The notes under the pieces: generated by a model | Databases searched by the model: none | What the model was told of the DNA's origin: nothing | What the model saw: the letters and a program-made list of their open reading frames with translations, nothing else | Source of the DNA: Blastochloris viridis | GTDB taxonomy: Bacteria; Pseudomonadota; Alphaproteobacteria; UBA2136; UBA6156 | DNA length: 64,000 bases | Direction of reading: 5' to 3' | Assembly: GCA_005768725.1 (NCBI GenBank) | Contig: VAFM01000002.1 | Span: 276,486-340,485, forward strand | Program-made: the position numbers and the translations under genes | Shown: positions 1-64,000 of the stretch, piece after piece | Layout of the letters: every line of letters begins with the position of its first letter | How positions within the stretch are numbered: the stretch's first letter is position 1

Positions 1-666
1 TTGGATGCACTCGATAAACGCATGCAGCGCGACGGTGTTCTCGACGGCAAAAGCATGGCCGCCACCTTCAGCATGATGCGCGCCAACGATATGATCTGGT
101 CGTTCGTGGTCAATAACTACCTGCTCGGCAAACAGCCCTTCCCGTTCGATATTCTCTACTGGAACAGCGACTCCACCCGCATGCCGTGCGCCATGCACAG
201 CTGGTACCTGCGCAAACTGTACCTGAAGAACGAGATGGCCCAACCGGGCAAACTCGAAGTACTGGGTAAGAAGATCGACCTGCGCAAGATCGCCCTGCCG
301 ATGTACATGGTCGGCGCGATAAACGACCACATCACACCCTGGACAAGCTGCTACGCCCCCTTCTCCGGCATGGCCTCCAAGTCCAAGCGCTTCGTACTCA
401 GCAAGGCAGGTCACGTCGCCGGTATCGTCAATCCGCCCACACCGGCCGGCAAACCGATCAAACGCAGCTACTGGGTGGCCGAGGCTACCAACGTACCAGC
501 CGAAACCTGGCTGCGCAGCGCAACCGAAAACCAGGACAGCTGGTGGCCCGACTACACCCAATGGCTGGGCAATCAGTCCGGCAGCAAGGTTGCGGCCCCC
601 ACCAAGTCTGGCAACACCAAGTACAAGCCGCTGGGCAGCGCCCCGGGCACCTACGTGCTGGAATAG
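1..666 (+). CDS. phaC: Poly(3-hydroxyalkanoate) synthase, class I (PhaC), C-terminal 221 aa; 5'-partial, begins upstream of the window
   Basis: C-terminal PhaC-like region (ILYWNSDSTRMP, HVAGIVNPP); in-frame from base 1 with no start codon in window. Confidence 0.85.
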   Translation: MDALDKRMQRDGVLDGKSMAATFSMMRANDMIWSFVVNNYLLGKQPFPFDILYWNSDSTRMPCAMHSWYLRKLYLKNEMAQPGKLEVLGKKIDLRKIALPMYMVGAINDHITPWTSCYAPFSGMASKSKRFVLSKAGHVAGIVNPPTPAGKPIKRSYWVAEATNVPAETWLRSATENQDSWWPDYTQWLGNQSGSKVAAPTKSGNTKYKPLGSAPGTYVLE

Positions 667-680
667 CCTACCCGCACTTA

Positions 681-704
681 AACGGCCCCAAGGGGCCGTT
701 TTTG
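681..704 (+). terminator. Rho-independent terminator after phaC
   Basis: GC hairpin aacggcccc-aa-ggggccgtt followed by T-run. Confidence 0.6.
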
Positions 705-855
705 AGTCCTTCATGCAGCCAGATTTGTGCGCACCCCTTATAAACAGAAAGACACACCGGTCTCGCATCAAACGTAGCCCTGCACTGCTAACAGCTCCAA
801 AACCTGATATCCTGTGAAGCACACGCGATACCTCATACAAAGGAAAGGTACATTT

Positions 856-1395
856 ATGAAACCATCTCTTCTCCTGATAGCAATCCTTTGCTGCACATCA
901 ATCTCTCTCCATGCCCAAGAGCGCACCGCCGGCGGCAACCTGCAGAACGAAGCATCATGGAATGCTCTGAAAGGGATTGCCGACAGTGCCAATAACAATG
1001 CGAAATCCGCCCACATCCGCCTGAACCAGGTGGAAGCCTGTGGCAAACTGGGTATGTTCTACGCACCCGGTGCAGCGGGCAGCGATGGTCAGGGCTGTAA
1101 GGCTCCCGCCATGGGCAACCAGGGTTCCCGCTGGAGCCGCGATTCGGGCTACGCATGGGCGGGCCCGCTGCTTTTCCAGTGGGGCCGCACCTGCTTGGGT
1201 TACAGTACGGAAGTACATGTCCCCCTTCCCGTCACCTACCCGAACGCGATCATGAACGTCGTGGGCCAATTGGATGAACAACACTTTGGCGCTACCCGCG
1301 CCAACCAGTATGTCCGTATTGTGAACAACGGCACTATTCTGGCCGGTAAAACCAATATCAATGGCTGTATGAACTGGCTTACAACCGGTTATTAA
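856..1395 (+). CDS. Secreted Cys-rich protein, paralog A of a 3-member family (shared N-terminal module QERTAGGNL..EASWNAL..NNNAKSAHIRLNQV.AC)
   Basis: ATG with AAAGGAAAGG RBS upstream; signal peptide ending ..HA|QE; paralogs at 27400-27924(-) and 33129-33656(+). Confidence 0.6.
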   Translation: MKPSLLLIAILCCTSISLHAQERTAGGNLQNEASWNALKGIADSANNNAKSAHIRLNQVEACGKLGMFYAPGAAGSDGQGCKAPAMGNQGSRWSRDSGYAWAGPLLFQWGRTCLGYSTEVHVPLPVTYPNAIMNVVGQLDEQHFGATRANQYVRIVNNGTILAGKTNINGCMNWLTTGY

Positions 1396-1412
1396 AAATA
1401 CCGCGTAAAAAA

Positions 1413-1442
1413 GAGACCCGGCCTTGCCCGGGTCGCTTTCAT
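1413..1442 (+). terminator. Rho-independent terminator
   Basis: gacccgg-ccttg-cccgggtc hairpin then gctttc. Confidence 0.5.
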
Positions 1443-1512
1443 TCTAGGAACCTTCACCGCTCACGTCAGTATACTTTACACACATCCTCATAAGGATTAG
1501 GAAGTAAATGTC

Positions 1513-2055
1513 ATGAACACCATAACCGGCCTTTACACTACAGCAACGGGGCTCGCGCAGCTCCGCGAGGGCTTTGCCAAGGCCGATACCGACGGCAGCA
1601 AAGCGCTCTCGTTCGCCGAGTTCGAAGCCGCCGCAAAACTCAACCCCAACATCACCGCATCCTCTACGGTCGAAGCCACGTTCGCCAAGCTGGACGCCGA
1701 TGGCAACAAGCAGATCACCGCCAACGAGATTACCCAGGGCCTCAACCTGACAACGCAGGTCTACAGCGCCCTGCTGCAAGGGCAAGAGCTCCGCTCCGGC
1801 AACGCCTTCCTCACCCTGTTAGGCAGCGCCTCCAATGCGAGTTCGATGTTCGGCACCGACAGTTCTAGCAATTACTTCAATCTCACCTCCAGCCTGATGG
1901 GCGGCGGCAGTGCCTCCACCTATCTCACAACCCTGGCCAGCGGCGGTAATTCCAATACCACCCTGCTCGCCGCGATGTTCGATGGCTCGGGCGGCACCGC
2001 ATCGCGTCTGGAATCCCTTCTCAGCCAATACGTGACGACCGATACCGAAGCCTGA
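1513..2055 (+). CDS. EF-hand calcium-binding-like protein with Ser/Gly/Thr-rich C-terminus
   Basis: Two canonical EF-hand loops (DTDGSKALSFAEFE, DADGNKQITANEI); RBS aggattaggaag upstream. Confidence 0.5.
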   Translation: MNTITGLYTTATGLAQLREGFAKADTDGSKALSFAEFEAAAKLNPNITASSTVEATFAKLDADGNKQITANEITQGLNLTTQVYSALLQGQELRSGNAFLTLLGSASNASSMFGTDSSSNYFNLTSSLMGGGSASTYLTTLASGGNSNTTLLAAMFDGSGGTASRLESLLSQYVTTDTEA

Positions 2056-2178
2056 TAACGGCGCAGAAGTCACAGACATCCCCCTCAATGCCAACCCGTT
2101 CCGGGTGTTCGGGTCTTTCGACTTGAAATATCAGCATTTCAAACCAATACTTACTACATTACCCGATAAGGAGTCCCT

Positions 2179-3153
2179 ATGAAGCGCCTACGCCCCCTTT
2201 CCCGCAGTCTGGCCCTGTTGGCCGTAACCAATATGTCGCTGGCTCCGGCCTTAGCCCCTCTGGCCTTTGCCGATATGCAGACGGCTACCGCGGCAGACGC
2301 AACGCTGACCGACACCACCACGACCACAACAGAAACGGTCACAACCACCGACGGCACCACAACCACCGAAACAACCACCACAACGACGGTCTCCACAGAT
2401 AATATTGCGGACATCATCAAGTCCCTGACATCCAGCAATATCGCCGAGATCCAGGCCCGTTACACCGAGCTTCTCGATACCATCCGCGTGCAGAAGATCG
2501 AACTGGCACAACAGACCGATCCCACGACTATCTCAAGCATGAAGGCCGAAATCGCCGAGATGGAAAACCTCGCCAAAGCCTTCAAGGCGATCATCGAGGG
2601 GTATGAAGACAGCGGCGCCAAAACCGTCGTGAAGACCGAAAGCTACATCGACGACGAAACCGGCGACAAGGTCACCCGCACCACCTATTCCGACGGCAGC
2701 TACACCGAAACGGTGGAGGTGAACACCGATACCGACTATGACAGCGACAGCGCCGGCTTTGGCGACTACAGCAGCGGCGATAGCGGCAGTGGCGGCGGCA
2801 GCGACTTCCTCCAGAAAATGCTGGAAAACCCGATGGTTCAGGGCATGATCGCAGGCCTGCTGCAAAAACTGATGAACGGCGGTCTGGGCAGCCTCTCCAG
2901 CCTGCTCGGCGGTTTGGGCTCGCAAGCCAATGCACCGCAAAATGGCGATACCCTGCTCGGCAAGGCCTGCGGTACCAGCGGCACACCCAAGTGCGAAGCG
3001 TCCGAATACAATACGCCCTCGCCCCAATCCAAATCCACAACCGAAAAGAAACAAGTAACTCCCAATACATCCGGTTCACCGGATGACCGGAATTCGGGTT
3101 CAACTCTTACCAACCCTACCGGCACGAATGGTCGCGTTCCAGGGCGTCTCTAG
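2179..3153 (+). CDS. Secreted low-complexity protein with poly-Thr tracts and acidic/Gly-Ser-rich C-terminal half
   Basis: Signal peptide (..APALAPLAFA), aaggag RBS, TTTTTTETVTTTDGTTTTETTTTTT repeats. Confidence 0.5.
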   Translation: MKRLRPLSRSLALLAVTNMSLAPALAPLAFADMQTATAADATLTDTTTTTTETVTTTDGTTTTETTTTTTVSTDNIADIIKSLTSSNIAEIQARYTELLDTIRVQKIELAQQTDPTTISSMKAEIAEMENLAKAFKAIIEGYEDSGAKTVVKTESYIDDETGDKVTRTTYSDGSYTETVEVNTDTDYDSDSAGFGDYSSGDSGSGGGSDFLQKMLENPMVQGMIAGLLQKLMNGGLGSLSSLLGGLGSQANAPQNGDTLLGKACGTSGTPKCEASEYNTPSPQSKSTTEKKQVTPNTSGSPDDRNSGSTLTNPTGTNGRVPGRL

Positions 3154-3164
3154 TAAACTAGCCA

Positions 3165-3195
3165 CAAAAAAACCGCCTCACCGGCGGTTTTTTTG
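3165..3195. terminator. Bidirectional rho-independent terminator between convergent genes
   Basis: A7-ccgcc tcac cggcgg-T7. Confidence 0.65.
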
Positions 3196-3209
3196 GGGGT
3201 TACAGAATT

Positions 3210-3824
3210 CTACTCGGCATCATCGTCTTCCGGCTTGGCTTCTTCACCGATGGTCACGGCTTTGGCACCACAGGCCGAGCACGCATCCAGCAGGTCCTGC
3301 CAGGCTTCCAGCGGAGCAGTCCCCATATCGGCCATAATCAGGGTCACGCCGTCCTTGGTCTCGGGGTCGCCTAGGTAGTGAACCACTTCCTGAACCTGAC
3401 CTTCCAGCTCTTCCGGCTCGGCAAACCAGCGCCAGAACCACTGTTGCAGCGGTTCAAAGCTCACGTCGTTCTTCAGGCCTTCCATGCGTACCGGCATCAT
3501 GTCCCAGCCAAACGGATAAACCTTTACCTGCATTCCGCTGTCCCAGGTCACGTCAATGCCGCCATCGAACTTGAAAACGCCTTCCGCGGCCACCTGAACA
3601 GGCTCCACGTCTTCTTTGCCGTCTTCCACGCGCTTGGCCAGCAGGTCAACGCGGGCAGGCAGCTTTAAAACACCTTCCAGCGCCACTTCACCCTTGTCGT
3701 CACGGAAAGCGGGTTCAAACATCACCTCGGCACCTTCGGCCTCAAGGTCTTCGGCCGTGGCGGTCAGGTGGTCAATGTAATCCTGCCGGATCATCTCCAG
3801 CAAATCGCCCAACGTCATGGTCAT
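3210..3824 (-). CDS. Hypothetical acidic protein (about 204 aa, from internal Met)
   Basis: Long ORF; start set at internal MTMTLGDLL Met with GAAAGAG RBS; no recognisable domain. Confidence 0.5.
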   Translation of the reverse strand: MTMTLGDLLEMIRQDYIDHLTATAEDLEAEGAEVMFEPAFRDDKGEVALEGVLKLPARVDLLAKRVEDGKEDVEPVQVAAEGVFKFDGGIDVTWDSGMQVKVYPFGWDMMPVRMEGLKNDVSFEPLQQWFWRWFAEPEELEGQVQEVVHYLGDPETKDGVTLIMADMGTAPLEAWQDLLDACSACGAKAVTIGEEAKPEDDDAE

Positions 3825-3986
3825 GACATACTCTTTCGTTCGTTTCGCTAACTGCTTACCATCAAAACGCACGGGAAGCCAGCGTTGCCTCCCATTCCAA
3901 AAAGTTCCTGCGTTTGATAAATTCCGGCACGTAGTGCCGTTGCCCACACATACACGAGAATTAACGAAGCGCCGCAGGAGAATGCT

Positions 3987-4844
3987 TTAGCCCGCGCCGT
4001 TCAACACCTTACGCAGCAAAAGATTATTCGCCACATGCCCCGGCGCCGTCATGTGGAAGATCCCGCTCACCGGACGCCCCGCCATGTACAGGTCGCCCAC
4101 AACGTCCAACACCTTATGACGGACAGGTTCATCAGCAAACCGCAAGCCACCGGGGTTTTTTACGCTGCCGTCATCCCCGAATACGACCGCGTTCTCAAGG
4201 CTGCCGCCCTTGGCAAGGCCTGCCGCCTGCGCCGCCGCAATATCGCGCTCCAGCACAAAGGTGCGTGCCGGCGCAATCTCGCGTCGATAGGTCTCCTCGT
4301 CCACAACACCCTTCCATTCCTGACGCCCAATGGCCGGGTGCGGAAAGTCCACCACACACTCCACACGTAAGCCCTTGCGAGGCTCAGGGTTCGCCAGCAA
4401 GACGCGGCCTTCACTGTCTTCCACCTGCGGAGACGCGACATCCAGCCAGTTACGTTGAAGCTCAAGCTCCACACGCCCCACCGAGTCGATCAATTCCACC
4501 CACGGTAAGGCACTGCCGTCCAGAATCGGCACTTCCGGGCCGTTAATTTCAATAACAACGCTGTCCACACGCAGGCCATGCAGAGCACTTAACAAGTGCT
4601 CTACAGTGCTCACGTTCACGCCATGCTCATTTTCCAGCAATGTGCACAAAGGGCTACGCTTCACCATACTGGGGTGCAGATGAAACTCGCCATGACTCAC
4701 ATCGCCACGCCGCAGCATCACACCGGGCAAAGCCCCGATATGCGGACGCAAAACCACTTCGGCCCCGATCCCGCTGTGCAGACCAATCCCCCGGATGCTG
4801 ACCTCTTTGGCCAGCGTCACACTTTTGTGCATGTTCAATTCCAT
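3987..4844 (-). CDS. lpxC: UDP-3-O-acyl-N-acetylglucosamine deacetylase
   Basis: LpxC-like sequence and length (285 aa), downstream of ftsZ as in canonical dcw clusters; AGGAAAG RBS. Confidence 0.9.
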   Translation of the reverse strand: MELNMHKSVTLAKEVSIRGIGLHSGIGAEVVLRPHIGALPGVMLRRGDVSHGEFHLHPSMVKRSPLCTLLENEHGVNVSTVEHLLSALHGLRVDSVVIEINGPEVPILDGSALPWVELIDSVGRVELELQRNWLDVASPQVEDSEGRVLLANPEPRKGLRVECVVDFPHPAIGRQEWKGVVDEETYRREIAPARTFVLERDIAAAQAAGLAKGGSLENAVVFGDDGSVKNPGGLRFADEPVRHKVLDVVGDLYMAGRPVSGIFHMTAPGHVANNLLLRKVLNGAG

Positions 4845-5035
4845 TGTTCTTTCCTACCACCAAACCAGCTGGAGCGGAATACGCATCATCATGCGTAAAC
4901 GAAAGGCCCCTCAGGGCCTACGTTAAGCTTTGGGGTTTGTTCCCCCGCCCCACAGTCTCTGCCAGAAGCTCACTTCGGCGGTGTCTCGGGGTCCTGCGGC
5001 GTCGTCCCCCGCAGATGGTGTTTCAACCGGTTCTT

Positions 5036-6202
5036 TCAGTTGATCTGACGGCGCAAAAAAGCCGGAATCTCCAGGTTGGCGTATTCGTCCTGCTCTTCTT
5101 CGCGCTCGCGCTTGGCGGCGGCAGCTTGGGCAAAGTCGGCAACGCTGGCCTTGGTTTCCACAATCTTGGCTTCGGTCGGAGCTTCGGCCTTCTTGATGGA
5201 CGACAGGTCAACCATGGTCGGCTTCTGGCGCTTGACGGTTTCGCCAAGGCCGGTCGCTACAACGCTCACACGGATGCGGCCGGTGACGGTCTGGTCGTAA
5301 GCCGTACCGAAAATGATGTTGGCATCGGGGTCAACTTCTTCACGGATACGGTTAGCAGCTTCATCCACTTCGTAAAGGGTGAGGTCGTCACCGCCGGTGA
5401 TGTTGATCAGCACGCCCTTGGCACCGTGCATGGACACACCGTCCAGCAGCGGGGAAGAGATGGCCATTTCAGCGGCCAGAATCGCACGGCGGTCGCCTTC
5501 GGCTTGGCCGCTGCCCATCATGGCTTGGCCCATTTCAGACATCACGGTCTTCACGTCGTTAAAGTCGAGGTTGATGATACCCGGTACCAGCATCAGGTCG
5601 GTCACACCGCGCACACCACTGTAAAGCACGTCGTCAGCCATTTTAAAGGCATCCTGCAGGGTGGTGCGCTCGGTCGCAATGCGGAACAGGTTCTGGTTCG
5701 GAATAACGATAACGGTGTCGGCCACGTTCTGCAGTTCCATGATGCCGGCTTCCGCCTGCTTCATGCGGCGTACGCCTTCAAAGCTGAACGGCTTGGTCAC
5801 AACAGCAACGGTCAAAATCCCCATTTCGCGGGCGGCACGGGCCACAACCGGCACGGCACCAGTACCGGTACCACCGCCCATACCAGCGGTAATGAACACC
5901 ATGTGGCTGCCACGGATGGCTTCGCAGATTTCGTCGTAGCTTTCTTCGGCAGCGGCAGCACCCACTTCGGGGTTGGCACCGGCACCCAGACCTTCGGTCA
6001 GGCTGCGGCCGAGCTGGATCTTCACTTCGGCGTCATGATTCTGCAGAACCTGCAGGTCGGTGTTGGCAATAGCGAATGTGGCGCCGGTAAGGTTGGCACG
6101 GATCATGTTGGACACGGCATTACCGCCGCCGCCACCCACACCGATAACCATAATGCGCGGCTGGTGAACCGATTCCTTGACCATTGCAATGTTGAGCGAC
6201 AT
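5036..6202 (-). CDS. ftsZ: Cell division GTPase FtsZ (short-linker form, about 388 aa)
   Basis: [10 protein letters not shown] tubulin signature, GTGTGAAPVVA T7 loop region, conserved C-terminal peptide [15 protein letters not shown]; internal ATG with GAGAGGGAAG RBS preferred over the track GTG at 6229. Confidence 0.93.
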
Positions 6203-6508
6203 CCCGACTTCCCTCTCGTTATGGTGCACCGTGGGCCAGATCCAATTCCAATTTCCGGTGCGATTTGTTATCCGTCACTCTACGCGTGTAGCCTTTGTGT
6301 TCCAACCCCTCTGCCCGCAAAATCCGCACGCTTGCAGGCTTTTTCAAACCCCCTGCGTTGTTACCGCAACAACCTGCAAGCACACCTCAAACAGTATCTT
6401 TAACTCACTGAAAAACGGTACGACACGGAAACTCCCTTGCCAAAGAGCCATGTCCATCGCATATCTGGCCTCGATCCACCCCACGACCTTTTGAAAAGGA
6501 CAGTCTCC

Positions 6509-6955
6509 ATGCTGAAAACCGGTTTTTCACATCTCGCCGTCTCGTATTTTTCTCCCCTTCTCAAACTCTCCGCCCGAACACTTCGCTTTGGTATGGTCGC
6601 GCTCCTGATCGTGACAGGACTACTACTAGGAATCTTCGACTTCGACGATTCTCTGGCAGCAGCTTTCATCCTCATTGCCATCGGCGTGCTTCTCGCCATC
6701 AGCGGCTGGAAAAGCCTGTGCGACTTCTCATCCGAACCTCACGATGAAGCAAAGGAAAAGAACACGCTTTTTCATGAAATCTTCCTGATACTGGCGCTCG
6801 GTTGCTTCTTCGGCGGCTTTATCGCATTCGGCAGCGGAATTCTGGGTTTCTTGAACGGCATTAGCCGCAGCATCATCCTGATCCCGATCGGTTTCGTCAT
6901 CATGGCGGCAGGCACCGCCTTCGGCATTCTTAGCCACAATTGCGCGCCAGACTGA
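6509..6955 (+). CDS. Small integral membrane protein (about 148 aa, 4 predicted TM helices), hypothetical
   Basis: ORF between ftsA and ftsZ on the opposite strand; hydrophobic segments; AAAGGA RBS; local GC about 52%. Confidence 0.45.
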   Translation: MLKTGFSHLAVSYFSPLLKLSARTLRFGMVALLIVTGLLLGIFDFDDSLAAAFILIAIGVLLAISGWKSLCDFSSEPHDEAKEKNTLFHEIFLILALGCFFGGFIAFGSGILGFLNGISRSIILIPIGFVIMAAGTAFGILSHNCAPD

Positions 6956-6972
6956 CTTTCTTCCTATTCAAT

Positions 6973-6998
6973 AAAAAGGCCGCCCTCGGGCGGCCTTT
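6973..6998. terminator. Bidirectional terminator between the membrane-protein gene and ftsA
   Basis: aaaaaggccgccc-tc-gggcggccttt. Confidence 0.6.
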
Positions 6999-7011
6999 AC
7001 ATATATCAATG

Positions 7012-8262
7012 TTAATTCGCAAAGCGCAGCAACTTCGCCATCTGCCCGGCCAACTGCGCAATTTTGCTATCCGTCACGCGCACGCGGCTCTGCTGGGCGG
7101 CCTGACGCGCACCATAAATCAGCAAGCCAACCGGAGTCGCAAAACCCGGCGTACCGGAAAGATCAGTAAGACCCTGCACGCCAACCGGACGCGCCAGACG
7201 CACACTCTTGTCCAGCACCACTTCGGCCAGATTCCGCAGACCATTCAACTGGCTGGCACCACCGGTCAGCACCACGCGGCGGCCAATAGCGGCTTCAAAC
7301 CCGCTCTGCTCAATCTTGTCACGCACCAGCTCCAGCATTTCTTCGCAACGCGGCTGGATGATTCCGGCCAAGGCACTCTTGGTCATGTGGGTCGCTTCGG
7401 CCTTCACGGTCTGGTTGTCGTCACCAACGCTCGGCACTTCAAATTCATCATCGCTTACAATGGTGCTCGCCATGGCATGGCCATGCAGAACCTTGATACG
7501 CTCGGCCGCTGTCAGCGGAGTGGAAAGCCCACGCGCAATGTCAGCGGTAATATGCTGGCCACCCAGCGGAATCACAGCGGTGTAAACAAGCGCACCTTCG
7601 GCATAAATGGCCAGATCAATGGTCCCACCACCAATATCCACCAGCGCCACACCCAACTCACGCTCATCCGGCACCACGGTGGCCAGTGCGCTGGCGTAAG
7701 GCTGTACCACAATGTCCAGCACTTCCAGGTTTGCACGCTCCACGCAACGCACTACGTTACGGATAGCCGAGGTCGCGGCGGTAATAATATGAACGTCCGC
7801 TTCAAGACGGCTGCCGGTCATGCCGCGCGGATCACGAATGTCGCTCTGGTTATCCAGCACATACTTGGTCGCTTGGGCATGGATGATCTGACGGTCGTCA
7901 CCGATCTGACGGGCACGCGCTACATCAATAACTTTAAAGATGTCGGCATCGGTAATGTCCTGCTTGTTCAGCACCACCAGACCATCGGTCATGTGGCTAC
8001 GCAGGTGCACACCACCCAGGCTCACAATCACACCCTGAATCTCCACACCGGCCATATCTTCAGCCGCGTGTACGGCTTCGCGAATCGCCGTTTCGGTACG
8101 ATCCATATCCACAATCATGCCGCGTTTCAGACCGGTAGAGATATGCTGACCGTAACCCAGCACATGCGGGTTAAAGAACTCATCCAGCTCGGCAATAAAG
8201 CAGGCCACCTTGCTGCTGCCGATGTCCAGTCCTGCCACGATGCGGTTACGGGTTTTTACCAT
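7012..8262 (-). CDS. ftsA: Cell division protein FtsA
   Basis: Actin-like ATPase, N-terminal VAGLDIGSSKV motif, 416 aa; AGGACTAAGG RBS. Confidence 0.92.
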   Translation of the reverse strand: MVKTRNRIVAGLDIGSSKVACFIAELDEFFNPHVLGYGQHISTGLKRGMIVDMDRTETAIREAVHAAEDMAGVEIQGVIVSLGGVHLRSHMTDGLVVLNKQDITDADIFKVIDVARARQIGDDRQIIHAQATKYVLDNQSDIRDPRGMTGSRLEADVHIITAATSAIRNVVRCVERANLEVLDIVVQPYASALATVVPDERELGVALVDIGGGTIDLAIYAEGALVYTAVIPLGGQHITADIARGLSTPLTAAERIKVLHGHAMASTIVSDDEFEVPSVGDDNQTVKAEATHMTKSALAGIIQPRCEEMLELVRDKIEQSGFEAAIGRRVVLTGGASQLNGLRNLAEVVLDKSVRLARPVGVQGLTDLSGTPGFATPVGLLIYGARQAAQQSRVRVTDSKIAQLAGQMAKLLRFAN

Positions 8263-8297
8263 GTCGTTACCTTAGTCCTATTCCTAAACTCTCAAAC

Positions 8298-9275
8298 TTA
8301 TCCTGCTACCGCCGGTTTCTGCGTCACCGGCGTGGTTCCCACGGTCTCCGGCAGGCGCAATACCACACGGTCGGGCAAACGCAAATCCACTTCACCCGCG
8401 TTCAGCGTCAGCACGTGGCGGGCTTCTTCCAGCTTGGCCAGCAGCGGCAAGGCCTGCTCAGCACCAAAGGTGCGGCTGTCTTCGGGCAGTTGCACCATCA
8501 CGCCACTTACAAAGCGCAGGTTCCAGCGGCGGTCACCCACCCACTCGGCTTCCCGCAGTTGGGTCAAAAGCTGCGGCCAGTTGGCAAGGTGCATAAACAG
8601 CGGGCCAGCCTGCGCCGCAGCACCATCACCCTTCAGCAATGGCAAACCGGCAAAGGCATTGCTGGCATCAGCCACAATGCGCTTACCGTCCTTGTTGATG
8701 ACCCATATCTGGCCATCCGCCACCAGACGCGCCAGCGGCACATGCTCGTAAATCGTCACGTTCACACGGTCCGGCAGCATGCGGTCCACGCTGGCCAAGC
8801 GCACCCACGGCAATTGCTCAATACGGGCACGGGCACTACCGGCATCAAACCCGACCAGGCTATCGCCTCGTTTAAGGCCCAAGGCACTCTGCAGATCTTC
8901 CCGACCCGTATAAACCGCGCCGCTCACCACAATTTTCTCAACAACCGCACCGGTCGCCTCAGCCACATACGCTGCGGTAAAATCACCGACAAACACACGG
9001 TTGGTCCACAATGCATACCCGCCAGCCATCACTGCCACAGCCATGGCACCTTGGCCGATCCGCTTCCACGGCCACGCGATTACACGCTGCTCGGTCTTGG
9101 CCAGCCAGCCACGGAAACCCTTCGGCTCTTCTACTTTTTTAGGGCGTGTACCGCCAAACAGGCTACCACCAAACTCATCCATCAACTCAACCGGAGGCAC
9201 GTCAGCAGGCTTACGCGGAACCATGGACACAACCTCCTCAAAACTGTTTTCAACTGCGGGTAAACCTGAAATCAA
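8298..9275 (-). CDS. ftsQ: Cell division protein FtsQ (TM + POTRA)
   Basis: Position upstream of ftsA; TM helix then POTRA-like region; TTG start (alternative Met at 9224). Confidence 0.78.
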   Translation of the reverse strand: MISGLPAVENSFEEVVSMVPRKPADVPPVELMDEFGGSLFGGTRPKKVEEPKGFRGWLAKTEQRVIAWPWKRIGQGAMAVAVMAGGYALWTNRVFVGDFTAAYVAEATGAVVEKIVVSGAVYTGREDLQSALGLKRGDSLVGFDAGSARARIEQLPWVRLASVDRMLPDRVNVTIYEHVPLARLVADGQIWVINKDGKRIVADASNAFAGLPLLKGDGAAAQAGPLFMHLANWPQLLTQLREAEWVGDRRWNLRFVSGVMVQLPEDSRTFGAEQALPLLAKLEEARHVLTLNAGEVDLRLPDRVVLRLPETVGTTPVTQKPAVAG

Positions 9276-9470
9276 TCAGAATGTGCATACCCTATCAGAA
9301 ACCCTACGCCGCAGCCACCCTTTTCGAACGCGCAAATCAATAACTTAGCCCACCGTCCTACATTCATCCAAGGGGGTGTGTCCGCCACACCCCACCGGCA
9401 CGCCCCAAGCGCTTGCCAACCTCGCATGTCGGGCTTACAAAGAGATATCTCTCACCGGAGGACGCCCTTC

Positions 9471-9737
9471 ATGAAAGAACTCCCCGTTTTCTCTGCATCC
9501 ACCCTTTTTCAGGGCAAAGTGGTCTATATCGACGCAAAAACCAGCGATGTCTGGATTGAGCTCACCACCTCATCCCTCAAAGGCGAGATGGTACCCTTTC
9601 CTGCAACACCCGTAACGGCCCCCTACCTGCCCATTCATTACCATCTCAACGATACGATCGAAGGCACACTCGAAAAGGTCGTCATCAAGAACGAAACCCG
9701 CCTCCGTTTCGCACGCATCGAGAGAATTCCTTCCTGA
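9471..9737 (+). CDS. Small hypothetical protein (88 aa)
   Basis: ORF with internal ATG (MKELPVF...); followed by a terminator; weak support. Confidence 0.3.
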   Translation: MKELPVFSASTLFQGKVVYIDAKTSDVWIELTTSSLKGEMVPFPATPVTAPYLPIHYHLNDTIEGTLEKVVIKNETRLRFARIERIPS

Positions 9738-9747
9738 ACGACAGATA

Positions 9748-9774
9748 AAGCCCGGCAAACAGCCGGGCTTTCTT
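9748..9774. terminator. Bidirectional terminator
   Basis: agcccggc-aaaca-gccgggct then tttctt. Confidence 0.55.
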
Positions 9775-9804
9775 CATATACGGAACGCATACAAACAATA
9801 CATT

Positions 9805-10437
9805 TCACTTACGCAACACAACACCGAACATCGCATCACCATACGTCGTGACACTCAGGTCCGGCATAGCCCGCTCAACCGTACCACCTAAAGCTTGCCA
9901 TGCCGCCGCAACTTCTTCGGCCCGATAAAAGACCATCACTCGTGGCAGATCCTTCCCCAGATTCCGCGAAACCTCCTCCCCCTCACCTTGTTTGGAGATC
10001 AGCACCGCAATGCCACCGATCACTAACCCGGTATGTATCTTCTTCACAAATGTCCGTAATTCCATACGCGGAACATGCACCAGCACCGCACACGCCCACA
10101 CCACATCGAACCCGTCCCCAAACGGCAAAGCTTCATCACTCCGCAAGTCATACTCGCTAAAATACGGTCCCACCTCACGTACAGCCTGCGCCAGTAAGGG
10201 CGGGCTCACATCACACCCATACGCGTCTGCTCCACGTCGCCGGAATTCGGCCACATCGCGCCCAAACCCGCAGCCGATGTCGAGCACCCGCCGCCCTTGC
10301 AGGTCTAGCGTCTCCAGCAAAGCGTAACACGAAGCATTACGGTTCTCGCTGTTCCGCATCTCCTTGGCCACAAACCCTGCCGCGCCGCGCTCATCGCGGT
10401 AACTGGCTACGGTCTGGTCAAAGATATCCCCCGCCAA
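9805..10437 (-). CDS. Class I SAM-dependent methyltransferase
   Basis: Motif I VLDIGCGFGRD and downstream acidic motif; occupies the slot where ddl normally lies. Confidence 0.7.
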   Translation of the reverse strand: MAGDIFDQTVASYRDERGAAGFVAKEMRNSENRNASCYALLETLDLQGRRVLDIGCGFGRDVAEFRRRGADAYGCDVSPPLLAQAVREVGPYFSEYDLRSDEALPFGDGFDVVWACAVLVHVPRMELRTFVKKIHTGLVIGGIAVLISKQGEGEEVSRNLGKDLPRVMVFYRAEEVAAAWQALGGTVERAMPDLSVTTYGDAMFGVVLRK

Positions 10438-10439
10438 CG

Positions 10440-11378
10440 CTATTCCACCCCGGTAAAGCGTACTTCCCGCTCCATCACAATCCCTAACCGCTCCAGCACC
10501 TGCGCTTCCACTTTCTGGCTCAATGCCTCAAAATCGGCCGCCGTTCCAGGCGTCCCTTCCTTGGCTCCGGCATTCACAAAAAAGTTAGCGTGCTGCTCAC
10601 TCACCTGCGCACCACCTACGCGCATACCACGGCATCCGGCTTCATCTACAATCCGCCAGGCGTTCACGCGCTCACCGTCGCGCACCACGTTCTTGAACCA
10701 ACTGCCCGAGCTCGGCATATGCAGCGGCTGCGTACTGCTGCGCGCGCGGTTGATCTCCTGCATCTGTTTGCGAATCTCTTCCTTATCGCCGGGCACCAGC
10801 TCCCATTCACCGGCCTTGTACAGCCATCCGGCAGGCAGTGCCGTGCCACGGTAACGCGGTGCCAGAAAATCCGGCGTCACTTCGCGTTCTGCGCCGTCGG
10901 CATCCAGCACCCACACACGCTTCAGCTTATCAAACGTCTCAAACCCGTAGGCCCCCGCATTCATGCGCAGCGCCCCACCGATAGCTCCGGGAATCCCCCC
11001 AAAGAACGCAATCCCTTCCAGCCCAGCCTCACGCGCGGCACGGGCGGCAGTCCCATTCGCAGCGCCCGCTTCGGCATATAATAAGGTACCGTCGACACGC
11101 ACGGCATCCAGCCCTTTGGCCAGATTCACCACCACACCGGCAATGCCACCATCACGGATCACCATATTGCTACCCTTGCCCATCGGCGTCAGCGCCACGG
11201 CATGGGCATTGCACCAGCGCACTAAAGCCGCCATCTGGTCCCAGTCGGTAACCTCAGCCATCACCTCGGCCGGGCCACCGACCTTGATCGTGGTATAATC
11301 CGCCAGCGGCACATTGCGCGTATAGCTAATACCTTCGGGCATATCCTCAAACCAAACCGGAGCAGGCCATTCCTTCAT
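10440..11378 (-). CDS. murB: UDP-N-acetylenolpyruvoylglucosamine reductase
   Basis: FAD-binding MurB-like sequence; start at internal MKEW Met. Confidence 0.88.
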   Translation of the reverse strand: MKEWPAPVWFEDMPEGISYTRNVPLADYTTIKVGGPAEVMAEVTDWDQMAALVRWCNAHAVALTPMGKGSNMVIRDGGIAGVVVNLAKGLDAVRVDGTLLYAEAGAANGTAARAAREAGLEGIAFFGGIPGAIGGALRMNAGAYGFETFDKLKRVWVLDADGAEREVTPDFLAPRYRGTALPAGWLYKAGEWELVPGDKEEIRKQMQEINRARSSTQPLHMPSSGSWFKNVVRDGERVNAWRIVDEAGCRGMRVGGAQVSEQHANFFVNAGAKEGTPGTAADFEALSQKVEAQVLERLGIVMEREVRFTGVE

Positions 11379-11389
11379 ATCGCACCGCC

Positions 11390-12841
11390 TTAATGATGGT
11401 GATGATGACCGTGATGACCATGGCCATGACCGCAATCATGCGCCGCCAGATGCTTGGCAAAATCGGTGATGGTCCCAGCACCCAGGCACACGATCACATC
11501 GCCCTTGCCCACATGCAGGTGGTGCAACACCTTCTGCAAACCGTGTTCATCAGCTACCACATGTACGTCTTCCGGCAGACCGGCTTCGTCCATTTTTTGG
11601 CCCAGAACTTCATGACTCACACCGGCGATCGGTTCTTCACCGGCACTATACACCGGCAGCAGCACGGCCACATCGGCCAGTTTGGCGCATCCGGCAAACT
11701 CGTCCATCAAGTCGCGCAAACGGGTGTAACGGTGCGGTTGAATCACCGCCACAATCTTGCCGTCATAAGCCTGCTTGGCCGCACCAAGGGTCGCCATAAT
11801 TTCAGTCGGGTGGTGGCCATAATCATCGATCACATCCGCGCCGTGCCATTCACCCACTTTCGTGAAGCGACGGCCTACACCTTCAAACCGCGCCAGCCCT
11901 TCTGCCGCCTTCACCACATCAGCCTTGGCAATGCTCGCCACTGCCAATGCCGCCAGGCTGTTCAGTACATAGTGTGCGCCCGGCAGCGCCACAACCACAT
12001 CTTCAATAATCCCACCACGCAGGCTCACATCAAACGCCATACCCATGCCGCCGTTGGGCAGGGTACCACCGGCGCGGGTCACGCTGTAGCTGTCGGTGTA
12101 CACATCGGCACCGTCTTCCATGCCGTAGGTAATCACATCCGTATCGGTCCGCGCTTCCACGATCATCGCATTGGTGTCATCACCGCAAATCACCGCCATC
12201 TCGGCACTGTTGGCAAAGTCCACAAAGGCCTGTACCAGCTTTTCCTCGGTACCGTAGGTGTCCATGTGCTCGGGCTCAATGTTGGTGATAACCGCCACGG
12301 TCGGCTTCAGTTTCAAAAAGCTCGCATCACTCTCATCGGCTTCCACCACCAGCCAGCCGCTGGTCTTCTTCGGCAGCAGCGCATTGGTGCCAAGCGCGTT
12401 CAGCACACCGCCATTGATAATCCCTGCATCCACATCCGCCGCCTTCAGTGCGGTGTACACCAGCGCAGTGGTGCTGGTTTTACCATGGGTACCGCTTACC
12501 GCTACGGTCTGGTAATTCTTCATAATTTCGGCCAGCACATCGGCACGGTGCACGGTCTGCAAACCCTGCTCTTTGGCCGCCACACGCTCCGGGTTATCAG
12601 CCGGGATCGCCGTGCTCAGCACCACGATCGCATCGCCCGGCACCTGCTCGGCCTTGTGCCCGCGGAACACCTTCACACCGGCTTTCTCCAGGCGCTCAAA
12701 ATCGCCTTTGCTGCCACCATCGCTACCAGAAACCGTGGCACCCTGCGTCGCCAGAACTTCGGCCAACCCGCTCATGCCAATACCGCCCACACCCACAAAG
12801 TGAATGCCTAAGCCTTTAACATCCTGTCCAAAAATTTTCAT
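11390..12841 (-). CDS. murC: UDP-N-acetylmuramate--L-alanine ligase with His-rich C-terminal tail (..HDCGHGHGHHGHHHHH)
   Basis: Mur ligase motifs (GTHGKTSTTAL); start at MKIFGQD with GGGAGAGAG RBS. Confidence 0.9.
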   Translation of the reverse strand: MKIFGQDVKGLGIHFVGVGGIGMSGLAEVLATQGATVSGSDGGSKGDFERLEKAGVKVFRGHKAEQVPGDAIVVLSTAIPADNPERVAAKEQGLQTVHRADVLAEIMKNYQTVAVSGTHGKTSTTALVYTALKAADVDAGIINGGVLNALGTNALLPKKTSGWLVVEADESDASFLKLKPTVAVITNIEPEHMDTYGTEEKLVQAFVDFANSAEMAVICGDDTNAMIVEARTDTDVITYGMEDGADVYTDSYSVTRAGGTLPNGGMGMAFDVSLRGGIIEDVVVALPGAHYVLNSLAALAVASIAKADVVKAAEGLARFEGVGRRFTKVGEWHGADVIDDYGHHPTEIMATLGAAKQAYDGKIVAVIQPHRYTRLRDLMDEFAGCAKLADVAVLLPVYSAGEEPIAGVSHEVLGQKMDEAGLPEDVHVVADEHGLQKVLHHLHVGKGDVIVCLGAGTITDFAKHLAAHDCGHGHGHHGHHHHH

Positions 12842-12873
12842 TCTACTCTCTCCCAAAAATAAACGTCTCAAAC

Positions 12874-13989
12874 CTAATTCTTAACGGCCTCGGCAACCAC
12901 CTGCGCCACCACACGGGTCGCATCGGGGCGGGCCAGCCCTAGCGCGGCTTTGGCCATGGCGTCAAGGCGTACCTTGTCCTGCATCAGCGCCCGCACGTGC
13001 ACCAGCAGGTTGGCCGGTGTAAAATACGGCTGCTCCACCACCACCGCAGCCCCTACCTTTTCAGCCACACTGGCGTTCAGCTTCTGGTGGCCATCCGCCA
13101 GTTCCAGCGGCACATAAATGGCAGGCACACCCATAGTGGCGCACTCCAGCACGGTACCCACCCCACTACGACCGATCACGATATCCGCCTCGGCATAGCG
13201 CTTCGGCATATCGGTAAAGAAGGTCTCTACCGTCACACCGCCCAGGCCCTGCTTGGCATAGGTGGCGGTTACACGTTCAAAGTCGTCGGCACGTACCTGC
13301 TGCACCACATGCAAACGGGCACGGTCGGCAGGCGGCAGCATTCCCACCATCTCCGGCACCACTTCGCTCAAAATGCGCGCGCCTTGGCTACCGCCCAGCA
13401 CCAGCAGGTTAAACACATCCGTGTCCTTGGCCTTCTTCGCACGCGCCGCCTCTAAAATCTCTTCACGCAGCGGGGTACCAGCCACCACAACTCGACCTTT
13501 CACACTGGGTAGATAAGCAAGGCTCTCCTCAAACGTCAGCACCACCACATCCGCAAAACGCGAAAGAAAACGGTTGGCCCGCCCCGGCAATACGTTCTGC
13601 TCATGAATGATGGTCGGCACGCCGCGCAGTTTGGCCGCCAGCATCAGCGCCACGGTGGCATACCCGCCGGTCCCGAACACCGCCACCGGCTTCTCGCGTA
13701 CCACAAGTTTCAGAGCCTTGAAGAACCCGCGCGCCAGCTTCCCGAACGCCCACAAAATCCCCAGCGGCCCGCGGTCATTAAATGCCGCGGCAGGCAAACG
13801 CACATACGGCAGACCGGTACGCTCCACCACATCCAGAAACTTGTTGCCGCCCAGAATAACTTTCACCGCAAATGCCGGACGTGTCCCCTCGGCCTCACAC
13901 AGCGCCTGCGCCACCGAAAGCGCGGGGAACAGGTGTCCCCCACTTGCACCGCTGGCTACAAGAATGGTTCGTTTTTCAGTCGTAGGCAT
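12874..13989 (-). CDS. murG: UDP-N-acetylglucosamine--N-acetylmuramyl-(pentapeptide) pyrophosphoryl-undecaprenol GlcNAc transferase
   Basis: GT28 family sequence (GGHLFPAL, GGSQGA); start at MPTTEK Met just after the ftsW stop. Confidence 0.9.
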   Translation of the reverse strand: MPTTEKRTILVASGASGGHLFPALSVAQALCEAEGTRPAFAVKVILGGNKFLDVVERTGLPYVRLPAAAFNDRGPLGILWAFGKLARGFFKALKLVVREKPVAVFGTGGYATVALMLAAKLRGVPTIIHEQNVLPGRANRFLSRFADVVVLTFEESLAYLPSVKGRVVVAGTPLREEILEAARAKKAKDTDVFNLLVLGGSQGARILSEVVPEMVGMLPPADRARLHVVQQVRADDFERVTATYAKQGLGGVTVETFFTDMPKRYAEADIVIGRSGVGTVLECATMGVPAIYVPLELADGHQKLNASVAEKVGAAVVVEQPYFTPANLLVHVRALMQDKVRLDAMAKAALGLARPDATRVVAQVVAEAVKN

Positions 13990-13993
13990 AAAA

Positions 13994-15106
13994 TTAAATC
14001 CGTTTTCCTTGTTTACGCAGCAATGCCAGCAAAAAGCCAAGCACCAGTGCCATCGCGAAGGTAGAGCTACCACCGTAACTGATGAACGGCAAGGTCATGC
14101 CGGTGGTCGGCACCAAGTGCAGCGCCACGCCAATATTCACACAGACGTGGATTGAGATCAGCGTCAGCAAGCCACCCACGCCCAGCAGCACAAAGCGGTC
14201 TTCCTGCGCCAGCACCCGAGAGAACCCGCGCAACACGAGGGTCAAAAACAGCCCCATCAGCAGTAGCCCGACCACGATACCGAACTCCTCGGCCACCACG
14301 GCAAAGATAAAGTCAGTATGCGCGTCCGGTAGTTGGTGCTTCACCACCCCTTCCCCGGCGCCACGGCCCCACAGGTGCCCCATCATAATAGCCTCATTGG
14401 CCTGGTCTACCTGATAGGTATCCGAATGCTCGGGGTTAATAAAACGCTCCAGACGGTCACGCACGTGCGGCAGCATGGTATAGGCCCCCACCACCACACA
14501 CAAACCCCCGGCCACCACAGGCGCCAGCCACAGCAGCGGCAATCCGGCCATGAAGACCTGCAGGAACCACACCAACCCCATCGCCAAGGCCATCCCGAAG
14601 TTCGGCTGCATCAGCACCGGCAGGCCTACCGCGCCCATCATCACGATACTCGCAAAATAGCCCTGCAACTGCTTGCGCTTGTCATGGCTCGCCAGCAGTG
14701 CCGCGGTCACTAAAATCAACGCCGGTTTCATGAACTCGGTCGGCTGAATACTCTGCCCGGCAATATCGATCCAGCGCCGCGCCCCCTTCACCTCGGTCCC
14801 GATCACAAACGTCAGCAAAATCCCCACAAACGCCCCAATGAACAGTAAAAAGCCCGCGCGCTTTACCCCTTCCGGCTTCAGCGTGGTCATGCCCAGCATC
14901 ACACCGAGAGCTAAGAGCAGGAACAGATAATGACGTACCGCAAAGTGGTACGGCCCCACATTATAGCTCTTGGCCACCGCCACACTCGCAGTGGTCACCG
15001 CCACCGCGCCGCATAGCATGATGACCACGATAACGGCCACCGCCACGCGGTCCATTTCCCACCACCAGCGTACCAGCGGGTGTCGGCTCTGACGATAAAT
15101 GCTCAT
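13994..15106 (-). CDS. ftsW: Lipid II flippase / peptidoglycan polymerase FtsW
   Basis: SEDS family polytopic membrane protein, 370 aa, position between murD and murG. Confidence 0.9.
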   Translation of the reverse strand: MSIYRQSRHPLVRWWWEMDRVAVAVIVVIMLCGAVAVTTASVAVAKSYNVGPYHFAVRHYLFLLLALGVMLGMTTLKPEGVKRAGFLLFIGAFVGILLTFVIGTEVKGARRWIDIAGQSIQPTEFMKPALILVTAALLASHDKRKQLQGYFASIVMMGAVGLPVLMQPNFGMALAMGLVWFLQVFMAGLPLLWLAPVVAGGLCVVVGAYTMLPHVRDRLERFINPEHSDTYQVDQANEAIMMGHLWGRGAGEGVVKHQLPDAHTDFIFAVVAEEFGIVVGLLLMGLFLTLVLRGFSRVLAQEDRFVLLGVGGLLTLISIHVCVNIGVALHLVPTTGMTLPFISYGGSSTFAMALVLGFLLALLRKQGKRI

Positions 15107-16482
15107 CGGCCCGTAACCCTCCGTTCAACCTGTTCAACGGTAACCAATCCCTGCACTAAATTGACGAACGTATCGCCACGGTGCTCAAAGTTCCGGTATT
15201 GGTCCATGCTGGCAGCAGAGGGGCTCAACAGCACAACCGCATCTTCCAGCCCTTCACTGCGCGCCGCCGCAAACGCCTCGCGCACGGCCACATCCATCGT
15301 ATGGCATTTAAAGCTCGGCACATTATGCTGGACCAACGTATCGGCAAAATCCTCGGTCGCCTGCCCGATCGTAAACGCCGCGCGCACCGCACCCAGATGG
15401 TTGATGCACGCACCAAGTCCATCGGTCTTCGGCAAGCCACCGCAGATCCAGTAAATATTCGCAAAACTCTGCAACGCATATACGGTGCTGTCACCATTGG
15501 TGGCCTTGCTGTCATTCACAAACAGAACGTCACCGACCTTCCCGACCTTTTCCAGACGGTGCGGCAAGCCCTTAAAGCTCTTGCAGGCATCCCTGAATTC
15601 CGCCGGCGTACACCACCGCGGCACCAGCAGCGCGTAGGCACAGGCCACGTTCTGGGCATTGTGCGGGCCGGGCAGATGCTCCAGATCCTCCAACGGCATC
15701 AGCGTGTCCAGCCCATGGGTCAACTTGCCTTCGGTCACCATGTAGTCGCCCACTCCAGTCACGCTCACTGTAGTCACGCCACGCGTTTCGGCCTGGCCCC
15801 GCAGCAACGGCTGGTCAATCCCCATCACCTGTACGGCTCCGGCCTTGGCCAAGTCAAATAGACGCAGTTTCGCGGCCAGATAAGCCTCCATCGTGCCGTG
15901 CCGCGCTAGGTGGTCCGGCGTCAGGTTCAGCAGCAGCGCACCATCCACCTGCAGGTCCGTCAGGGTTTCCAGTTGGTAGCTCGAAAGCTCCAGCACATAG
16001 ACACCGTTTTTCGGCAATTCCGGCAAGGCCAGCGCGGGCGTACCAATGTTCCCGCCTACCGCAACCTTGTATCCGCACACGCGCAAAATATGCCCGATAA
16101 GCGCGGTGGTCGTACTCTTGCCATTGGTGCCGGTGATGCCGATGAACGCCGCACCATTGCTGTTATCGCGACGGTACAGCAGATCCACATCGGTCATCAC
16201 CGGCACCTTGTGCGCCAGCGCGGCCCGCACCAGCGGCGTTTCCAGAGAGATCCCCGGGCTCTTTACCAGCGCACCGATGCGCGTCCAGTCCACTGCATCC
16301 GGCGCACGGACACTGAACAGGTTAGCGTCAGGGCTGGAGTTGAAATCGTCATTGTCATCCCACACAAACACTTCCACACCGGCATCCTGCAAGGCCAGCG
16401 CGGTGGCGCGGCCACTGCTGCCAAGCCCGTACACCATCACTGCCTTGTGGCCAAATCCGTAAACGTCACGCCGCATGGTCAT
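15103..16482 (-). CDS. murD: UDP-N-acetylmuramoylalanine--D-glutamate ligase
   Basis: Mur ligase (GTNGKSTTTAL); overlaps ftsW start by 4 nt. Confidence 0.9.
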   Translation of the reverse strand: MTMRRDVYGFGHKAVMVYGLGSSGRATALALQDAGVEVFVWDDNDDFNSSPDANLFSVRAPDAVDWTRIGALVKSPGISLETPLVRAALAHKVPVMTDVDLLYRRDNSNGAAFIGITGTNGKSTTTALIGHILRVCGYKVAVGGNIGTPALALPELPKNGVYVLELSSYQLETLTDLQVDGALLLNLTPDHLARHGTMEAYLAAKLRLFDLAKAGAVQVMGIDQPLLRGQAETRGVTTVSVTGVGDYMVTEGKLTHGLDTLMPLEDLEHLPGPHNAQNVACAYALLVPRWCTPAEFRDACKSFKGLPHRLEKVGKVGDVLFVNDSKATNGDSTVYALQSFANIYWICGGLPKTDGLGACINHLGAVRAAFTIGQATEDFADTLVQHNVPSFKCHTMDVAVREAFAAARSEGLEDAVVLLSPSAASMDQYRNFEHRGDTFVNLVQGLVTVEQVERRVTGR

Positions 16483-16489
16483 TCTCCTC

Positions 16490-17572
16490 CTAGCGCAGCT
16501 TCAGGGTGGCTAAACCGATCAGCGCCAGAATCACGCTGCAGATCCAGAAGCGGATGACGATCGTGCTTTCCGGCCAGCCCAACTGCTCAAAGTGGTGGTG
16601 CAGCGGCGCCATACGGAAGATACGCTTGCGGGTCAGCTTATACCCGGCCACCTGAATCATCACGCTCAACGTCTCAACCACAAACAGACCACCGATGATC
16701 AGCAGCGCAAATTCTTGCTTGATCATCACCGCCACACCACCCAGAAACGCCCCAACCGGCAGGCTGCCGCTGTCGCCTAAAAAGATGCGTGCCGGCGGCG
16801 CGTTGTACCACAAAAAGCCCAGTGTCGCGCCGGCCAGCGCGGCGCACATAATGGAGATCTCACCGCTGCCGGCAATATGCGGCAGGTGCAAATAGGCGGT
16901 ATAGTCCACACGGCCCATCACGTAGGCTAAAATCGCCATGGTCGTCGCCACCAGCACCACCGGAATACTCACCAGCCCGTCCAGACCATCGGTCAGGTTC
17001 ACGGCATTGGCGGTGCCGACCATTACCAGCACCCCGAACATCACAAAACCCCAGATGCCGATGCCGACCACCAACTCCTTGATGAACGGGAAATAGATCT
17101 CGGTCGAAACGGCGGTACCGTTCACGTACACATAGCCCAGCAAAAACACGGTACTGATGAATGTCCCCAGCGCCAGCCGCAGCTTGCCCGGCAAACCCTT
17201 CTTCCACCGGCGGGTCAGGTTCAGATAGTCATCCATAAACCCGATGGCACCATACCCGACCAGCAGGAACAGCAGCAGCCATACATAACCATTGGCCAGA
17301 TTCGCCCACAGCAGGGTCGCCAGCGTCATGGCCCCCACAACGCCAATACCGCCCATGCTGGGGGTACCGGCCTTGCCCTGATGAGGCAGAATCGCCTTCA
17401 CGGTATCGCCACCCTTCTGCCACAGGCGGAAGGCGGTGATAAGCCGGGTACCGAACACCAGCCACAGCAAAAATGCCGTAAACATGGCCGCACCGGCGCG
17501 TACAGTTAAGTACTGGAACACATTGAACCAGTTCACATAATCCACAAAGGGAAGCAACAAGGCAGGAATCAT
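16490..17572 (-). CDS. mraY: Phospho-N-acetylmuramoyl-pentapeptide transferase
   Basis: MraY-like 360-aa polytopic membrane protein. Confidence 0.92.
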   Translation of the reverse strand: MIPALLLPFVDYVNWFNVFQYLTVRAGAAMFTAFLLWLVFGTRLITAFRLWQKGGDTVKAILPHQGKAGTPSMGGIGVVGAMTLATLLWANLANGYVWLLLFLLVGYGAIGFMDDYLNLTRRWKKGLPGKLRLALGTFISTVFLLGYVYVNGTAVSTEIYFPFIKELVVGIGIWGFVMFGVLVMVGTANAVNLTDGLDGLVSIPVVLVATTMAILAYVMGRVDYTAYLHLPHIAGSGEISIMCAALAGATLGFLWYNAPPARIFLGDSGSLPVGAFLGGVAVMIKQEFALLIIGGLFVVETLSVMIQVAGYKLTRKRIFRMAPLHHHFEQLGWPESTIVIRFWICSVILALIGLATLKLR

Positions 17573-17723
17573 GCCGCAGTATCCCCCTTTTTAACCCGAA
17601 ACACCAGAGCCTGAGCCACGCCACCGCTGCAAAATCCGGCAGCACCTTCGCCCTTGCAAAAGCCCCTGCCCCGCCCCACACTCGTAGTCGAATAAAACGG
17701 CATCAACAAGAAAGGAGTATGCC

Positions 17724-18065
17724 ATGAAACACATCGTCCCGGCCTTGGCCGCTCTCGCTTTTCTGCTGACGCCGCTCGCGGCCTCCGCCGATACCCTCTC
17801 CGCCTGCAAAGCCAACTACCCCAAGGCCAAATCAATCACCCCCGTCCTTTCGGTCACCGAAGTCGGGAACGATTATTTTGTGACCGCCAACGGCAAACGC
17901 TTCAAGGCCCGCTTCGAGGAAGACAACTACGCCAGTTTCCTCACCGCCATCGGCGGCGGCAAAGTAACCCTCTACGCCGACACCCAAGGCAATCTCTACG
18001 GCCCGAACATCGCCGGAAACGATTCCCTGCTGACGGCCGAAGAACGCGCCTGCATCCGCTTCTGA
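17724..18065 (+). CDS. Small secreted protein (113 aa), hypothetical
   Basis: Signal peptide ..LTPLAASA; AAGAAAGGAG RBS; strong terminator downstream. Confidence 0.55.
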   Translation: MKHIVPALAALAFLLTPLAASADTLSACKANYPKAKSITPVLSVTEVGNDYFVTANGKRFKARFEEDNYASFLTAIGGGKVTLYADTQGNLYGPNIAGNDSLLTAEERACIRF

Positions 18066-18080
18066 CCACCCACATCTCCA

Positions 18081-18112
18081 AGCCTCCCGCCCCGTGCGGG
18101 AGGCTTTTTTTG
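18081..18112 (+). terminator. Rho-independent terminator
   Basis: agcctcccgc-cccgt-gcgggaggct then T7. Confidence 0.7.
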
Positions 18113-18266
18113 TGCCCTAACCCTCTGCCGTTCCGGTTAACCCATTGTGGGAACACGGCAGGCATGCTAGCGTTTCCCTAACAAATATAAAAAGACGCAT
18201 CTTTCTCTTACGTTGTAATGCGGCACCCACCTTATCGACTCTCAGCGACTACAGAAAGGTTAGGCC

Positions 18267-18914
18267 ATGCTGAAATCTATGCGCATATTCGCCTGCTCGT
18301 GTGCTGTTCTGGTAGGGCTGGCGCCGCTCGCGGCCTCCGCCGGGCAGGTTCTGGTAACACCGGATAACTTCCCCAAGGAATGCAGCGACGACATCTTCGA
18401 CAATACCGCCTACAGTGGCCCGGTCTCGGTCTACACCGTCCGCAACCTGCGGCAGGACAAGAACGACCCGTACCAGATCCAGTTCCAGATCAGCGACAGC
18501 AAGACCATCGTCTTCAAGACCGCCTTCCTGCGGGATCTTGACGACGAAACCATCCAGCAGGTCGACGGCTACCTCAAGAAGAAGAAAGGCCTGTTCGTGG
18601 CCTTCATCCAGCCGGGCACCGCGCATCTGGGCCCTGAAGGCGCACTTCCGGTAAGCAGTCCCGAGTCCAGGCTCGACTTCTTCCTGATAGCCTCGATCAG
18701 CATGGGCAACGGCAACCCGCCGATGTGCAGCTACCTGAGCCAGCCCGCCGGCTTGCCGCAGGAAGCTTACCAACACATGCCGGAGCGCATCCAACTGCTG
18801 ATGAACTGGGTGAAGGACGCCATGACGAAAGACATGGCCAACGCCTTCGCCGCCTTCACTACGAAGCAGCAGAACACCCCAGACCTCGTCGCCGACGACG
18901 ACGTCTTCAAGTAA
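18267..18914 (+). CDS. Secreted protein (215 aa), hypothetical
   Basis: Signal peptide ..LAPLAASA (same signal-peptide end as the 17724 gene); AGAAAGG RBS. Confidence 0.55.
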   Translation: MLKSMRIFACSCAVLVGLAPLAASAGQVLVTPDNFPKECSDDIFDNTAYSGPVSVYTVRNLRQDKNDPYQIQFQISDSKTIVFKTAFLRDLDDETIQQVDGYLKKKKGLFVAFIQPGTAHLGPEGALPVSSPESRLDFFLIASISMGNGNPPMCSYLSQPAGLPQEAYQHMPERIQLLMNWVKDAMTKDMANAFAAFTTKQQNTPDLVADDDVFK

Positions 18915-18952
18915 GTCTCCGCCAGCACGTTCCTGCTGGCCCCAACAAAAAA

Positions 18953-18978
18953 AGTCCCCGCCAAACGGGGACTTTTTC
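18953..18978 (+). terminator. Rho-independent terminator
   Basis: agtccccg-ccaaa-cggggact then ttttcc. Confidence 0.6.
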
Positions 18979-18991
18979 CATAGATAAAGGC

Positions 18992-20437
18992 CTAACCGCC
19001 CAGCACCTCACGGGCCACCAATCGGTCATCGAATGGATGCACCTCATCGCCCACGATCTGCCCGCTCTCATGCCCCTTCCCGGCGATCAGCACCACATCG
19101 TCCGGCCCGCCATCGGCAATCGCCGCCGCAATCGCGGCCTTGCGGTCATCAAATTCCAGTCCCTTGGCGCCGCCCGCGGTCACACCGGCCAATACCTGCT
19201 GCCGGATGTCCGCTGCATTCTCCTTGCGCGGGTTATCATCGGTCACATACACCACATCGGCCAGCTCGGCGGCAATGCGGCCCATAATCGGGCGCTTGGT
19301 CGCATCACGGTTCCCGCCACAGCCAAATACCACACGCAGTTTACCGCCACCTTTCACTACCGGACGCAGGCTCTCCAAAGCGCGCTGCAACGCATCCGGC
19401 TTGTGGGCATAGTCGACCACCACGCTTGGCTGGGTTGGCGCACTCTTCACCACTTCCATCCGTCCCGGCACAGCGGTCATGCGGCTCACGGCACCCGAGA
19501 TTTTTTTCCAATCATGACCGCTTCCCACCAGCAGGCCCAGCGCTACCGCCAGATTTTCGGCCTGGAACGTCCCGATCAGCGGCACATGCACCGGCACCGG
19601 TACACTATCATATTTCAAATTCAGTTGCAGGCCACGGCCGTTAGCTTCCACCACTTCCGCCACCAGTTCAGCGTTAGCGGTGCCCACGGTCAGCACCCGG
19701 CAGCCGCGCTGCTTGGCCACACTCGCGGCAGGCAGGGTTTCCATACGCCCGATGTTCAACACCGCCGTGCCATCTTCCGGCAGAACCTCGGCAAACAGGC
19801 GTAATTTAGCCGCATGGTACTCGGCCAGATCACCATGGAAATCGAGGTGATCCTGCGTAATATTCGTCAATCCCGCCGCAGTGAACTTGACCGCATCCAC
19901 ACGGTTCAGTACCAGCGCATGGCTGCTCACTTCCAGTAGGCAGGTCTGCACCTTCTCGCGTGCCAGTGTCTGCAAAATCGGCCCTATTTTCAGCGCGTTA
20001 GGGCTTGTAAAACCGGTATATTCAGTCTCTACATCCTCATCCTTGCGCATCACGCCCAGCGTTCCTACGCTGGCGGCATTCACCCCGCTCAACTGGGCCA
20101 GCTGACGCCCGAACCACACCACGCTGGTCTTGCCGCTGGTACCGGTTACACCCAGCATAACGGGCGGTTGTTCCGGCCAGCGCAGCGCCGCAAAGCGCGA
20201 AAGCACCTCCCCCGCATTCGTCACCTGCACCGCACCGTCCACCGGCACATCGGTCACAATGGCAGTTGCTCCTTTGGCCTTGGCGTCGGCCACCAGTGCC
20301 GCCACATCCTGCTTGGGCGCCACACGGCTGTCCCATACAAACACATCACCCGCCGCCAGCTTGCGCGTGTCATCACACACGTTCTGTACCGCAAAATCCG
20401 CCGCCACCGGCTGCCCTACAATCTCTGAAAATTTCAT
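18992..20437 (-). CDS. murE: UDP-N-acetylmuramoyl-L-alanyl-D-glutamate--2,6-diaminopimelate ligase
   Basis: Mur ligase (GVTGTSGKTS), 481 aa; DAP-type specificity assumed from Gram-negative context. Confidence 0.9.
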   Translation of the reverse strand: MKFSEIVGQPVAADFAVQNVCDDTRKLAAGDVFVWDSRVAPKQDVAALVADAKAKGATAIVTDVPVDGAVQVTNAGEVLSRFAALRWPEQPPVMLGVTGTSGKTSVVWFGRQLAQLSGVNAASVGTLGVMRKDEDVETEYTGFTSPNALKIGPILQTLAREKVQTCLLEVSSHALVLNRVDAVKFTAAGLTNITQDHLDFHGDLAEYHAAKLRLFAEVLPEDGTAVLNIGRMETLPAASVAKQRGCRVLTVGTANAELVAEVVEANGRGLQLNLKYDSVPVPVHVPLIGTFQAENLAVALGLLVGSGHDWKKISGAVSRMTAVPGRMEVVKSAPTQPSVVVDYAHKPDALQRALESLRPVVKGGGKLRVVFGCGGNRDATKRPIMGRIAAELADVVYVTDDNPRKENAADIRQQVLAGVTAGGAKGLEFDDRKAAIAAAIADGGPDDVVLIAGKGHESGQIVGDEVHPFDDRLVAREVLGG

Positions 20438-20490
20438 TCGTTTATCTCCCTCAAATTCTGCGGTGCATCAGCACCGTTATCACGGCTCAC

Positions 20491-20601
20491 TCACGAGGTT
20501 GAAACGGTCATCCCGGTGCTTTTTGGTTTGGCGCGGTGTACGGAACATGGGGTACATAAGCCAAACCAAAAAGTGCTGGGGGGCCGTTTCAACCCGTGAG
20601 G
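20491..20601. repeat. 111-nt imperfect palindrome (about 40-nt arms, 28-nt loop) filling the ftsI-murE gap, abutting the ftsI stop codon
   Basis: Left arm cacgaggttgaaacggtcatcccggtgctttttggtttggc pairs with right arm gccaaaccaaaaagtgctggggggccgtttcaacccgtgagg; loop contains tgtac..gtaca core. Confidence 0.6.
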
Positions 20602-22461
20602 TTAATCAACCACTTCACCCGTTGCATCAGGTCGTAATTTCACGCCCCCCGCACTACCGCGCTTGGTTCTAAAATCGCTCAACACATACGTCTGCCACGG
20701 GTCATTGTACTTGCGCTTGGTACGGTCCAGCAGCGCACGGTAGGCGGTTACTTCATCCATGTCCGGCTTTAGCGCGGCAAGTTGGGTCAGGTCACGGTAA
20801 AAGTCTCCCACCACCGGTGCCGCGCTCTTACCACCGGTCTCATAGCCCTTCTTCGGCTCGTCTAGCATCACCAGCGTAATATATTCCGGGTTCTTCATCG
20901 GCAACACACCCACGTAACTCACGCGGTTCTTGTCCTTGGCATAACCACGGCCAACAATCTTTTCCGCCGTCCCGGTCTTGCCGCCAATATCATAACCTAC
21001 CACCTGGCTGCTACGCCCACTGCCATTCAGCACCACGTCACGCATCAGCACATGGATCTGCTCCAGTGTGGCGTCATCGATCAACCGGCGCGGCTGCGTC
21101 GTGCTCACACCGCCCAGCAACACGCTGGGGTGCTTTACGTAGCCGTCGGCAAGTGTGGCCACGGCATTCACAAGGTGCACCGGCGTCACACTCATCCCGT
21201 GACCAAACGAAATGGTAAAGGTCTGAATGCGTCCCCAGTTGTTCGGGTAACGCACATTCCCCACTTCGGGGATACCCGTCTGGATCGGCTCAAGCATGCC
21301 GAGCTTGGTCATGAATTCCTTCTGCGCGGCAGGGCCGCTCATGTCAGCGATCTTCGCCGCCCCGATGTTGGACGAATAACGCAGCACTTCATTGGCGGTC
21401 AGAATCGCCTTCTTGGCGTGGAAGTCCTTAATCGTGTAACGCCCGATGGAGATCGGCGTCCGCGCATCGATCAGCGTATCCGGCGTGATCTTCTTCTCCA
21501 CCAAACCTTGCGCCAGCGTAAAGAGCTTGAAGGTGCTCCCCATTTCGTAGCTGCCCAGCGTTACGTGGTTGAACATCTCGGCGGGCGTGGCCTTGCCTAG
21601 GTGGTTCGGGTCGTAATCGGGCAGACTGACCAGCGCCACGATCTCACGGGTCGGCGCCTTCATCACCAGTGCCCACGCGGCTTTGCTCTCGCTCTTGTCC
21701 TTCATTTCGATCAGACGCCGACGCAGCATTTCCTGCAACCGCACATCAAGCCCGAGGTGAATATCCTCACCCGCCGCCAACTGCGTGTTAAAGCCGCGTT
21801 CCACACCGGCCAAGCCGGTATTGTCCACGTCCACCGCACCCAGCACGTGGCTGGCCAGGTTCTTGTGCGGATACACCCGCACGAACTCTTCCCGGAATTC
21901 CAAGCCCGGCAACCCGAGCGCATTCACTTTCTGCGCCTCATCCGGCGTCAGGCGGCGCTTGATCCAGATAAACCGGCGGCTCGGGTCTTCAAGCTGCGCT
22001 TTCAGGCGCGCCATGTCCAAGCCCGGCAGCGCCTGCGGCAGGCGGCGTATCACGTCCTGGGGGTCCAGAATACGCTTGGGGTCGGCGTACAGGCTGTACA
22101 CCTTCAACGTAGCCGCCAGCAGCACGTTATTGCGGTCGTAAATATTCCCGCGGCGCAGCGTCTCCTTGGGCATCTCCCGGATGCTCGGACGCGGCTCGGC
22201 CGGCGGCATAAGACCCACATAGGCCAATTTTGCCCCCACACCGGCAAACGCCAGCGTCAGCACACCCATCACAATCATCGCACGGAAGTGCGCGGCAACC
22301 CCGCTCTCCACGATCTCGGCCCGGGTGGGCATAAAGCCACGCGCCGCGTGGGTCTTCACCCGCCGCTGCTGTACGGTGCTACGCTTCGGGGTAAATACGG
22401 GCGTGTTGTCACGTCCGCGCCCGATGCGCGCACTTTCCCAAGGCTTCTTGAATTGGCTCAT
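20602..22461 (-). CDS. ftsI: Peptidoglycan D,D-transpeptidase FtsI (PBP3)
   Basis: STFK, SSN and KTG motifs; N-terminal TM; 619 aa. Confidence 0.9.
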   Translation of the reverse strand: MSQFKKPWESARIGRGRDNTPVFTPKRSTVQQRRVKTHAARGFMPTRAEIVESGVAAHFRAMIVMGVLTLAFAGVGAKLAYVGLMPPAEPRPSIREMPKETLRRGNIYDRNNVLLAATLKVYSLYADPKRILDPQDVIRRLPQALPGLDMARLKAQLEDPSRRFIWIKRRLTPDEAQKVNALGLPGLEFREEFVRVYPHKNLASHVLGAVDVDNTGLAGVERGFNTQLAAGEDIHLGLDVRLQEMLRRRLIEMKDKSESKAAWALVMKAPTREIVALVSLPDYDPNHLGKATPAEMFNHVTLGSYEMGSTFKLFTLAQGLVEKKITPDTLIDARTPISIGRYTIKDFHAKKAILTANEVLRYSSNIGAAKIADMSGPAAQKEFMTKLGMLEPIQTGIPEVGNVRYPNNWGRIQTFTISFGHGMSVTPVHLVNAVATLADGYVKHPSVLLGGVSTTQPRRLIDDATLEQIHVLMRDVVLNGSGRSSQVVGYDIGGKTGTAEKIVGRGYAKDKNRVSYVGVLPMKNPEYITLVMLDEPKKGYETGGKSAAPVVGDFYRDLTQLAALKPDMDEVTAYRALLDRTKRKYNDPWQTYVLSDFRTKRGSAGGVKLRPDATGEVVD

Positions 22462-22523
22462 TCGCCACCATAATGCTTAAAAACAAAGCCACCCACAAGG
22501 GTGGCCGCCACGTCTCCGCGCGT

Positions 22524-23009
22524 TTATTCGGCAGCGGCGGCAGGCACAAGGGTTTCCGAAACCTCCTCAACCGCCTCGCTCGGCAAAGCCGCTTCCGGCG
22601 GCACGGTGGTGGTGGATGACGTCCCTTCAGCCACCATCGCGGGCCCCGTCTCCTCCACCTCACTGTTACTGACAAACCCGGCAGCCAGTACCGCTGCCAC
22701 AGCGCTACCCGAAACCACGCGCGGTGCCGCCGGCACCGTGCCGCTCACCGGCTCCATCGGCGCAATAATATCCAGCGCAGTGGCAGGCACATACCCCATG
22801 GTCTGAACCACACGCTCCATGCGGCTGGGGCTGGCCAACAAGGCCCATTCCGCTTCCAGCACCCGCTTGGTCTCGCGCAGCTCGGCACGCTCGCGCACCA
22901 GTTGCATACGCTGGCGGTCCATGGTCTGGACGTCGGTCTTGATACGCATCATGCCGGCAAACGCCGCCACACTCAGCAATACCGCCAGCAACACCAGACT
23001 ATTTCTCAT
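22524..23009 (-). CDS. ftsL: Cell division protein FtsL-like (TM anchor + coiled coil, Ala/Glu/Val-rich tail)
   Basis: Position immediately upstream of ftsI; N-terminal TM then REAELRETKRVLEAEW coiled coil. Confidence 0.6.
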   Translation of the reverse strand: MRNSLVLLAVLLSVAAFAGMMRIKTDVQTMDRQRMQLVRERAELRETKRVLEAEWALLASPSRMERVVQTMGYVPATALDIIAPMEPVSGTVPAAPRVVSGSAVAAVLAAGFVSNSEVEETGPAMVAEGTSSTTTVPPEAALPSEAVEEVSETLVPAAAAE

Positions 23010-23035
23010 ACCCCCAACCTAACAGCGCCTCAGCT

Positions 23036-23072
23036 GCAAAACAAGACCGGCCCCTTCAGGCCGGTCTGTTTG
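23036..23072. terminator. Bidirectional terminator between ftsL start region and the 23092 gene
   Basis: aaaacaag-agaccggcccc-ttca-ggccggtct-gttt. Confidence 0.55.
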
Positions 23073-23091
23073 GCGGGCAGCCGTGTGACTT

Positions 23092-23727
23092 CTAGTGTCC
23101 GCTGCCCTGGGCCTCGGCACCTGCCGGAGGCGTTTCATCGGCCGGAGTCGCCGGTTGGATCTCAGCGGTCGGGGTCGCTGGCTTTTCATCAATGGCCGGT
23201 TCCTTTACAGGAGCCGTTTCTGCCGGAGCGGTTTCCGCAGGCAGAGCTTCCTCGGTGGCAGCCTCTTCCTTCACAACCACCTTCTTGGCAGCCTTCTTCA
23301 CAGCCGGTTTGGCAACAGGGGTCGGCACACGTTTGCCGTTCTCATCCCAACGGTCAGCAAACTTGGCTTCGCCTTTACCCACAACAAACAAGCCGCTGGT
23401 CGGGTCAAAGGTAAAGCGGTCATATCCCTTTTCACGGGCATATTCCTGCCAGCTCTTGTCAGCCGTGTCCGGGAACTGGGTGGTGGTGCCGTCTTCCAGC
23501 TTCACGGTCGCCATGTGGCCCGGGTCAACGGTCGGGGCGCTGCCAACAGCCGTGGTTTCCACGGTAGTGTAGGTGGTCGTGGTGGTGGTCGGCACGTCCG
23601 AGTACGGGTTGGCCGGTACTTCGTGGGTCACGGTCGTGGTGTTTTCTACCTGCTCAACCATCACTTGGGCGTTAGCTTGGGTAGCTACCAGAGCAGCGGC
23701 CGCAGCAACATACAACATCTTGTTCAT
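23092..23727 (-). CDS. Secreted protein with poly-Thr tract and Lys/Ala/Pro/Glu-rich (histone H1-like) C-terminus
   Basis: Signal peptide MNKMLYVAAAAALVATQANA; AGGAGAAAA RBS at internal Met. Confidence 0.55.
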   Translation of the reverse strand: MNKMLYVAAAAALVATQANAQVMVEQVENTTTVTHEVPANPYSDVPTTTTTTYTTVETTAVGSAPTVDPGHMATVKLEDGTTTQFPDTADKSWQEYAREKGYDRFTFDPTSGLFVVGKGEAKFADRWDENGKRVPTPVAKPAVKKAAKKVVVKEEAATEEALPAETAPAETAPVKEPAIDEKPATPTAEIQPATPADETPPAGAEAQGSGH

Positions 23728-23932
23728 TTTAGGTTTTTCTCCTGTGTTGGATACCTTCATCATAAAGGCTCATCGGCAGTATAATGCACAATCACGCGGT
23801 TTGTTCAGCGTTTGGGTACGCTGCGTGCGCTTTTTTCCCAAGGGGGTGTGCCCATGGGGTTTTCCAATCATCCCGGAACCTTTGCCACGCTGTCCCGTCT
23901 CTCTCTTGATTAAGAAAACGACCAAGAAAGGT

Positions 23933-24508
23933 ATGACCATGACAACACTATCCGAAGCCCGCATCCTTATCCTCGCCACCGACGGCTTTGAACAATCCGA
24001 ACTGGAAACCCCGCTGAACGAACTCCGCGCCGCAGGTGCCACAGTGCACGTCTGTGCACCCTCCCAAACCAAGGAAGAAGGCGTCATTCGCGGCTGGAAA
24101 GACGGCGACTGGGGTACCACTGTTCCGGTTGATGTGATTCTGGAATCCAGCACCGACTGGCCCTACCACGCTCTAGTGCTGCCGGGCGGTGTGATCAACC
24201 CAGACACCCTGCGCACCAACCCCAATGCCGTGAAGCTGGTGCAGGCATTCGTCAACGAAGGCAAACCGGTCGCCGCCATCTGCCACGGCCCATGGCTGCT
24301 GGCCGAAGCCGATGTGGTGAACGGCCGTAAGGTCACCTCCTACACCTCCATTAAAACCGACATGATCAATGCCGGTGCCGACTGGCAGGATGCCGAGGTG
24401 GTGACCGACAACGGACTCATTACCTCGCGTAAGCCGTCCGACCTTCCCGCCTTCGTCGCCAAGATCCTCGAGGAAGTGCAGGAAGGCCAGCACCGCCGCG
24501 CCGCATAG
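23933..24508 (+). CDS. DJ-1/PfpI family protein (class I glutamine amidotransferase-like)
   Basis: AICHGP nucleophile-elbow motif, 191 aa from MTMTT start with AAGAAAGG RBS. Confidence 0.8.
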   Translation: MTMTTLSEARILILATDGFEQSELETPLNELRAAGATVHVCAPSQTKEEGVIRGWKDGDWGTTVPVDVILESSTDWPYHALVLPGGVINPDTLRTNPNAVKLVQAFVNEGKPVAAICHGPWLLAEADVVNGRKVTSYTSIKTDMINAGADWQDAEVVTDNGLITSRKPSDLPAFVAKILEEVQEGQHRRAA

Positions 24509-24693
24509 CGCTACCATACAACCCATAAGCCTCTCGGAATGGGAGGCTTTTTAGTATCTTACCGATAAAAATCCTTGTCTCCCCATCTTGACGAAGCCCA
24601 ACGCTCATTGCATACAAAGCATGTCGCAAGACATATGTTTGAAGTATCCCTAAATCACGTTCACCTTTCAGCCATTCCAAAAGGAGAGGAACC

Positions 24694-25128
24694 ATGCTGA
24701 AGAAACTTCTCACCTGCGCCAGCGCGGCCCTGATCACCGCTGCCATGCTGTCCACCAGCGCCCATGCCGACCTCCGCCGCTCCGGCCAGGCCGCCTGGGA
24801 TGTTTACCAGGGTCGTCTCGGCCTGAAGATCGGCGGCAACGCCAGTATGATCTTCGGCAACGAAACCTACTGCTCACGCGGTCAGGTGCAGAATATGGTC
24901 TATGGCCACTACAACCAGAACGTCGAGTTCGTCGGCAACATGTCGTCCCTCATCGGCCGTATGAACGGCAGCTGGGGCGGCAGCGGAGACTCGGACGGTT
25001 ACGTTCTTGCAGACGTCTTCGACTGCGGCGTCTCGCTCGGCGGGCGTCTCAGCGGCGCCGTCTGCGTCTCGCTGGACATCATGCAGCCGATGGGCACCCG
25101 CTACTGCGCCTACGGCACGCAGGAGTAA
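24694..25128 (+). CDS. Secreted protein (144 aa), hypothetical
   Basis: Signal peptide ..STSAHA; AAAAGGAGAGG RBS. Confidence 0.5.
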   Translation: MLKKLLTCASAALITAAMLSTSAHADLRRSGQAAWDVYQGRLGLKIGGNASMIFGNETYCSRGQVQNMVYGHYNQNVEFVGNMSSLIGRMNGSWGGSGDSDGYVLADVFDCGVSLGGRLSGAVCVSLDIMQPMGTRYCAYGTQE

Positions 25129-25198
25129 CCCTGCACGCACATGCGGAACGCCCTCCCGGCGTTCCGCAACTCCTTTCATGGTTCAGGAGGAACCCCTC

Positions 25199-25915
25199 AT
25201 GAAAATGCGTCCTACCTTACTTCTGGCCGCCTGCATCGCGCTTACGGCTTCCACGGCCATGGCCCAGCAGGTACCCAAGAATATCTCCGGTGATATCCTC
25301 ACCGACGACATCAACATCCACAGCCGCAACAGCGCAGAGGTCTGCTGGTCCAACAGTGACAATCAGACCTGCCATACTCTAGTGGGTGCCGGTAACGACC
25401 GCAACTGCACCGATAGCACTCTGCTTCGCACCGCCGAAACCTTCATGAACCGGAAGTTCCGCTACTACAATACCGACCGGCTCATGGATGAAGACGGCAA
25501 TCTCGAGATTCAGGGCGTCGGCGGTCTCCGCTCGTTCCTGAAACGCGACCGCGATGGCGGCATCTTTGCCGCCCTGCTCCGGTGCACCAGAAATGGTGAA
25601 TTCACCGGCACCTACGCGCTGCTGATCGATCTGGAAGACACCATGACCAACGAAGGCACCTTCAAGCCGGAAGGACTGTTCCATGTCGCCATCGACACGG
25701 GCGACGACGACATGGAACAAGTCGAACACGCTCCCGCTACTGTCGAAGACGAACCTATCGTCACGGAAAAACCGGTCGTCGTCACGCAGGAAGAGCAACT
25801 TCCCGCCAAGCCTTCGGCCAAGGCCGGACTGGCGAAGCAGGTCGAATCCCTGTCGGAAGAAGATGCCGAGGCCATCGCCAAAGCCATTCAGGAGATCAGG
25901 GATAAAAAGCAATAA
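25199..25915 (+). CDS. Secreted protein, tandem paralog E (238 aa) with acidic C-terminal tail
   Basis: Signal peptide ..ASTAMA; AGGAGG RBS; paralogous core shared with 26064 gene (..YALLIDLED.. vs ..YALIIDKDE..). Confidence 0.55.
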   Translation: MKMRPTLLLAACIALTASTAMAQQVPKNISGDILTDDINIHSRNSAEVCWSNSDNQTCHTLVGAGNDRNCTDSTLLRTAETFMNRKFRYYNTDRLMDEDGNLEIQGVGGLRSFLKRDRDGGIFAALLRCTRNGEFTGTYALLIDLEDTMTNEGTFKPEGLFHVAIDTGDDDMEQVEHAPATVEDEPIVTEKPVVVTQEEQLPAKPSAKAGLAKQVESLSEEDAEAIAKAIQEIRDKKQ

Positions 25916-25928
25916 CCCTCTATATTGT

Positions 25929-25959
25929 AAAAAACGGCAGCCCAGTGGCTGCCGTTTTT
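25929..25959 (+). terminator. Rho-independent terminator (identical copy at 26628-26657)
   Basis: aaaaacggcagcc-cagt-ggctgccgttttt. Confidence 0.7.
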
Positions 25960-26063
25960 CTCTTTTCCATGGCATCGCTCGGCCCACCTTGACCACTCGT
26001 ATCACTCAATATATACAGCAATCACCACAACTTAGCCCTTTCCTCACGCCCGGAGCCTCTCTC

Positions 26064-26621
26064 ATGCGCGCATCTTTCCGTCTGTCTCTTTCCGTTCTGG
26101 CCATGGTCATGTGCCATGTCCCGCAACCCTCTGCCGCCGCCGAGCCCAAGATCGACATCATTTACGGCAACCTACTCAATTACAAAATAGATCTCCGCGA
26201 TCCGGCCATCACCTTGTGTTGGGAAGAGATCTTCAGCCCCGGCAAGCTCAAAGCATGCCGGACCGTTGTTCCTTCCGATACCTATGGCCAGGCCCTCACC
26301 TGCCCTCTGATGAATGTCGGGGATATGGCGGAAAGCTTCATGACGATCTGGCGCAATGTTCTCAAACTGAAGGGTGATTTCAGCCAGATACCCGAATGGC
26401 CTGCCATAACGGGCTTTGCGGCCCTGCCTCGCATTCTGGCGACCAATGGCGAAGGCACGCTGCATGCAAGCCTGATCCAATGCCAGGTGGACGGTCAGCT
26501 GACGGATATCTACGCCCTGATCATCGATAAGGACGAGGTCAACCTGTCGGACGCCAAGGCCGAAAAGGGACTGTATCCAGAAGCCGTCTTCAAGGTGACG
26601 CTGCAAAAGCCGTCCAAATAA
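26064..26621 (+). CDS. Secreted protein, tandem paralog F (185 aa)
   Basis: Signal peptide ..PSAAA; shares core with gene E; identical terminator downstream. Confidence 0.55.
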   Translation: MRASFRLSLSVLAMVMCHVPQPSAAAEPKIDIIYGNLLNYKIDLRDPAITLCWEEIFSPGKLKACRTVVPSDTYGQALTCPLMNVGDMAESFMTIWRNVLKLKGDFSQIPEWPAITGFAALPRILATNGEGTLHASLIQCQVDGQLTDIYALIIDKDEVNLSDAKAEKGLYPEAVFKVTLQKPSK

Positions 26622-26627
26622 CGTCGC

Positions 26628-26657
26628 AAAAACGGCAGCCCAGTGGCTGCCGTTTTT
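26628..26657 (+). terminator. Rho-independent terminator (identical to 25929-25959)
   Basis: aaaaacggcagcc-cagt-ggctgccgttttt. Confidence 0.7.
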
Positions 26658-26700
26658 GCGTTTCTTGCCAAAGGTACACAAATCCCCTAGGTTACGGCAC

Positions 26701-27345
26701 ATGATCACCCGCCCGACCCCGACCATCACCCTTGTCCATAACGATCTCCCCGCCGGCCTCACCTTCCCGAACGGCATGGTCGCGATCGATACCGAAACCA
26801 CCGGCCTCTCGCTGGTGACCGACCGCCTGTGCCTGGCCCAGGTCGGCGATGGCGAAGGCAACGTCTGGCTGGTCAAGTTCGATGGCTCCGACTACTCCGC
26901 ACCTAACCTGCGCAAAGTGCTGGAAGACCCGCGCCTCATTAAGCTCTTCCACTTCGCCCGCTTCGACCTCGCCATGCTGCAAAAATGGCTGGGCCTGCCG
27001 GAGATCCATCCCTCTTTCTGCACCAAAATCGCCAGCAAGCTCACCCAACCCGGCCCGGGCAAACATAACCTGCGCACCCTGTGCAAAGACTTTCTGGGTG
27101 TCGAGCTCGATAAGACCGAGCAGATGTCCAACTGGGCGGCAGAAGAACTGACCGAAAGCCAGATGAACTACGCCGCCTCGGACGTTCTCTACCTGCATGA
27201 GCTCTACCAGATCTTCAGCGACAAACTGACCGAAATGGGTCTCAACGTCGCCATGCACAACGCCCTCAACTTCCTCGCCACTCGCGTCGAGCTCGACCTC
27301 AAGGGCTACCCCGAGACCGATCTCTTCTCCCACACCGGCTGGTAA
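26701..27345 (+). CDS. RNase D-like 3'-5' exonuclease (DEDDy family), short single-domain form
   Basis: Exo I AIDTETTGL, Exo III YAASDVLYL motifs; 214 aa. Confidence 0.75.
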   Translation: MITRPTPTITLVHNDLPAGLTFPNGMVAIDTETTGLSLVTDRLCLAQVGDGEGNVWLVKFDGSDYSAPNLRKVLEDPRLIKLFHFARFDLAMLQKWLGLPEIHPSFCTKIASKLTQPGPGKHNLRTLCKDFLGVELDKTEQMSNWAAEELTESQMNYAASDVLYLHELYQIFSDKLTEMGLNVAMHNALNFLATRVELDLKGYPETDLFSHTGW

Positions 27346-27358
27346 TCCCGCCTGAATG

Positions 27359-27385
27359 AAAAGCCCCGCACACGCGGGGCTTTTT
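27359..27385. terminator. Bidirectional terminator
   Basis: agccccgc-acac-gcggggct then T5. Confidence 0.65.
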
Positions 27386-27399
27386 AGTATCGGCTTCAG

Positions 27400-27924
27400 C
27401 TACATGCCGCGCGTACACAAAAATTCCTGAGTATGACACTCATTCAAATAAACACCGCCACTTCCCGGATATTTACAGAAATTCGACATTTCGTTTTCAC
27501 TCATACGGTCGGTACCATACCCAATATGTAACACTTTCGCGTCGCCGCAACGCGGTACGCCATTCTGGCATCCGGTTGCATCCCCCCACGGGTTGCGTAT
27601 GGTCCAGTCAGTCCCAACACGGGGTCCCGACTCCGGCGTCAGACACTGCCCACCACCCGTAATCACAAAGCCGCGCATACAGCCGTTACCATCTGCGCCA
27701 GCCTGTCCAGTCGCATAAAACGCCCCCTTACGCGCACAGGCATCCACCTGATTAAGCCGTATATGCGCCGATTTCGCATTATTGTTGGCTTGGTCGGCAA
27801 TATTCTGCAAAGCCGACCAACTGGCCTCCATGTTCAAACTTCCTCCCGCCGTCCGCTCTTGGGCATAGCTGCCGCACACCAGGCTTAAGGCAACGACAAC
27901 AACCGACCAGACACGTACGTTCAT
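27400..27924 (-). CDS. Secreted Cys-rich protein, paralog B of the QERTAGG family (9 Cys in C-terminal half)
   Basis: Signal peptide ..GSYA|QE; N-terminal 60 aa about 65% identical to paralog A, C-terminus unrelated. Confidence 0.6.
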   Translation of the reverse strand: MNVRVWSVVVVALSLVCGSYAQERTAGGSLNMEASWSALQNIADQANNNAKSAHIRLNQVDACARKGAFYATGQAGADGNGCMRGFVITGGGQCLTPESGPRVGTDWTIRNPWGDATGCQNGVPRCGDAKVLHIGYGTDRMSENEMSNFCKYPGSGGVYLNECHTQEFLCTRGM

Positions 27925-28013
27925 GAAGGAATCTTTCTTTTGGTTCTGTAATATTATAACCCTGAAGAGCAAGCAAACCTGACGCCTTCCAAATTCTTAA
28001 AAAATCAGCCCGA

Positions 28014-29021
28014 TTGCCAAAATGCCCGATCAGCGGTATTTCAATACCCATGCAAAACCAAGCCCTCGCCGCTGCGCTGGAAACCCTCCGCGCTGAAACC
28101 GCCGCTCTTCAGAACCTCACCAAGGCTCTGGAGGCCGACCCCGCACTGCCCGCCGCACTCAGCCTGCTGCAGGCGGTAACCCTGAATGGCGGCGGACGGG
28201 TCATCGTCACCGGCGTAGGCAAATCCGGTCACATCGGCGGCAAGATCGCCGCTACCTTGGCCAGCACCGGTACCCCGGCCTTCTTTGTACACCCCACCGA
28301 AGCCCTGCACGGCGACCTCGGCATGATTACCAAGTCCGATGTCATCATCGCCCTTTCCCACAGCGGCGAAAGCAAAGAGCTGGCCGCGGTTGTCACCTAC
28401 GCCACACGCTTCTCCATCCCGCTTATCGCCGTCACCGGTAAACCCGCCAGCACGCTGGCCAAAGCCGCCAAGGTCACCCTCAATACCCGTGTCGAGAAAG
28501 AAGCCTGCCCGCTGAATCTCGCCCCCACCACCAGCACCACAGTGGCGCTGGCGCTGTGCGACGCACTGGCTGTCGCGCTGATGACCGCGCGCGGCTTCAG
28601 CAAAGAAGACTTTGCGGTCTTCCACCCCGGCGGCAAACTCGGCGCCCAGCTGCTGCGGGTGAAGGAGATCATGGTGGACGAGAACCTGCCGCTGCATTCC
28701 GAAAACGCCCCGATGGCCGACGTTCTGGTCACCCTCACCGCCAGCAACCTCGGCTGCGTCGGCCTCACCGATGCCAAGGGCAACCTCACCGGTATCTTTA
28801 CCGATGGCGACCTCAAGCGCCGCCTGACGCCAGACCTCCTCTCCCGCACGGTGGCCGACGTCATGACCCGCACACCCAAAACCATCACGCCAGACGCCCT
28901 CGCCACCGCCGCCGTGGCGCATATGGAACAAACCAACGTCACAACCCTTTGGGTTACAGACAAAAACAAACCCGTCGGCCTGCTGCGCATTCAGGAATGC
29001 CTGCACGCCAACGTCATCTAA
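28014..29021 (+). CDS. kdsD: Arabinose-5-phosphate isomerase (KdsD/KpsF family; SIS + tandem CBS)
   Basis: GRVIVTGVGKSGHIG SIS motif, C-terminal CBS pair; followed by lptC-lptA-lptB. Confidence 0.88.
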   Translation: MPKCPISGISIPMQNQALAAALETLRAETAALQNLTKALEADPALPAALSLLQAVTLNGGGRVIVTGVGKSGHIGGKIAATLASTGTPAFFVHPTEALHGDLGMITKSDVIIALSHSGESKELAAVVTYATRFSIPLIAVTGKPASTLAKAAKVTLNTRVEKEACPLNLAPTTSTTVALALCDALAVALMTARGFSKEDFAVFHPGGKLGAQLLRVKEIMVDENLPLHSENAPMADVLVTLTASNLGCVGLTDAKGNLTGIFTDGDLKRRLTPDLLSRTVADVMTRTPKTITPDALATAAVAHMEQTNVTTLWVTDKNKPVGLLRIQECLHANVI

Positions 29022-29046
29022 ACCTGTACTGGAAAGCCCGTCTCGC

Positions 29047-29697
29047 ATGCTTCAGCGTCGTCGCGTCATTATCCTCCTGCTGCTGGCCGCTGTGGGTATT
29101 CTGGGGGTTATTCTGTTCCTCAACGTGCGTCCCAGCACCATGTTCAGTCTGGCCGCACCTATTGCCAAACCGCTCACATCATCCTCCCTGCCGCAAGGTG
29201 TCTCCACCACGCTGGATGGCCCGCTCACCCAAGTCTCCGGCACCACATTGCTGGAAAAACCGCGCTATACCGGCCAGGACGCCCTGGGCCGCAACTGGAC
29301 CGTCCAGGCCGAAAACGCCCTGCAGGGCGGTACAGCCTCCAGCGGCACCTACATCCTCCAACAGGTTACCGCCGAATGGTCCGATCCCAAGCAACAGACA
29401 CCACTCACCATCCGCGCCGAAGAAGGCGACTACAGCCAGACCTCGTCCTCCATTCAGTTGACCGGCAACGTCCAGGCCACCGGCATGGGCCTCAACCTCA
29501 CCGCCCCGCAAATGAATGCCGACCTCGCCAGTCGCCGTATCACCGCCAGCGGCGGCAGCCATGTCACCGGCACGGTGGGCAAAGAAAAAGGCGGCTGGAA
29601 CATCGACCTCAAAGCACCCAATCTCTCCGCCGACCCTTCCAGCAGCATCCTGCTGTTCACCGGCGGCGTTCGTGCTAAACTGACCCCCATCAAATAA
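29047..29697 (+). CDS. lptC: LPS export protein LptC-like (N-terminal TM anchor, periplasmic beta-jellyroll)
   Basis: Position between kdsD and lptA; TM anchor LLLLAAVGILGVILFL. Confidence 0.6.
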   Translation: MLQRRRVIILLLLAAVGILGVILFLNVRPSTMFSLAAPIAKPLTSSSLPQGVSTTLDGPLTQVSGTTLLEKPRYTGQDALGRNWTVQAENALQGGTASSGTYILQQVTAEWSDPKQQTPLTIRAEEGDYSQTSSSIQLTGNVQATGMGLNLTAPQMNADLASRRITASGGSHVTGTVGKEKGGWNIDLKAPNLSADPSSSILLFTGGVRAKLTPIK

Positions 29698-29711
29698 TCA
29701 CAGGCATAGCC

Positions 29712-30203
29712 ATGAACACCCGTCTCTCCTCAAGCGTCCTTACTCTCGCCCTGGCCACCCTCACGCTGGCCCCGGCCTACGCCGCCACCCAGGGTCCTAT
29801 CGACATCACCGCCCAGAAGCTGGAAGTCAACCAGTCCTCCAGCAAGGCCGTCTTCAGCGGCAACGTCGTGGTCACGCAGCAGGGTCTCACCCTTACCGCC
29901 CCGACTGTCACCGCCGATTACACCAGCAAAGCGGGTAACAGCGGCATTCAAACCGTCACCGCCTCGGGCGGCGTGGTCATTACCCGCAACGGCACCGGCG
30001 GCGTAACCGAAAAAGCCACCGGCTCCACCGCGGTGTACAACCCCGATGCCGGCAACCTCACGCTCACCGGCGCGGTCACGCTGGTGCGCGGCCCAAGCGA
30101 ACTGTCCGGCGACAAACTGGTCTATAACCTCACCACCGGTAATGCCGTGGTGACCAACAGCGCTGGCCCGGTTAAAGCCCGCTTCGTGCCCGGCGGCAAG
30201 TAG
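29712..30203 (+). CDS. lptA: LPS transport periplasmic protein LptA (OstA-N domain)
   Basis: Signal peptide, OstA-like repeats, 163 aa, immediately upstream of lptB. Confidence 0.7.
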   Translation: MNTRLSSSVLTLALATLTLAPAYAATQGPIDITAQKLEVNQSSSKAVFSGNVVVTQQGLTLTAPTVTADYTSKAGNSGIQTVTASGGVVITRNGTGGVTEKATGSTAVYNPDAGNLTLTGAVTLVRGPSELSGDKLVYNLTTGNAVVTNSAGPVKARFVPGGK

Positions 30204-30237
30204 CCATCGCGCTTCATGTGTGCTACAAACGCCGCCA

Positions 30238-30993
30238 ATGACCACTGCCTCTACCCCTCCCGCCAAAGGCCTGTATGTCGAAGGCCTGCAGAAACGCGTT
30301 GGCGCCCGCCAGATTCTGCGCAATGTCTCTCTCTCCGTCCAGCGCGGCCAGGTCGTGGCCCTGCTGGGGCCCAACGGCGCCGGTAAAACCAGCAGCTTCC
30401 AGGCCGTTATCGGCCTGACCCATGTCGATAGCGGCGTGATCACGCTGGACGGCGCCGATCTTACCCACCTGCCCATGTACCGCCGTGCCCGTCTGGGCCT
30501 CGGCTATTTGCCACAGGAGAGCAGCATTTTCCGCGGCCTGTCGGTAGAAAAGAACCTGCTCGCGGTGCTCGAAATGGTCTGCCGCACCCACGCCGAGCAA
30601 ACCACGCGCCTTGAAGAACTGCTCAACGAATTCGGCCTGACCAAGGTCCGCCACAGCCCGGCCCCTGCCCTTTCGGGTGGTGAACGCCGCCGTGTCGAGA
30701 TCGCACGCGCACTGGCCGCCAATCCGCAATTCATGATGCTCGACGAACCCTTTGCCGGGGTCGACCCTCTCGCCATCCGCGACGTGAAGAACTTGGTGCT
30801 GCACCTCAAAACGCGCGGCATGGGCGTCCTGATTACCGACCACAACGTCCGGGATACGTTAAGCCTTGTCGACCACGCCTACATCATGGCCGAAGGTCAG
30901 GTCCTAGCCTCCGGTACGCCGGCGCAGATCGTCGCCAACCCGGACGTTCGCCGCGTCTATCTGGGCGACGACTTCGAACTCGCCAAATCCTAA
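30238..30993 (+). CDS. lptB: LPS export ABC transporter ATP-binding protein LptB
   Basis: Walker A GPNGAGKTS, signature LSGGERRRVEIARAL, Walker B MLDEPFAGVD; start at MTTAS (track start 30220 also possible). Confidence 0.88.
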   Translation: MTTASTPPAKGLYVEGLQKRVGARQILRNVSLSVQRGQVVALLGPNGAGKTSSFQAVIGLTHVDSGVITLDGADLTHLPMYRRARLGLGYLPQESSIFRGLSVEKNLLAVLEMVCRTHAEQTTRLEELLNEFGLTKVRHSPAPALSGGERRRVEIARALAANPQFMMLDEPFAGVDPLAIRDVKNLVLHLKTRGMGVLITDHNVRDTLSLVDHAYIMAEGQVLASGTPAQIVANPDVRRVYLGDDFELAKS

Positions 30994-31157
30994 CCGATTG
31001 TCCGACAATCCGTCGCGCCAAAAGGCGCTTATCCGCCATTGTCTTTACGGAAAACGGAAACGACCGCCCTACCCCCTTGCCTTCTTATTCTGAAAGGTTC
31101 ATGTAAGAAACGTCTCCCGGAGACATCACATCATTTACATATGCGGAGGGGAAACTC

Positions 31158-31400
31158 ATGATGCGTTTAGTTGAAACGCCGCTCATCGGCGCCATTATCT
31201 GCCTGATTCCCGTGTACCTTGCGTTGACCTACCTTCACATACCCGCTGAAACATTCAAACCGTTCCTGATGCTCTGCTTCCTGGGATACATGTTCCTGGC
31301 TGCGGCCTGCGCCACCATTACCGCCTTCCACGGCACCGCTATATTTGTAGTCGCGGCACTTATGCTTCTGGGTCTGGCACATGTAACGCCAATCCTCTGA
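31158..31400 (+). CDS. Small membrane protein (80 aa, 2-3 TM), hypothetical
   Basis: Hydrophobic ORF with GGAGGGGAAA RBS; shares a bidirectional terminator with accD. Confidence 0.4.
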   Translation: MMRLVETPLIGAIICLIPVYLALTYLHIPAETFKPFLMLCFLGYMFLAAACATITAFHGTAIFVVAALMLLGLAHVTPIL

Positions 31401-31418
31401 ATACCTTACTTCGTCCGT

Positions 31419-31451
31419 AAAAAACGCCGCCCTTGTCCAGAGCGGCGTTTT
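31419..31451. terminator. Bidirectional terminator (serves accD on minus strand)
   Basis: A6-cgccgc..gcggcg-T4. Confidence 0.55.
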
Positions 31452-31469
31452 GTTATGTCGCGTAAACTC

Positions 31470-32333
31470 TTAAGCCTTGCGACCGGCCGTCATCATGCCG
31501 AGCAGCTTGGCCAACGTGGCACGCTGCTCGCTGCGCGGCGTCACCATATCCACCATCCCGTGCTCCAGCAGATATTCGGCACGCTGGAAGCCTTCCGGCA
31601 ACGTCTGGCGGATGGTCTGCTCGATCACCCGCGCCCCGGCAAACCCGATCAGAGCCCCGGGCTCCGCCATATGCACGTCACCGGTCATCGCGAAACTCGC
31701 ACTCACACCACCGGTGGTCGGGTCGGTCAGTAACACAAGATACGGCAAACCAGCCTCTTTCAGCATCGCAATTGCGGCCGTGCTGCGTGCCATCTGCATC
31801 AGGCTCAGGGTGCTTTCCTGCATGCGGGCACCACCACTCGCGGTGATAACCATCATCGGGATCTTCTTTTCCAGCGCATACTGGGCGGTCGCCACCAAAG
31901 CTTCCCCCACACCACGGCTCATAGAGCCTGCCATGAAGCCGAAGTCCAGCGCGCACACCGCTACCGGCTGGCTCTCAATATGGCCATGCAGCGCACGGAA
32001 AGCATCGCTGTGACCACTGGCGGCGCGGGCGTCTTTCAGACGCGCCTTGTAGGCTTTCTTGTCCTTGAAATTTAGGGGGTCGTCGGCTGGCACCGGCACG
32101 GCAATCTCCACCGGAGCCTTGCCTTCGTCCTGATCCAGCAGATACTCCAGACGCGCATCGATATCCCAGCGCAAATGGTGGTTACAATGCGTGCAGCAGA
32201 ACAGGTTCTGCGGCAGTTCGGCGGCGTAAATCAGTTGGCCACAGCCGGGGCACTTTTCCCACACATCGGCGGCAACCTCGCGCTTTTTGGTGGTTTTGAT
32301 GCTCGGACGGATCAGATCGGTAAGGAACGACAT
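31470..32333 (-). CDS. accD: Acetyl-CoA carboxylase carboxyltransferase subunit beta
   Basis: N-terminal Zn ribbon CPGCGQ..CTHCNHH, carboxyltransferase domain; start at MSFLTD Met. Confidence 0.9.
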   Translation of the reverse strand: MSFLTDLIRPSIKTTKKREVAADVWEKCPGCGQLIYAAELPQNLFCCTHCNHHLRWDIDARLEYLLDQDEGKAPVEIAVPVPADDPLNFKDKKAYKARLKDARAASGHSDAFRALHGHIESQPVAVCALDFGFMAGSMSRGVGEALVATAQYALEKKIPMMVITASGGARMQESTLSLMQMARSTAAIAMLKEAGLPYLVLLTDPTTGGVSASFAMTGDVHMAEPGALIGFAGARVIEQTIRQTLPEGFQRAEYLLEHGMVDMVTPRSEQRATLAKLLGMMTAGRKA

Positions 32334-32431
32334 GCCCCCTCTATACCGCAAAATCCCCTTGCACGCACGTTTTTTAGAGTATACAGACCACCCATCCACG
32401 AGGAACATACCGCACATACGGAGCAAGACGC

Positions 32432-32992
32432 ATGTCATCCGATGCCTACTACATTTCCAAAGCCTTTCACGTCATTACCGAACGTATAGCCCGCAAAGGC
32501 GCAACCGAAAAGCTGCCCAACTGGCACCGCGCCAAACCGATCCTTCTCGGCCAGACATGCCTCCCGCCTGATCGCGAGGATCTGGCCCAGGTGCTCTATA
32601 ACCTGTGGGAGAAAAGCCTGACCTACTACCAGCAGGCCGACCTGTTTCTGCCACGGCCGGATATCCTGCACCCAGGCTCGCACGACAATCCGGACATGCT
32701 CTGCATAACCGAGCATCAGGCCACAACCTACAAGCTGCGTATCCTGACCGAAAAACAACATCAACGGCCCGGCACATGGCAGGCGTTCGACCTCTACGCC
32801 AGAACCCCGCCAAAACAGCGGCCCAGGCTCAAACAGGGTTATGGCGAAGTTCCGGTCCGGCTTCTGCAAACCATGCCGAACGTGCATATGGCTCGTGCCA
32901 TCACGCTGGCGGTGGTCATCACCGCCAACCGTCACTTGCACGGCATCTACCCCCGCACGCTGATCGCTCTGGAGCGCGAAGCCGTCTGCTAA
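32432..32992 (+). CDS. Hypothetical protein (186 aa)
   Basis: Plus-strand frame chosen over the mirror minus ORF because of upstream GGAG and the strong plus-strand terminator at 33004-33043. Confidence 0.4.
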   Translation: MSSDAYYISKAFHVITERIARKGATEKLPNWHRAKPILLGQTCLPPDREDLAQVLYNLWEKSLTYYQQADLFLPRPDILHPGSHDNPDMLCITEHQATTYKLRILTEKQHQRPGTWQAFDLYARTPPKQRPRLKQGYGEVPVRLLQTMPNVHMARAITLAVVITANRHLHGIYPRTLIALEREAVC

Positions 32993-33003
32993 AACCACCT
33001 ATA

Positions 33004-33043
33004 GGAGCCTCTCTGACATCCTGCAGAGAGGCTCTCTTTTTTT
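33004..33043 (+). terminator. Rho-independent terminator
   Basis: gagcctctctg-acatcct-gcagagaggctc then T7. Confidence 0.7.
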
Positions 33044-33128
33044 ACATATTTACAACATGTAACACCCGTTATTTGGCCTATCTGGCACGTGTCAAATGCA
33101 CGCCTCCTGAATGATGCTATAAGAGGGT

Positions 33129-33656
33129 ATGAAAAACATTGTCATCACTCTCGCTTTCGTCCTGTCATTGTTCATAAGTCCGGTTAATTACGCCCAAGAG
33201 CGCACCGCAAGTGGCAATCTCATGCAGGAAGCCAACTGGAATTCACTGAAAAGCCTGGTCGATGCCGCCAGTAAAAAAGTCGACATGATGCAGGCCCAGA
33301 TCGACAAGATTGCAGAATGTGGTACCGCAGGTATGGTGTATGCTCCCGGCGAGACCAGCACCAGTATCAATGGCTGTAAAAAAACCAATGCAACACTCGC
33401 ACCATTTGTCGTGACCGCTGCCGGGAGTAACGAGCAAGCTATCGCGCAGTGCCCCTCCACTGCCGTCCGTATCGGCTGTGCCGGTGCCCGGGATGTCAAC
33501 CTCAGCGATGGCTGCCGCGAAGAATCCTGCGGCGTGATGGGAGCCATTCCTTACGGTGCCAACGGCTGCCTGATGCGCAATACTAACGACGGCGGCCGCA
33601 AAGCCAACGAACGCGCTCTTACTCCTGTTGCCTACGCTTTCTGCACCCCCAAATAA
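33129..33656 (+). CDS. Secreted Cys-rich protein, paralog C of the QERTAGG family
   Basis: Signal peptide ..VNYA|QE; conserved N-terminal module, divergent Cys-rich C-terminus; AAGAGGG RBS. Confidence 0.6.
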   Translation: MKNIVITLAFVLSLFISPVNYAQERTASGNLMQEANWNSLKSLVDAASKKVDMMQAQIDKIAECGTAGMVYAPGETSTSINGCKKTNATLAPFVVTAAGSNEQAIAQCPSTAVRIGCAGARDVNLSDGCREESCGVMGAIPYGANGCLMRNTNDGGRKANERALTPVAYAFCTPK

Positions 33657-33673
33657 GCCGAGCAAAATCACCT

Positions 33674-33701
33674 AAAACCCCTGTTTAAGCAGGGGTTTTT
33701 G
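33674..33701 (+). terminator. Rho-independent terminator
   Basis: aaaacccctg-tttaag-caggggttttt. Confidence 0.7.
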
Positions 33702-33763
33702 ATTGTCGATAGCGAATGAAAGATATACATACACATATCTACATCCGTACACGGAGTATTATC

Positions 33764-34312
33764 ATGACGTTTGCGCGCCTTATCGCAAGGCACGAACATC
33801 AAACCGCATCGCGCCCAAAACCACCCCAAACCCACGAATACTTTGGACTCGCCGTCCATCATGTTCTCTTCTATTTAAACTACAAGGGAGACCCCCTGCA
33901 ACTTTCACGAAAGGATATTCAGGCCGAACTGACGAATACGCTGAACATCAAGTACGAAAAACGTCTCGCAAATAGCCAGCTAACCCGGCGTATCACATTA
34001 ACGTGGCACGCCATTACGCAGTACGTTTATGAGAACTCAACCTACTTCACGACCGAGGTCGGGTTTCTGGGTAATCGCAAGATAGACTTGATACTGGAAC
34101 ACCCGGACGGCACGATCGAGCTGGTCGAAATTAAGACCTATAAAAAGAAAACCAAGACCTACTGCAAAAGGACTGCCACGAAACAACTGGCGGATGCCCG
34201 CAAGTTTATTTTGGAACATTATCCGGACACCAAGCTGAAATGGACAAAGATTCTGATCCAGAATGATCTCAGTAAACCCTTCAAGTGCCAGATTCTACGC
34301 GCCCCCTCGTGA
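33764..34312 (+). CDS. PD-(D/E)xK nuclease-fold protein (YraN/Hjc-like core GNRKIDLILEHPDGTIELVEIKT), low-GC ORFan
   Basis: E..D..ExK catalytic-motif arrangement; local GC about 47% versus about 60% background; flanked by terminators (start could be 33716). Confidence 0.5.
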   Translation: MTFARLIARHEHQTASRPKPPQTHEYFGLAVHHVLFYLNYKGDPLQLSRKDIQAELTNTLNIKYEKRLANSQLTRRITLTWHAITQYVYENSTYFTTEVGFLGNRKIDLILEHPDGTIELVEIKTYKKKTKTYCKRTATKQLADARKFILEHYPDTKLKWTKILIQNDLSKPFKCQILRAPS

Positions 34313-34314
34313 AA

Positions 34315-34343
34315 GAGCCTCCCCGCAAAGGAGGCTCTTTTTT
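34315..34343 (+). terminator. Rho-independent terminator
   Basis: agagcctcc-ccgcaaa-ggaggctct then T6. Confidence 0.7.
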
Positions 34344-34409
34344 CGCAGATACCTTGTCTTAACGCCCCCTTTTCGCTAGATTCCACCCCGTAAAAGGAAA
34401 GGAATCCCT

Positions 34410-34934
34410 ATGTCCCTCAAAGACCTGCCCGCTGGCAAAGAACCCCCGCACGATATCTACGTGGTGGTGGAAAACCCCAAGCACACCCCGCACATCAAGT
34501 ACGAGGTCGATAAGGATACCGGCTTGCTGTTCGTCGACCGCTTTGCGCCGATGCCGATGGTCTTCCCGGCCCACTACGGCTTCATCAATAACACGCTGGG
34601 TGGCGATGGCGACCCGGTCGACGCGTTTGTCTACACCGACATCGCCGTGGTTCCGGGTGCGGTTGTCCGCTGCCGTCCGGTAGGCGTGCTGATGACCACC
34701 GACGAGAGCGGCGAAGACGCCAAACTGGTCTGCGTGCCGCACAAGAAGCTCGACCCGCGCTTTGAAAACATCAAGGACTACACCGACCTGCCGCAGATGT
34801 TCCGCGACCAGCTCGAGCAGTTCTACAGCCACTATAAGAACCTCGAACCCGGCAAGTGGGTCAAGATCGCCGGCTGGGGCGATGTCAAGGCCGCCGAAGC
34901 CATTGTGCTCAAGGGCATCACCGACGCCAAGTAA
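34410..34934 (+). CDS. ppa: Inorganic pyrophosphatase (family I)
   Basis: 174 aa, PPase signature DGDPVDAFV, conserved throughout. Confidence 0.92.
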   Translation: MSLKDLPAGKEPPHDIYVVVENPKHTPHIKYEVDKDTGLLFVDRFAPMPMVFPAHYGFINNTLGGDGDPVDAFVYTDIAVVPGAVVRCRPVGVLMTTDESGEDAKLVCVPHKKLDPRFENIKDYTDLPQMFRDQLEQFYSHYKNLEPGKWVKIAGWGDVKAAEAIVLKGITDAK

Positions 34935-34951
34935 CAGGCACATACCTGCAC

Positions 34952-34975
34952 AAAAGGGCCCATAGGGCCCTTTTT
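34952..34975 (+). terminator. Rho-independent terminator after ppa
   Basis: aaaagggccc-ata-gggccctttt. Confidence 0.7.
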
Positions 34976-35020
34976 GCTATCCCTAAATCATTGTCCAGTC
35001 TATCAGGTTTGCTAAAGATA

Positions 35021-35416
35021 TTAAGCGTGAGTTGCTTTGGCTTTGATCCACATCAGATGCTCCGTCAGATTAGTTTTCACCTGTTCCAGCGTCTGAATTC
35101 GCTGATGCAAAGACTCGGCAAATTGCATACACTCCTCAAGACCACGCAGACATTCCGCCTCTTCAGTAGAGTTACCATTTGCCCTAGCCTCATCTAACCA
35201 TTGAGACCACTGACGAACACGTTCCTCCGTCTCAACAAGCATGGGTCGTAATGCAAGAAGTTGATTCTCAGCCTCAGCTAAAACCTCTCTCCCCTCGGCA
35301 GCGACGAATTGCGCCTTCAGAATAAGGCGCTCATATTCTTCATCGTCGGTTTCGATATCGTAGAAGTTTTCTAACATGATCCATTGAGTCTGAACCAGAC
35401 TGAGCTGACAAGACAT
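35021..35416 (-). CDS. Acidic coiled-coil hypothetical protein (131 aa), low-GC ORFan
   Basis: GGAGTGAAGAA RBS before ATG; local GC about 46%; no recognisable domain. Confidence 0.45.
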   Translation of the reverse strand: MSCQLSLVQTQWIMLENFYDIETDDEEYERLILKAQFVAAEGREVLAEAENQLLALRPMLVETEERVRQWSQWLDEARANGNSTEEAECLRGLEECMQFAESLHQRIQTLEQVKTNLTEHLMWIKAKATHA

Positions 35417-35428
35417 TTCTTCACTCCA

Positions 35429-35453
35429 ATAAAAAGCCCCGTAACGGGGCTTT
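35429..35453 (-). terminator. Rho-independent terminator after rsmH
   Basis: On minus strand: agccccg-tta-cggggct followed by TTTTT. Confidence 0.6.
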
Positions 35454-35461
35454 CTTCACTC

Positions 35462-36457
35462 TTATCCAACCCGTTCCAGCGTCCGCAAAATCGCACTCCG
35501 CGCACGCGGGTTTACGTCAATCTCCGCATCACTCGGCACGATCTTCTTCCCCATCTTGAACTTGGCCGGGGTCTTGACGCGACCGATCTCATCCAGCTCA
35601 TCCAGACACAACCGGCGGAACGCCGCCTTCACCGCACGCTCTTCCAGCGGCTGGAACGAAATCACCGCCAGCACGCCACCCTTTTTCAAACACCACGCCG
35701 CATCCGGCAGCGCGCGCTCCAGCACGGCCAGTTCATCATTCACGGCCACACGCAGGGCCTGAAAAATACGCGCCGCCGGGTGGGCACGCTTCAGGCCTAA
35801 CTTAGGCGGATACACCTGCTCCACCGCCGCCAATAAATCTTTGGTGGTCTCAAACGGCTGAGCCTTGCGCTGCTTGACGATCAGACGCGCCAGCACACGG
35901 CTCTTCGGCTCTTCACCGTACACATAAAAGATATCGGCCAATTCTTCCTCGCGGGAGGTGTTCAGCACGTCCGCAGCGGTCTTTTTCATGCTGCTGTTGA
36001 GGCGCATATCCAGCGGCCCCTCAAAATGATAACTCAAGCCGCGCTGAGGGTCGTCCAGTTGGTCGCTACTGAACCCAAGGTCGAGCAGAATCCCATCGGC
36101 CAGCGGGGGTAACGCGCCCACTTTGCGCTTGCCGCAGGTCACGCTGTTTTGCAGTACCGGTCCGGCCAATACTTCGGGAATGGTATCGTAGGCGGCACGT
36201 ACCAGGTGCACACGGTCGCCAAAGGTTTCCACCAGCGGCGCACAGCGCACTAATGCACGGCTGTCCCAGTCCAGTCCCACCACTTCGGCCCCGCGCTCCA
36301 GCAGGCCACGGGTGTGCCCACCACCGCCCAAAGTACCATCCACCAGCAGTTTTCCGGCGGCAGGTTCAAGGGCATCCATCACTTCATGGAACAGCACAGG
36401 GACGTGCACCGTCTCGGCCGTACCGCGCGTTTCTAGCAAAGTGGAATCCCCATTCAT
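35462..36457 (-). CDS. rsmH: 16S rRNA (cytosine1402-N4)-methyltransferase RsmH (MraW)
   Basis: SAM-binding TLGGGGH motif, 331 aa, downstream of mraZ. Confidence 0.9.
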   Translation of the reverse strand: MNGDSTLLETRGTAETVHVPVLFHEVMDALEPAAGKLLVDGTLGGGGHTRGLLERGAEVVGLDWDSRALVRCAPLVETFGDRVHLVRAAYDTIPEVLAGPVLQNSVTCGKRKVGALPPLADGILLDLGFSSDQLDDPQRGLSYHFEGPLDMRLNSSMKKTAADVLNTSREEELADIFYVYGEEPKSRVLARLIVKQRKAQPFETTKDLLAAVEQVYPPKLGLKRAHPAARIFQALRVAVNDELAVLERALPDAAWCLKKGGVLAVISFQPLEERAVKAAFRRLCLDELDEIGRVKTPAKFKMGKKIVPSDAEIDVNPRARSAILRTLERVG

Positions 36458-36633
36458 GGCCGCCTTCTACCCCAAATCGCAGATTAACCCAAGCGAAAAA
36501 GCGGCGCGAAGCCGCATTATTTCTGAATTTTTTTCGTATTTTAGTAAACTACCAACCTAAAAAAACGAGCCTCCCCCGAAGCTCGTTTTCACAAAGATAA
36601 TTTTCCAGTCGAAGGAAAGTTCCCTCACCTTTT

Positions 36634-37110
36634 TTATTTCCAGAGTCCGTCCATAACGGCGAAGTCTTCCGCCGTTAATTGGCCGTCATCCTGCATCTGG
36701 GCTTCATAACGCTGCGGGTTCCAGATGGTGAAATATTCCCCCTGACCGGCGAACATGATCTCTTCGCCAAGGCCGGCTTTTTCCGCCAGGTCCGCTGGCA
36801 GCATCACGCGGCCGGCATCATCGAAGTTTAGTGGCCGAGCAGCTGCAAGAATGGCCCGCGCCAGTCGTTGGCGTACCGGGCTGAGTGCCGGAAGTTGCTG
36901 AATTTTTTCAGCCAGTTTGAGAAAGTCATCGTAAGCCCAGCCATATAAGTATCCTCCATTGCTTCCTGCATCCGGCGCCGCGTACACCACAACTTGCTGT
37001 CGGGTATGCGCGGCCATTTCATGACGGAACGACGCCGGCACCGAAACACGGCCCTTCTTGTCCACGTTATTCACGTAAGAGGACAAGAAGACGGTCATCG
37101 GGGCAGTCAT
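36634..37110 (-). CDS. mraZ: Transcriptional regulator MraZ
   Basis: Two MraZ repeats (DKKGRVSVP.., DDAGRVMLP..); start at MTAPMTVF (alternative 37098); track ORF extends to 37254. Confidence 0.85.
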   Translation of the reverse strand: MTAPMTVFLSSYVNNVDKKGRVSVPASFRHEMAAHTRQQVVVYAAPDAGSNGGYLYGWAYDDFLKLAEKIQQLPALSPVRQRLARAILAAARPLNFDDAGRVMLPADLAEKAGLGEEIMFAGQGEYFTIWNPQRYEAQMQDDGQLTAEDFAVMDGLWK

Positions 37111-37263
37111 CCTTCCGTTGTGGCGCCGCATCGTGCGTTGCCGGTTAATTTCGTGGCCGGGGTCGCCCAGTACTCGCGTACTCTCCGGCCTTGGTCCCTC
37201 GTAGGCGGTCCCCCATGAACCGCCCGCTCCCTTGGAACCTTTTGGATCACCCATGGTTGTATT

Positions 37264-37298
37264 TGGGCGACACTGGGAATCTATGGGATGTTATGGGA
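37264..37298 (+). promoter_or_regulatory. Four direct TGGGN repeats with 10-nt periodicity (TGGGC/TGGGA/TGGGA/TGGGA) in the mraZ-rnpB divergent region; candidate MraZ operator
   Basis: tttgggcgacactgggaatctatgggatgttatgggac; matches the published MraZ-box architecture (TGGGN direct repeats, 10-bp spacing). Confidence 0.4.
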
Positions 37299-37465
37299 CA
37301 ACGCAAGAGGAAAAGTGACATACCCCGCAGTATTTCTCGCCTAAGGCTGTGGATAAGTCTGGGGACGGAATCCCAAACACCCCCTCAAACAGCGCGGCCA
37401 CACGCCAAAAGAAAAAGATCGGCCCATAAAATCCCATCGGAACAAACCTTGTTTTTCCCCTCCCC

Positions 37466-37494
37466 TTGCCCAATCGGTCAGCAACTCTTATAAG
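37466..37494 (+). promoter_or_regulatory. Sigma-70-type promoter for rnpB (TTGCCC-N17-TATAAG)
   Basis: -35/-10 hexamers with 17-nt spacer about 7 nt upstream of the predicted RNase P RNA 5' end. Confidence 0.5.
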
Positions 37495-37498
37495 GCAC

Positions 37499-38020
37499 CT
37501 GCACGGGGTCACCGCGAGCCGCAAGGTTCGAGGAAAGTCCGGGCACCCACGGGCCACCGGCCGGAGAATATCCGGGCTGGCGACTCCCGCCAGACCAACA
37601 GGGCCACAGAAAAGAACCACCCCAGCAATGGGGAACGGGTGAAAAGGTAGGGTAAAAGCCTACCGCCGTTTCTAGCAATAGAGCGGGCGAGAGTAGGTTC
37701 CAGAATCGCTAGGCAGAGGTGATTTTTGAGATTTGCAAAGACTGAGCACCGTAAGTGTACACGCGAGTACACGCGGAGCGGAAGGCAAGCAAAGCTCAAA
37801 AAGCGCTCTGCATAGTAGATTCTGGAGCCTACTCGAAGGTAACCTGCCGGAGGGTGCAATGCTAAATAGGGACTCCCAGTGGCGCGGTCCGCGTCCGAAG
37901 CGCAAGCCGAGGAGGGTCCGGGTTGGCAGCTTGACGCCTGACGCAAGTCAGCGCGCAGATGAATGGTGACCGATCCCGCAAGGGAGAACAGAACCCGGCT
38001 TATACGTGCAGCAGGAGACT
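37499..38020 (+). ncRNA. rnpB: RNase P RNA (bacterial type A) with about 127-nt repeat-element insertion in helix P12
   Basis: P4 core AGGAAAGTCCGGGC (37531-37544), 3' core ACAGAACCCGGCTTATACG, P1/P2 complementarity (ggtcacc/ggtgacc); terminator hairpin follows. Confidence 0.78.
37699..37825 (+). repeat. Structured repeat element, copy 1 (diverged), inserted at the tip of rnpB P12
   Basis: ccagaatcgctaggcagag..gcaccgtaagtgtacacgcgagtacacgcggagcg..tagtagattctgg; homologous to copies at 38098 and 41420. Confidence 0.7.
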
Positions 38021-38047
38021 ATGGGGCCCTCGGGCCCCATCTTTGTT
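38021..38047 (+). terminator. Rho-independent terminator after rnpB
   Basis: atggggccc-tc-gggccccat then ctttgttt. Confidence 0.65.
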
Positions 38048-38097
38048 TAAGATATTAGAGGGGAATCCGTCCGCCATAAGGCGGGCGTTTGTTTAGA

Positions 38098-38236
38098 CTC
38101 CGGAACTCGCTGGCAGCGAGGGATTTTTGATTTTCTCCGCTGATGCTAGCACCGTAAGTGTACAAGGTCGGTACATGCGGAGCGCAGCATCAAGGAAAAA
38201 TCAAAAAGCACCGCTGTCCAGTAGAGTTCGGTTCCT
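38098..38236 (+). repeat. Structured repeat element, copy 2 (about 138 nt, long imperfect hairpin with terminal inverted repeats ccggaactc / gagttcgg)
   Basis: ccggaactcgctggcagcgagggatttttgattttctccgctgatgctagcaccgtaagtgtacaaggtcggtacatgcggagcgcagcatcaaggaaaaatcaaaaagcaccgctgtccagtagagttcgg. Confidence 0.7.
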
Positions 38237-38242
38237 TAGGAT

Positions 38243-38818
38243 TTATCGCAACCAGTCCCAACTGAAGTGCACGCCCGGATCCGTCTTCCGCCCCGGCGCC
38301 ACTTCATTATGCCCAAGCACACGCTCGGAGGTGATATGCGGATTCCGCGCTAGAATATCCGCCACCAGTTCTTTGAGCGCGAGATACTGCGCTTCGGTAT
38401 AAGGCTCGGCCCGCGTCCAGCCTACCAGAGTTTCTTGCTCCACACTGGGCGGCCCGTCCAAAAACGGCCCACAGTTGGCCACTTCAATCCCCAGGCTCCA
38501 GTTATTAAGCCCGTTAACCTCCGCACCATCGCTTTTCACGGCACGGCTCACACCGGCATGGAAGGCCACCAGACGCTCCGGCACGAGCTGAATGACCTCA
38601 CCCTCACGGGTAATATAATAATGACAACTCACCTCGGCCACAGGGTCGCACAGGCGCTGCAAGGCGCCGTCGTCCCCCGCCATCCACGTGCCATGTATGA
38701 TCACGAATTCCAGTCGCTCACCCGCGTTGCGCGTGCGGTAGTTAGGGCTGGGCAATACGCGGTCAACCAGAGCCGAGTCCGCCGTGAACACCGGCACAGC
38801 CGTCGCTACATCGGCCAC
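38243..38818 (-). CDS. ampD: N-acetylmuramoyl-L-alanine amidase, AmpD-like (Amidase_2 family)
   Basis: Zn-ligand and catalytic motifs (IIHGTW.., HNEVAPGRKTDPG), 191 aa. Confidence 0.8.
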   Translation of the reverse strand: MADVATAVPVFTADSALVDRVLPSPNYRTRNAGERLEFVIIHGTWMAGDDGALQRLCDPVAEVSCHYYITREGEVIQLVPERLVAFHAGVSRAVKSDGAEVNGLNNWSLGIEVANCGPFLDGPPSVEQETLVGWTRAEPYTEAQYLALKELVADILARNPHITSERVLGHNEVAPGRKTDPGVHFSWDWLR

Positions 38819-39819
38819 AGGCGGTTCACCACATCACGGATCTTCGGCAGAGGCCCCACCGGCTGACCGTTCAATGTCAGGGTCATCTGCATATTGCCCA
38901 TACGGATGGTCCCGACTGACGGCAGGTTGCGCATAAAGCGGTTCACACCATTAATCTCCGCATCATTCTGCGGCGCCAATACGCCGGAGGCCCGCACCCA
39001 ACGCGCCAGGTTCTGGCTCTTGTCGCTCGTAAAGGTCATTTCGCCCAGCATCTGGTAATCACGGGTCACGGTCGCGCGGCCGAACACCGCAGCAGTCGTG
39101 CTGGCACCCTGTATCGTGGTCTTGACCGAAAGACTGGCGATATCCACCACATCCCCGGGGCGTAACGCCATCACCGCCGCTTTCACAAGCGCTCCGGCTG
39201 TTGGCACCTGCCCCTGCCCGAACACATTCACCATCGCCGCAAACGACGCCGCGGGGATCTGCATCTTCCCGCTCACCACCGCCTCACCGCCTTGCCATTT
39301 CGGACGACTCGCAAGGTTGAGGTCAACCGCACCGCCATTAATGCCGCGCTCCAGCACCACATCGCCCAAGCTCACCAGTTCGTTGCCAGCCAAGTCAAGC
39401 ACGCGCACACTCTCGGCTTTCAGCGTCAGGCTGTTTTCCTTTTCAATCCACATCACACGCCCGTCCTGGGTTTCCAGTATCAGCTTACGCCCTTGTGCCA
39501 GCGTCACTTCCACGCGCTCGGGCAATTCGATAACCCAGCGGTCGCGGCGGAAGAAATCGCTGCTCAGACGCAGGCTGGGCGCCGAAATACTCTGCACAGG
39601 CCCGCTGCTGAACTCCACACGCGGTGCCGGCATATCCATCGTTACGTGCATCACGTCGGGCACCCACTGCGGTTGGCCGTAACTCACGCGGGCCTGCAGC
39701 CCCTGTTCCAGCGTACCCTTCATTTTAGCAGTGGTGTACTCAAGGCTCACCATCCAGAATACACCGTACCCCAGCACGGCCAGCAGGGCTGCCAGAAAAA
39801 GAGCTGCAATTGTCCGCAT
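38806..39819 (-). CDS. Membrane-anchored hypothetical protein (337 aa, N-terminal TM, periplasmic beta-rich body)
   Basis: Long ORF, 13-nt overlap with ampD start suggests co-transcription; no confident family assignment. Confidence 0.5.
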   Translation of the reverse strand: MRTIAALFLAALLAVLGYGVFWMVSLEYTTAKMKGTLEQGLQARVSYGQPQWVPDVMHVTMDMPAPRVEFSSGPVQSISAPSLRLSSDFFRRDRWVIELPERVEVTLAQGRKLILETQDGRVMWIEKENSLTLKAESVRVLDLAGNELVSLGDVVLERGINGGAVDLNLASRPKWQGGEAVVSGKMQIPAASFAAMVNVFGQGQVPTAGALVKAAVMALRPGDVVDIASLSVKTTIQGASTTAAVFGRATVTRDYQMLGEMTFTSDKSQNLARWVRASGVLAPQNDAEINGVNRFMRNLPSVGTIRMGNMQMTLTLNGQPVGPLPKIRDVVNRLWPM

Positions 39820-39846
39820 ATCGTTTCTCGTCCTCGTTTATCGTGG

Positions 39847-41307
39847 TTATTTGGCGTCGGGAGAAATCATCTGCTCCGGGCGGACCGCGGCATCAAACGT
39901 CTTGGCATCCAAAAAGCCCAGCTTCAACGCCGCCTCTTTCAGGCTCATGTTGTCATGCAAGGCTTTCTTGGCCACTTGGGCGGCCTTGTCGTAACCGATC
40001 ACATTGTTCAGCGCCGTCACCAGCATCAGGCTGTTGGCCAGGTGGCGCTCGATCTGTGGCTTGTTCGGCTCCAAGCCAACCAGACAGTTGTCGGTGAAGC
40101 TTTGCAGCGCGTCGGCCAGCAAAGTCACGCTTTGCAGAATATTATGAATGATGAGCGGCTTGAACACGTTGAGTTGCAGGTGTCCTTGCAAACCACCTAC
40201 AGTCACGGCGGCATCGTTCCCAATCACCTGGCAGCACACCATGCTCAATGCCTCGCATTGGGTCGGGTTGACCTTACCGGGCATGATGCTGCTACCCGGC
40301 TCATTGGCAGGCAGGTTCAGCTCGTTCAGGCCGCAACGCGGACCGCTACCCAGCAGACGCACGTCATTGGCAATCTTCATCGCCGCCACGGCGGTGGTCT
40401 TCAGGCTGGCGCTCAGTTGCACCAGCGGGTCATGCGCTGCCAAGCCAAAGAACTTGTTCTCCATCTCACGGAATTTGAGGCCCAGTTCCTTGGCGCAGTA
40501 CTTGGTCACAAGGCCCGGGAATTTCACGTGGGTGTTCAAGCCGGTACCGACAGCCGTCCCGCCAATCGGCAGCGCCAGTGCGCCATTCAGGGCATCTTTC
40601 ACCGCGGCTTCAGCAAACTCGATCTGCGCCGCAAAAGCCGAAAATTCCTGACCCAGCGTCAGCGGTGTCGCATCCTGCAGGTGGGTGCGACCGATCTTGA
40701 TGATCTTCTGCCACGCCTTGACCTTCTTGTTCAGTTCCTTCTTCACCGTCGCCAGCACCGGCAGCAGTTCCTGGGCCACGGCATCGCACGCAGCCAGATG
40801 CATGGCGGCCGGGAAGGTATCGTTGCTGCTCTGCCCCTTGTTGACATGGTCATTCGGGTGCACCGGAGACTTGCCGCCACGGTTCCCCGTCAGCATCTCA
40901 TTGGCACGACCGGCGATCACTTCGTTCAGGTTCATATTGGTCTGCGTGCCGCTGCCGGTCTGCCAGACCACCAGCGGGAAATTCCCGTCCAGCGTGCCGG
41001 AGATCACTTCATCTGCCGCCGCCGTAATGGCTTTCACCAGCTTGGCATCCAGACGCTTCAGGTCACCGTTGGCCAGCGCCGCACTCTTCTTCAGCACGGC
41101 ATAGGCTTTCACAAAACGCGGCGTGAAGCTGAAGCGCTGTTCACCGCCGATACGGAAATTCTCGCTGCTGCGCTGGGTCTGGGCGCCCCAGTAGCGCTCG
41201 GCAGGGACCGGTACGGCACCCATGCTGTCGGTTTCATCGCGGGTGGCAGCGGTCATGGCTTTCACGTTTTTGGCGGAAGCCGCGGGTTTCTTGAGGGCAG
41301 AGGCCAT
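39847..41307 (-). CDS. fumC: Fumarate hydratase class II
   Basis: [16 protein letters not shown] signature, 486 aa (possible start at internal Met 41256). Confidence 0.92.
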
Positions 41308-41419
41308 GGGGTAGTATCCTTCTTGTATGCCGCCACTCTAAGCGCAAAAAAAAAGCGGCACCAGAGGCACCGCGGAAAATTAACAAGAGACCGTGGGATA
41401 ATCGCACAAACAGGTTCGG

Positions 41420-41554
41420 CCCCGGAACTCGCTGAGCGCGAGGGATTTTTTGTTTTCTCCGCAGAGACGAGCACCGCAAGTGTACGAGGTTGTACATGCG
41501 GAGCGCAGGAACAAGGAAAAACAAAAAAGCACCGCGCTCAGTAGAGTTCGGTGC
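41420..41554 (+). repeat. Structured repeat element, copy 3, between fumC and flgE
   Basis: ccggaactcgctgagcgcgagggattttttgttttctccgcagagacgagcaccgcaagtgtacgaggttgtacatgcggagcgcaggaacaaggaaaaacaaaaaagcaccgcgctcagtagagttcgg. Confidence 0.7.
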
Positions 41555-41571
41555 TTTGAGAGAGGATGCTA

Positions 41572-43254
41572 CTAGCGAAGTTGCAACAACTCGTTGAGCA
41601 TCTGGTCTACCGTGGTGATCACCTTGCTGCTCGCCTGGAACGCACGCTGGGCCACGATCATGTTGGAGAACTCACCGGCGATGTCGGTGGTCGAACCTTC
41701 CAGACTCCCGCTCACGATACGACCGGTACCACCGACACCCGCCTGCTTCAGCAGTGCCTGGCCGCTGGCGTCGGTCGATTGCAGCAGGCTGCCCGACACC
41801 ACTTCCAGACCCGCCGGGTTCTGGAACGCAGCCAGCGCGACCTTGAACAGCTTCTTCACTTCACCGTTGGTAAAGGTACCGCTCACAAAACCCTCTTCGT
41901 CAACCGAGATGGAAGCCAGCGAACCTGCACCGAAACCGTCCTGGTTCACACCGCCGGTGTTGTAGGCGGAGGCCAGCTGGGTCATACCGTCGGTACCGAT
42001 ACCATCCTGCAGCTTATTGCGGGTGGCGACCGTAAAGGTCTGGATCGGACCGTTGGCAGCACCTTCGTTAAAGGCGTCGCTGACCGTCACACGTACCGCA
42101 GCCGTCAGTGTCGGCGGGTTGGCAGGGAAGAACAGTTCACGCGTACCGTTTGCAGCAATTTGTGCAGCCGGGATCGTACCGATAACCGTCGTCCCGTCGG
42201 TATCCAGAAGTTCGACGTTACCACCGTTCATATTGAGGGTGTAAGTACCGCCCGAAGTCAGCGTACCGGTTTCCACAGCAACACCCAGAATACCTGTCGT
42301 GCTGGCGTTGGCAGTTGTCGCGGTGGTGGTTTGACCGCCGGTGAACTGGCCGAAGTTCATGGTAATGGCACTCGCGGCTACACCGTTGGCCCACTGGATG
42401 TTGGTGGCCGTACCGGTCGCATATTTCAGGGTACCGCCATTGGTGTTGAATTCCAGAACACCGCCACCGACTTTCACGCGGGAGCCGTCGGCGCTGGTGG
42501 CCTGACCGGTACCCGGCTGAATGTCAGCCGAGTCGGCAACCAGTTGCCAGTCCCAGGTGTTGGCACTGCGCTTGGTAAAGTGAATGGTCATGTCGCGGGC
42601 CCCACCCTGAGCGTCATACACACGGACGTCGGCCACATAGTCGGCAAGGGTCGGGTCATCCAGCGTATCTTGCAGGACCTGCGCAAGGGTATCCGTACCG
42701 AGCGTGCCGTAAATAGAGTTCACGGTTTCGGTGTTGTTCAGGTTCGCCTTGATGGAGAAATTCTCGGTCTGCTTGGCGGATACACCCACACTCTGCAGTT
42801 CGATCGCCTGCGGCTCCTGAATATTGACGATGGTACCATCGCTTTCGGTGCGCCAGCCCTGCAGGTAAAAACCATCCGGGTTGACCAGGTAACCTTCCTT
42901 GTTTTCGCTGAAGCTACCGGCACGGGTATAGTAGGTCGTGCTCTGGGTGCTGTTCACCTTGTTGTCGGAGACAACGAAGAAACCGGTACCGGAAATCGCA
43001 AGGTCGGTCTTGCTGGTGCTGGTAATAAAGCTACCCTGGCTGCTCTGGCCACGCAGAACCGAGGTCCCGACACCACCCGAGTTATACTGGGTACCGGAGG
43101 CACCGCTGCTGGTCACCATTTGGGAGAACAGCGTACGGCTGGCCTTATAACCAATGGTATTGGTGTTGGCGAGGTTGTCAGAGATCACGCTGATGGCTTG
43201 GCCTTGTGCGCCGATCCCGGCGACACTGGCGGTCATTGCTCCAAACAGACTCAT
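41572..43254 (-). CDS. flgE: Flagellar hook protein FlgE
   Basis: N-terminal MSLFGAMTASVAGIGAQGQAISVISDNLANTNTIGYK and C-terminal DIAGEFSNMIVAQRAFQASSKVITTVDQMLNELLQLR rod/hook signatures. Confidence 0.9.
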   Translation of the reverse strand: MSLFGAMTASVAGIGAQGQAISVISDNLANTNTIGYKASRTLFSQMVTSSGASGTQYNSGGVGTSVLRGQSSQGSFITSTSKTDLAISGTGFFVVSDNKVNSTQSTTYYTRAGSFSENKEGYLVNPDGFYLQGWRTESDGTIVNIQEPQAIELQSVGVSAKQTENFSIKANLNNTETVNSIYGTLGTDTLAQVLQDTLDDPTLADYVADVRVYDAQGGARDMTIHFTKRSANTWDWQLVADSADIQPGTGQATSADGSRVKVGGGVLEFNTNGGTLKYATGTATNIQWANGVAASAITMNFGQFTGGQTTTATTANASTTGILGVAVETGTLTSGGTYTLNMNGGNVELLDTDGTTVIGTIPAAQIAANGTRELFFPANPPTLTAAVRVTVSDAFNEGAANGPIQTFTVATRNKLQDGIGTDGMTQLASAYNTGGVNQDGFGAGSLASISVDEEGFVSGTFTNGEVKKLFKVALAAFQNPAGLEVVSGSLLQSTDASGQALLKQAGVGGTGRIVSGSLEGSTTDIAGEFSNMIVAQRAFQASSKVITTVDQMLNELLQLR

Positions 43255-43316
43255 GATGGTATCCTTTCGGTTGGGTAATTAGTTGGGTTGATAAAGAATT
43301 ATTGTTGTATCTCGGG

Positions 43317-43991
43317 TTACAGTGCCGTCACCGCGAGCACATCCTTGACGCCGACGGTACGCCCGTCTGTCATCACCAGGCTGGCATTGCCGTCTTCGGT
43401 AATCACGCTGGAAACGACACCGTAGGTCATCACGGTATTCGGAATGACAGCGCCCTTGGCATCAATGGCACGTACACTCACGCTATAGGTACCTTCAGCC
43501 ACTTTTTCGCCGGCATCATTCTTGCCGTCCCAGCTCACAATGTGGTTCCCCGTGGTGCCGTCGCCGGTCTGGGTTTTCACAACCTTGCCGTCTGCGTCAC
43601 GGATGGTGATTTCAACGCTGCTGGCGGTCTTATCCAGCTTGTAAGCAAATTCGCTGCCGCCTTCCTTGCCCACGGCCATAATGCTCCCCGGTGCAAGGGC
43701 GACTTTACCGATGTAGCTCACCGCGAGGCTGGTCTGGCCATAATCACGCTGCTCCAGCAGTTGGGAGAGGTAGTTGTTGCTGTTGATCTGCTGTTCAAGC
43801 GCACTAAACTGCGCGATCTGACCGGTAAATTCGGTACCTTCCAGCGGGTTCAGCGGGTCCTGGTTCTTCAACTGGGCCACCAGAAGTTTGAGGAAGGTGT
43901 TGAAGTCAACGGTGTTCAGACCGCCGCCGGCAGCGGACGTCAGCGCACCCGCGGCATTCCCCGCGTTATTGGTACCTGCAACTGTAGCCAT
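43317..43991 (-). CDS. flgD: Flagellar hook assembly (capping) protein FlgD
   Basis: FLKLLVAQLKNQDPLNP motif; start at internal MATVAGT Met with AGGATAACG RBS. Confidence 0.85.
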   Translation of the reverse strand: MATVAGTNNAGNAAGALTSAAGGGLNTVDFNTFLKLLVAQLKNQDPLNPLEGTEFTGQIAQFSALEQQINSNNYLSQLLEQRDYGQTSLAVSYIGKVALAPGSIMAVGKEGGSEFAYKLDKTASSVEITIRDADGKVVKTQTGDGTTGNHIVSWDGKNDAGEKVAEGTYSVSVRAIDAKGAVIPNTVMTYGVVSSVITEDGNASLVMTDGRTVGVKDVLAVTAL

Positions 43992-44008
43992 AATCGTTAT
44001 CCTAACCG

Positions 44009-45697
44009 TTATACATTTACATCCAGCATGCGGTCCGGGCTGACCCATTCCGCAAGATTGCTCACAAGGGGAGACGCCTCACCGGCAACGTCACCCGTCA
44101 CACCGCTCATACCGGTGCCGCTGGTGCGACGTCCGTTCGGCGTGGTCTGGGCTTGGGCATTCTGGCTTTGCTGGCCAAATTGTCCGCTACCGCTGTCGTT
44201 GCTCAACATCAGGTTGATCCCTTGTTCGCTTACCTTCAAACCGGCATCCGCCAGTCCTTGTCTCAAGGTATGCAACTCGCGTGCCAATTGCTCCACAACC
44301 CGCGGTTCACTTGCCGCAATCGCGCCATGAACCTTGCCTTCGGCAATGGTCAGCTCCACGGTCACCTTGCCCAGTTCCACCGGGTTCAGGTGCATGCGCA
44401 CGGTGCCACCGCCCTGCTCCAGCAGCGGCTGAATCTGCATATTCACCTGACGGCCGACCTGAGCCTTGTCCAGCAAGCCCTGAATCGCTTCATACTGTTC
44501 GGCATAACCGGTACCGCTCGCGGCCGCCTGCGCGGGGAGAGACGGATTGGCCAAAGCCTCGGCACGCTGCTGCTGCATCCATTGACCATGGGTGGTCGAA
44601 GGCGTCGCATCCGCACCTTTCACCGGGAGATCCGCCGTCGCATCGGCCTGCTCACGGCCGGTCGGCAACGGCTTCACCGCCTGCACGGTTTCGGTGCCGT
44701 TCGCATCGGCAGCCAGCGTGTAATAGGTCTCGCCTTCCGGCATCGTCACAATCTCATCGCGTGTCACAGGCTGAACCGTCACCGGCGCACGCGCCGCAAG
44801 CGTTACCTGCTTGGCGTCCACAGCAACATTCGCCACCGGTGCATCAGCCGCAGCCAACGCCGCAGTGTCCACGGGCTGCGCCTCCGGCAAAATCATCCCG
44901 ACATGCGCCGCATCTCCGTCCTGCACAACATCTACCTGAAACACCCGCAGCGCCGGCGCTTTTACCGCCACCTCACGGGTCACATCACCGTCACGCAAAC
45001 TCGCCAGCAGGTCACTGCCGGAAGGCAGTTTCGCCAGCGGCAGACTGCTCACGGTCAAGGTCTGTTCGGTGGTGGAAATCTGCAAACTGAAACTTTGGTT
45101 CTCTCCCTCGCCCACCGGCTGCGCGGCCTGACCCATCACGGTCAGCATCATCGCTGCCAGCGTGCCCGCCGTCTCGGCATCCAGTTCTTTCTCCTTGCCA
45201 TGATACTGCTCAACCAGTTTCATCATGGTCTCGATCCGGGCGGCAACCCCTTGGGCGGTCTCGGCGTCCATCCCCAGCTCCTGCAGGGCGCCCGCCAGCG
45301 CAGCCGTATCACCGGCCCCGCTCAGATCTAATCCACCTTCCAGAATGATCTTTTGATAAACCTCTTTCACCTGCGCCATGAACGCTTTCACGGTTTCGGC
45401 ATCACCCTTTACGGTCACGGCAGGTGCATCTTCATCCAGCTGTACCGTCTGTTCCACCACACCTTGGGTGGCAAAAAACGCCGATACATCAAATCCCATA
45501 TCCGCGACCACATCCGACCCCTCACCGCCGAACTTCACTGCCATCATACCGGCACCCATGGCCGGAGCCGCCGCACCGCCCATCAACGCCCCGAACAGAC
45601 CACCTAGGCCTGTTAAGTCCGGCGTACCGGCACCACCGGTCAACACAGAACCGGCTCCGAAAGAGACACCAGGGGCAATGACAGGTGAAGAAGACAT
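44009..45697 (-). CDS. fliK: Flagellar hook-length control protein FliK
   Basis: Low-complexity Ala/Gly/Thr-rich N-terminal part plus C-terminal Flg_hook domain (LNPVELGKVTVELTIAEGKVHGAIAASEP). Confidence 0.75.
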   Translation of the reverse strand: MSSSPVIAPGVSFGAGSVLTGGAGTPDLTGLGGLFGALMGGAAAPAMGAGMMAVKFGGEGSDVVADMGFDVSAFFATQGVVEQTVQLDEDAPAVTVKGDAETVKAFMAQVKEVYQKIILEGGLDLSGAGDTAALAGALQELGMDAETAQGVAARIETMMKLVEQYHGKEKELDAETAGTLAAMMLTVMGQAAQPVGEGENQSFSLQISTTEQTLTVSSLPLAKLPSGSDLLASLRDGDVTREVAVKAPALRVFQVDVVQDGDAAHVGMILPEAQPVDTAALAAADAPVANVAVDAKQVTLAARAPVTVQPVTRDEIVTMPEGETYYTLAADANGTETVQAVKPLPTGREQADATADLPVKGADATPSTTHGQWMQQQRAEALANPSLPAQAAASGTGYAEQYEAIQGLLDKAQVGRQVNMQIQPLLEQGGGTVRMHLNPVELGKVTVELTIAEGKVHGAIAASEPRVVEQLARELHTLRQGLADAGLKVSEQGINLMLSNDSGSGQFGQQSQNAQAQTTPNGRRTSGTGMSGVTGDVAGEASPLVSNLAEWVSPDRMLDVNV

Positions 45698-45806
45698 GGT
45701 ACAGGCGTCCTAACTCGTTTATACTTGCGCAAATCAGTTAACAGGGCGGCCGGGTGGAAAGGGAGAGAGAGCCAGCCGCACTGTTGCCAACAGGAATGCA
45801 AGACCT

Positions 45807-46097
45807 ATGCCAAACCCACCCACACCTCCCTACCAGCCCAAAGCGGCTGCGCTGAAATACGATAAGGAAACCTCCGCCGCCCCGAAGCTGACCGCCAAGG
45901 GCCGTGGCCTGGTGGCCGAAAAGATCATCGCGCTGGCCGAGTCCGAAGGCATTCCCCTCTACCGCGACCCGGACCTGATCGAGATCCTCGACAAGACCGA
46001 ACTCGACACCGAGATCCCGCTGGAAGTCTACGCCATTGTGGCCGAGATCTTTGCCTTCGTGTATAAGGTCAACCAGCAGAAGAAAATCAAACTCTAG
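45807..46097 (+). CDS. Standalone FlhB C-terminal-domain homolog (96 aa, cytoplasmic, no TM region)
   Basis: Alignable to FlhB C-terminal fragment (..AAPKLTAKGRGLVAEKIIALAESEGIPLYRDPDL..EIPLEVYAIVAEIFAFVYK). Confidence 0.7.
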   Translation: MPNPPTPPYQPKAAALKYDKETSAAPKLTAKGRGLVAEKIIALAESEGIPLYRDPDLIEILDKTELDTEIPLEVYAIVAEIFAFVYKVNQQKKIKL

Positions 46098-46109
46098 GTA
46101 TTTTTCCTT

Positions 46110-46370
46110 ATGGCGACGCCCCTCCTCCCGCTTCTCGAGATCCTCCGCAACCCGGAAAGCCCGGGCTTTGCCGAAGCCGCACAACGCCTCGGCACGGTAC
46201 TGGAAACCTTCGACCCGACCACACTGTCCGAAGCCGACCGCCTCGCGGTACAGGCCAGCCTGACCGAGGCTCTAGCCAATATCAGCGCCGCCCAAAGCCT
46301 AACCGCCCAGGAGCTCGGCATTACGCAAAAACGTGCCCACGCCCTGCAATCCTACAACCGTCTCAAGTAA
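46110..46370 (+). CDS. Hypothetical protein in flagellar operon (86 aa)
   Basis: ORF packed between FlhB-C homolog and fliO; no known motif. Confidence 0.4.
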   Translation: MATPLLPLLEILRNPESPGFAEAAQRLGTVLETFDPTTLSEADRLAVQASLTEALANISAAQSLTAQELGITQKRAHALQSYNRLK

Positions 46371-46375
46371 GTTTT

Positions 46376-46675
46376 ATGGAAACACTCCCCCTCCTCCGCA
46401 TGCTTGCCAGCCTCTCCGTCACGCTGGGCCTTATGCTGCTGCTCGCCATGGCCTACAAACGCTACGGGACACCCTTCGCCAACCAAAGCACCAAGCGCAC
46501 CGAACCGCGTCTGAATGTGCTGGAAAGCAAACGCCTCAACCCCACTACTACGCTCTATCTGGTGCAGCACGACGCGACTGAACACCTGCTCGCGGTCACG
46601 AATGGTCAAACCACGGTCATCAGCAGCACAACAACCTCCCCCAAAACAGCCAAAGCCGCTAAGGTGAAGGCATGA
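46376..46675 (+). CDS. fliO: Flagellar biosynthesis protein FliO
   Basis: Single TM helix then conserved FliO segment (LESKRLNPTTTLYLVQHDATEHLLAVTNGQTTVI); overlaps fliP start. Confidence 0.6.
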   Translation: METLPLLRMLASLSVTLGLMLLLAMAYKRYGTPFANQSTKRTEPRLNVLESKRLNPTTTLYLVQHDATEHLLAVTNGQTTVISSTTTSPKTAKAAKVKA

Positions 46676-47448
46676 TCAAACGCCTCCTGCCTTTCCTTGT
46701 TGTTGCCCTGATGCTCGCGCCGCTGGCAGCTTTTGCCCAGACCGGCCCGCTCAACATCAATGTGGGGAACGACCTTCTCTCGCCGCAACGCATGTTCCAG
46801 GTCATCGCTCTGGTCACGGTGCTGTCGGTGGCCCCCAGCCTGCTGCTCATGGTCACCAGCTTCACACGCCTCATCATCGTGTTCGGTTTCCTGCGCTCGG
46901 CGCTGGGTTTGCAAAGCAGCCCGCCCAATATGGTGCTGGTGGGTCTGGCTCTGTTCCTCACCAGTTTCATCATGGCGCCTACGTTCAAACTGGCGTGGGA
47001 CGAAGGCCTGTCGCCCTACATCAATCAGCAGATCACCGAAGAGCAGGCGTTCCAGCGCACCACGCAACCGTTCGCCCGCTTCATGCTGGCCAATGTACGG
47101 GAAAACGACCTCGCCCTGTTCACCGGTTTCCTGCCGGAAGACGAGCAGAAGGCCATGATCCTCCCGGCGCCCAACGTCGCCCCGCAGGACATCCGCGTGC
47201 CCCTGCAAGCCTTGGTACCGGCGTTCATGATCTCCGAACTGCGCCGCGCGTTCGAGATCGGCTTCCTGGTGTTCCTGCCGTTCCTTATCATCGACCTCAC
47301 CGTCGCCAGTATCCTGATGTCGATGGGGATGATGATGCTCCCGCCGGTCACAATCTCACTGCCGTTCAAGATTATCTTCTTCGTGCTGGTCGACGGCTGG
47401 AATCTCCTCACCGGCAGCCTCATCCAGTCCTTCCAACCACCCTTATAA
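46672..47448 (+). CDS. fliP: Flagellar type III export apparatus protein FliP
   Basis: Highly conserved FliP sequence, 258 aa with signal peptide. Confidence 0.92.
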   Translation: MIKRLLPFLVVALMLAPLAAFAQTGPLNINVGNDLLSPQRMFQVIALVTVLSVAPSLLLMVTSFTRLIIVFGFLRSALGLQSSPPNMVLVGLALFLTSFIMAPTFKLAWDEGLSPYINQQITEEQAFQRTTQPFARFMLANVRENDLALFTGFLPEDEQKAMILPAPNVAPQDIRVPLQALVPAFMISELRRAFEIGFLVFLPFLIIDLTVASILMSMGMMMLPPVTISLPFKIIFFVLVDGWNLLTGSLIQSFQPPL

Positions 47449-47456
47449 CGAACCCT

Positions 47457-47490
47457 AAAAAAAACACCGGCCCCAGGGCCGGTTCCTTTT
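47457..47490 (+). terminator. Rho-independent terminator after fliP
   Basis: A8-caccggcc-ccag-ggccggt-tcctttt. Confidence 0.65.
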
Positions 47491-47693
47491 GGCGCAAGGC
47501 ATGCGCAAAACGCATAGCTCTCCCGGCGCCAACCGCGCATGAAATACCCATGCGCGGAAGCCCCTGCGCACGGAGCTAGAAACCTTTATTCTGGGGTGAT
47601 GAGGCAAACCGACGTGTACAGATACGTACACGAGGATTGACGAAGCGCCACAGAGAAAGGTTTTAGCCCGCGCCTTTCAACACCGCCTACGCC

Positions 47694-50600
47694 CTAAAGG
47701 GCGGGCGGCGGTAGCAACTCCATGTACTTCATTTTATCGTTGTACTCTTGCTGCTCTTCACGCTGCTGCGCAATCTCCGCTCTCCGCACCTGCACCCTGT
47801 CCGTCAACCGGTTCAGATCACTCAGCGCCACAGTCACCGGCGCTAAAGGCCCAGTACTGGCCAGGCTGGCACTGATGCCGGTACTCGCCGCCACAGCACC
47901 TAACCCATCACCCAATACCGGCAGACGGTTCATCACATCGGCATAGCGCACGGTCAAAGCATCCAGCTTGGTGGCATCGCGCAGTTCGCCGTACACATAA
48001 CCCAGCCGGAAGGCCGCCACCTGAGCGCCACGGTCGCCTACCATTGCCGCCGGAGTGACGCCCTCTAAACGGGCTTCCAGCAACGGTACAATCGTTTTCC
48101 AGTCCTTGGCCATCCACGCCGCTTCGATGCGCAGATCACGTATCGCAGCGTCGTCGTTGGGCATTTTGGCGAGGGCCTTTTGCACGGCTTGCGGGCGCTT
48201 CAGGCGCAGCAGCAGGTCGGCTTCCACCAGTTTCCATTCCCGCGCCAGCACCTGCGTATTCGCGGCATGCTGCCATTTATCGATGATCTTAATGCCTTCG
48301 GCCGCCTTGCCCATGTTGCCGTAGGCTTCGGCCAGCATGAGAGAGAGCCGCGCCTGCGTCGGCATATCCAGCGGACGGAACTTGAGCTGCGATTCGAGAA
48401 TCGGCACGGCTCGTGCCCACAGGTTGGCATCGATCAACAGACGCGCCACATGTTCATGGATCAGATCACCGCGCGCATCATGTGGCACCAGTTCACTGAA
48501 GTCATAATACAGCCCCACGTATTCCAGCGGATCATACGTATGCGGGTTTTCGGGGTCGAACACATGCACGAACGCATCCCCCATCTTTTCGGTCACCTGA
48601 CGTAAGTTTGGCGAACGCGGGAACGCTTTCACCAGCGTCTGCCAGTACTGCAGCGCCATGCGCGAGTCACCGGTCTTGGCGTACATGTCGCCCAGCATGT
48701 ACAGCACGTCCTGTTCCAGATCATCCCCGCGCCAGTCGAACCACAGGTCACGCAGGTAGCTGATCACCTGCTCATCACTCAGATCACGGCGCTGGTACAG
48801 CGCCCTCACAAACTCAAACTTGGCACGGTAGGCGGTCTTCGGGTCGCGCATATCCTCGGCGGCAGCGGCCAAATACTCCAATCCCTCCGACTCCTCTGGC
48901 GTCCCCAAACGCACCAGCCCGCGCAGGCGGTTCAGCGCTGCCGGTACATCCTTGGGGTCATGGTAGCCCTTAATAAGTTCTTCCAGAACCGCCTTACCAG
49001 CCTTGCGGTTACCACTCATCACCAGCGCGCTGGCCTGGGCTTCCTGCGCCATCTCACGCATATAGGCCGGGTACTTCGGCAGAATCCCACGCTCCTCCGG
49101 CCACAGTTTCAGCGCAGTGGCATAATCCCCTAAGCGGCTGGCAGCCACCGCACGCCACAGCTTGCCATCAGCGCCTAGTGGACCACCCTGATCGAACAGT
49201 TTCGCATCCGGCACTTCATCCCGCGCCAGCATCGCCACACCCATCAGCAAACGCGCAGCAGGGCTGGCGGGCAGTTTATCTTCGCGCACCGGCAACTCCC
49301 GCAATACCGCAAGCGCCTCTTCCGGACGGTCCCAGTTGAGGTACACCGCCGCCATATTCATCTGTTCGGCACGTTCCTGCGCACTGTCGGCCGGGCGCTC
49401 GGCAATGGCCCGCAACGCCGCCAGAGAATCACTCACGTACGACTTCCCGCGCACCGGGAACAATCCCTCCACCATCCGTGCCGGAACATCCGGAATCGGC
49501 TCCACCGCCGCCATATCAGGAATCTTTACATCCAGCCGCCCTTCGCGGGCTTTTTCTTCATCAATTTTACGCTGCTTTTCAGCTTCCAGAGAGGCTTTCA
49601 CCGGCTCCAGTGTCACCTGATTCCAGGTACCCGAAACCTTGCTCGGCGTCACATCAGAACTGGCGGTCACCGTCTCGTCACCATGCGCCTCCGCCCCCAC
49701 GTCCGGGGTTTCCGCAGGCGGTTCGGCCGAATGCGCGGCTAACACCTCTCCGGCAGCCTCAACCCCATGCGTATCAGCGGCGTGGGTGTCCGAAACCGTC
49801 GTCACGTCCCTTTTTTTTTCCTGATCCACCAGCGGGGTGCCCAGCCCGCTCATGCCCTTGGGCAGGGTCAGGCTGACTAGCGTGCCCGGCACATACACCT
49901 TGCCCAGCACGCGCGGCAGCAGTTCGCTTTCCACTTCTTCCAAAGCCATGGGCCGCATCGAAGGCGCCGGGTGCACACTCACCTTGGCTAAACCGCTCTG
50001 CGCCACGGCCGCTTCCACAGCGGTGGCCGAAGGTTTGCTCGGCAGGCTCGGCGGTGCCTTTACAGCCACCTCGTCCACCTTGGTCCCGCGCGTCATCACA
50101 TCGCCTACATTTACAGCCTGCAACGGCGCCTTGGCCGCAGGCGTTTCACCTGTCGTTGCCGCCGCCGTGGTCGTCTTGGCGGGCACTGGTTCATCACCCG
50201 CCGCAGGGTTTACTGCAGCGGCAGAAACACGCCCCGCAGCCCCCATGCGCACACCACCCACCACACTGCCCAGCATACTCACCGGGCGCTCCGCCAGCGC
50301 GACCTGCCAATCTTTTCCAAACGCGCGCAGGCTTTGCGGACGCAGCGTTTCGTTCCCCGCCAGCCAGCTGTCATTCAGCATTACGGCGCTCTCGCTTTTC
50401 AGCGCGGTGCCCGGGCGCACCAGCCAGTTAGTCCCGTCCTGCACCACTTTCCAGCTGCTTTCCACACCGCGTACCAGCACCGCCTGCAAACCGTTGTCGG
50501 TCGTCCGCTGTACATTCACGGTGGCAGGCAAGGTACCGATTTTTACTTCACCACCCGCGGGCACCACTACAATCAAACCATCCACACTCGGGCGCCATGC

Positions 50601-50729
50601 CGCCATGCGTGCCGCTTCCGCACGTATCAGTAATTTTCCGTCCACGGCATCAATCTGCAGGCCCGGTGCCGCCCATACAGCCGTTGGCACCACCAGTACC
50701 GCCGCTACGTGCATCGCAAATGTCCGCAT
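47694..50729 (-). CDS. Large periplasmic TPR-repeat protein (1011 aa) co-transcribed with motB-like genes and cheA
   Basis: Signal peptide, Ala/Pro/Thr-rich linker, C-terminal half rich in TPR-like helical repeats; start overlaps upstream gene stop (TGATG). Confidence 0.65.
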   Translation of the reverse strand: MRTFAMHVAAVLVVPTAVWAAPGLQIDAVDGKLLIRAEAARMAAWRPSVDGLIVVVPAGGEVKIGTLPATVNVQRTTDNGLQAVLVRGVESSWKVVQDGTNWLVRPGTALKSESAVMLNDSWLAGNETLRPQSLRAFGKDWQVALAERPVSMLGSVVGGVRMGAAGRVSAAAVNPAAGDEPVPAKTTTAAATTGETPAAKAPLQAVNVGDVMTRGTKVDEVAVKAPPSLPSKPSATAVEAAVAQSGLAKVSVHPAPSMRPMALEEVESELLPRVLGKVYVPGTLVSLTLPKGMSGLGTPLVDQEKKRDVTTVSDTHAADTHGVEAAGEVLAAHSAEPPAETPDVGAEAHGDETVTASSDVTPSKVSGTWNQVTLEPVKASLEAEKQRKIDEEKAREGRLDVKIPDMAAVEPIPDVPARMVEGLFPVRGKSYVSDSLAALRAIAERPADSAQERAEQMNMAAVYLNWDRPEEALAVLRELPVREDKLPASPAARLLMGVAMLARDEVPDAKLFDQGGPLGADGKLWRAVAASRLGDYATALKLWPEERGILPKYPAYMREMAQEAQASALVMSGNRKAGKAVLEELIKGYHDPKDVPAALNRLRGLVRLGTPEESEGLEYLAAAAEDMRDPKTAYRAKFEFVRALYQRRDLSDEQVISYLRDLWFDWRGDDLEQDVLYMLGDMYAKTGDSRMALQYWQTLVKAFPRSPNLRQVTEKMGDAFVHVFDPENPHTYDPLEYVGLYYDFSELVPHDARGDLIHEHVARLLIDANLWARAVPILESQLKFRPLDMPTQARLSLMLAEAYGNMGKAAEGIKIIDKWQHAANTQVLAREWKLVEADLLLRLKRPQAVQKALAKMPNDDAAIRDLRIEAAWMAKDWKTIVPLLEARLEGVTPAAMVGDRGAQVAAFRLGYVYGELRDATKLDALTVRYADVMNRLPVLGDGLGAVAASTGISASLASTGPLAPVTVALSDLNRLTDRVQVRRAEIAQQREEQQEYNDKMKYMELLPPPAL

Positions 50730-51424
50730 CAGTTCGCCCTCACAACCAGATGCACAGCCGGCTCACCTTCCACCACTTCGGCAAAGGCATTGTCCACGCC
50801 GGTCGCGTTCAAGATCAGCGCCAGTTTCTGGGCCTGTTGGGCAGCCGCGGCCAAACCGGCCTGCGGTGCACTCACACGCACACCCACCGGATTTTTCCAG
50901 CCGCGCAAGGCGGCTCCCAAGGCTTCCCATTCAGCTTTGGCAGCCTGCGGGTCCTGCTTAGTTGCGGCAATGCTGTAAACCATTTCACTGCCACGCACGC
51001 CCTGCGTTTCTTCGCCACGCAAACCACTCCAACCCGGGCTTTTTTCCAGATGCTGCTGCAGCAGAACATTCAGATATCCCAAGCCCGAACGCACGGCCGA
51101 TGTCCGAATTTCGGCATTATTCACGCCTTCCGCCACACTCTCCACCACCACTTCGCGCGAGGCAAATTTCGATTTGAAGCTGCCGGATATCGCCTCCCAC
51201 TTCTCGCGCTCCAGCGTCTGCATCGAGAACATCAGCACAAAGAACGCCACCATCAGACTGGTAAGGTCAATGAACGAGATCAGCCATGCCGTCCGCGAAG
51301 GCTGATAACGCGCGGTCTTTAATTCCATCCAGAGTGGCGCCGGCGCCGCCACAGCAACCGGAGCTTTCACCGGAGCGGCCACAGGAGCTTTTTCGTGTTC
51401 AGTTTGCGGAGCCACCGTCGTCAT
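50729..51424 (-). CDS. MotB/TolR-like TM-domain protein without OmpA domain (231 aa), paralog 2
   Basis: TM segment WLISFIDLTSLMVAFFVLMF matches the MotB plug/TM motif including the conserved Asp; no peptidoglycan-binding motif. Confidence 0.5.
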   Translation of the reverse strand: MTTVAPQTEHEKAPVAAPVKAPVAVAAPAPLWMELKTARYQPSRTAWLISFIDLTSLMVAFFVLMFSMQTLEREKWEAISGSFKSKFASREVVVESVAEGVNNAEIRTSAVRSGLGYLNVLLQQHLEKSPGWSGLRGEETQGVRGSEMVYSIAATKQDPQAAKAEWEALGAALRGWKNPVGVRVSAPQAGLAAAAQQAQKLALILNATGVDNAFAEVVEGEPAVHLVVRAN

Positions 51425-52086
51425 CGAACACCTCCGGCATCCACGCCACGGGTATCCCCATTCACGTCATCGGTCAGGTTCTGTATAGCGCTCCCCATAG
51501 CGGAACCGGTCAACGCACCGGGGCGGACCTGCACCTGCAGCACACGCTCTTCACTGTCCTGCCACGCCACCGCGCTCCCGGTCATGCGGCTCAGGGTCGC
51601 CATGTAACCGGCAAACAGGCCTTTCGCGTCGTAAGGCGCTTGCAGGCCCCATGCCAGGGTACTGTCGGCACCAGCCGCCGCGCGCAGCTTGGCAACAAAC
51701 TCGGGCCGGCGCAGCGTGCCATTCTCCTGAAAGACTTCATTCAGCGGCACTTCCACGCGCAGCTCATTGGCGTTGGAGCCCTGCGGCAACACGCGTAACT
51801 GCATGCGGTTCATCACGGTCCCGCGCAGACGGGTGATCACATCTTCGCGCCACGCAGTGTGCGGAGCCGTCGGTACGGCCTGACCTTCAGGCGCTTCGGT
51901 GCGGGTCTCGGCCATCGCCTCGTTGCTGGCCATCAATTCCGCGTCGGGGTGCGGTTTACCCGGCTGGGCCATGCTGTTCAACAGCATGAAAAACACCAGC
52001 AGGATGAGATTGAGAGACAGCCACATGATCAACGCCGAATCGCCGTTGGAAACGGCTTTCAGCGAGCGGGGAACAAGCGCGGTCAC
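51421..52086 (-). CDS. MotB/TolR-like TM-domain protein (221 aa), paralog 1 (Asn in place of the TM Asp)
   Basis: TM segment MWLSLNLILLVFFMLL; weak MotB-periplasmic-like stretch ELRVEVPLNEVFQENGTL; GTG start (ATG alternative at 52026). Confidence 0.45.
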   Translation of the reverse strand: MTALVPRSLKAVSNGDSALIMWLSLNLILLVFFMLLNSMAQPGKPHPDAELMASNEAMAETRTEAPEGQAVPTAPHTAWREDVITRLRGTVMNRMQLRVLPQGSNANELRVEVPLNEVFQENGTLRRPEFVAKLRAAAGADSTLAWGLQAPYDAKGLFAGYMATLSRMTGSAVAWQDSEERVLQVQVRPGALTGSAMGSAIQNLTDDVNGDTRGVDAGGVR

Positions 52087-52229
52087 GCGGCGGATTCTCT
52101 TTCTTGGTCACGCAAGTTTAGCACAAAGCCGCCGGGACACCAGTCCAACGGCGGCTTTGGGGCAGGCTTTCCTGCGGCATCTGCGTAAGGCTGTGGCGGA
52201 AATATGAATCGCCAGCGCCTATTCCGGCT

Positions 52230-54365
52230 TTAGTGACCGACCGACTTGCTCATCTGCTTCATCATGTAGGGCACATCCAGAATCATGTGCACCTTACCGT
52301 CACCGGTAATGGTGGCACCCGAAACCGCCTTGTTGTACTCAAACATGCCGGTCACGGGCTTCACAACCACTTCTTCCTGGCCCAGCAGCGCATCCACAAC
52401 CAAGCCCATGGCCGAGCTGCCTTCACGCACCACCACCACAAAACCCTTGATCTTGTCATTCGGGGCCGCACCCGGTTTGTCCACATCTTCCAGACGCACC
52501 AGCGCACCGTCCACTTGCGGGGTGAGCGCATGGGTCAGTTTGGAGAGGTAATACAGCGGCAGCGGCTCGCCCCGCAACTCAATCACATTCTGGTCATTCA
52601 CACGGTGAATACCTTCGGTGGTGAACTTGATGACCTCGGCAATATCCCCGATCGGGATGGCAAATCCTTCATTACGGGCCCCCACGATCAACGCGTTCAC
52701 AATAGCCAGCGTCAGCGGCATGTAAATGCTGAAGCACGTTCCCATCCCCAGCTCGCTGGTGATGTCCACGCTGCCCTGCAGGTTAAGAATCTTGGTATTC
52801 ACCACATCCATCCCCACACCACGGCCGCTCACGTCGGTAATCTGCTCGGCGGTGGAGAATCCCGGCGCCATGATGAGACGGATCGCTTCGGCATCACTCA
52901 GCGCCGCCGCCGCCACGTCACTGATGATCCCCTTCTTGACGGCGACCTTGCGGATCTTTTCGGGGTCGATCCCCTTACCATCTTCCTGAACTTGGATCAC
53001 CACGTTGTTACCCTCGTAAAACGCGCGCACAACCAAAGTCCCTTCGGGGTGCTTGCCAACAGCTTCACGCTCGGCAGGCAGTTCAATCCCATGGTCAAGC
53101 GCGTTACGGATCATGTGCACCATCGGGTCGGCCAGATCCTCAACAAGGCTCTTATCGACTTCGGTCATTTCCCCTTCGACGATCAGGTTGACCTCTTTCT
53201 TGAGTTGCGTCTTCAGCTCACGCACCTGTCTCGGAATCTTGTCGAATACCTTCTTGATCGGCTGCATGCGGGTACTCAGCACGCTCATCTGCAGGTCCTG
53301 CGTCACACGGCTCAACTGCTCCATGGTAGAGTAGATCATCGTCGCATTGTCCAGCTCTTCAATCACCTTACGGGTCTCAGGGCCGTTCAGTTGGCGCAGC
53401 ATGGTGTTACGGGCCAGCACAAGCTCACCCACCAGGTTCATCACCTTGTCCAGACGCGAGGTCTCCACACGGATGGTATCGTTACCAGCTTCCTCATTAC
53501 GGCGCGGCGCCTGACGACGATCTTCACCCTTGCGCTGCTCTTCCGGCACAGCCTTGGCCACAGCCGGGCCAACCGCCGCAGCAGGCGCCGGGGCAGCCGC
53601 CACCGGGGCCGAGAATTTCAGATCCTCCTCACACTCTTTATCGCGGCTCGGGTCAAGGGTCGGGTCATTCAGTACCGAGGCCAGCAGTTCGGCATTTACA
53701 CTCACACCACTCGTAACAGGCGTCGCCACAGGGGCGGCAGCAACAACCGGAGCCGCCTCCTCAGGTTCCTTGTCGCGGCTGGGGTCCAGCGTGGGGTCGC
53801 TCAAAACTTCATCCAGCAGGTTGAACGGTTTGTCCTCAACAACCTCCGCGTCCGCTGCCATATCCGCGTCCTCAGCGGCATCGTCCATATCCTCGTCCGC
53901 AGCTTCCATTACCACTGGTGCGGCCGGAATTTCCACAGCGGTCTGGCCGGTCGCCAGCGCATCCAAAGCCTCACGCAGGGCGGTGGTATCAAAATCAGAA
54001 TCATCTTCGCGGCGCTTCTGGATCAGCACCAGTTGCTTCAGCATATCGGTGGTCTGCAACAGGGCGTCCATCACCGGCTTGGTCACTTTCACACGTCCCT
54101 GACGCACTTCATCCAGCAGGTTTTCACCGGAGTGCGCCAGCTTGGCGATTTTTTCCAACCCCAAAAAGCCGGCGCCACCCTTCAGGGTGTGCAGCATACG
54201 GAAGATACGGTCGACCGTTTCCTGGTCGGTACCGCTGCTGGCACCATCGGCCAGCGCTTCTAGTTTGATGAGATCCTGTTCGAGCGTATCGAGGTTTTCA
54301 TCGGCCTCGGTGAAGAATTCCTCAAGGATTTCATTCAGCTCATCGCCCATATCGTCCATGGTCAT
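52230..54365 (-). CDS. cheA: Chemotaxis histidine kinase CheA
   Basis: HPt MLHTLKGGAGFLG, dimerisation, HATPase_c and C-terminal CheW-like domains; acidic linker with internal 44-aa tandem duplication. Confidence 0.92.
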   Translation of the reverse strand: MTMDDMGDELNEILEEFFTEADENLDTLEQDLIKLEALADGASSGTDQETVDRIFRMLHTLKGGAGFLGLEKIAKLAHSGENLLDEVRQGRVKVTKPVMDALLQTTDMLKQLVLIQKRREDDSDFDTTALREALDALATGQTAVEIPAAPVVMEAADEDMDDAAEDADMAADAEVVEDKPFNLLDEVLSDPTLDPSRDKEPEEAAPVVAAAPVATPVTSGVSVNAELLASVLNDPTLDPSRDKECEEDLKFSAPVAAAPAPAAAVGPAVAKAVPEEQRKGEDRRQAPRRNEEAGNDTIRVETSRLDKVMNLVGELVLARNTMLRQLNGPETRKVIEELDNATMIYSTMEQLSRVTQDLQMSVLSTRMQPIKKVFDKIPRQVRELKTQLKKEVNLIVEGEMTEVDKSLVEDLADPMVHMIRNALDHGIELPAEREAVGKHPEGTLVVRAFYEGNNVVIQVQEDGKGIDPEKIRKVAVKKGIISDVAAAALSDAEAIRLIMAPGFSTAEQITDVSGRGVGMDVVNTKILNLQGSVDITSELGMGTCFSIYMPLTLAIVNALIVGARNEGFAIPIGDIAEVIKFTTEGIHRVNDQNVIELRGEPLPLYYLSKLTHALTPQVDGALVRLEDVDKPGAAPNDKIKGFVVVVREGSSAMGLVVDALLGQEEVVVKPVTGMFEYNKAVSGATITGDGKVHMILDVPYMMKQMSKSVGH
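53628..53819 (-). repeat. Intragenic tandem duplication (132-nt period) within the cheA P1-P2 linker
   Basis: LLDEVLSDPTLDPSRDKEPEE ... LLASVLNDPTLDPSRDKECEE. Confidence 0.6.
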
Positions 54366-54614
54366 GGCAAGTTCCTGCGGTGCTTGTTCTTATTGCCTTC
54401 ACCTTAGCCGAGTCCGTCCCGTAACTCAATGCAACTTCAAGCCGATGCCCAACAATCACGCATACCTCTGCGCGGCATTCGCCACGATTCATCAGACCGC
54501 AAAACCCGCTTTTTTCCCTCCCTCAATCCTGGTTACCGAAGAACGTAAGCGCACGGCACAGCAATGAGCAATGCAGAGGAATGAACGATGACTACCCAAG
54601 GGTAATACAGGGTC

Positions 54615-54647
54615 AAAAAAATGCGGGCTGTTTTAGCCCGCGCTTTT
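54615..54647 (-). terminator. Rho-independent terminator after cheB (hairpin embeds the stop codon)
   Basis: Minus strand: gcgggc-taaaaca-gcccgc followed by ATTTTTTT. Confidence 0.65.
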
Positions 54648-55784
54648 AATTCCTAACAGAATGCACAACCGTTCACCGATCTGCTCCAACGGCAACACTT
54701 CACTGGCACCGCCACCTTCCACCACCGCCTTGGGCATACCATACACCACGCAGCTTTCCTGATTCTGCGCAATGATGTGCGCGCCCAGTTCCTTCAATTT
54801 CACATACTCACGCATGCCGTCGCTGCCCATACCGGTCAGCATAACGCCAATGACATTACGGCCATACGCCTGCGCCACACTCTCGGCCAGCACATCCACA
54901 CTCGGCTTGTACAGGCTTTCACCCTTGTCTTCATCCACACGGCACGAACTCGCATTCACACGCGCATGCAACCCGCCGGGGCTGATGTACACCGTACCCG
55001 CCTGCAGTACATCGTGGTTCTTCATTTCCACCACTTTGATCGGACAGGTTTCGTTCAGACGGTTCGCCAGCGCCAACGTAAACTGCGGCGGCATGTGCTG
55101 GGCCACCACCACGGGCAGCGGAAAATTCGCGGGCAGCTTCTCCAGCAATACCTGCAACGCCTTAGGGCCGCCAGTACTGCTGCCAACCATCACCAGGCGT
55201 GCATGAGGTATGCGCAACGTGCTCGGTAAGGGCGCCGGAACCGCGGCCGGAGACGCCGGGCGCGGCGGCATACCCACAGCCAGAACAGAGGGACTGAGAG
55301 ACGGTGCGGCAGGTGTGCTGAAATGCGGAGACGGCATCGACGGCGCAGCTCCACCGGCATCCACACCGGCCGCGGCAAACAGCTTTTCATAAAGCTCATC
55401 GGCACCGCGGAAGATATTGCGTTCCTTGTCACCAAACGCCTTCGGTACAAAGTCCACTGCACCCAGTTCCAGTGCCTTGATGGTCGTCTGTGCTCCGGCT
55501 TCGGTGAGAGTCGACACCATGATCACAGGTGTTTTCACCGTCTTCATGATTTCCGCCAACGCTTCCAGCCCGTTCATCACGGGCATTTCCACGTCCATCG
55601 TCATCACATCGGGCTTGAGAGCCTTGGCTTTCTCCACACCTTCCTTGCCATCCGCGGCGGTATCGATCACCGTAAAGCGCGGATTCTTGGAGATCATGCG
55701 GACAAGCGCGCCACGCATGAACGAGCTGTCATCAACCACCAGAACCCGTACGGGTTTGGCGGAGGAAGGCGGTTGTCCTATCAT
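54633..55784 (-). CDS. cheB: Chemotaxis response regulator protein-glutamate methylesterase CheB
   Basis: N-terminal REC domain (VLVVDDS), long Ala/Pro linker, C-terminal methylesterase domain. Confidence 0.9.
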   Translation of the reverse strand: MIGQPPSSAKPVRVLVVDDSSFMRGALVRMISKNPRFTVIDTAADGKEGVEKAKALKPDVMTMDVEMPVMNGLEALAEIMKTVKTPVIMVSTLTEAGAQTTIKALELGAVDFVPKAFGDKERNIFRGADELYEKLFAAAGVDAGGAAPSMPSPHFSTPAAPSLSPSVLAVGMPPRPASPAAVPAPLPSTLRIPHARLVMVGSSTGGPKALQVLLEKLPANFPLPVVVAQHMPPQFTLALANRLNETCPIKVVEMKNHDVLQAGTVYISPGGLHARVNASSCRVDEDKGESLYKPSVDVLAESVAQAYGRNVIGVMLTGMGSDGMREYVKLKELGAHIIAQNQESCVVYGMPKAVVEGGGASEVLPLEQIGERLCILLGIKSAG

Positions 55785-55802
55785 AGGATGATTCTAAGCT
55801 GC

Positions 55803-56510
55803 TTACAGCAGTTTGGAAAGAATCGAGTCGATCTCGTCCTGATCCAGACCCTGACCACTCAGCTGCGGACCGTTCAGCAGTTCGGCATCTTCACGCAGTT
55901 CTGCCGCCGTCTCTTCATCCAGATTATGCTTGTTCTCCATCAGACCGAACACGACAACCATGCGCAGAACCTGACGCTCGATTTCCTGCAGGGCACGCAC
56001 AACCTTCTGCACGCGCTGGCCGGTAATATCCTGGAAGTTACAGGCTTCAAAAATATGAGTGATGCTGGCGGCAGCCTGATTGATGGCGTCATCGACACCA
56101 GCCAGGGCATCCGGGTCCAGCGGCGGATCCATGGCGATAAGGCGCTCACGCAGGTCGTTATGGAACATCGTCAGACGGTCGCACTCGTCCATGATGCGGC
56201 CGGTGGCCTGTTCGGTCATCTGCACAATGGCATCAAGCTGGTTGGTGGCGTTCGGCAGGTGCTCTTCCGCAATGGCGCTACCCTTAACGTCCTGCAGCTC
56301 TTTCTTGGCGTTATTGATGAACTTAGCTAGTTCACCCAGCTCCTGATACAGGCGCTCGTTGTTACCGCTCTTGTCGCCTTGCTGGCCGAACATTTCTTTT
56401 ACGGCGGCAACAAGTTCACGAACCTGTTCGGCCGGGATCATGTCGCCGGTTTGGGCGGCTTCCAGCGCGGCAATACGCTGGCTCAGGCTCAGGTGTTCAA
56501 AGGTGCTCAT
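55803..56510 (-). CDS. cheZ: CheY-P phosphatase CheZ-like
   Basis: Catalytic-motif match NFQDITGQRVQKVV (E. coli CheZ FQDLTGQ with active-site Gln), helical 235 aa, located between cheB and cheY. Confidence 0.65.
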   Translation of the reverse strand: MSTFEHLSLSQRIAALEAAQTGDMIPAEQVRELVAAVKEMFGQQGDKSGNNERLYQELGELAKFINNAKKELQDVKGSAIAEEHLPNATNQLDAIVQMTEQATGRIMDECDRLTMFHNDLRERLIAMDPPLDPDALAGVDDAINQAAASITHIFEACNFQDITGQRVQKVVRALQEIERQVLRMVVVFGLMENKHNLDEETAAELREDAELLNGPQLSGQGLDQDEIDSILSKLL

Positions 56511-56545
56511 GGGGATATATCTCTCTTAACAATAGGGCGGAAGGG

Positions 56546-56932
56546 TTAGAACATCCCGATGACTTTAGTCATCTTTTCTTTCAACGTGGCAGCGTTGAAG
56601 GGCTTGACGATGTAGTTGGAGACACCGGCCTGTACGGCGGCGATCACGTTCTCACGCTTACCTTCGGCGGTCACCATGATGAACGGAGTAATCTTGTATT
56701 TCTCGCTTTCGCGGACTTTTTTCAGCAGGTCAATGCCGGTCATTTTCGGCATGTTCCAGTCGGAAATGACCAGGTCGATATGTTCGCTGTTCAGCTTGTC
56801 CCACGCGGTAGTGCCATCATCGGCTTCGGTCATGTTGGTAAAGCCCAGCTGGCGCAGCAGGTTCACGATAATACGGCGCATGGTCTGCGCATCGTCCACC
56901 ACCAGGATTCTCATGTTACGGTCGACGCTCAT
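56546..56932 (-). CDS. cheY: Chemotaxis response regulator CheY
   Basis: Single REC domain 128 aa (RILVVDD..ISDWNMP..KPF); start at MSVDRN with AAGGAA RBS. Confidence 0.9.
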   Translation of the reverse strand: MSVDRNMRILVVDDAQTMRRIIVNLLRQLGFTNMTEADDGTTAWDKLNSEHIDLVISDWNMPKMTGIDLLKKVRESEKYKITPFIMVTAEGKRENVIAAVQAGVSNYIVKPFNAATLKEKMTKVIGMF

Positions 56933-57229
56933 CGGCCAGTATTCCTTATTTTTGTACGTCTCCCCTCTTATTCTTTTTGGGCGGAGACTTGCCCTTCTGG
57001 CGCGGCACACCAGCCGCTCCTGACATACCTTCACCCTAGCGCCAAATGCGTCCGTACCGCTAGCCCCCTTCCTTCAAATCGCCCAACACACGGCGCCCAC
57101 CGTGGCACCCCTGCCACCACGTTTGTCCGATGTTTCAACATTCTCTGGAACGTTACATATTCAATTCATAATTGGCATAAGGCAGTGTACACCTTCCGGC
57201 GCGAAGCGACATTGCCCCCGCACGCAAGG

Positions 57230-57817
57230 CTACGGAGCCGTCGCCGATACCGTCGGCGGCGGCGTCCGCGCCGCCATCATTTCACTCAGCACCCGTGCCT
57301 TGGCCGGATCGATCGCTTCCATGATCTTCCCGCTCTTCTTGGCAGGCATCCGCGTGATCACATCGAGCACGATCAGGTTGTCCAGACGGTTGAGCACACC
57401 AGCCGCCACCAGCGGCTTCATGTTGCCGTAAATCATCGCCAACTGGTCAAGCTCCTTGTCGTCCTTACCGCTCACATTGCCCAGTAATTTTTCCAGCTCA
57501 CCCTGAAGCGTTTTCAATTCCGCCACGCGCGCATTCAGGCGTTGCTCCATCAGGTCCACCAGCTTTTCACGCAGTTCCAGCGCCTGCGCACGGCGTTCCA
57601 TTTCAATCCGTTGCTGGTCCAGGTCCAGCAATACGTCTACTTCGGTCTCGCTGTACACGCGGCCTTGGCGCAGTTGCGGGTCTTCCACGGGCAGAGTCGA
57701 CGAAACCTCACCACCACCCTCACCTTCACCACCACCGCCATGGCCTCCGCCACCACCAGCAGCCCAACCCGGCACCGCCAGCGCTACCAGCATCAAGGCC
57801 ACCAGCCAGGCGCGCAT
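57230..57817 (-). CDS. Flagellar motility protein MotE-like (MgtE-N-like periplasmic domain)
   Basis: Signal peptide, poly-Gly stretch, coiled coil, C-terminal LAMIYGNMKPLVAAGVLNRLD..VLDVITRM motif. Confidence 0.5.
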   Translation of the reverse strand: MRAWLVALMLVALAVPGWAAGGGGGHGGGGEGEGGGEVSSTLPVEDPQLRQGRVYSETEVDVLLDLDQQRIEMERRAQALELREKLVDLMEQRLNARVAELKTLQGELEKLLGNVSGKDDKELDQLAMIYGNMKPLVAAGVLNRLDNLIVLDVITRMPAKKSGKIMEAIDPAKARVLSEMMAARTPPPTVSATAP

Positions 57818-58416
57818 TACGCACCACCCTTCAGGCTTTGCTGAAGGTCCAGCTCGGCCTGTGTCACCGGCCCACTGCGCTTACGCTTCGGAGATTTCGT
57901 CACAGGCGCATCAGCAACGCCGGTGGTCTGCAAATTGGCCAGCAGTTCTTCCAGTGGGTCACCGTCACGCCCCATACCAGCCTGCAACGCCTGCGGCAAA
58001 GGCTTGGCCGCCGTGCCGTTGGCACTGGCCACACGCTCCACAACCGCCTGAGTTTCCGGCGCTAAACGTACACTCGGCAAATCCTCTTCGTCCGTTACCA
58101 CGGTACGGCGGCTCGTCGCCTGCTCCAGCTTGTCGCCCATGCTCTCGGCACGTTGTAATAAAAACTGCAATTCCACCTTGCTCTGGCCCGCCGCGTCAAT
58201 CAAACGGTTCAGCTCGGGGCCAGAGCCACTCAGTTCCTGCTTGATATCAGCCAATCCCTTACGCGCACTCAAAATCGCTTCGGTCAGTTTCTCGGCCAGC
58301 AGCGGGGCCTCGCGCGCCGCCACACGCCATTCCTTGAGCTGGAAGTGCAGAACCAGCAGCAAACCGGCCACCAGGGCCAGCAGTAACACGGTCAGAATAC
58401 TGATGTACAACGCCAT
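57817..58416 (-). CDS. Membrane-anchored hypothetical protein in flagellar operon (199 aa)
   Basis: N-terminal TM helix, coiled-coil; start/stop overlap with neighbours (operon). Confidence 0.45.
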   Translation of the reverse strand: MALYISILTVLLLALVAGLLLVLHFQLKEWRVAAREAPLLAEKLTEAILSARKGLADIKQELSGSGPELNRLIDAAGQSKVELQFLLQRAESMGDKLEQATSRRTVVTDEEDLPSVRLAPETQAVVERVASANGTAAKPLPQALQAGMGRDGDPLEELLANLQTTGVADAPVTKSPKRKRSGPVTQAELDLQQSLKGGA

Positions 58417-58419
58417 GGG

Positions 58420-59520
58420 TTAGGTCTGCTTCAAATTGTTCAGATCGGTAATATTGTGCGTAATGCGCACGGCTTTAAAGTCCAGCGCTTTGCCCATCTG
58501 GCCGACCATCTTGGTTACGCCGCCGCACTCCAGGCGGATCGGACTGTTCGAACGGGCATTCAGCAAGAACGTATCACCCACGCGCCATTCCAGCACTTCA
58601 CTCAGCGGGAAGGTCATCTGATCCAGCACCGCATCCAGTTCCATGGTGGTGTGGTAAAGCTCTTGGCTCAAGTGGTTTTCCCAGATATTGTCCTGCCCGA
58701 ATTTCTCCCCCATGAACTGCTGCAGAAGCTGCTCACGGATAGGCTCCAGGGTGGCATACGGCAAACAGAACTGCATGCGCCCTTCACGGCCTTCAAGGTC
58801 AACCTTCACGGTCACCAGAATCGCCACGTTGGCTTCCTGAGAGATCACGGTAAAGCGCGGGTTCACTTCCATACGCTCGGCCTTGAACTGGATCGGCGCG
58901 ATCGGGCCGAACGCTTCACCCAGGTTTGCCAGCACAATGTCCGTCAACGTATCGAGAATCTTGCGTTCAATGGCCGTGAACTGACGACCCGCCACACTGA
59001 CCTGACGGCTCTTGCGGCCACCCAGCATCACGTCTACCACGGCGTAAATCAGGTTGCTTTCGTACACCAGCAGCACGTAATCTTCCAGGCCCACGGCGTT
59101 CACCACCACAATTCCGGCAGGCAGCGGCACCTGGTTCAGGTAGTCGCCAAAACGCACCGAGGTCATGTTCATGATGGTCACATCAACGTTGTCGGCAGTG
59201 TACTGGCGCAGGCTGGTCGAAAGCAGGCGTTCGAACTTGTCGTACACCACTTCCAGCATCGGCAGTTTTTCGTAGTTCACCACGCTCTGGTCAAGCAGCG
59301 CGCGTACGCCGCGGCTGCCGTCGGCCTGCGCGCCAGCATCAATGCCCAGCAGCGCGTCAATTTCGCCCTGGTCCAGAATCTTCTGCGGCTCACCACCGGC
59401 GGCCATGGCTTTGGCCATCTCGTCATCACCGCCGCCCGTACCGTCGTCGGCAGCCATATTCTGCCACTCTTTCAGCAGCTCTTCTTCGCTTTTGGCAGGT
59501 GCGTCCGGAGTCTCGGCCAT
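58420..59520 (-). CDS. fliM: Flagellar motor switch protein FliM
   Basis: N-terminal CheY-P-binding motif ILDQGEIDALLG, CheC-like middle domain, 366 aa. Confidence 0.88.
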   Translation of the reverse strand: MAETPDAPAKSEEELLKEWQNMAADDGTGGGDDEMAKAMAAGGEPQKILDQGEIDALLGIDAGAQADGSRGVRALLDQSVVNYEKLPMLEVVYDKFERLLSTSLRQYTADNVDVTIMNMTSVRFGDYLNQVPLPAGIVVVNAVGLEDYVLLVYESNLIYAVVDVMLGGRKSRQVSVAGRQFTAIERKILDTLTDIVLANLGEAFGPIAPIQFKAERMEVNPRFTVISQEANVAILVTVKVDLEGREGRMQFCLPYATLEPIREQLLQQFMGEKFGQDNIWENHLSQELYHTTMELDAVLDQMTFPLSEVLEWRVGDTFLLNARSNSPIRLECGGVTKMVGQMGKALDFKAVRITHNITDLNNLKQT

Positions 59521-59867
59521 GGTTGTTTTTCAAGTCATTCTGGTTGGCATGGTCATACAGAAGATGCATGACCCTCGCCCTACCCTACCAACAAACACCG
59601 CCCCGCAAAAGCCCGCACACGCAATTTGCCCCCTCCTGCGTCACAATTCGGCACTCCAACCGTTTAAACATGTCCAGCCTAAACCCGCGACAACGCTCCG
59701 TCCCTTCAAAGCAACAGGCGCGGGGTGAGTTTTGAAGGGAGGGGTCTTAGCCCCTCCCTTCGTACTATAAGCAATTCCAGAACACCCGAGAGGAAAAAGC
59801 TGAGCGTAAGCACAGGCTATTTTCCGAAGGGATGAACGGAGACCCGCCAAGCATAGCTTGGCAAAAT

Positions 59868-60392
59868 CTACTGTACTAACAACTCACGTATATAAACCGC
59901 CTTCAACTCCACCGGCGCCAAACTCTGCAACGCCCGGCGCAGCAGATTCTCCTTCAAGCGGTGAAGGTTGGCACTGCCCTGCAAGTCGCCCACGCGCATC
60001 TGGCGCAGCAGGCCGCCCCAGTCATCCTGCAGGCGCGGCAACATCTGGTTGACGGCTTCCACATCGGTCTGCTTGGCCAGCTCCAAAGCGACCTTGATCT
60101 TGATGAAGTGCGGCGTCGCCGGATCATCACTCAGCAGGCTCAGGTTAAACTCCGGCACATCGTAAATCACCAGATGCGCGGTCGCAGCCCCTTCTTCCGG
60201 TGCAGCCTCATGTTCCTTTTCACCACCCATGAAGAACACCACGCCAACAGCCACCAGAATCCCTACCACAGCTACCGCCGAGCTGATGATGAGCATCATC
60301 TTCTTCTTTTTGGCTTTACCGCCATCCGCCGCCGCGTCAGCGGTACCTTCACCGCCTTCGGTGCCGGCTGTTGCTTCGGTTTCGTCCGCCAT
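59868..60392 (-). CDS. fliL: Flagellar basal body-associated protein FliL
   Basis: Lys-rich N-terminus, single TM, conserved FliL periplasmic domain (FIKIKVALEL..LLRQMRVGDL). Confidence 0.75.
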   Translation of the reverse strand: MADETEATAGTEGGEGTADAAADGGKAKKKKMMLIISSAVAVVGILVAVGVVFFMGGEKEHEAAPEEGAATAHLVIYDVPEFNLSLLSDDPATPHFIKIKVALELAKQTDVEAVNQMLPRLQDDWGGLLRQMRVGDLQGSANLHRLKENLLRRALQSLAPVELKAVYIRELLVQ

Positions 60393-60480
60393 AAGGTTAT
60401 CTTCCTGTTGTGGTCATTATCTGAACTCCATACTGCCGCACGTTACGCCTACGCGCCACCCCCGTGCTCCACCTGCGCGC

Positions 60481-60513
60481 AAAAAAGGGAGGGGTCATAT
60501 CCCTCCCTTTTTT
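60481..60513. terminator. Bidirectional terminator between fliS and fliL
   Basis: A6-gggaggg-gtcatat-ccctccc-T6. Confidence 0.7.
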
Positions 60514-60522
60514 CGTTTTAAC

Positions 60523-61008
60523 TTAAGCCACGGCGTTGCGGCGCAGTTTCTCCAGCTCTTCATCACTGGGTTTGGGCGCAGAAACAACCGTACCGGCCGC
60601 AGGTACAGCAGGCTTCAGTCCCTGCTGTTCGGCAAGGGTCTGGGCGGTAGCCGTACGCAGGGTACGCATGGCCTGGATCATCTCGTCGCACACGCGTGGG
60701 TCATTGCGCATATCAATTTCCAGCATGCGCTTGAGCATCCCGGAATAGATTCCGAACATACGCTTGCCCACTTCGCCACCGCTCTCGGGGTTCACAAGGT
60801 CAATCAGATACGCCACAATTTCCATCGCACGGCGGTTGGCGTTACAGCGGCCCTGAATATCACCGTTCTCAATCGCGGTCTTGGCCTGGAGCATAAAGCG
60901 CATCACACCGTCATACAGCATGATGACCTGCTCCACCGGGCCGGCCTGTTCAATTTGCTGACGCAGATACTGCTGGGTATCGCGCTGGTGGTTATTCCCG
61001 TACGTCAT
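60523..61008 (-). CDS. fliS: Flagellin-specific chaperone FliS
   Basis: FliS core VIMLYDGVMRFMLQAKTAI; 161 aa with Ala/Pro-rich C-terminal extension. Confidence 0.75.
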   Translation of the reverse strand: MTYGNNHQRDTQQYLRQQIEQAGPVEQVIMLYDGVMRFMLQAKTAIENGDIQGRCNANRRAMEIVAYLIDLVNPESGGEVGKRMFGIYSGMLKRMLEIDMRNDPRVCDEMIQAMRTLRTATAQTLAEQQGLKPAVPAAGTVVSAPKPSDEELEKLRRNAVA

Positions 61009-61031
61009 GATCTCTCCCGCCCGTCTCTCAA

Positions 61032-62753
61032 TTAGTTACCGCTGTTGAGAGAGTCAGTGTAACTCTTGATGGTATCTTCCAGCGTCTTCAGCTTGGCAAG
61101 CGCCACTTCCATGGCGGTATATTTGGCTTCCAGAGAAACGCGGTACACGGCCAGACGCGCATCAATCACATCCACACGGTCTTTAAAGTCGGTATTCTGA
61201 AGCTGCAGATCACTGATCTGGGTCGCGATCGTCCCGGTGGAAGCACGACTGATTTCATCGAAGTACCCGTAAAAACGGTCGGCCAATCCGCTGGACATGG
61301 TCACACTCAAACCACTCACAGTCCCGAGGTTCGGGCCACCATTAAAGAAGATCTTGGTACCGTCCTCCGCCGTCAGGGTCTTGCCGCTGACGGTCATGGC
61401 GACACCATTCCAGGTTGCACCGGTCACATTGCCGCTGGCGTCGGTGCCGGTGATCACAAGGGCGTTGGTGCCGTTGCTGTCACTGCCGCGGTTCAGCACG
61501 GTGATACGGCTGTCGCTGACCGAACTCTTGAACGTGAACAGATCCTTGATGCCTTCCACATTGGTCAGCAGTTTGGAGTCCAGAATCGTTTCATCGATAG
61601 ACAGCGTGTAGTCGGACTTCATCACGATACCGATCTGACTCAGGCTGGAGTACCCGTCCGGCGCACCTTCCACGGTCGCGGCCGCCATTTCACCAAGCTG
61701 GGAAACGATGTCACGCAGAATCTGGTCATAGGCCAGCGCACCGTATTCATTGTCACCTACGGTACCGTCGTCGTTACGGTCGGCGGCAGTGCGTTGCTCG
61801 GTCATGTAGGCACGCACTTCGTTGTAGGCGGTCACAAGGTTCCCGATAACAGTTTTGATGGACGAAAGATCCGGCTCAACCTTCAGGTTGATGGTGGTAC
61901 CCGGTTCGGCCTTCAGCAGGCTCAGGGTCACACCGGGGATCACATCGTTAATCTCATTGCTACTGCGCACGATGCCCGAGATCCCGTCGACCGAGATTTC
62001 AGCGTTGGAAGCCTCCACCAGTTCGTTCTTGATGTCGGCGCCACCGTTGGCGGTCAAACCCAGTTGGTCGGTCAGCGCACCACCCGCGCTGAAGTCCAGC
62101 GCATTGGCGGTCCCGGTCTTGGAGCTGGTCAGCACCAGATAGTGTGTATTGGCATCGGCCGAAACGATGCTGGCGGTCACGCCCGCACCGGCGTTATTGA
62201 TCTTCGAACGCAGGTCCAGCAGCGTGTCGGTCGACGAGATCGTGATGGTCTTGCCACCTACCGTAAAATCACCGGGGGTCACACCGAGAGTCGAAAGCGC
62301 GGTGTTGGTGCTGGTATAGGCATCACTGCGGATCTGTTGCGCCGCGGCCAGTTTCTCAATTTTGATGGTATGCGACATGTTCTGCGCGGTGCTATCCACG
62401 GTCGCAATCAGCAGGCTGTCGATGTCGGAGGGCGTGCCACTGACGGCGGACACCGTACCGCTGATCTTCTTGCTGTCAAAGACGTTGGCACTGTTACCGG
62501 GGTTACCACGCAGCGCGTTCAGCGCAGTGGTCACGTTGGCCACTTTGGTATTGAATTCGGTTAATGCCGAAATTTTGGTAGTGTTGGTGGTAATCTTGGT
62601 TTCAATGTTCACGGCAGGCTGGCGGCGGGCTTGCATAAGGCCGTTAATAATCGCCTCCGTATCCAAACCGGAGGTAATACCGCCCACCTTAAGCTTACCG
62701 TTGGCATCAACGGTGAAATTGGTGGTATTTAAAACTGAGGTCGTTGTTGCCAT
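61032..62753 (-). CDS. fliD: Flagellar filament cap protein FliD (HAP2)
   Basis: N-terminal GITSGLDTEAIINGLMQARRQP and C-terminal FliD coiled-coil regions, 573 aa. Confidence 0.85.
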   Translation of the reverse strand: MATTTSVLNTTNFTVDANGKLKVGGITSGLDTEAIINGLMQARRQPAVNIETKITTNTTKISALTEFNTKVANVTTALNALRGNPGNSANVFDSKKISGTVSAVSGTPSDIDSLLIATVDSTAQNMSHTIKIEKLAAAQQIRSDAYTSTNTALSTLGVTPGDFTVGGKTITISSTDTLLDLRSKINNAGAGVTASIVSADANTHYLVLTSSKTGTANALDFSAGGALTDQLGLTANGGADIKNELVEASNAEISVDGISGIVRSSNEINDVIPGVTLSLLKAEPGTTINLKVEPDLSSIKTVIGNLVTAYNEVRAYMTEQRTAADRNDDGTVGDNEYGALAYDQILRDIVSQLGEMAAATVEGAPDGYSSLSQIGIVMKSDYTLSIDETILDSKLLTNVEGIKDLFTFKSSVSDSRITVLNRGSDSNGTNALVITGTDASGNVTGATWNGVAMTVSGKTLTAEDGTKIFFNGGPNLGTVSGLSVTMSSGLADRFYGYFDEISRASTGTIATQISDLQLQNTDFKDRVDVIDARLAVYRVSLEAKYTAMEVALAKLKTLEDTIKSYTDSLNSGN

Positions 62754-62923
62754 CGTTATCTCCAGTTTCCTACTTGGTTATCCCGCACGTTCCGAGGCAC
62801 GTAAACGCGGGGGTCGGGAGCATCCTGCCCCCAAGGTTACCTGACGCTCGCAGGCGTACCTCTGGTTTATGGTCTGCGGCACCATCTTTTCCTGACGCTG
62901 CGAACACTGCATTCTGTACCATG

Positions 62924-63349
62924 CTACACCTGCCCATCCACCACAATACCCGTGGCCTGTTGCTGGGCGGCAAACATTGTCAGCAAAGCTGGGGTAGTAT
63001 ACGCCTTTATCAAGCGTCCGGAGACCTGCTCACGCAAACTCGCCTGTAAATACGGGTCGTCCTGTGACATCTCCGCCGCAGCCTGTTCCTCTGCATTCGC
63101 GGGTACATTTTCCAGACCAACATCCACACCTTGCGGCGCAAGGGCCTGGCGGTAATGGCCAGCCACACGCAGGGTCGCGCGTTCCACGGCTTCATCCAGC
63201 TGAAAATCCTGCGAAAGTACCGGCACTTTCCAAAGTTTGGGAGCAGAAGCCGCAGCAACCGGAGCCTCACCGCTCAGGGCCGCTACTTCCTCACGGGCAG
63301 CTTGTGCCGCCTGTTTGGCAAGTTCTGCAGCAAGTCCGATTTTCGCCAT
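62924..63349 (-). CDS. Hypothetical protein between flagellin and fliD (141 aa)
   Basis: ORF in the slot often occupied by flaG/flaF/flbT but without their motifs. Confidence 0.35.
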   Translation of the reverse strand: MAKIGLAAELAKQAAQAAREEVAALSGEAPVAAASAPKLWKVPVLSQDFQLDEAVERATLRVAGHYRQALAPQGVDVGLENVPANAEEQAAAEMSQDDPYLQASLREQVSGRLIKAYTTPALLTMFAAQQQATGIVVDGQV

Positions 63350-63382
63350 GATGTCCTAAAACCCCTATCCGTGGTGTCGCGC

Positions 63383-64000
63383 TTAGTTACGGAGCAGTTC
63401 CAGCAAAATTTCCGGTAACTGGTTGGCACGGCCCAGCATGGCGATACTAGCCTCCATCATGGCCTGATTCGTGGTGATATCGGTAATTTCTGCCGCCACA
63501 TCGACATCGATCAACGAGCTTTTGGCCATTTCGTTATTTTCGGAAACCACACCCAAACTGCGCGACACCGCTTCCATACGCAACTGCTGGGCACCCACGT
63601 TGGCACGTCCTTGGTTCAGCACAGCCAACGAATCTGCCAGCTTGTTAATCGCGTCATCGGCATTGATCTGCGTATTGATGGTCAAATCTTCCAATCCCAA
63701 CGCGGTCAAGGTCATGGCCGGAATTTCCACACCGATGGTATCAATCCCCGCAGCCACACCAGTCCCCACCTTGTAAGTCAGATAGGTAGATTTTACTTCA
63801 CCGGTATCGGTCGCCGTCATCAAACCGGCTCCCACATTCACGGTCATGCTGCCTGCACCGATACCGGTCGCGGCCACATCACCCAGCGTTACGCGGCCCA
63901 ACAAAATCTGTCCACCTGCAGCGGCATCCACGTACACATCCACGGTTACGGGTCCAGCACCAACAAGGTCGCCGCTGGCGGCACCGCTGGCACCTACCGC
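63383..64000 (-). CDS. Flagellin (C-terminal part; gene continues beyond the window end)
   Basis: C-terminal D0/D1 flagellin signature (NRLTSAINNL-like ..AMLGRANQLPEILLELLRN); ORF open to the window edge. Confidence 0.85.
   Translation of the reverse strand, partial: AVGASGAASGDLVGAGPVTVDVYVDAAAGGQILLGRVTLGDVAATGIGAGSMTVNVGAGLMTATDTGEVKSTYLTYKVGTGVAAGIDTIGVEIPAMTLTALGLEDLTINTQINADDAINKLADSLAVLNQGRANVGAQQLRMEAVSRSLGVVSENNEMAKSSLIDVDVAAEITDITTNQAMMEASIAMLGRANQLPEILLELLRN

Follow-up and report, generated by a model that had tools for sequence, protein, structure and literature searches.

The 64,000-nucleotide stretch of DNA analysed here (the window) encodes three small secreted proteins which begin alike and end differently, and the question raised by this locus is what proteins built of a constant N-terminal module and of unrelated C-terminal tails may be made for. 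A sequence-only reading of the window had grouped them as a family and had likened their layout to that of polymorphic effectors and bacteriocin-like peptides. The best explanation, in our opinion, is that the three genes (named A, B, and C) are paralogues of one alphaproteobacterial family not described before; the whole reading developed below, of which this statement is a part, is given about an even chance of being correct.

The three genes and their products

The positions of the three genes and of the parts of their products are the following:
856..1395, plus strand: gene A (DI628_07000), ORF of 179 aa
856-915, plus strand: signal peptide of A
913-1098, plus strand: module of A (AQERTA...GC)
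1099-1392, plus strand: tail of A, with a Gp53-like_C tail-fibre-tip domain
27400..27924, minus strand: gene B (DI628_07140), ORF of 174 aa
27924-27862, minus strand: signal peptide of B
27864-27679, minus strand: module of B
27678-27403, minus strand: tail of B, with 6 Cys
33129..33656, plus strand: gene C (DI628_07180), ORF of 175 aa
33129-33194, plus strand: signal peptide of C
33192-33377, plus strand: module of C
33378-33653, plus strand: tail of C, a Cys-rich beta-sandwich with a resistin-like predicted fold

For each gene, the shorter internal ATG (856, 27924, and 33129, resp.) was used as the start, yielding typical signal peptides. Alignment and profile searches agree with the earlier description of three ORFs, the second on the minus strand, which share an N-terminal module and have unrelated C-termini; likewise, all three carry a Sec signal peptide ending in Ala, the mature chain beginning with QERTA(G/S)G. 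The signal peptide is MKPSLLLIAILCCTSISLHA in A and MNVRVWSVVVVALSLVCGSYA in B, both cleaved before QERTAGG, and MKNIVITLAFVLSLFISPVNYA in C, cleaved before QERTASG.

The common part is a 62-residue block (AQERTA...GC); the alignment of A, B, and C contains 24 invariant columns, nearly all of them within residues 20-81, and past the second conserved Cys no alignment is possible. That this similarity might vanish on proper alignment had been a concern; it survives, the module HMM recognizing the three ORFs with E-values of 1e-25 to 1e-37. The back-translated module motif matches the window exactly three times, at the sites of A, B, and C, against no match in 100 shuffles, and a module profile search detected no fourth copy in the 64 kb. 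The mature proteins, of about 154-159 aa, all have an even number of Cys (4 in A, 8 in B, and 8 in C); the tails had been called Cys-rich, a description which suits those of B and C, with 6 Cys each, and does not suit that of A, with 2.

Genomic context in the window

Gene A is located between phaC and a gene for an EF-hand protein, which lies downstream of it; gene B between a gene for an rnd-like exonuclease, with which it is convergent so that no gene follows it downstream, and kdsD; gene C between accD and a downstream PD-(D/E)XK ORF. The putative signals around them are listed here:
1415..1434, both strands: G+C-rich, terminator-like hairpin, 20 nt after the stop of gene A
27363..27380, with T5 following on the plus strand: hairpin gccccgc-acac-gcggggc, read directly in the sequence
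27993..28020, minus strand: sigma-70-like promoter match upstream of gene B, a consensus match only (9/12 positions)
33004..33035, plus strand: terminator-like hairpin upstream of gene C, which would isolate C from upstream transcription
33674..33699, no strand assigned: hairpin just past the stop of gene C, from the hairpin scan

With hairpins or promoter-like sites of their own, A, B, and C each look like independent units placed among housekeeping genes; they are solitary, and no fibre gene is found near them. The hairpin at 27363..27380, which does not appear in the list of the consensus scan, separates gene B, at its 3' end, from the rnd-like gene, and would serve both.

Genes B and C had been assigned to a 12.4 kb insertion splitting the dcw cluster. 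Both indeed lie between ftsI (20602-22461) and rsmH (35462-36457); the intervening genes, however, are mostly housekeeping (DJ-1, the rnd-like exonuclease, kdsD, lptC/A/B, and accD), and the region is syntenic in L005, a related pond MAG whose RsmH is 89% identical to that of the window and whose housekeeping genes show 79-88% DNA identity to their window counterparts. The supposed insertion is an old rearrangement, not a recent event. An initial idea that the organism may be a predator (Micavibrio-like) was dropped, the close relatives of its RsmH being Alphaproteobacteria MAGs only. The species name under which the MAG was deposited (Blastochloris viridis DI628, the window being part of a contig of 626 kb) is unreliable.

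The N-terminal module

Conservation was computed over 113 gap-free modules. Four positions are invariant (Q2, E3, C43, and C62); W16 and L19 (99%), P52 (98%), A6 (97%), and Y50 (96%) are nearly so, followed by D58 and G61 (95%), R4 (93%), and G8 (88%). The AlphaFold2 models of B and C give the same structure for the module in both proteins: an unstructured stretch (residues 1-9) is followed by a single uninterrupted helix of about 36 residues (10-45, pLDDT mostly above 90) and by a beta-hairpin (~48-64) with the two invariant Cys on either side of it.

A lone amphipathic helix of 36 residues implies self-association. Over the same 113 modules, the hydrophobic positions 16/19/23/26/30/33/37/40 follow a clean a/d heptad, with a core of Ala, Val, and Ile in which beta-branched residues or Ala occur at both the a and the d positions, beta-branched ones being common at d (V33 in 43%, I/V40 in 62%); under the Harbury rules, such a core composition disfavours dimers. 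On this heptad analysis the helix would form a parallel, probably three-stranded coiled coil. The trimerisation motif R-h-x-x-h-E occurs in A; being present in only 20/113 modules, it is not a feature of the family as a whole.

The conservation of the QERTA segment concerns the peptide. In 30 true family genes its codons vary freely at synonymous sites, which led us to reject a constraint at the nucleotide level, and the modules of A and B differ at synonymous sites, which rules out recent gene conversion among the paralogues; taken together, these observations point to selection on the peptide itself. An attractive sub-hypothesis is that this invariant and unstructured N-terminus may be a docking peptide for a common socket, possibly the S74 or GP38 fibre encoded next to some members (see below).

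The family beyond the window

The module had been left without a family name, and no model for it was found in Pfam, NCBIfam, or PHROGs. A search with the module alone, suggested as a check of whether a housekeeping family lay behind it, matched none and established the family as real: an exhaustive HMMER profile search of 1.84 billion representative proteins retrieved 278 representatives (at 50% identity) with E<=1e-3, 151 of them with E<=1e-10. The exhaustive search was needed to recover the full family, as a word-indexed search with A alone returned 7 relatives only. No sequence relative of the module was found in the PDB, an NCBIfam search produced no meaningful match, and the UniRef label "DUF3617" attached to C was not reproduced by Pfam. 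In the literature we found no paper describing the module or bacterial resistin-like proteins, nor anything bearing on the family for Agrobacterium sp. T29.

The listed members are 88-378 aa long (about 110-230 aa when mature), and in most of them the module begins at residue 17-25, immediately behind the signal peptide; 13/185 members carry the module twice. Of 185 members, 93% have an even Cys count in the tail; this regularity, like the even counts of the three mature window proteins, is in keeping with disulfide bonds formed outside the cytoplasm. Where the source of a member is named, it is either an uncultured Alphaproteobacteria MAG or one of two Agrobacterium records (A. tumefaciens GCA_013317995.1 and Agrobacterium sp. 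T29 CP040641). In JGI metagenomes a strict module DNA motif pointed to 20 loci; 13 of these proved spurious, matching a mannosidase-like ORF and a membrane ORF by chance, and only 7 are genuine members. The module belongs to a real, unannotated family which is confined to a narrow set of lineages. The layout seen in the window, a constant N-terminal module followed by a variable C-terminal part, holds family-wide, with several copies per genome.

The C-terminal heads

When the last 70 residues of 180 tails were clustered, at least 81 clusters were obtained, the largest with 10 members. Pfam can name a head in only about 10% of the 150 members scanned, so that to speak of binding heads is to extrapolate from the recognisable minority. 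Longer members insert N/T/S-rich coiled-coil segments and extra small Cys loops, and match coiled-coil families including the trimeric Alanine_zipper and TolA_bind_tri (Pfam, 150 members).

Residues 105-178 of A, in its tail, match Pfam Gp53-like_C (PF21882) with 28.1 bits against a curated cut-off of 24.9; the domain scores above the cut-off in A and in two relatives (31.9 bits in P0003) and was not matched in B or C. The same tail matches the tail-fibre family phrog_4209 (E 2e-4) and, weakly in sequence (E 0.05), PDB 4mtm, a "putative tail fiber protein", over the motif SGY..G..L(I/F)QWG...(F/L)P..(F/Y)PNA; we take 4mtm to be gp53 of Acinetobacter phage AP22. Protein A also matches phrog_5181, a match which probably rests on the tail, because the module alone matches no PHROG significantly (48 queries, best E 0.011).

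In the AlphaFold2 model of B the tail has pLDDT below 50, while the module helix is above 90; orthologues of B are P0007 and P0114. The tail of C is modelled as a Cys-rich beta-sandwich, whose closest folds by two methods are resistin, RELM-beta, and the C-terminal domain of PCSK9, the R2 pyocin fibre also being listed; a BFVD fold search gave weak, mostly unnamed matches only. At the level of sequence, Pfam Resistin (PF06954) reached E 0.63 in one of seven C-type tails, hhalign of the C-tail against resistin (the resistin sequence having been checked against 1rfx) gave a probability of about 8% (7.8%) over 19 columns containing a CPxGT...C motif, and the C-tail profile found no match among PDB sequences. 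The resistin resemblance of C is therefore a fold-level lead only.

Among relatives, an H-type lectin head (H_lectin) is present in 6 of the 150 members scanned with Pfam, and the heads of P0006, P0177, and P0142 are 40-51% identical to residues 531-647 of a Peptidase_S74 fibre of 1145 aa encoded beside family genes in L001. By eye, this last head domain is tail-collar-like; Pfam gave no confirmation. To our knowledge, in solved structures all of the recognised head types (tail-fibre tip, lectin, S74-fibre, and resistin-like) sit on trimeric stalks. In the Pfam scans of A, B, C, and the 150 members, the families listed are of the lectin, tail-fibre, and coiled-coil kinds only, and the 25 most frequent of those listed for the 150 members include no toxin or enzyme family.

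Neighbours, turnover, and selection

In other genomes, family genes occur either singly among housekeeping genes (L003, L005, L006, L008, L032, and L034), in L032 among mlaEFD, or in tandem arrays of 2-4 (L001, L018, L019, L030, L031, and L033). Four arrays have flanking sequence of sufficient length, and in three of them a large phage-fibre-like gene lies immediately upstream and on the same strand: the arrays of L001 and L030, which are the two Agrobacterium records, are directly downstream of a Peptidase_S74 fibre gene, and that of L031 directly downstream of a gene with a GP38 domain. The S74 fibre of L001 contains a C1q-like stretch (22.7 bits, just below the cut-off of 23.7), and that of L030 carries a signal peptide. 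In Agrobacterium sp. T29 (CP040641) the array is found at about 1.464-1.465 Mb, downstream of the S74 gene. No adjacent fibre gene is present in L003, L005, L006, L008, L032, L033, and L034, as in the window. Across the loci examined, no small immunity-like gene recurs downstream, the neighbours being housekeeping genes or further family members, and no secretion-system genes (T5/T6/T7, CDI, ABC or bacteriocin export) were found; the only export feature is the Sec signal peptide. No lipobox (L-x-x-C) precedes the cleavage site, the mature N-terminus being Gln; there is no beta-barrel, and no YadA-type C-terminal anchor emerged from Pfam scans, the proteins ending in globular heads.

Comparison with close relatives indicates how the repertoire changes. 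Gene C is kept at the same site in L005, with 73.6% identity; gene B is missing from the syntenic site, where the rnd stop and the kdsD start are about 55 bp apart, and represents a presence/absence difference of about 650 bp; the PD-(D/E)XK ORF downstream of C is also absent there. The linkage of phaC and A is kept in L034, whose orthologue is 60% identical to A. In three orthologue pairs (Nei-Gojobori), omega is 0.08-0.21 in both module and tail, rough values since dS is saturated, and with the same saturation of dS the tails are as conserved as the modules. Orthologous modules and tails are under purifying selection; the comparison of dN/dS between module and tail, which had been recommended with diversification in mind, reveals no diversifying selection in the tails. 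Low omega, many tail types, and the gain or loss of gene B suggest that diversity arises via head swapping and paralogue turnover rather than via point mutation.

Proposed mechanism and alternative explanations

Putting together these observations, we infer that the members of the family may be Sec-exported, disulfide-bonded mini-fibres, probably trimeric coiled coils with interchangeable ligand-binding heads, a proposal which we regard as evenly balanced between right and wrong. Signal peptidase I would cut after the conserved Ala, exposing the invariant Q-E-R-T-A-x-G N-terminus; the heptad helix of about 36 residues would then assemble, most likely as a parallel, probably three-stranded coiled coil, which the beta-hairpin closed by the invariant Cys43-Cys62 pair would clamp. 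On this constant stalk or anchor, swappable globular heads drawn from the repertoire of trimeric receptor-binding proteins would be grafted: A would bear a phage tail-fibre tip, C a Cys-rich sandwich of the resistin-like type, B a Cys-rich domain, and relatives H-type lectins or the S74-fibre domain. The likely job of such proteins would be the multivalent binding of surface ligands (glycans or other envelope molecules) outside the cytoplasm, in adhesion or recognition, the conserved N-terminus acting as a common attachment or assembly element; the repertoire would owe its diversity to the swapping of heads and to paralogues being gained and lost, and not to point mutation. Since lipobox, beta-barrel, and linked secretion system are all lacking, the proteins might not leave the periplasm.

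A narrower form of the mini-fibre explanation is that the proteins are interchangeable distal tips, or accessory adhesins, which dock via QERTA and the stalk onto a larger secreted S74 or GP38 fibre. In phage T2, gp38 caps gp37, and provides the model for such an arrangement. The position of the arrays of L001, L030, and L031, directly downstream of an S74 or GP38-domain gene on the same strand, speaks for it, as do the one head type common to the family and the S74 fibre of L001 and the unstructured N-terminus, invariant and conserved at the protein level only; the seven other loci and the window, in which no fibre gene adjoins the family gene, argue against it, and docking of this kind seems to us possible, if rather unlikely. 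The idea can be taken further, to a cellular, non-phage, plug-in kit for receptor binding, with dozens of heads, including a bacterial head of the resistin/PCSK9 type, on one short trimeric stalk whose QERTA segment would dock into an S74/GP38 fibre or an envelope socket; in this extended form we consider it unlikely. Were it true, a cell could direct a single fibre to many ligands by exchanging the small proteins at its tip, and the vertebrate resistin fold would gain a prokaryotic relative.

The analogy with polymorphic toxins or bacteriocin-like peptides, in which the module would deliver and the variable Cys-rich tails would kill competitors, has in its favour the constant-N/variable-C layout itself, the many tail types, the tandem arrays, and the small, secreted, disulfide-rich nature of the proteins. 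The predicted likeness of head C to resistin and RELM-beta could also be read in this direction, with killing by membrane permeabilisation, an action on bacterial membranes which is reported for RELM-beta (PMC13647132). As to function, the rest of the evidence does not support the analogy: the heads that can be recognised are lectin or tail-fibre domains, of a binding or structural kind, the 25 Pfam families listed as most frequent in 150 members include no toxin or enzyme family, neither a recurrent immunity-like gene nor linked T5/T6/T7 or bacteriocin export genes accompany the family in the loci examined, orthologous tails are under purifying selection, and A keeps its place beside phaC across orthologues that are 60% identical. 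With heads of the binding type (tail-fibre tip, lectin-like, and resistin-like), the proteins look like surface-recognition proteins rather than toxins, and a toxic function is in our judgement unlikely.

A role inside the producer's own envelope would cast the proteins as coiled-coil spacers or binders comparable to Lpp or CpoB, with heads that bind the peptidoglycan or envelope of the producing cell. The Sec signal as sole targeting feature, the matches of some members to Alanine_zipper (Lpp) and TolA_bind_tri, and the neighbourhood of envelope genes (in the window the dcw cluster and kdsD-lptCAB, in L032 mlaEFD) are consistent with it. On the other side, one would not expect a housekeeping envelope protein to come with at least 81 head types or to vary in presence among close relatives; the heads have their kin among lectins and the receptor-binding tips of phages, the lipobox is missing, and few lineages have the family, all of which leaves this role a small chance. 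As for the notion that the genes are fragments of decayed prophage tail fibres without cellular function, it can appeal to the tail of A, which is a tail-fibre tip domain and matches phrog_5181 and phrog_4209; against it, there are no phage genes nearby, the ORFs are intact with signal peptides and under purifying selection, the module matches no PHROG family (best E 0.011, 48 queries), 2.9 million IMG/VR contigs contain no instance of its strict DNA motif, and tblastn of A against 50,697 phage genomes gave no match. Prophage debris is effectively excluded. The mini-fibre reading, which we prefer, can be put to the test in a genetically tractable genus, given the arrays in the two Agrobacterium records.

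Comparison with known systems

A constant anchor carrying variable binding tips is a kind of system already known; it is the module itself which is unannotated. The closest parallel is offered by the MAT (mosaic adhesive trimer) proteins of Bdellovibrio, of about 500-1500 aa, in which a beta-rich N-domain of about 130 aa precedes long beta-helix or prism shafts (Caulton et al. 2024, PMC10769870); the invariant N-domain is thought to hold the fibre on the cell, tip swapping has been proposed, and some MATs end in S74 (PMC10769870). The present family shares with them the signal peptide, the constant N-terminal element, the variable C-terminal tips, and the many paralogues; the link with S74 is also common to both, as a subset of MATs ends in S74 and S74 fibres adjoin the arrays described here. 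The differences are that the module is a 62-aa helix plus hairpin with no beta-helix shaft (AlphaFold2), that there is no sequence relationship, and that the hosts are Alphaproteobacteria rather than Bdellovibrionota; lacking the 130-aa beta-rich N-domain and the beta-helix shaft, the family is not MAT.

The other parallels concern single heads or the general architecture. The tail of A passes the Pfam gathering score of Gp53-like_C and aligns to 4mtm; in phages this domain ends a long virion fibre, whereas here a short secreted stalk carries it, and its gene is chromosomal and lies outside any prophage. Resistins are vertebrate proteins made of an N-terminal coiled-coil helix and a disulfide-rich head, which assemble as trimers, or as hexamers through an N-terminal Cys, and it is because they too join a coiled-coil helix to a disulfide-rich head that the resemblance of C deserves attention. 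The tail of C nevertheless has no significant sequence similarity to resistin, RELM, or PCSK9, contains 6 Cys against the 10-11 of resistin, with a different spacing, and the resistin-like look is limited to one head class of the family; should the fold be confirmed, it would bear on the origin of the Cys-rich domain of resistin and PCSK9 (in the latter, the C-terminal Cys-His-rich domain). H-type lectins, C1q/TNF-like heads, and trimeric autotransporter adhesins resemble the family in placing a globular ligand-binding head on a trimeric stalk (presumed trimeric in our case), and differ from it in that the family has neither a collagen stalk nor a beta-barrel anchor, and A, B, and C have no H_lectin. 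From Lpp-type lipoproteins the family is set apart by the lack of the lipobox Cys at +1.

If the mini-fibre reading is correct, about 280 clusters of "hypothetical proteins" would receive a name and a model, and nature would offer a collection of small binding domains, stabilised by disulfides and mounted on a minimal stalk that oligomerises, which could serve engineering. The family is akin in logic to phage receptor-binding proteins, of which it is not a member. Phages, pyocins, and Bdellovibrio choose their targets via fibres with a constant anchor and a variable tip; a small version exported by Sec, in which free-living or plant-associated Alphaproteobacteria have at least 81 types of head, would extend this principle beyond phages and predators.

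Genomic setting of the family genes

In the dcw cluster, ftsI (20602-22461) and rsmH (35462-36457) are separated by an interruption of about 12-13 kb (22462-35461 of the window) carrying genes for a DJ-1/PfpI protein, an rnd-like exonuclease, kdsD, lptC/lptA/lptB and accD. The sequence-only reading, in which the cluster was split by an insertion of some 12 kb, is borne out as to the interruption and not as to the insertion; the dcw-interrupting layout recurs in the syntenic locus of a related pond MAG (L005), and, because both are arranged alike, the interruption is taken to be an ancestral rearrangement and not a mobile insertion. At a larger scale, nearly all 1-kb bins of the whole window have a negative GC skew and the cumulative curve drops steadily to -9.4, a pattern which indicates that the window lies within one replichore, containing neither origin nor terminus.

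Within this shared layout, gene B, the minus-strand paralogue of the family, corresponds to a presence/absence difference of about 650 bp (window 27353-28050 versus L005 3106-3160), the segment including its own promoter-like site and a hairpin, whereas in L005 about 55 bp separate the rnd-like gene from kdsD; the ATG at 28050 is more likely to be the kdsD start than the TTG at 28014. In the otherwise syntenic L005, no DNA match was found for two segments of the window (24507-26625 and 34943-35466), and at the syntenic site a DNA counterpart is also lacking for an ORF beside gene C. This ORF falls in the kilobase where the GC content of the window is lowest (0.505); it may represent a small variable cassette.

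ORFs of the window without a DNA match in L005
24694-25128, unannotated ORF (segment 24507-26625)
25007-25915, unannotated ORF (same segment)
25683-26621, unannotated ORF (same segment)
33716-34312, + strand, ORF weakly matching a PD-(D/E)XK nuclease (E 2.4e-4, slightly short of the Pfam cut-off)
35021-35416, 131-aa ORF between rsmH and the next conserved gene (segment 34943-35466)

Neighbouring genes and family signature

An EF-hand protein is encoded just downstream of gene A:
1513-2055, + strand, EF-hand protein gene

At another family locus (L032), an EF-hand ORF (10493-10867), with faint precomputed Pfam hits only, is found about 1.8 kb from the family gene; the two occurrences may be a coincidence.

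By itself, the QERTA N-terminus is unsuitable as a signature of the family, since the peptide AQERTASG...W..L is present by chance in an unrelated 224-aa ORF (MLKLGYETRIEGGG...), rejected as a family member, at seven metagenome loci (L010, L012, L016, L020, L021, L023 and L025); this ORF is widespread and nearly identical between several metagenomes.

Operon-like blocks, in which two or three family genes come after the gene for a secreted Peptidase_S74 fibre protein or a GP38-domain protein, are found in two Agrobacterium records (L001, 1902-7056; L030, 7235-11310) and at a further family locus (L031, 7359-10639). The Peptidase_S74 fibre protein of L001 contains a C1q-like stretch, and both Agrobacterium blocks are flanked by AraC-type regulator and chemoreceptor (MCP) genes.

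Follow-up and report, generated by a model that had tools for sequence, protein, structure and literature searches.

The canonical proteobacterial dcw cluster has the order mraZ-rsmH-ftsL-ftsI-murE-murF-mraY-murD-ftsW-murG-murC-murB-ddl-ftsQ-ftsA-ftsZ. In the Bacillus-type arrangement (B. subtilis and S. aureus), murE is followed directly by mraY within the cluster, and ddl-murF form a separate operon. The dcw cluster is considered among the most stable in bacteria, with a gene order that is conserved in rod-shaped Gram-negatives (PMC8871954, PMC10214165). Lineage-dependent erosion and splitting of the cluster have also been described; it is split in Streptococcaceae, and murB and ddlB have been lost from it in the FBC superphylum (PMC8136486, PMC8871954). 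Regarding the murE/murF junction, work on MurE-MurF fusion proteins and a proposed Mur ligase complex argues that the two genes are adjacent because of selection for co-assembly (PMC10214165).

The locus analyzed here lies in a 64 kb stretch of DNA (the window, taken as a whole) in which ftsI-murE, mraY-murD-ftsW-murG-murC(-murB) and ftsQ-ftsA-ftsZ are each collinear and on one strand according to NCBIfam and Pfam, with murD, ftsI, ftsL and murC named by NCBIfam around murE and mraY. The murE gene (18992-20437, minus strand, 481 aa; NCBIfam NF001124, 480.5 bits, above the cut-off) encodes the UDP-MurNAc-L-Ala-D-Glu:meso-DAP ligase and is the last gene of a ftsL-ftsI-murE block, and mraY (16490-17572, minus strand, 360 aa; NCBIfam TIGR00445, 367 bits) is the first gene of a mraY-murD-ftsW-murG-murC-murB block. 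The ftsL-ftsI-murE, mraY to murB and ftsQ-ftsA-ftsZ segments, the last followed by lpxC, have the same genes, order and strand as the canonical cluster. Unlike the latter, the cluster in the window lacks murF, ddl and mraZ/rsmH, carries a predicted terminator after murE and harbors opposite-strand ORFs at three places (17724-18914, 9471-9737 and 6509-6955). The first of these places is the slot between murE and mraY (17573-18991, 1.4 kb), which holds two plus-strand ORFs between flanking genes on the minus strand. A second gap (9276-10437, by NCBIfam and Pfam) occupies the usual ddl site between murB and ftsQ and contains a SAM-dependent methyltransferase gene (9805-10437, minus strand) and an 88-aa ORF (9471-9737, plus strand). 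Upstream of ftsL, the place of mraZ/rsmH is taken by a secreted 223-aa ORF and then by PfpI on the other strand. The locus resembles the Bacillus type in that murE precedes mraY without murF, and in that murF and ddl are both outside the cluster; it differs in belonging to a Gram-negative, uncultured alphaproteobacterium and in that a predicted terminator and 1.4 kb of genes on the other strand come between murE and mraY, which makes it probable that the two are not co-transcribed. The dcw rearrangement is unusual, not unprecedented.

The absence of murF from the slot, first noticed by a sequence-only reading of this DNA, holds under direct search. When the six-frame ORFs of the 64 kb window were searched by phmmer with MurC, MurD and MurE and with a MurF HMM built from 60 sequences, only murC, murD and murE were found, with no fourth Mur ligase. 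Likewise, no murF relic was detected when the six-frame translation of 17573-18991 was searched for MurF by tblastn and hmmsearch, in agreement with the earlier statement that no Mur-ligase motif is present. A murF gene in another frame or in a decayed state was also considered and rejected, the best tblastn matches lying inside the murE 3' end. Searching the 64 kb window with an HMM of 57 outgroup Ddl sequences revealed no Ddl, and the adjoining DNA examined (about 5 kb on the left side and about 9 kb on the right) contained neither murF nor ddl.

Synteny comparison, which had been proposed together with the original observation, gives the polarity of the change. In outgroup alphaproteobacterial loci, murF lies directly before mraY in all 77 informative cases, and ddl is found within 10 kb in 55 of them. 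The order murE-murF-mraY...murB-ddl-ftsQ is kept in L095 (MurE 52% identical) and in L096 and L098 (57%). In L097 (60%) and L094 (65%) the cluster is broken right after murE and mraY is no longer near it, and in L093 (80%), L009 (94%), L003 (95%) and L006 murE and mraY are separated by opposite-strand ORFs, without murF; mraZ-rsmH is still present in L093, L094 and L095. Neither MurF nor Ddl was found in the 21-kb loci of L009, L093, L094 and L097. Gene order across these loci shows that murF left the slot in the ancestor of an uncultured clade whose MurE proteins are at least 60% identical to that of the window. The possibility that the arrangement is ancestral, named at the outset as one that would refute the observation, turns out to be partly right in that it is old and clade-wide, but it is still not ordinary for Alphaproteobacteria. 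The N-terminal Mur ligase domain (Pfam PF01225) went undetected in the MurE proteins P0005-P0077 of the wider clade, with or without murF in the slot, so its absence is not tied to murF loss.

These comparisons bear on the view that the slot arose recently, as a mobile element or horizontally acquired islet that took the place of murF in just this genome, or else is an assembly artefact. The slot does contain orphan genes that run against the flanking ones and carry terminators of their own, and synonymous divergence between the window and L003 is 0.21–0.30 in ORF1 and ORF2, below the 0.62 of the flanks, a hint of recombinational exchange at this site. Nevertheless, slot and flanks do not differ in GC content (0.56–0.61 for the slot), signatures of an integrase, an IS element, a tRNA-like sequence or flanking repeats are lacking, and the murE-slot-mraY layout recurs in independent ENA and Logan contigs, on a 626 kb NCBI MAG contig and in diverged relatives. 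Since the loss of murF is common to the clade down to 60% MurE identity, a recent insertion or an artefact is extremely unlikely and has already been largely refuted.

The slot contains, as originally read, two secreted-type ORFs of 113 and 215 aa, both on the plus strand. They had been called divergently oriented, which is incorrect for the pair itself, since ORF1 and ORF2 are in tandem on the same strand; the pair points away from mraY and towards murE. ORF1 (17724-18065, plus strand) is an orphan with a predicted Sec-type signal peptide (MKHIVPALAALAFLLTPLAASA, followed by DT) and a mature part with a Cys close to each end. ORF2 (18267-18914, plus strand; annotated by NCBI as hypothetical protein DI628_07090) has a predicted Sec-type signal peptide as well (MLKSMRIFACSCAVLVGLAPLAASA, followed by GQ). 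Both products are predicted to be exported and are probably periplasmic. Read by eye for a positively charged n-region, a hydrophobic h-region and an A-x-A cleavage motif, the candidate signal peptides are MKH...LLTPLAASA before D in ORF1 and MLKSMR...LAPLAASA before G in ORF2. The identical LAPLAASA ends reported earlier are thus a shared end that matches at seven of eight residues (LTPLAASA and LAPLAASA). At the DNA level they correspond to a 26-nt direct repeat with copies at 17765-17790 and 18317-18342 (both plus strand, within the signal-peptide coding regions of ORF1 and ORF2, respectively) that are identical at 25 of 26 positions; the exact 21-mer core occurs at these two sites only, with 0 expected by chance from shuffles. 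In both the window and L006, an alignment of ORF1 with ORF2 extends over the RBS, the signal peptide and the first ~12 mature codons.

Neither ORF1 nor ORF2 matches Pfam, NCBIfam, PHROGs or PDB sequences. ORF2 found only four clusters among 5.8e9 proteins and six matches among 1.84e9 representatives, four of them 338–350 aa long, and it corresponds to the N-terminal half of a secreted two-domain family of ~345 aa that is restricted to the clade. Another slot gene, gene A, matches the C-domain of this family. Slot content changes between relatives: the window and L003 carry ORF1 and ORF2, L006 carries gene A, ORF1 and a long ORF2, L009 keeps only gene A, the secreted ORFs of L093 (97 and 346 aa) are unrelated, and slot ORFs are wholly missing in L094 and L097. 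Homologues of ORF1 were found only beside ORF2, in L003, L006 and L008. A single paralogous family comprising ORF1, ORF2 and gene A was rejected, as hhalign of ORF1 against the others was not significant; the alignable part is limited to the signal peptide and the first residues. The N- and C-domains of the two-domain family gave a collinear hhalign alignment with E = 0.014, which is only suggestive of a relation between them, and the 346-aa protein of L093 showed no detectable relation to the family. The structure model of ORF2 had a pLDDT of 34.5 and was unusable; the AF2 model of ORF1 reached a pLDDT of 61, and this low-confidence model matched no PDB fold at E < 0.1 (best E = 0.12).

Selection on the slot genes was compared with that on their neighbors. 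dN/dS was 0.19–0.31 for ORF1 and 0.38–0.40 for ORF2 (reaching 0.65 among slot genes), compared with 0.02–0.05 for the flanks (murE 0.04 and mraY 0.02–0.05, against relatives). Values of 0.19–0.40 against 0.02–0.05 in the flanks indicate that the slot ORFs are real genes, fast-evolving and under selection that is purifying but relaxed.

The slot also separates the two flanking blocks at the level of predicted transcription signals. ORF1 is followed on the plus strand by a predicted intrinsic terminator (18080-18106), found by the terminator scan, with an 11-bp GC-rich stem and then TTTTTTTG (-25 kcal/mol, z = -6.7); it is unidirectional, its minus-strand version being without a U-tract. Between the convergent ORF2 and murE lies a predicted bidirectional intrinsic terminator (18949-18977, AAAAAGTCCCCG-CCAAA-CGGGGACTTTTT), whose inverted repeat (I2) is 12 nt long and 100% complementary. 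Because the 12-bp stem sits between an A-run and a T-run, either strand can be read as a terminator; on the minus strand the hairpin is followed by TTTTTTTGTT. Folding energies were -30.5 kcal/mol (z = -5.8) on the plus strand and -36.7 kcal/mol (z = -4.9) on the minus strand. A hairpin is kept at this place after murE in L003, L006, L009 and L093, where both arms of the stem show sequence changes. The strong terminator noted after each slot ORF is thereby borne out, as a prediction, by both hairpins.

mraY and ORF1 diverge from an intergenic region of 151 nt (17573-17723). About 75 nt next to the mraY ATG are conserved among relatives that differ in their slot genes, and GGATTTTG, CTGGTGTT and GGGATACT are kept in the window, L003, L006, L009 and partly L093 (alignments A1 and A6). 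The promoter scan found no consensus sigma-70 promoter in 17573-17723. The candidate weak promoters have in common a palindromic TTGCAA (17654-17659) as the -35 element; the candidate for mraY, with GATTTT (17636-17631, minus strand) as its -10 element, is sub-threshold. In Rfam, the mraY leader and the slot gave only sub-threshold terminator look-alikes, with no conserved RNA structure. The earlier proposal of a separate promoter for the mraY block in this region is strengthened by the conserved hairpin with its U-run after murE and by the conserved leader, but the scan provides no consensus promoter for it; the mraY promoter, its assignment and the transcription units are what we infer from these elements.

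On an alternative reading, the slot proteins would be no passengers but periplasmic partners or regulators of wall synthesis or turnover, retained beside mraY and murE and co-regulated through a shared divergent promoter region. ORF1 and mraY do have the 151-nt control region with its palindromic TTGCAA in common, the slot genes are under purifying selection, and secreted-type ORFs occupy the slot of every clade member in which murE is near mraY, even when they are unrelated, as in L093. On the other hand, the slot proteins bear no likeness to known families, including lysozyme-inhibitor and peptidoglycan-binding domains, and their fast evolution, their gain, loss and truncation among near relatives and their complete lack in L094 and L097 are more in keeping with dispensable accessory genes than with core partners. 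A partner role is thus unlikely, and the same applies to its possible forms, such as inhibitors of lytic enzymes or divisome adaptors.

As for the missing enzymes, the genome presumably carries murF and ddl outside this locus, perhaps side by side as in Bacillus. Beyond the window and its flanks, where the proposed search for murF was negative, further MurF searches gave no sequence attributable to the clade. With the L095 MurF as query at least 120 matches were obtained, all at or below 45% identity among those listed, and the matches that could be linked to a MurE contig came from canonical relatives at no more than 52%, not from the clade. A metagenome scan with the L098 MurF yielded one stand-alone murF (L099), downstream of secY...rpoA-rplQ. 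It is not assignable to the clade because its product is equally near Bradyrhizobium-type MurFs and L098, and because L099 has no other gene in common with the clade loci. The MurF of L098 is itself of the Bradyrhizobium type.

Such results could be taken to mean that the clade lost MurF and Ddl and builds its wall without canonical D-Ala-D-Ala addition, by means of a non-homologous enzyme or salvaged peptides; both D-Ala-D-Ala enzymes are missing from the cluster, the 64 kb with its flanks and the 21-kb loci of four relatives, and neither the L095 nor the L098 query recovered a clade MurF. However, MurC, MurD, MurE, MraY, MurG, FtsW and FtsI are all present and strongly constrained, and the FtsI transpeptidase motifs STFK, SSN and KTG are intact and readable in the translation. 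DD-transpeptidation requires a D-Ala-D-Ala donor, so these motifs would imply that the D-Ala-D-Ala pentapeptide, and with it MurF and Ddl, is needed. In addition, murF and ddl are simply elsewhere in Bacillus-type genomes, and of the clade genomes the searches covered only the loci and their flanks. Loss of both enzymes is accordingly very improbable, and little credence can be given to the broader version, a free-living, flagellated clade without canonical MurF/Ddl in which there is a substitute for, or a bypass around, the D-Ala-D-Ala branch and the slot proteins form part of an altered wall biology.

We therefore regard as the likely explanation an old operon fission, with blocks that are separately terminated and promoted, a slot filled by orphan secreted proteins, and murF and ddl located elsewhere. 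In the proposed course of events, murF would have left the murE-mraY junction and ddl the murB-ftsQ junction in the clade ancestor, and the vacated murE-mraY junction would have become a true intergenic slot. The upstream ftsL-ftsI-murE block would end at the conserved bidirectional intrinsic terminator, and mraY-murD-ftsW-murG-murC-murB would start from its own promoter within the conserved ~75–90 nt upstream of mraY. The opposite strand of the slot would have been taken by the fast-evolving, clade-restricted secreted orphans ORF1 and ORF2, with duplication, truncation and loss altering the number and architecture of the slot genes from one close relative to the next. After the split, the halves would be free to separate, which would account for mraY lying away from murE in L094 and L097. 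This physical separation, together with clade-level gene loss and block splitting, resembles the erosion known from Streptococcaceae and the FBC superphylum; the present case differs in phylum and breakpoint, and here the breakpoint is filled by variable secreted orphans.

Compared with the MurE-MurF fusions, the clade represents the opposite extreme at the same junction, with murE and murF uncoupled. A Gram-negative clade in which murF (and ddl) is uncoupled is a natural counter-example to the co-assembly argument (PMC10214165), and it could serve to ask if the stoichiometry of the Mur enzymes depends on gene adjacency and if an intact cluster goes along with a particular cell shape. The analysis also defines a new small family of secreted two-domain proteins whose sole known address is the murE-mraY breakpoint.

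The dcw (cell-wall and division) gene cluster of the window, its genes identified with NCBIfam and Pfam, comprises ftsL (22524-23009), ftsI (20602-22461, with the SxxK, SxN and KTG motifs legible in the translation), murE (18992-20437), mraY (16490-17572), murD (15103-16482), ftsW (13994-15106), murG (12874-14073), murC (11390-12871), murB (10440-11435), ftsQ (8298-9275), ftsA (7012-8262), ftsZ (5036-6229) and lpxC (3987-4844). Between murE and mraY, both on the minus strand, a gap of 1,419 bases takes the canonical place of murF and holds ORF1 (17724-18065, 113 aa) and ORF2 (18267-18914, 215 aa; NCBI hypothetical protein DI628_07090), both on the plus strand. The sequence-only reading, which had reported here two plus-strand signal-peptide proteins of these sizes, no murF and no Mur-ligase motif, described a real absence and interpreted it soundly: no Mur ligase was found in the slot in any frame, not even as a decayed remnant, and no fourth Mur ligase in the whole 64 kb. 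An assembly artefact is rejected, since ENA and Logan contigs assembled independently from the same organism show the identical layout.

The place of ddl between murB and ftsQ (9276-10437) holds a SAM-dependent methyltransferase gene (9805-10437, minus strand) and an 88-aa ORF (9471-9737, plus strand), and a Ddl HMM trained on 57 outgroup sequences found no match in the window. The relative L093 carries the same methyltransferase, and its cluster also lacks murB. Upstream of ftsL (23010-24508), mraZ and rsmH are replaced by a secreted Pro/Thr-rich ORF of 223 aa (23092-23763, minus strand), a homologue of which is also upstream of ftsL in the relative L009, and by a divergent PfpI/DJ-1 gene. 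ftsZ and ftsA are separated by a plus-strand ORF (6437-6955), called as 148 aa, for a small multi-pass membrane protein with a weak TauE-like hit. mscL and phaC border the window at one end, flagellar and chemotaxis genes at the opposite end; neither murF nor ddl was found within about 5 kb past the left end or about 9 kb past the right end. Additionally, MurC of the window has a natural histidine tail (HGHGHHGHHHHH; 11390-11450, the 3' end of murC), which reads HHHHHH in L009 (16100-16144) and HHHH in L093 (19330-19375) and is missing in L095, L096, L098 and L028 (the sole other outgroup locus with a full-length murC). A bacterial class A RNase P RNA is located at 37496-38018 on the plus strand (Rfam RF00010, 166.6 bits); its match of 523 nt to a model of 367 positions implies sizeable insertions.

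The sequence-only reading had allowed that the arrangement might be ancestral in the clade; it is indeed old and clade-wide, but it is unusual for Alphaproteobacteria. In a survey by MraY scan, with one genome per GTDB species and 80 loci kept, murF directly precedes mraY in all 77 outgroup alphaproteobacterial loci with enough upstream DNA, and ddl lies at most 10 kb downstream in 55 of the outgroup loci. Graded relatives were taken from a MurE search and their gene contexts inspected (identities are those of MurE to the window). L095 (52%) is fully canonical, as is L096, which stands outside the MurE series and was found via its MurF. L098 (57%) keeps murE-murF-mraY and murB-ddl-ftsQ and has a 72-aa opposite-strand ORF before mraY. 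In L097 (60%) and L094 (65%) the cluster stops directly after murE and unrelated genes follow, and in L093 (80%), L006 (about 92-94%, as judged by phmmer score on a partial gene), L009 (94%) and L003 (95%) opposite-strand ORFs separate murE from mraY, without murF. These arrangements place the probable departure of murF from between murE and mraY in the common ancestor of the clade with MurE identity of at least about 60%, after which the two cluster halves would have been free to drift apart. In this clade the cluster has apparently lost ddl as well: the gene is absent from the window and from the 21 kb of both L093 and L009, and the L003 and L006 contigs are too short to show it. mraZ-rsmH appear to have been lost later than murF, within the genus-level group, since L093 and L094 still have them. 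The Mur ligase N-terminal domain (PF01225) gave no precomputed Pfam hit in the MurE homologues P0005-P0077 (at least 45% identity to the window) and was found in every more distant listed MurE that spans the N-terminus; the hit is missing alike in relatives with murF in the slot and in those without it.

MurF and Ddl very probably exist elsewhere in the genome, given that MurC, MurD, MurE, MraY, MurG, FtsW and an FtsI with its motifs are present and that murE and mraY, the two genes tested, are strongly constrained. With MurF of L095 as query, none of the 120 listed matches was attributable to the clade, and those that could be traced led to canonical relatives only. A metagenome scan with MurF of L098 as query yielded a single stand-alone murF. 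This gene sits on contig L099 (10001-11401), directly after secY...rpoA-rplQ and ahead of genes for a SurA-like protein and an M23 peptidase, and was likewise not attributable to the clade, being no nearer to L098 than to Bradyrhizobium-type MurFs and having no other gene in common with the clade loci. MurF of L098 (4996-6402), the nearest relative to keep the gene, is of the same type, with 52-54% identity to Bradyrhizobium MurFs and about 36% to MurF of the canonical L096, which hints that murF may have been replaced before its loss from the slot.

Both strong terminators proposed after the slot ORFs are borne out by prediction. That of ORF1 (18080-18106) is strong and unidirectional; downstream of ORF2, a 12-bp hairpin (18949-18977) with an A-run and a T-run at its sides is predicted to serve ORF2 on one strand and murE on the other. 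The post-murE hairpin is kept in L003, L006, L009 and L093 with both arms changed. Sequence conservation across the window, L003, L006 and L009, with L093 conserving only part, covers about 75 nt before the mraY start codon, including GGATTTTG, CTGGTGTT and GGGATACT, despite a different gene on the far side. This leader and the convergent predicted terminator support the earlier suggestion that the mraY block needs its own promoter, with mraY-murD-...-murB a separate transcription unit. The leader region gave no consensus sigma-70 promoter by scan and showed neither an Rfam match nor a conserved RNA fold; the palindromic TTGCAA (17654-17659) could act as a -35 element both ways and GATTTT (17636-17631, minus strand) as the mraY -10, both as sub-threshold candidates.

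ORF1 and ORF2 are real genes, with dN/dS of 0.19-0.31 and 0.38-0.40 respectively compared to 0.02-0.05 for murE and mraY, and they are confined to this clade. Neither matches a family in Pfam, NCBIfam or PHROGs, and the ORF2 family profile matches no PDB sequence; the ORF2 model has a pLDDT of 34.5 and that of ORF1 (pLDDT 61) gave no fold match. ORF2 matches four clusters among 5.8 billion proteins, and a full HMMER search gave six hits in 1.84 billion representatives, four of them secreted proteins of 338-350 aa. ORF2 of the window is the counterpart of the N-terminal domain of this two-domain family, and the C-terminal domain is matched by gene A (148 aa), which is the sole slot gene of L009 and occurs as an additional copy in L006 (hmmsearch E = 5.9e-13 and 4.9e-5; tblastn E = 7.6e-7). 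In both domains a Cys lies close to the start and another close to the end, and the two domains show a collinear but weak alignment with each other (hhalign E = 0.014). Both slot ORFs begin with predicted Sec signal peptides of typical form that end in A-S-A; what the two ORFs share, in the window and in L006 alike, covers the RBS, the signal peptide and the first ~12 codons of the mature part. The coding sequences share a 26-nt stretch (25/26 identical), with an exact 21-mer at these two sites only, where none is expected by chance. The mature part of ORF1 has no detectable kinship with the ORF2 family, and the shared 5' part would fit a partial duplication or gene conversion. Slot content varies: A, ORF1 and a long ORF2 in L006; ORF1 and a short ORF2 in the window, L003 and L008; A only in L009; two unrelated secreted ORFs (97 and 346 aa) in L093. 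Accessory envelope proteins, rather than core wall-synthesis partners, are the better fit to genes that evolve fast, vary in copy number and are restricted to one clade. Between the window (17724-18914) and L003 (4932-6113), the flanking murE (0.63) and mraY (0.62) exceed the slot genes (ORF1 0.30, ORF2 0.21) two- to three-fold in dS, which suggests that the slot may have been exchanged by recombination more recently than its flanks diverged.

In Bacillus subtilis, mraY directly follows murE, and ddl-murF form a separate operon. The dcw cluster is among the most stable gene clusters, its order being conserved in rod-shaped Gram-negatives but not in species that are Gram-positive or not rod-shaped (PMC8871954, PMC10214165), and clade-specific erosion is known from the split cluster of Streptococcaceae and from the FBC superphylum, where murB and ddlB are gone from the cluster (PMC8136486, PMC8871954). 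The most fitting description of the present case is a fission and erosion of the cluster, ancient and shared across the clade, at the murE/mraY junction. This junction now lies between a conserved leader and a predicted terminator for both strands, and its occupants are secreted orphan proteins of a small and variable family. Cluster fission of this known kind takes a new form here, one that is unusual for Alphaproteobacteria.

Follow-up and report, generated by a model that had tools for sequence, protein, structure and literature searches.

The junction between ftsI and murE in the stretch of DNA analysed here (64 kb, hereafter referred to as the window) raises the question of why a 111-nt palindrome should sit directly at the stop codon of ftsI, inside an essential operon. 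A first-pass annotation of the window proposed that the palindrome acts at this locus, as an attenuator or a processing site of the ftsI-murE transcript, or alternatively that it is a miniature inverted-repeat element that has landed there. In this study, folding on both strands, covariance models, comparison with related genomes, and scans of GTDB and metagenome sequences were employed to place the palindrome. It is one copy of a widespread, undescribed, dispersed family of hairpin repeats and not an operon-specific regulator.

The ftsI-murE junction

Both genes are located on the minus strand (Table 1), and the spacer between them comprises 164 nt (20438-20601). The first-pass annotation gave this range for the palindrome and counted it as 165 nt; the range is that of the whole gap, while the hairpin itself (designated D) is confined to 20490-20600 and nearly fills it. 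The 111 nt and the contact with the end of ftsI are confirmed, G20601 being the sole base between the foot of D and the stop codon. The strand of D that is rich in G·U pairs (here referred to as the forward strand) is the plus strand, antisense to ftsI-murE, on which 46 pairs are predicted, namely 40 Watson-Crick and 6 G·U pairs (87% Watson-Crick).

When a 121-nt segment is folded as RNA, the plus strand reaches -78.8 kcal/mol (z = -12.7) and the minus strand, i.e., the mRNA sense, -58.8 kcal/mol (z = -8.5). None of 200 shuffles matched the fold energy on either strand, and as DNA the same segment gives -42.2 kcal/mol for the plus and -35.7 kcal/mol for the minus strand. A large stem-loop is thus predicted for the ftsI-murE transcript, as had been proposed, and the predicted fold is stable on both strands. 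The gap of 20 kcal/mol between the two RNA strands results from five stem positions that are G·U on the plus strand and A·C on the mRNA strand.

No terminator-like site was found on either strand between 20200 and 20800, and no sigma-70-like promoter in the ftsI-murE gap, including one for forward transcription at D; murE must therefore be transcribed through from ftsI. Past the hairpin, the mRNA-sense strand reads ...CGUGAGUGAGCC, with no U-tract. The lack of a U-tract and of a promoter-like site speaks against an intrinsic terminator or attenuator, and against a structure evolved for the ftsI-murE mRNA stands the antisense position of the best-folding strand. The missing U-tract and the antisense position likewise weigh against a dedicated cis-regulator of the junction (an attenuator, or an RNase III/RNase E processing site that sets the ftsI:murE ratio), in favour of which speak the location of D exactly between both cistrons and the high stability of the sense stem-loop.

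Table 1. Genes, repeat copies, and associated signals of the window.
Feature	Position	Strand	Remarks and basis
ftsI (PBP/FtsI-type transpeptidase gene)	22461..20602	minus	NCBIfam
ftsI stop codon TAA (TTA on the plus strand)	20602..20604	minus	1 nt from the foot of D
Copy D, long hairpin, type 2	20490..20600 (111 nt)	plus	ftsI-murE spacer; apex 20536; folds, covariance model R1, full-length alignment to unlinked copies
Apical module of D	20536..20557	plus	GTGTAC (20536-41), 10-nt loop, GTACAT (20552-57); 6-bp stem
Small GC hairpin CGGTGC-atca-GCACCG	20461..20476	plus	14 nt 5' of D
murE start codon (20435-37) and Shine-Dalgarno GAGGGAG (20446-52)	20435..20452	minus	unpaired in the mRNA-sense fold
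murE	20437..18992	minus	NCBIfam
Copy A, type 1	37689..37834	plus	apex 37755; within the RNase P RNA gene, between P14 and the P11 3' strand; R2, 106.8 bits
Copy B, type 1	38099..38233	plus	apex 38158; 9 nt from the stop codon of an opposite-strand amidase gene (Pfam); R2, 141.5 bits
Copy C, type 1	41421..41553	plus	apex 41480; between the flgE stop codon (18 nt off) and the flgE terminator; R2, 150.5 bits
Copy E, divergent type 2	47568..47674	plus	apex 47614; 19 nt from the stop codon of a TPR-protein gene (Pfam); R1, 73.3 bits
Upstream module M (47489-47532) and small hairpin (47533-47557)	47489..47557	plus	beside copy E; alignment

A dispersed family of hairpin repeats

The pattern GTGTAC-N4-14-GTACA occurs at five sites in the 64-kb window, all on the plus strand, against 0.17 expected. 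These are D and the copies A, B, C, and E. The likeness that the first-pass annotation had seen between the core of D and repeats at 37699, 38098, and 41420 holds true, carried by the hybrid copies described below, and a fifth copy is added at 47568.

The copies fall into two types. Type 2 is approximately 110 nt long and has the consensus CGCGAGGCTACAAACGG.CATCCCGGTGCTTTTTGGCGGGGCGC.GTGTAC-loop-GTACATAAGCCACGCCAAAAAGTGCTGGGGGGCCGTTTTAGCCCGCG; D aligns with unlinked copies of this type in other genomes from end to end. Type 1 is approximately 133 nt long and is represented in the window by A, B, and C, and hybrid copies combine type-1 outer stems with a type-2 apex. The covariance model for type 2 (R1) scores D at 110.9 bits (E = 3e-28), yields new copies in the loci L003, L007, and L024, and matches the hybrids (around 48 bits) and some type-1 copies elsewhere, but none of A, B, or C; the model for type 1 (R2) recovers A, B, and C at 107-150 bits and does not match D. 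Copy E has the apex CGAC-GTGTAC..GTACAC-GAG, and the pair of module M and small hairpin beside it, a region with no Rfam match, also accompanies four other type-2 copies. Each member of the family is a hairpin of about 110-135 nt in which the apical stem GUGUAC/GUACAY is near-invariant, a U5G/CA5G box is present, and the remaining stems covary.

A pattern fitting A-D was scanned over one genome per GTDB species, resulting in 54 loci. About 22 of these are located in a few uncultured alphaproteobacterial MAGs (C4_MAG_00017, UBA6156, D8_MAG_00060, RI_491, and a MAG mislabelled as 'P. fluorescens'), and the rest corresponds roughly to chance expectation. Altogether, approximately 26 family copies were found beyond the five of the window, in the related MAGs C4_MAG_00017, UBA6156, D8_MAG_00060, RI_491, and QFOU01, with eight copies on a single 1-Mb contig of C4_MAG_00017. 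Identity between copies ranges from 38 to 86%, within and between genomes alike and with no near-identical pair, which indicates that the family is old and that no recent burst is visible. The suggestion of a miniature inverted-repeat element in an essential operon is therefore right in that a repeated inverted repeat occupies an essential gene cluster, but this is not a classical MITE: no signature of terminal repeats or target duplication was seen, the copies are 38-86% identical, and one orthologous copy is under purifying selection (see below).

Known families did not account for the repeat. RNase P is the only Rfam 15 match above the gathering threshold in the window, and permissive Rfam scans of D, A/B, and E gave only generic long-hairpin (miRNA-like) matches far below threshold. 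BLAST against plasmids and phages returned nothing relevant to the family, no description of it was found in the literature by name or by sequence string, and the hairpins that PMC6006769 lists beside genes for Y1 transposases (TnpA) include nothing relevant. By eye, none of the K-turn, sarcin-ricin loop, SECIS, or attC cores fits the internal loops.

History of the ftsI-murE copy

The element is intact in the window and in two separate assemblies, L001 and L002, whose MurE (100%) and 164-nt spacer are identical to those of the window. In L007 (MurE 95%; spacer 56 nt) it is lost and the small hairpin has decayed, L003 (C4_MAG-like; MurE 94%; 82 nt) and L009 (MurE 88%; 84 nt) contain a remnant, the first 15 nt or so of the short spacer of L004 (MurE 87%; 33 nt) may be a faint one, and L005 (MurE 82%; 28 nt) has no element. 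The statement that ftsI and murE normally nearly touch is hence true of the two most distant relatives examined, L005 and L004, but not of the closer ones. What is left in both L003 and L009 is the small hairpin, in which a compensatory change has occurred, and a 17-nt stub, GGYTGAAAC-RR-TYARCC, which corresponds to the outer stem with the interior deleted.

The L003 comparison hinted that part of the right arm pre-existed, as would be expected if the palindrome had arisen by chance or had been generated locally (e.g., by template switching) and were unrelated to other sequences. This explanation is refuted, and its probability is negligible: the whole 111 nt, including the outer stem, match the consensus of unlinked copies, and the folding z-scores range from -8.5 to -12.7. 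Growth of the palindrome by template switching from an ancestral mini-hairpin, as suggested by L003, is ruled out because the outer stem is part of that consensus, and for the same reason the stubs are internal-deletion remnants. The insertion thus predates the lineages of L003 and L009 and is intact only in that of the window. These spacer comparisons show that an ancestor of the window lineage acquired the element between ftsI and murE, and that sister lineages have kept only its outer stem or lost it.

Since D was lost in close relatives, any local effect must be dispensable. The dedicated regulator of the ftsI:murE ratio is very improbable in this light: the same element is located at many unrelated loci, a distribution by which the idea is largely refuted, L007, with a MurE of 95% identity, has lost it, and only a stub is left in L003 and L009. 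The locus-specific attenuator or processing site of the first-pass annotation is accordingly abandoned.

The small hairpin and the insertion in RNase P RNA

A small perfect GC hairpin, such as the one at the D locus, is found 0-22 nt 5' of the element in 15 of 30 copies (at 10-16 nt in 13 of those 15), and on the 3' side in only four of 30. At the D locus it covaries in relatives (e.g., CGGTGT..ACACCG in L003). It may accompany the element as a partner or have served as the target of its insertion; that it is a part of the element is doubtful, because its sequence differs at every copy and because in rnpB the native P14 takes its role. L005, the most distant relative and without a trace of the element, also lacks the small hairpin at the D locus.

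The insertion in rnpB is illustrated by copy A, where the Rfam alignment has 168 nt in place of the 21 nt of the model, giving an RNase P RNA gene of 523 nt in the window. The insertion is also present in an independent assembly and absent from the L005 ortholog, in which P14 is present; comparison of the filled gene of the window with the empty one of L005 revealed no clear target duplication.

Structural conservation and strand asymmetry

Across 14 type-2 copies, 95.9% of the cells are standard-paired and 27 of 40 pairs have changed on both sides. None of 500 shuffles reached the observed pairing and covariation values, and slid registers fall to 33-51% paired. In the apical 6-bp stem, three pairs are invariant in these copies, and the other three vary in one to three copies each. 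The exchanges are strand-biased: on the forward strand, the type-2 copies contain 67 G·U cells and six A·C cells, some stem positions swap among G·U, G-C, and A-U, and the plus strand gives the better fold in all five window copies.

A mutational origin of this asymmetry was considered. C-to-T changes on the leading strand underlie GC skew. As a by-product of such mutation, however, wobbles would be placed on the other strand, and D itself contains 36 G and 24 C, i.e., has a skew opposite to that of its surroundings; we infer that the G·U asymmetry is not a mutational by-product.

Evidence for selection comes from an orthologous pair, namely window copy C and the copy in L055 (C4_MAG), both located after flgE. 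The two elements are identical at 119 of 132 positions (90%), compared with 61% at third and 92% at second codon positions of flgE and with 62% and 47% in the two flanking spacers. The variable stem that is specific to copy C is kept in the L055 ortholog, which excludes homogenisation between paralogs. In this sequence comparison, the conservation of the orthologous copies points to purifying selection at the flgE locus.

The G·U/G-C/A-U exchanges and the excess of G·U over A·C fit selection at the level of RNA, and it could be the forward-strand RNA that is functional, either as a structured small RNA, or as a hairpin that blocks or pauses antisense transcription where the latter enters leading-strand genes at their 3' ends, head-on to replication. 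The forward strand is in fact transcribed within the RNase P RNA and in an rRNA spacer (see below), a terminator-like small hairpin and a U-rich linker precede the long hairpin of type 1 in the forward direction, and the asymmetry appears to run opposite to the mutation bias that generates skew. Nevertheless, this explanation is considered quite unlikely, given that no forward promoter was found at D, that the flanks are not conserved between copies, that no U-tract follows the long hairpin, and that tight adjacency to stop codons is more naturally a feature of mRNA.

Orientation to replication and placement at stop codons

All 31 copies of the alphaproteobacterial clade have their forward (G·U) strand on the C-rich sequence, which is that of the lagging strand, with a |GC skew| of 0.13-0.31 at the copies except for the outlying L031 locus (-0.06). 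Orientation is likewise uniform on the 1-Mb contig (8/8) and in the window (5/5). In L003, skew is +0.23 and +0.25 over gene blocks on either strand; being equal whichever strand the genes occupy, it marks the replication strand. That the polarity is a side effect of gene orientation is therefore unlikely in this clade, with a skew independent of gene strand and none of the 31 copies reversed. The abutting genes are mostly leading-strand housekeeping genes, and an origin of the polarity in gene orientation is for that reason still conceivable. Orientation to replication, the minus-strand location of the genes, and the small 5' hairpin (20461-20476) are points absent from the first-pass annotation.

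About 22 of the 31 copies of the clade have their 3' foot next to an opposite-strand gene, at -12 to +20 nt from its stop codon (for the window, see Table 1). Three copies overlap ORF ends by 12 nt, and in three copies the stop codon is supplied by the element itself. The dcw region of L007 contains a second type-2 copy, which overlaps the murD stop codon and is also antisense.

An absolute polarity (31/31) would be expected if the element were non-autonomous and mobilised as single-stranded DNA at replication forks by an HUH or similar enzyme, in the manner of IS200/IS605 or REPIN/RAYT, the ftsI-murE copy then being a passenger without a host role; IS200/IS605 elements are known for a strong orientation bias relative to replication (PMC3971601, PMC6006769). 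In agreement with mobilisation, structure is conserved while sequence varies, and the near-invariant apical hairpin is what a protein recognition site would look like. The position of the element 10-16 nt 3' of small hairpins (in rnpB, of P14, which exists in the uninserted ortholog as well) and the three overlaps of 12 nt with ORF ends are also compatible with it. Mobilisation as single-stranded DNA is nonetheless judged unlikely. The lack of near-identical copies gives no sign of recent movement, the ortholog is conserved far beyond neutral sites, which is not predicted for a purely selfish element, G·T pairs are of little benefit in DNA, and the forward strand is on the leading-strand template instead of the exposed lagging-strand template.

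A wider superfamily with the GUGUAC apex

A metagenome scan with a 19-nt motif derived from copy E and a few others (CGAC-GTGTAC-N6-GTACAC-GAG) identified at least 120 loci with a GC content of 0.32-0.72. The 6-bp apical stem is near-invariant throughout this superfamily. Of the loci, 74 form long hairpins, with the better fold on the forward strand in 65, as the forward-RNA explanation would have it. In 41 loci versus 13, it is the C-rich strand that carries the forward strand, as measured on short and noisy contigs. An opposite-strand ORF ends between -15 and +10 nt from the 3' foot in 43 of the 74 (one further ORF ends at +31), whereas the mirror arrangement occurs in 20 of 74 and shows no peak. 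The neighbouring genes, as recognised by eye from C-terminal sequences, include groEL, tuf, guaB, pstB, rpsP, and folD.

With the type-1 model, superfamily loci reach 22-49 bits, all but one of them on the forward strand, and the model detects extra copies on the same contigs; the GC-rich soil form and type 1 have GAGGGATTTTG...CAAAAGA in common. Among 20 metagenome loci, none matched Rfam. The copy in L157 sits between two tRNAs of an rRNA spacer and has its forward strand in the sense direction.

Comparison with known repeat elements

The element is of the intergenic palindromic-repeat kind, and its closest known counterparts are REPs and REPINs, whose RAYT and GT[AG]G hallmarks were not found. 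It resembles them in being a dispersed, multi-copy, extragenic palindromic unit (five in the 64-kb window, eight on the 1-Mb contig), in forming mosaics with other small motifs, as in BIMEs, and in its length and structure, REPINs being long hairpins of approximately 70-110 nt with compensatory changes and conserved parts (PMC3116915). Its distance to a stop codon is also often no more than 15-20 nt, a position in which REPs influence translation and the stability of the mRNA (PMC12306157). REPs are marked by a hairpin of 7-20 bp with a GT[AG]G tetranucleotide 0-2 nt to the 5' side of its foot (PMC6006769); neither GTAG nor GTGG is found at either foot in D or in the type-2 consensus, and the conserved GTAG of type 1 sits inside the 3' arm. 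There is no obvious REP doublet either: neither end of the element forms a short palindrome that could stand by itself, and conservation is highest at the apex. The family further differs from REPs, which are species-specific, by the same apex across phyla and by one fixed orientation relative to replication. A tblastn search for a RAYT/IS200 Y1 gene, weak in that the queries were approximate, gave nothing below E = 0.29 in about 300 kb of clade sequence. The missing foot motif and Y1/RAYT gene weigh against a REP-like nature and against mobilisation as single-stranded DNA alike, with the same restriction on the gene search.

The likeness to IS200/IS605 lies in the fixed orientation to the replication fork (31/31 copies) and in hairpins that are recognised on one strand only. 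Unlike these elements, the family has a single long hairpin instead of two distinct subterminal ones, no conserved boundary tetranucleotide, no tnpA-like match in the weak gene search above, and its better-folding strand on the leading-strand template.

In integrons, the attC sites are imperfect hairpins 57-141 nt in length, in which it is the structure and not the sequence that is conserved. They start at the stop codon of the gene before them, are active as a fold of one strand only, the one antisense to that gene, and in chromosomal integrons carry the active strand on the leading-strand template. The element shares with them the one-strand fold, the abutment to stop codons, and the leading-strand template, but D and the consensus have no RYYYAAC/GTTRRRY cores, there are no cassette arrays and no integrase nearby, and the copies are located next to housekeeping genes (ftsI, flgE, groEL, tuf).

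ERIC/RU-1, Correia, and Rickettsia palindromic elements are similar as imperfect palindromes of 100-150 nt at transcribed intergenic sites, sometimes at gene ends or in RNA genes. Compared by description, and with no sequence similarity known, they differ in that the present family has a non-random orientation and no near-identical copies, terminal repeats, or target duplication. Caulobacter-type intergenic repeats with GANTC were also considered and rejected, since GANTC occurs in some type-1 copies only and not in D.

Reading of the ftsI-murE copy and its significance

The reading that is favoured here, and considered somewhat probable, is that D is a vertically inherited copy of a dispersed, structurally conserved REP/REPIN-like family, which forms a hairpin just after the ftsI stop codon. 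The ftsI-murE mRNA bears the reverse complement of the forward strand, i.e., a predicted stem-loop of -59 kcal/mol located 1 nt past the UAA and without a U-tract. In E. coli, a REP that lies no more than 15 nt from a stop codon causes ribosomes to stall and reduces translation, according to a passage of PMC12306157 citing Liang et al. 2015, and REPs stabilise upstream mRNA (PMC6006769). By analogy with REPs, D probably acts in the mRNA as such a hairpin: a ribosome terminating on ftsI would have to melt its base, which may slow termination, and the hairpin could shield the upstream mRNA segment from 3' exonucleases, while read-through to murE would continue and the murE Shine-Dalgarno sequence would stay free.

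This REP-like reading has to accommodate the fact that the strand kept foldable is antisense to the mRNA. The conserved wobbles are A·C mismatches on the mRNA strand, which argues that the mRNA hairpin is not the selected form; moreover, the forward strand is the one transcribed in rnpB and in the L157 rRNA spacer, and the loss of D in close relatives makes a local function dispensable. Among the sequence patterns, adjacency to stop codons points to a role of the reverse (mRNA) strand, and covariation together with the G·U pattern to one of the forward strand. Whatever maintains the fold of the forward strand and determines the polarity to replication could be an enzyme acting on single-stranded DNA or a function at the RNA level.

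A broader proposal, tentative and held to be improbable at present, is that GUGUAC-apex hairpins form a cross-phylum class of host-maintained single-strand signals (RNA or DNA) at gene 3' ends, with a fixed polarity to replication and transcription, which would be read by a conserved factor and of which the ftsI-murE copy would be one instance. Such signals might serve as a barrier to antisense transcription head-on to replication, or as a strand-specific recombination or priming site. If so, the signal element would do little enough harm for RNase P RNA to tolerate it as an insert.

For the ftsI-murE locus, the idea of a dedicated regulator of the ftsI:murE ratio gives way to that of a general element: a structured repeat under purifying selection, with a near-invariant 6-bp apical stem and an absolute polarity in the alphaproteobacterial clade, which abuts the stop codons of housekeeping genes (ftsI, flgE, groEL, tuf, and guaB, some of them identified by eye) over a GC range of 0.32-0.72. 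In practical terms, such repeats break short-read assemblies and inflate RNA genes, as seen for rnpB with its 523 nt. Lastly, the family offers a tractable case for asking which purpose REP-like elements serve, and by what means structure in a single strand is recognised, whether at replication forks or at mRNA 3' ends.

Hairpin copies in and around rnpB

The RNase P RNA gene (rnpB) owes its length of 523 nt to the insertion of copy A, a type-1 hairpin (the longer of the two forms of the repeat family), in the specificity domain, with P14 on one side and the 3' strand of P11 on the other. The conserved core of the RNA scores 166.6 bits despite the insert, the L005 ortholog without it measures 383 nt, and an independent assembly (L184) carries an identical gene of the same full length. 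Two terminator-like hairpins follow, namely GGGGCCC-tcg-GGCCCC with a T-run and CCGCC-ataa-GGCGG with GTTTGTTT, the latter being the small hairpin ahead of the type-1 copy B. Hairpin repeats of this family break assemblies; two Logan short-read contigs from the same organism (L185 and L186) terminate within copy B.

Coordinates of the features discussed (in the window unless another locus is named)
Feature	Position	Strand	Length	Remark
RNase P RNA gene	37496-38018	+	523 nt	
Type-1 hairpin insert in the RNase P RNA gene	~37689-37834		~146 nt	
Two terminator-like hairpins	38020-38096			3' of rnpB
Module TTGGCGCGAGACATGCGC..GCGCATAGCTCTCCTAGCGCCAA with small hairpin	47489-47557			also L003, L027, L045, L062
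ORF between murE and mraY	17724-18065	opposite		no Pfam match
ORF between murE and mraY	18267-18914	opposite		no Pfam match
Another type-2 copy, near murD	L007 6752-6861			overlaps last 12 nt of murD

Type-2 copies, gene order and replication strand

The conserved module TTGGCGCGAGACATGCGC..GCGCATAGCTCTCCTAGCGCCAA, for which no match was found in Rfam, lies together with a small hairpin ahead of five copies of the shorter type-2 form, a mosaic arrangement similar to that of BIMEs. At L007, from a relative with a MurE 95% identical to that of the window, the overlapping type-2 copy supplies the murD stop codon; an acetyltransferase gene comes next, inserted ahead of ftsW. L012 and L045 show this 12-nt overlap too.

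The dcw cluster of the window is fragmented (9800-23800 and 35400-37300): mraZ and rsmH occupy 35.4-37.3 kb, separated by about 12 kb from ftsI-murE and the unannotated ORFs adjoining that unit, and the murE-mraY interval lacks murF. L005 has a contiguous run from mraZ to murE. The + strand GC skew of the window is about -0.15 and negative in 31 of the 32 2-kb windows. Since this skew is unusually strong and does not depend on gene strand, as also in L003 and L005, the whole 64 kb appears to lie in a single replichore, with the - strand leading.

The apex beyond the alphaproteobacterial clade

Long hairpins crowned by the apex CGACGTGTAC-N5-8-GTACACGAG were found at at least 120 metagenome loci (contigs L064-L183; GC 0.32-0.72), with no Rfam match in the 20 loci scanned. 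A housekeeping gene running on the opposite strand typically has its stop codon at the foot of the hairpin; we take these genes to include groEL, tuf, guaB and pstB, among others. Long hairpins in gut MAGs of Bacteroidales (L057, L061) and Clostridia (L059) share the family's layout, GCxTTTTTGG..GTGTAC-loop-GTACAC..CCAAAAAGCGC, and the Clostridia MAG also carries the extended CGAC/GAG apex.
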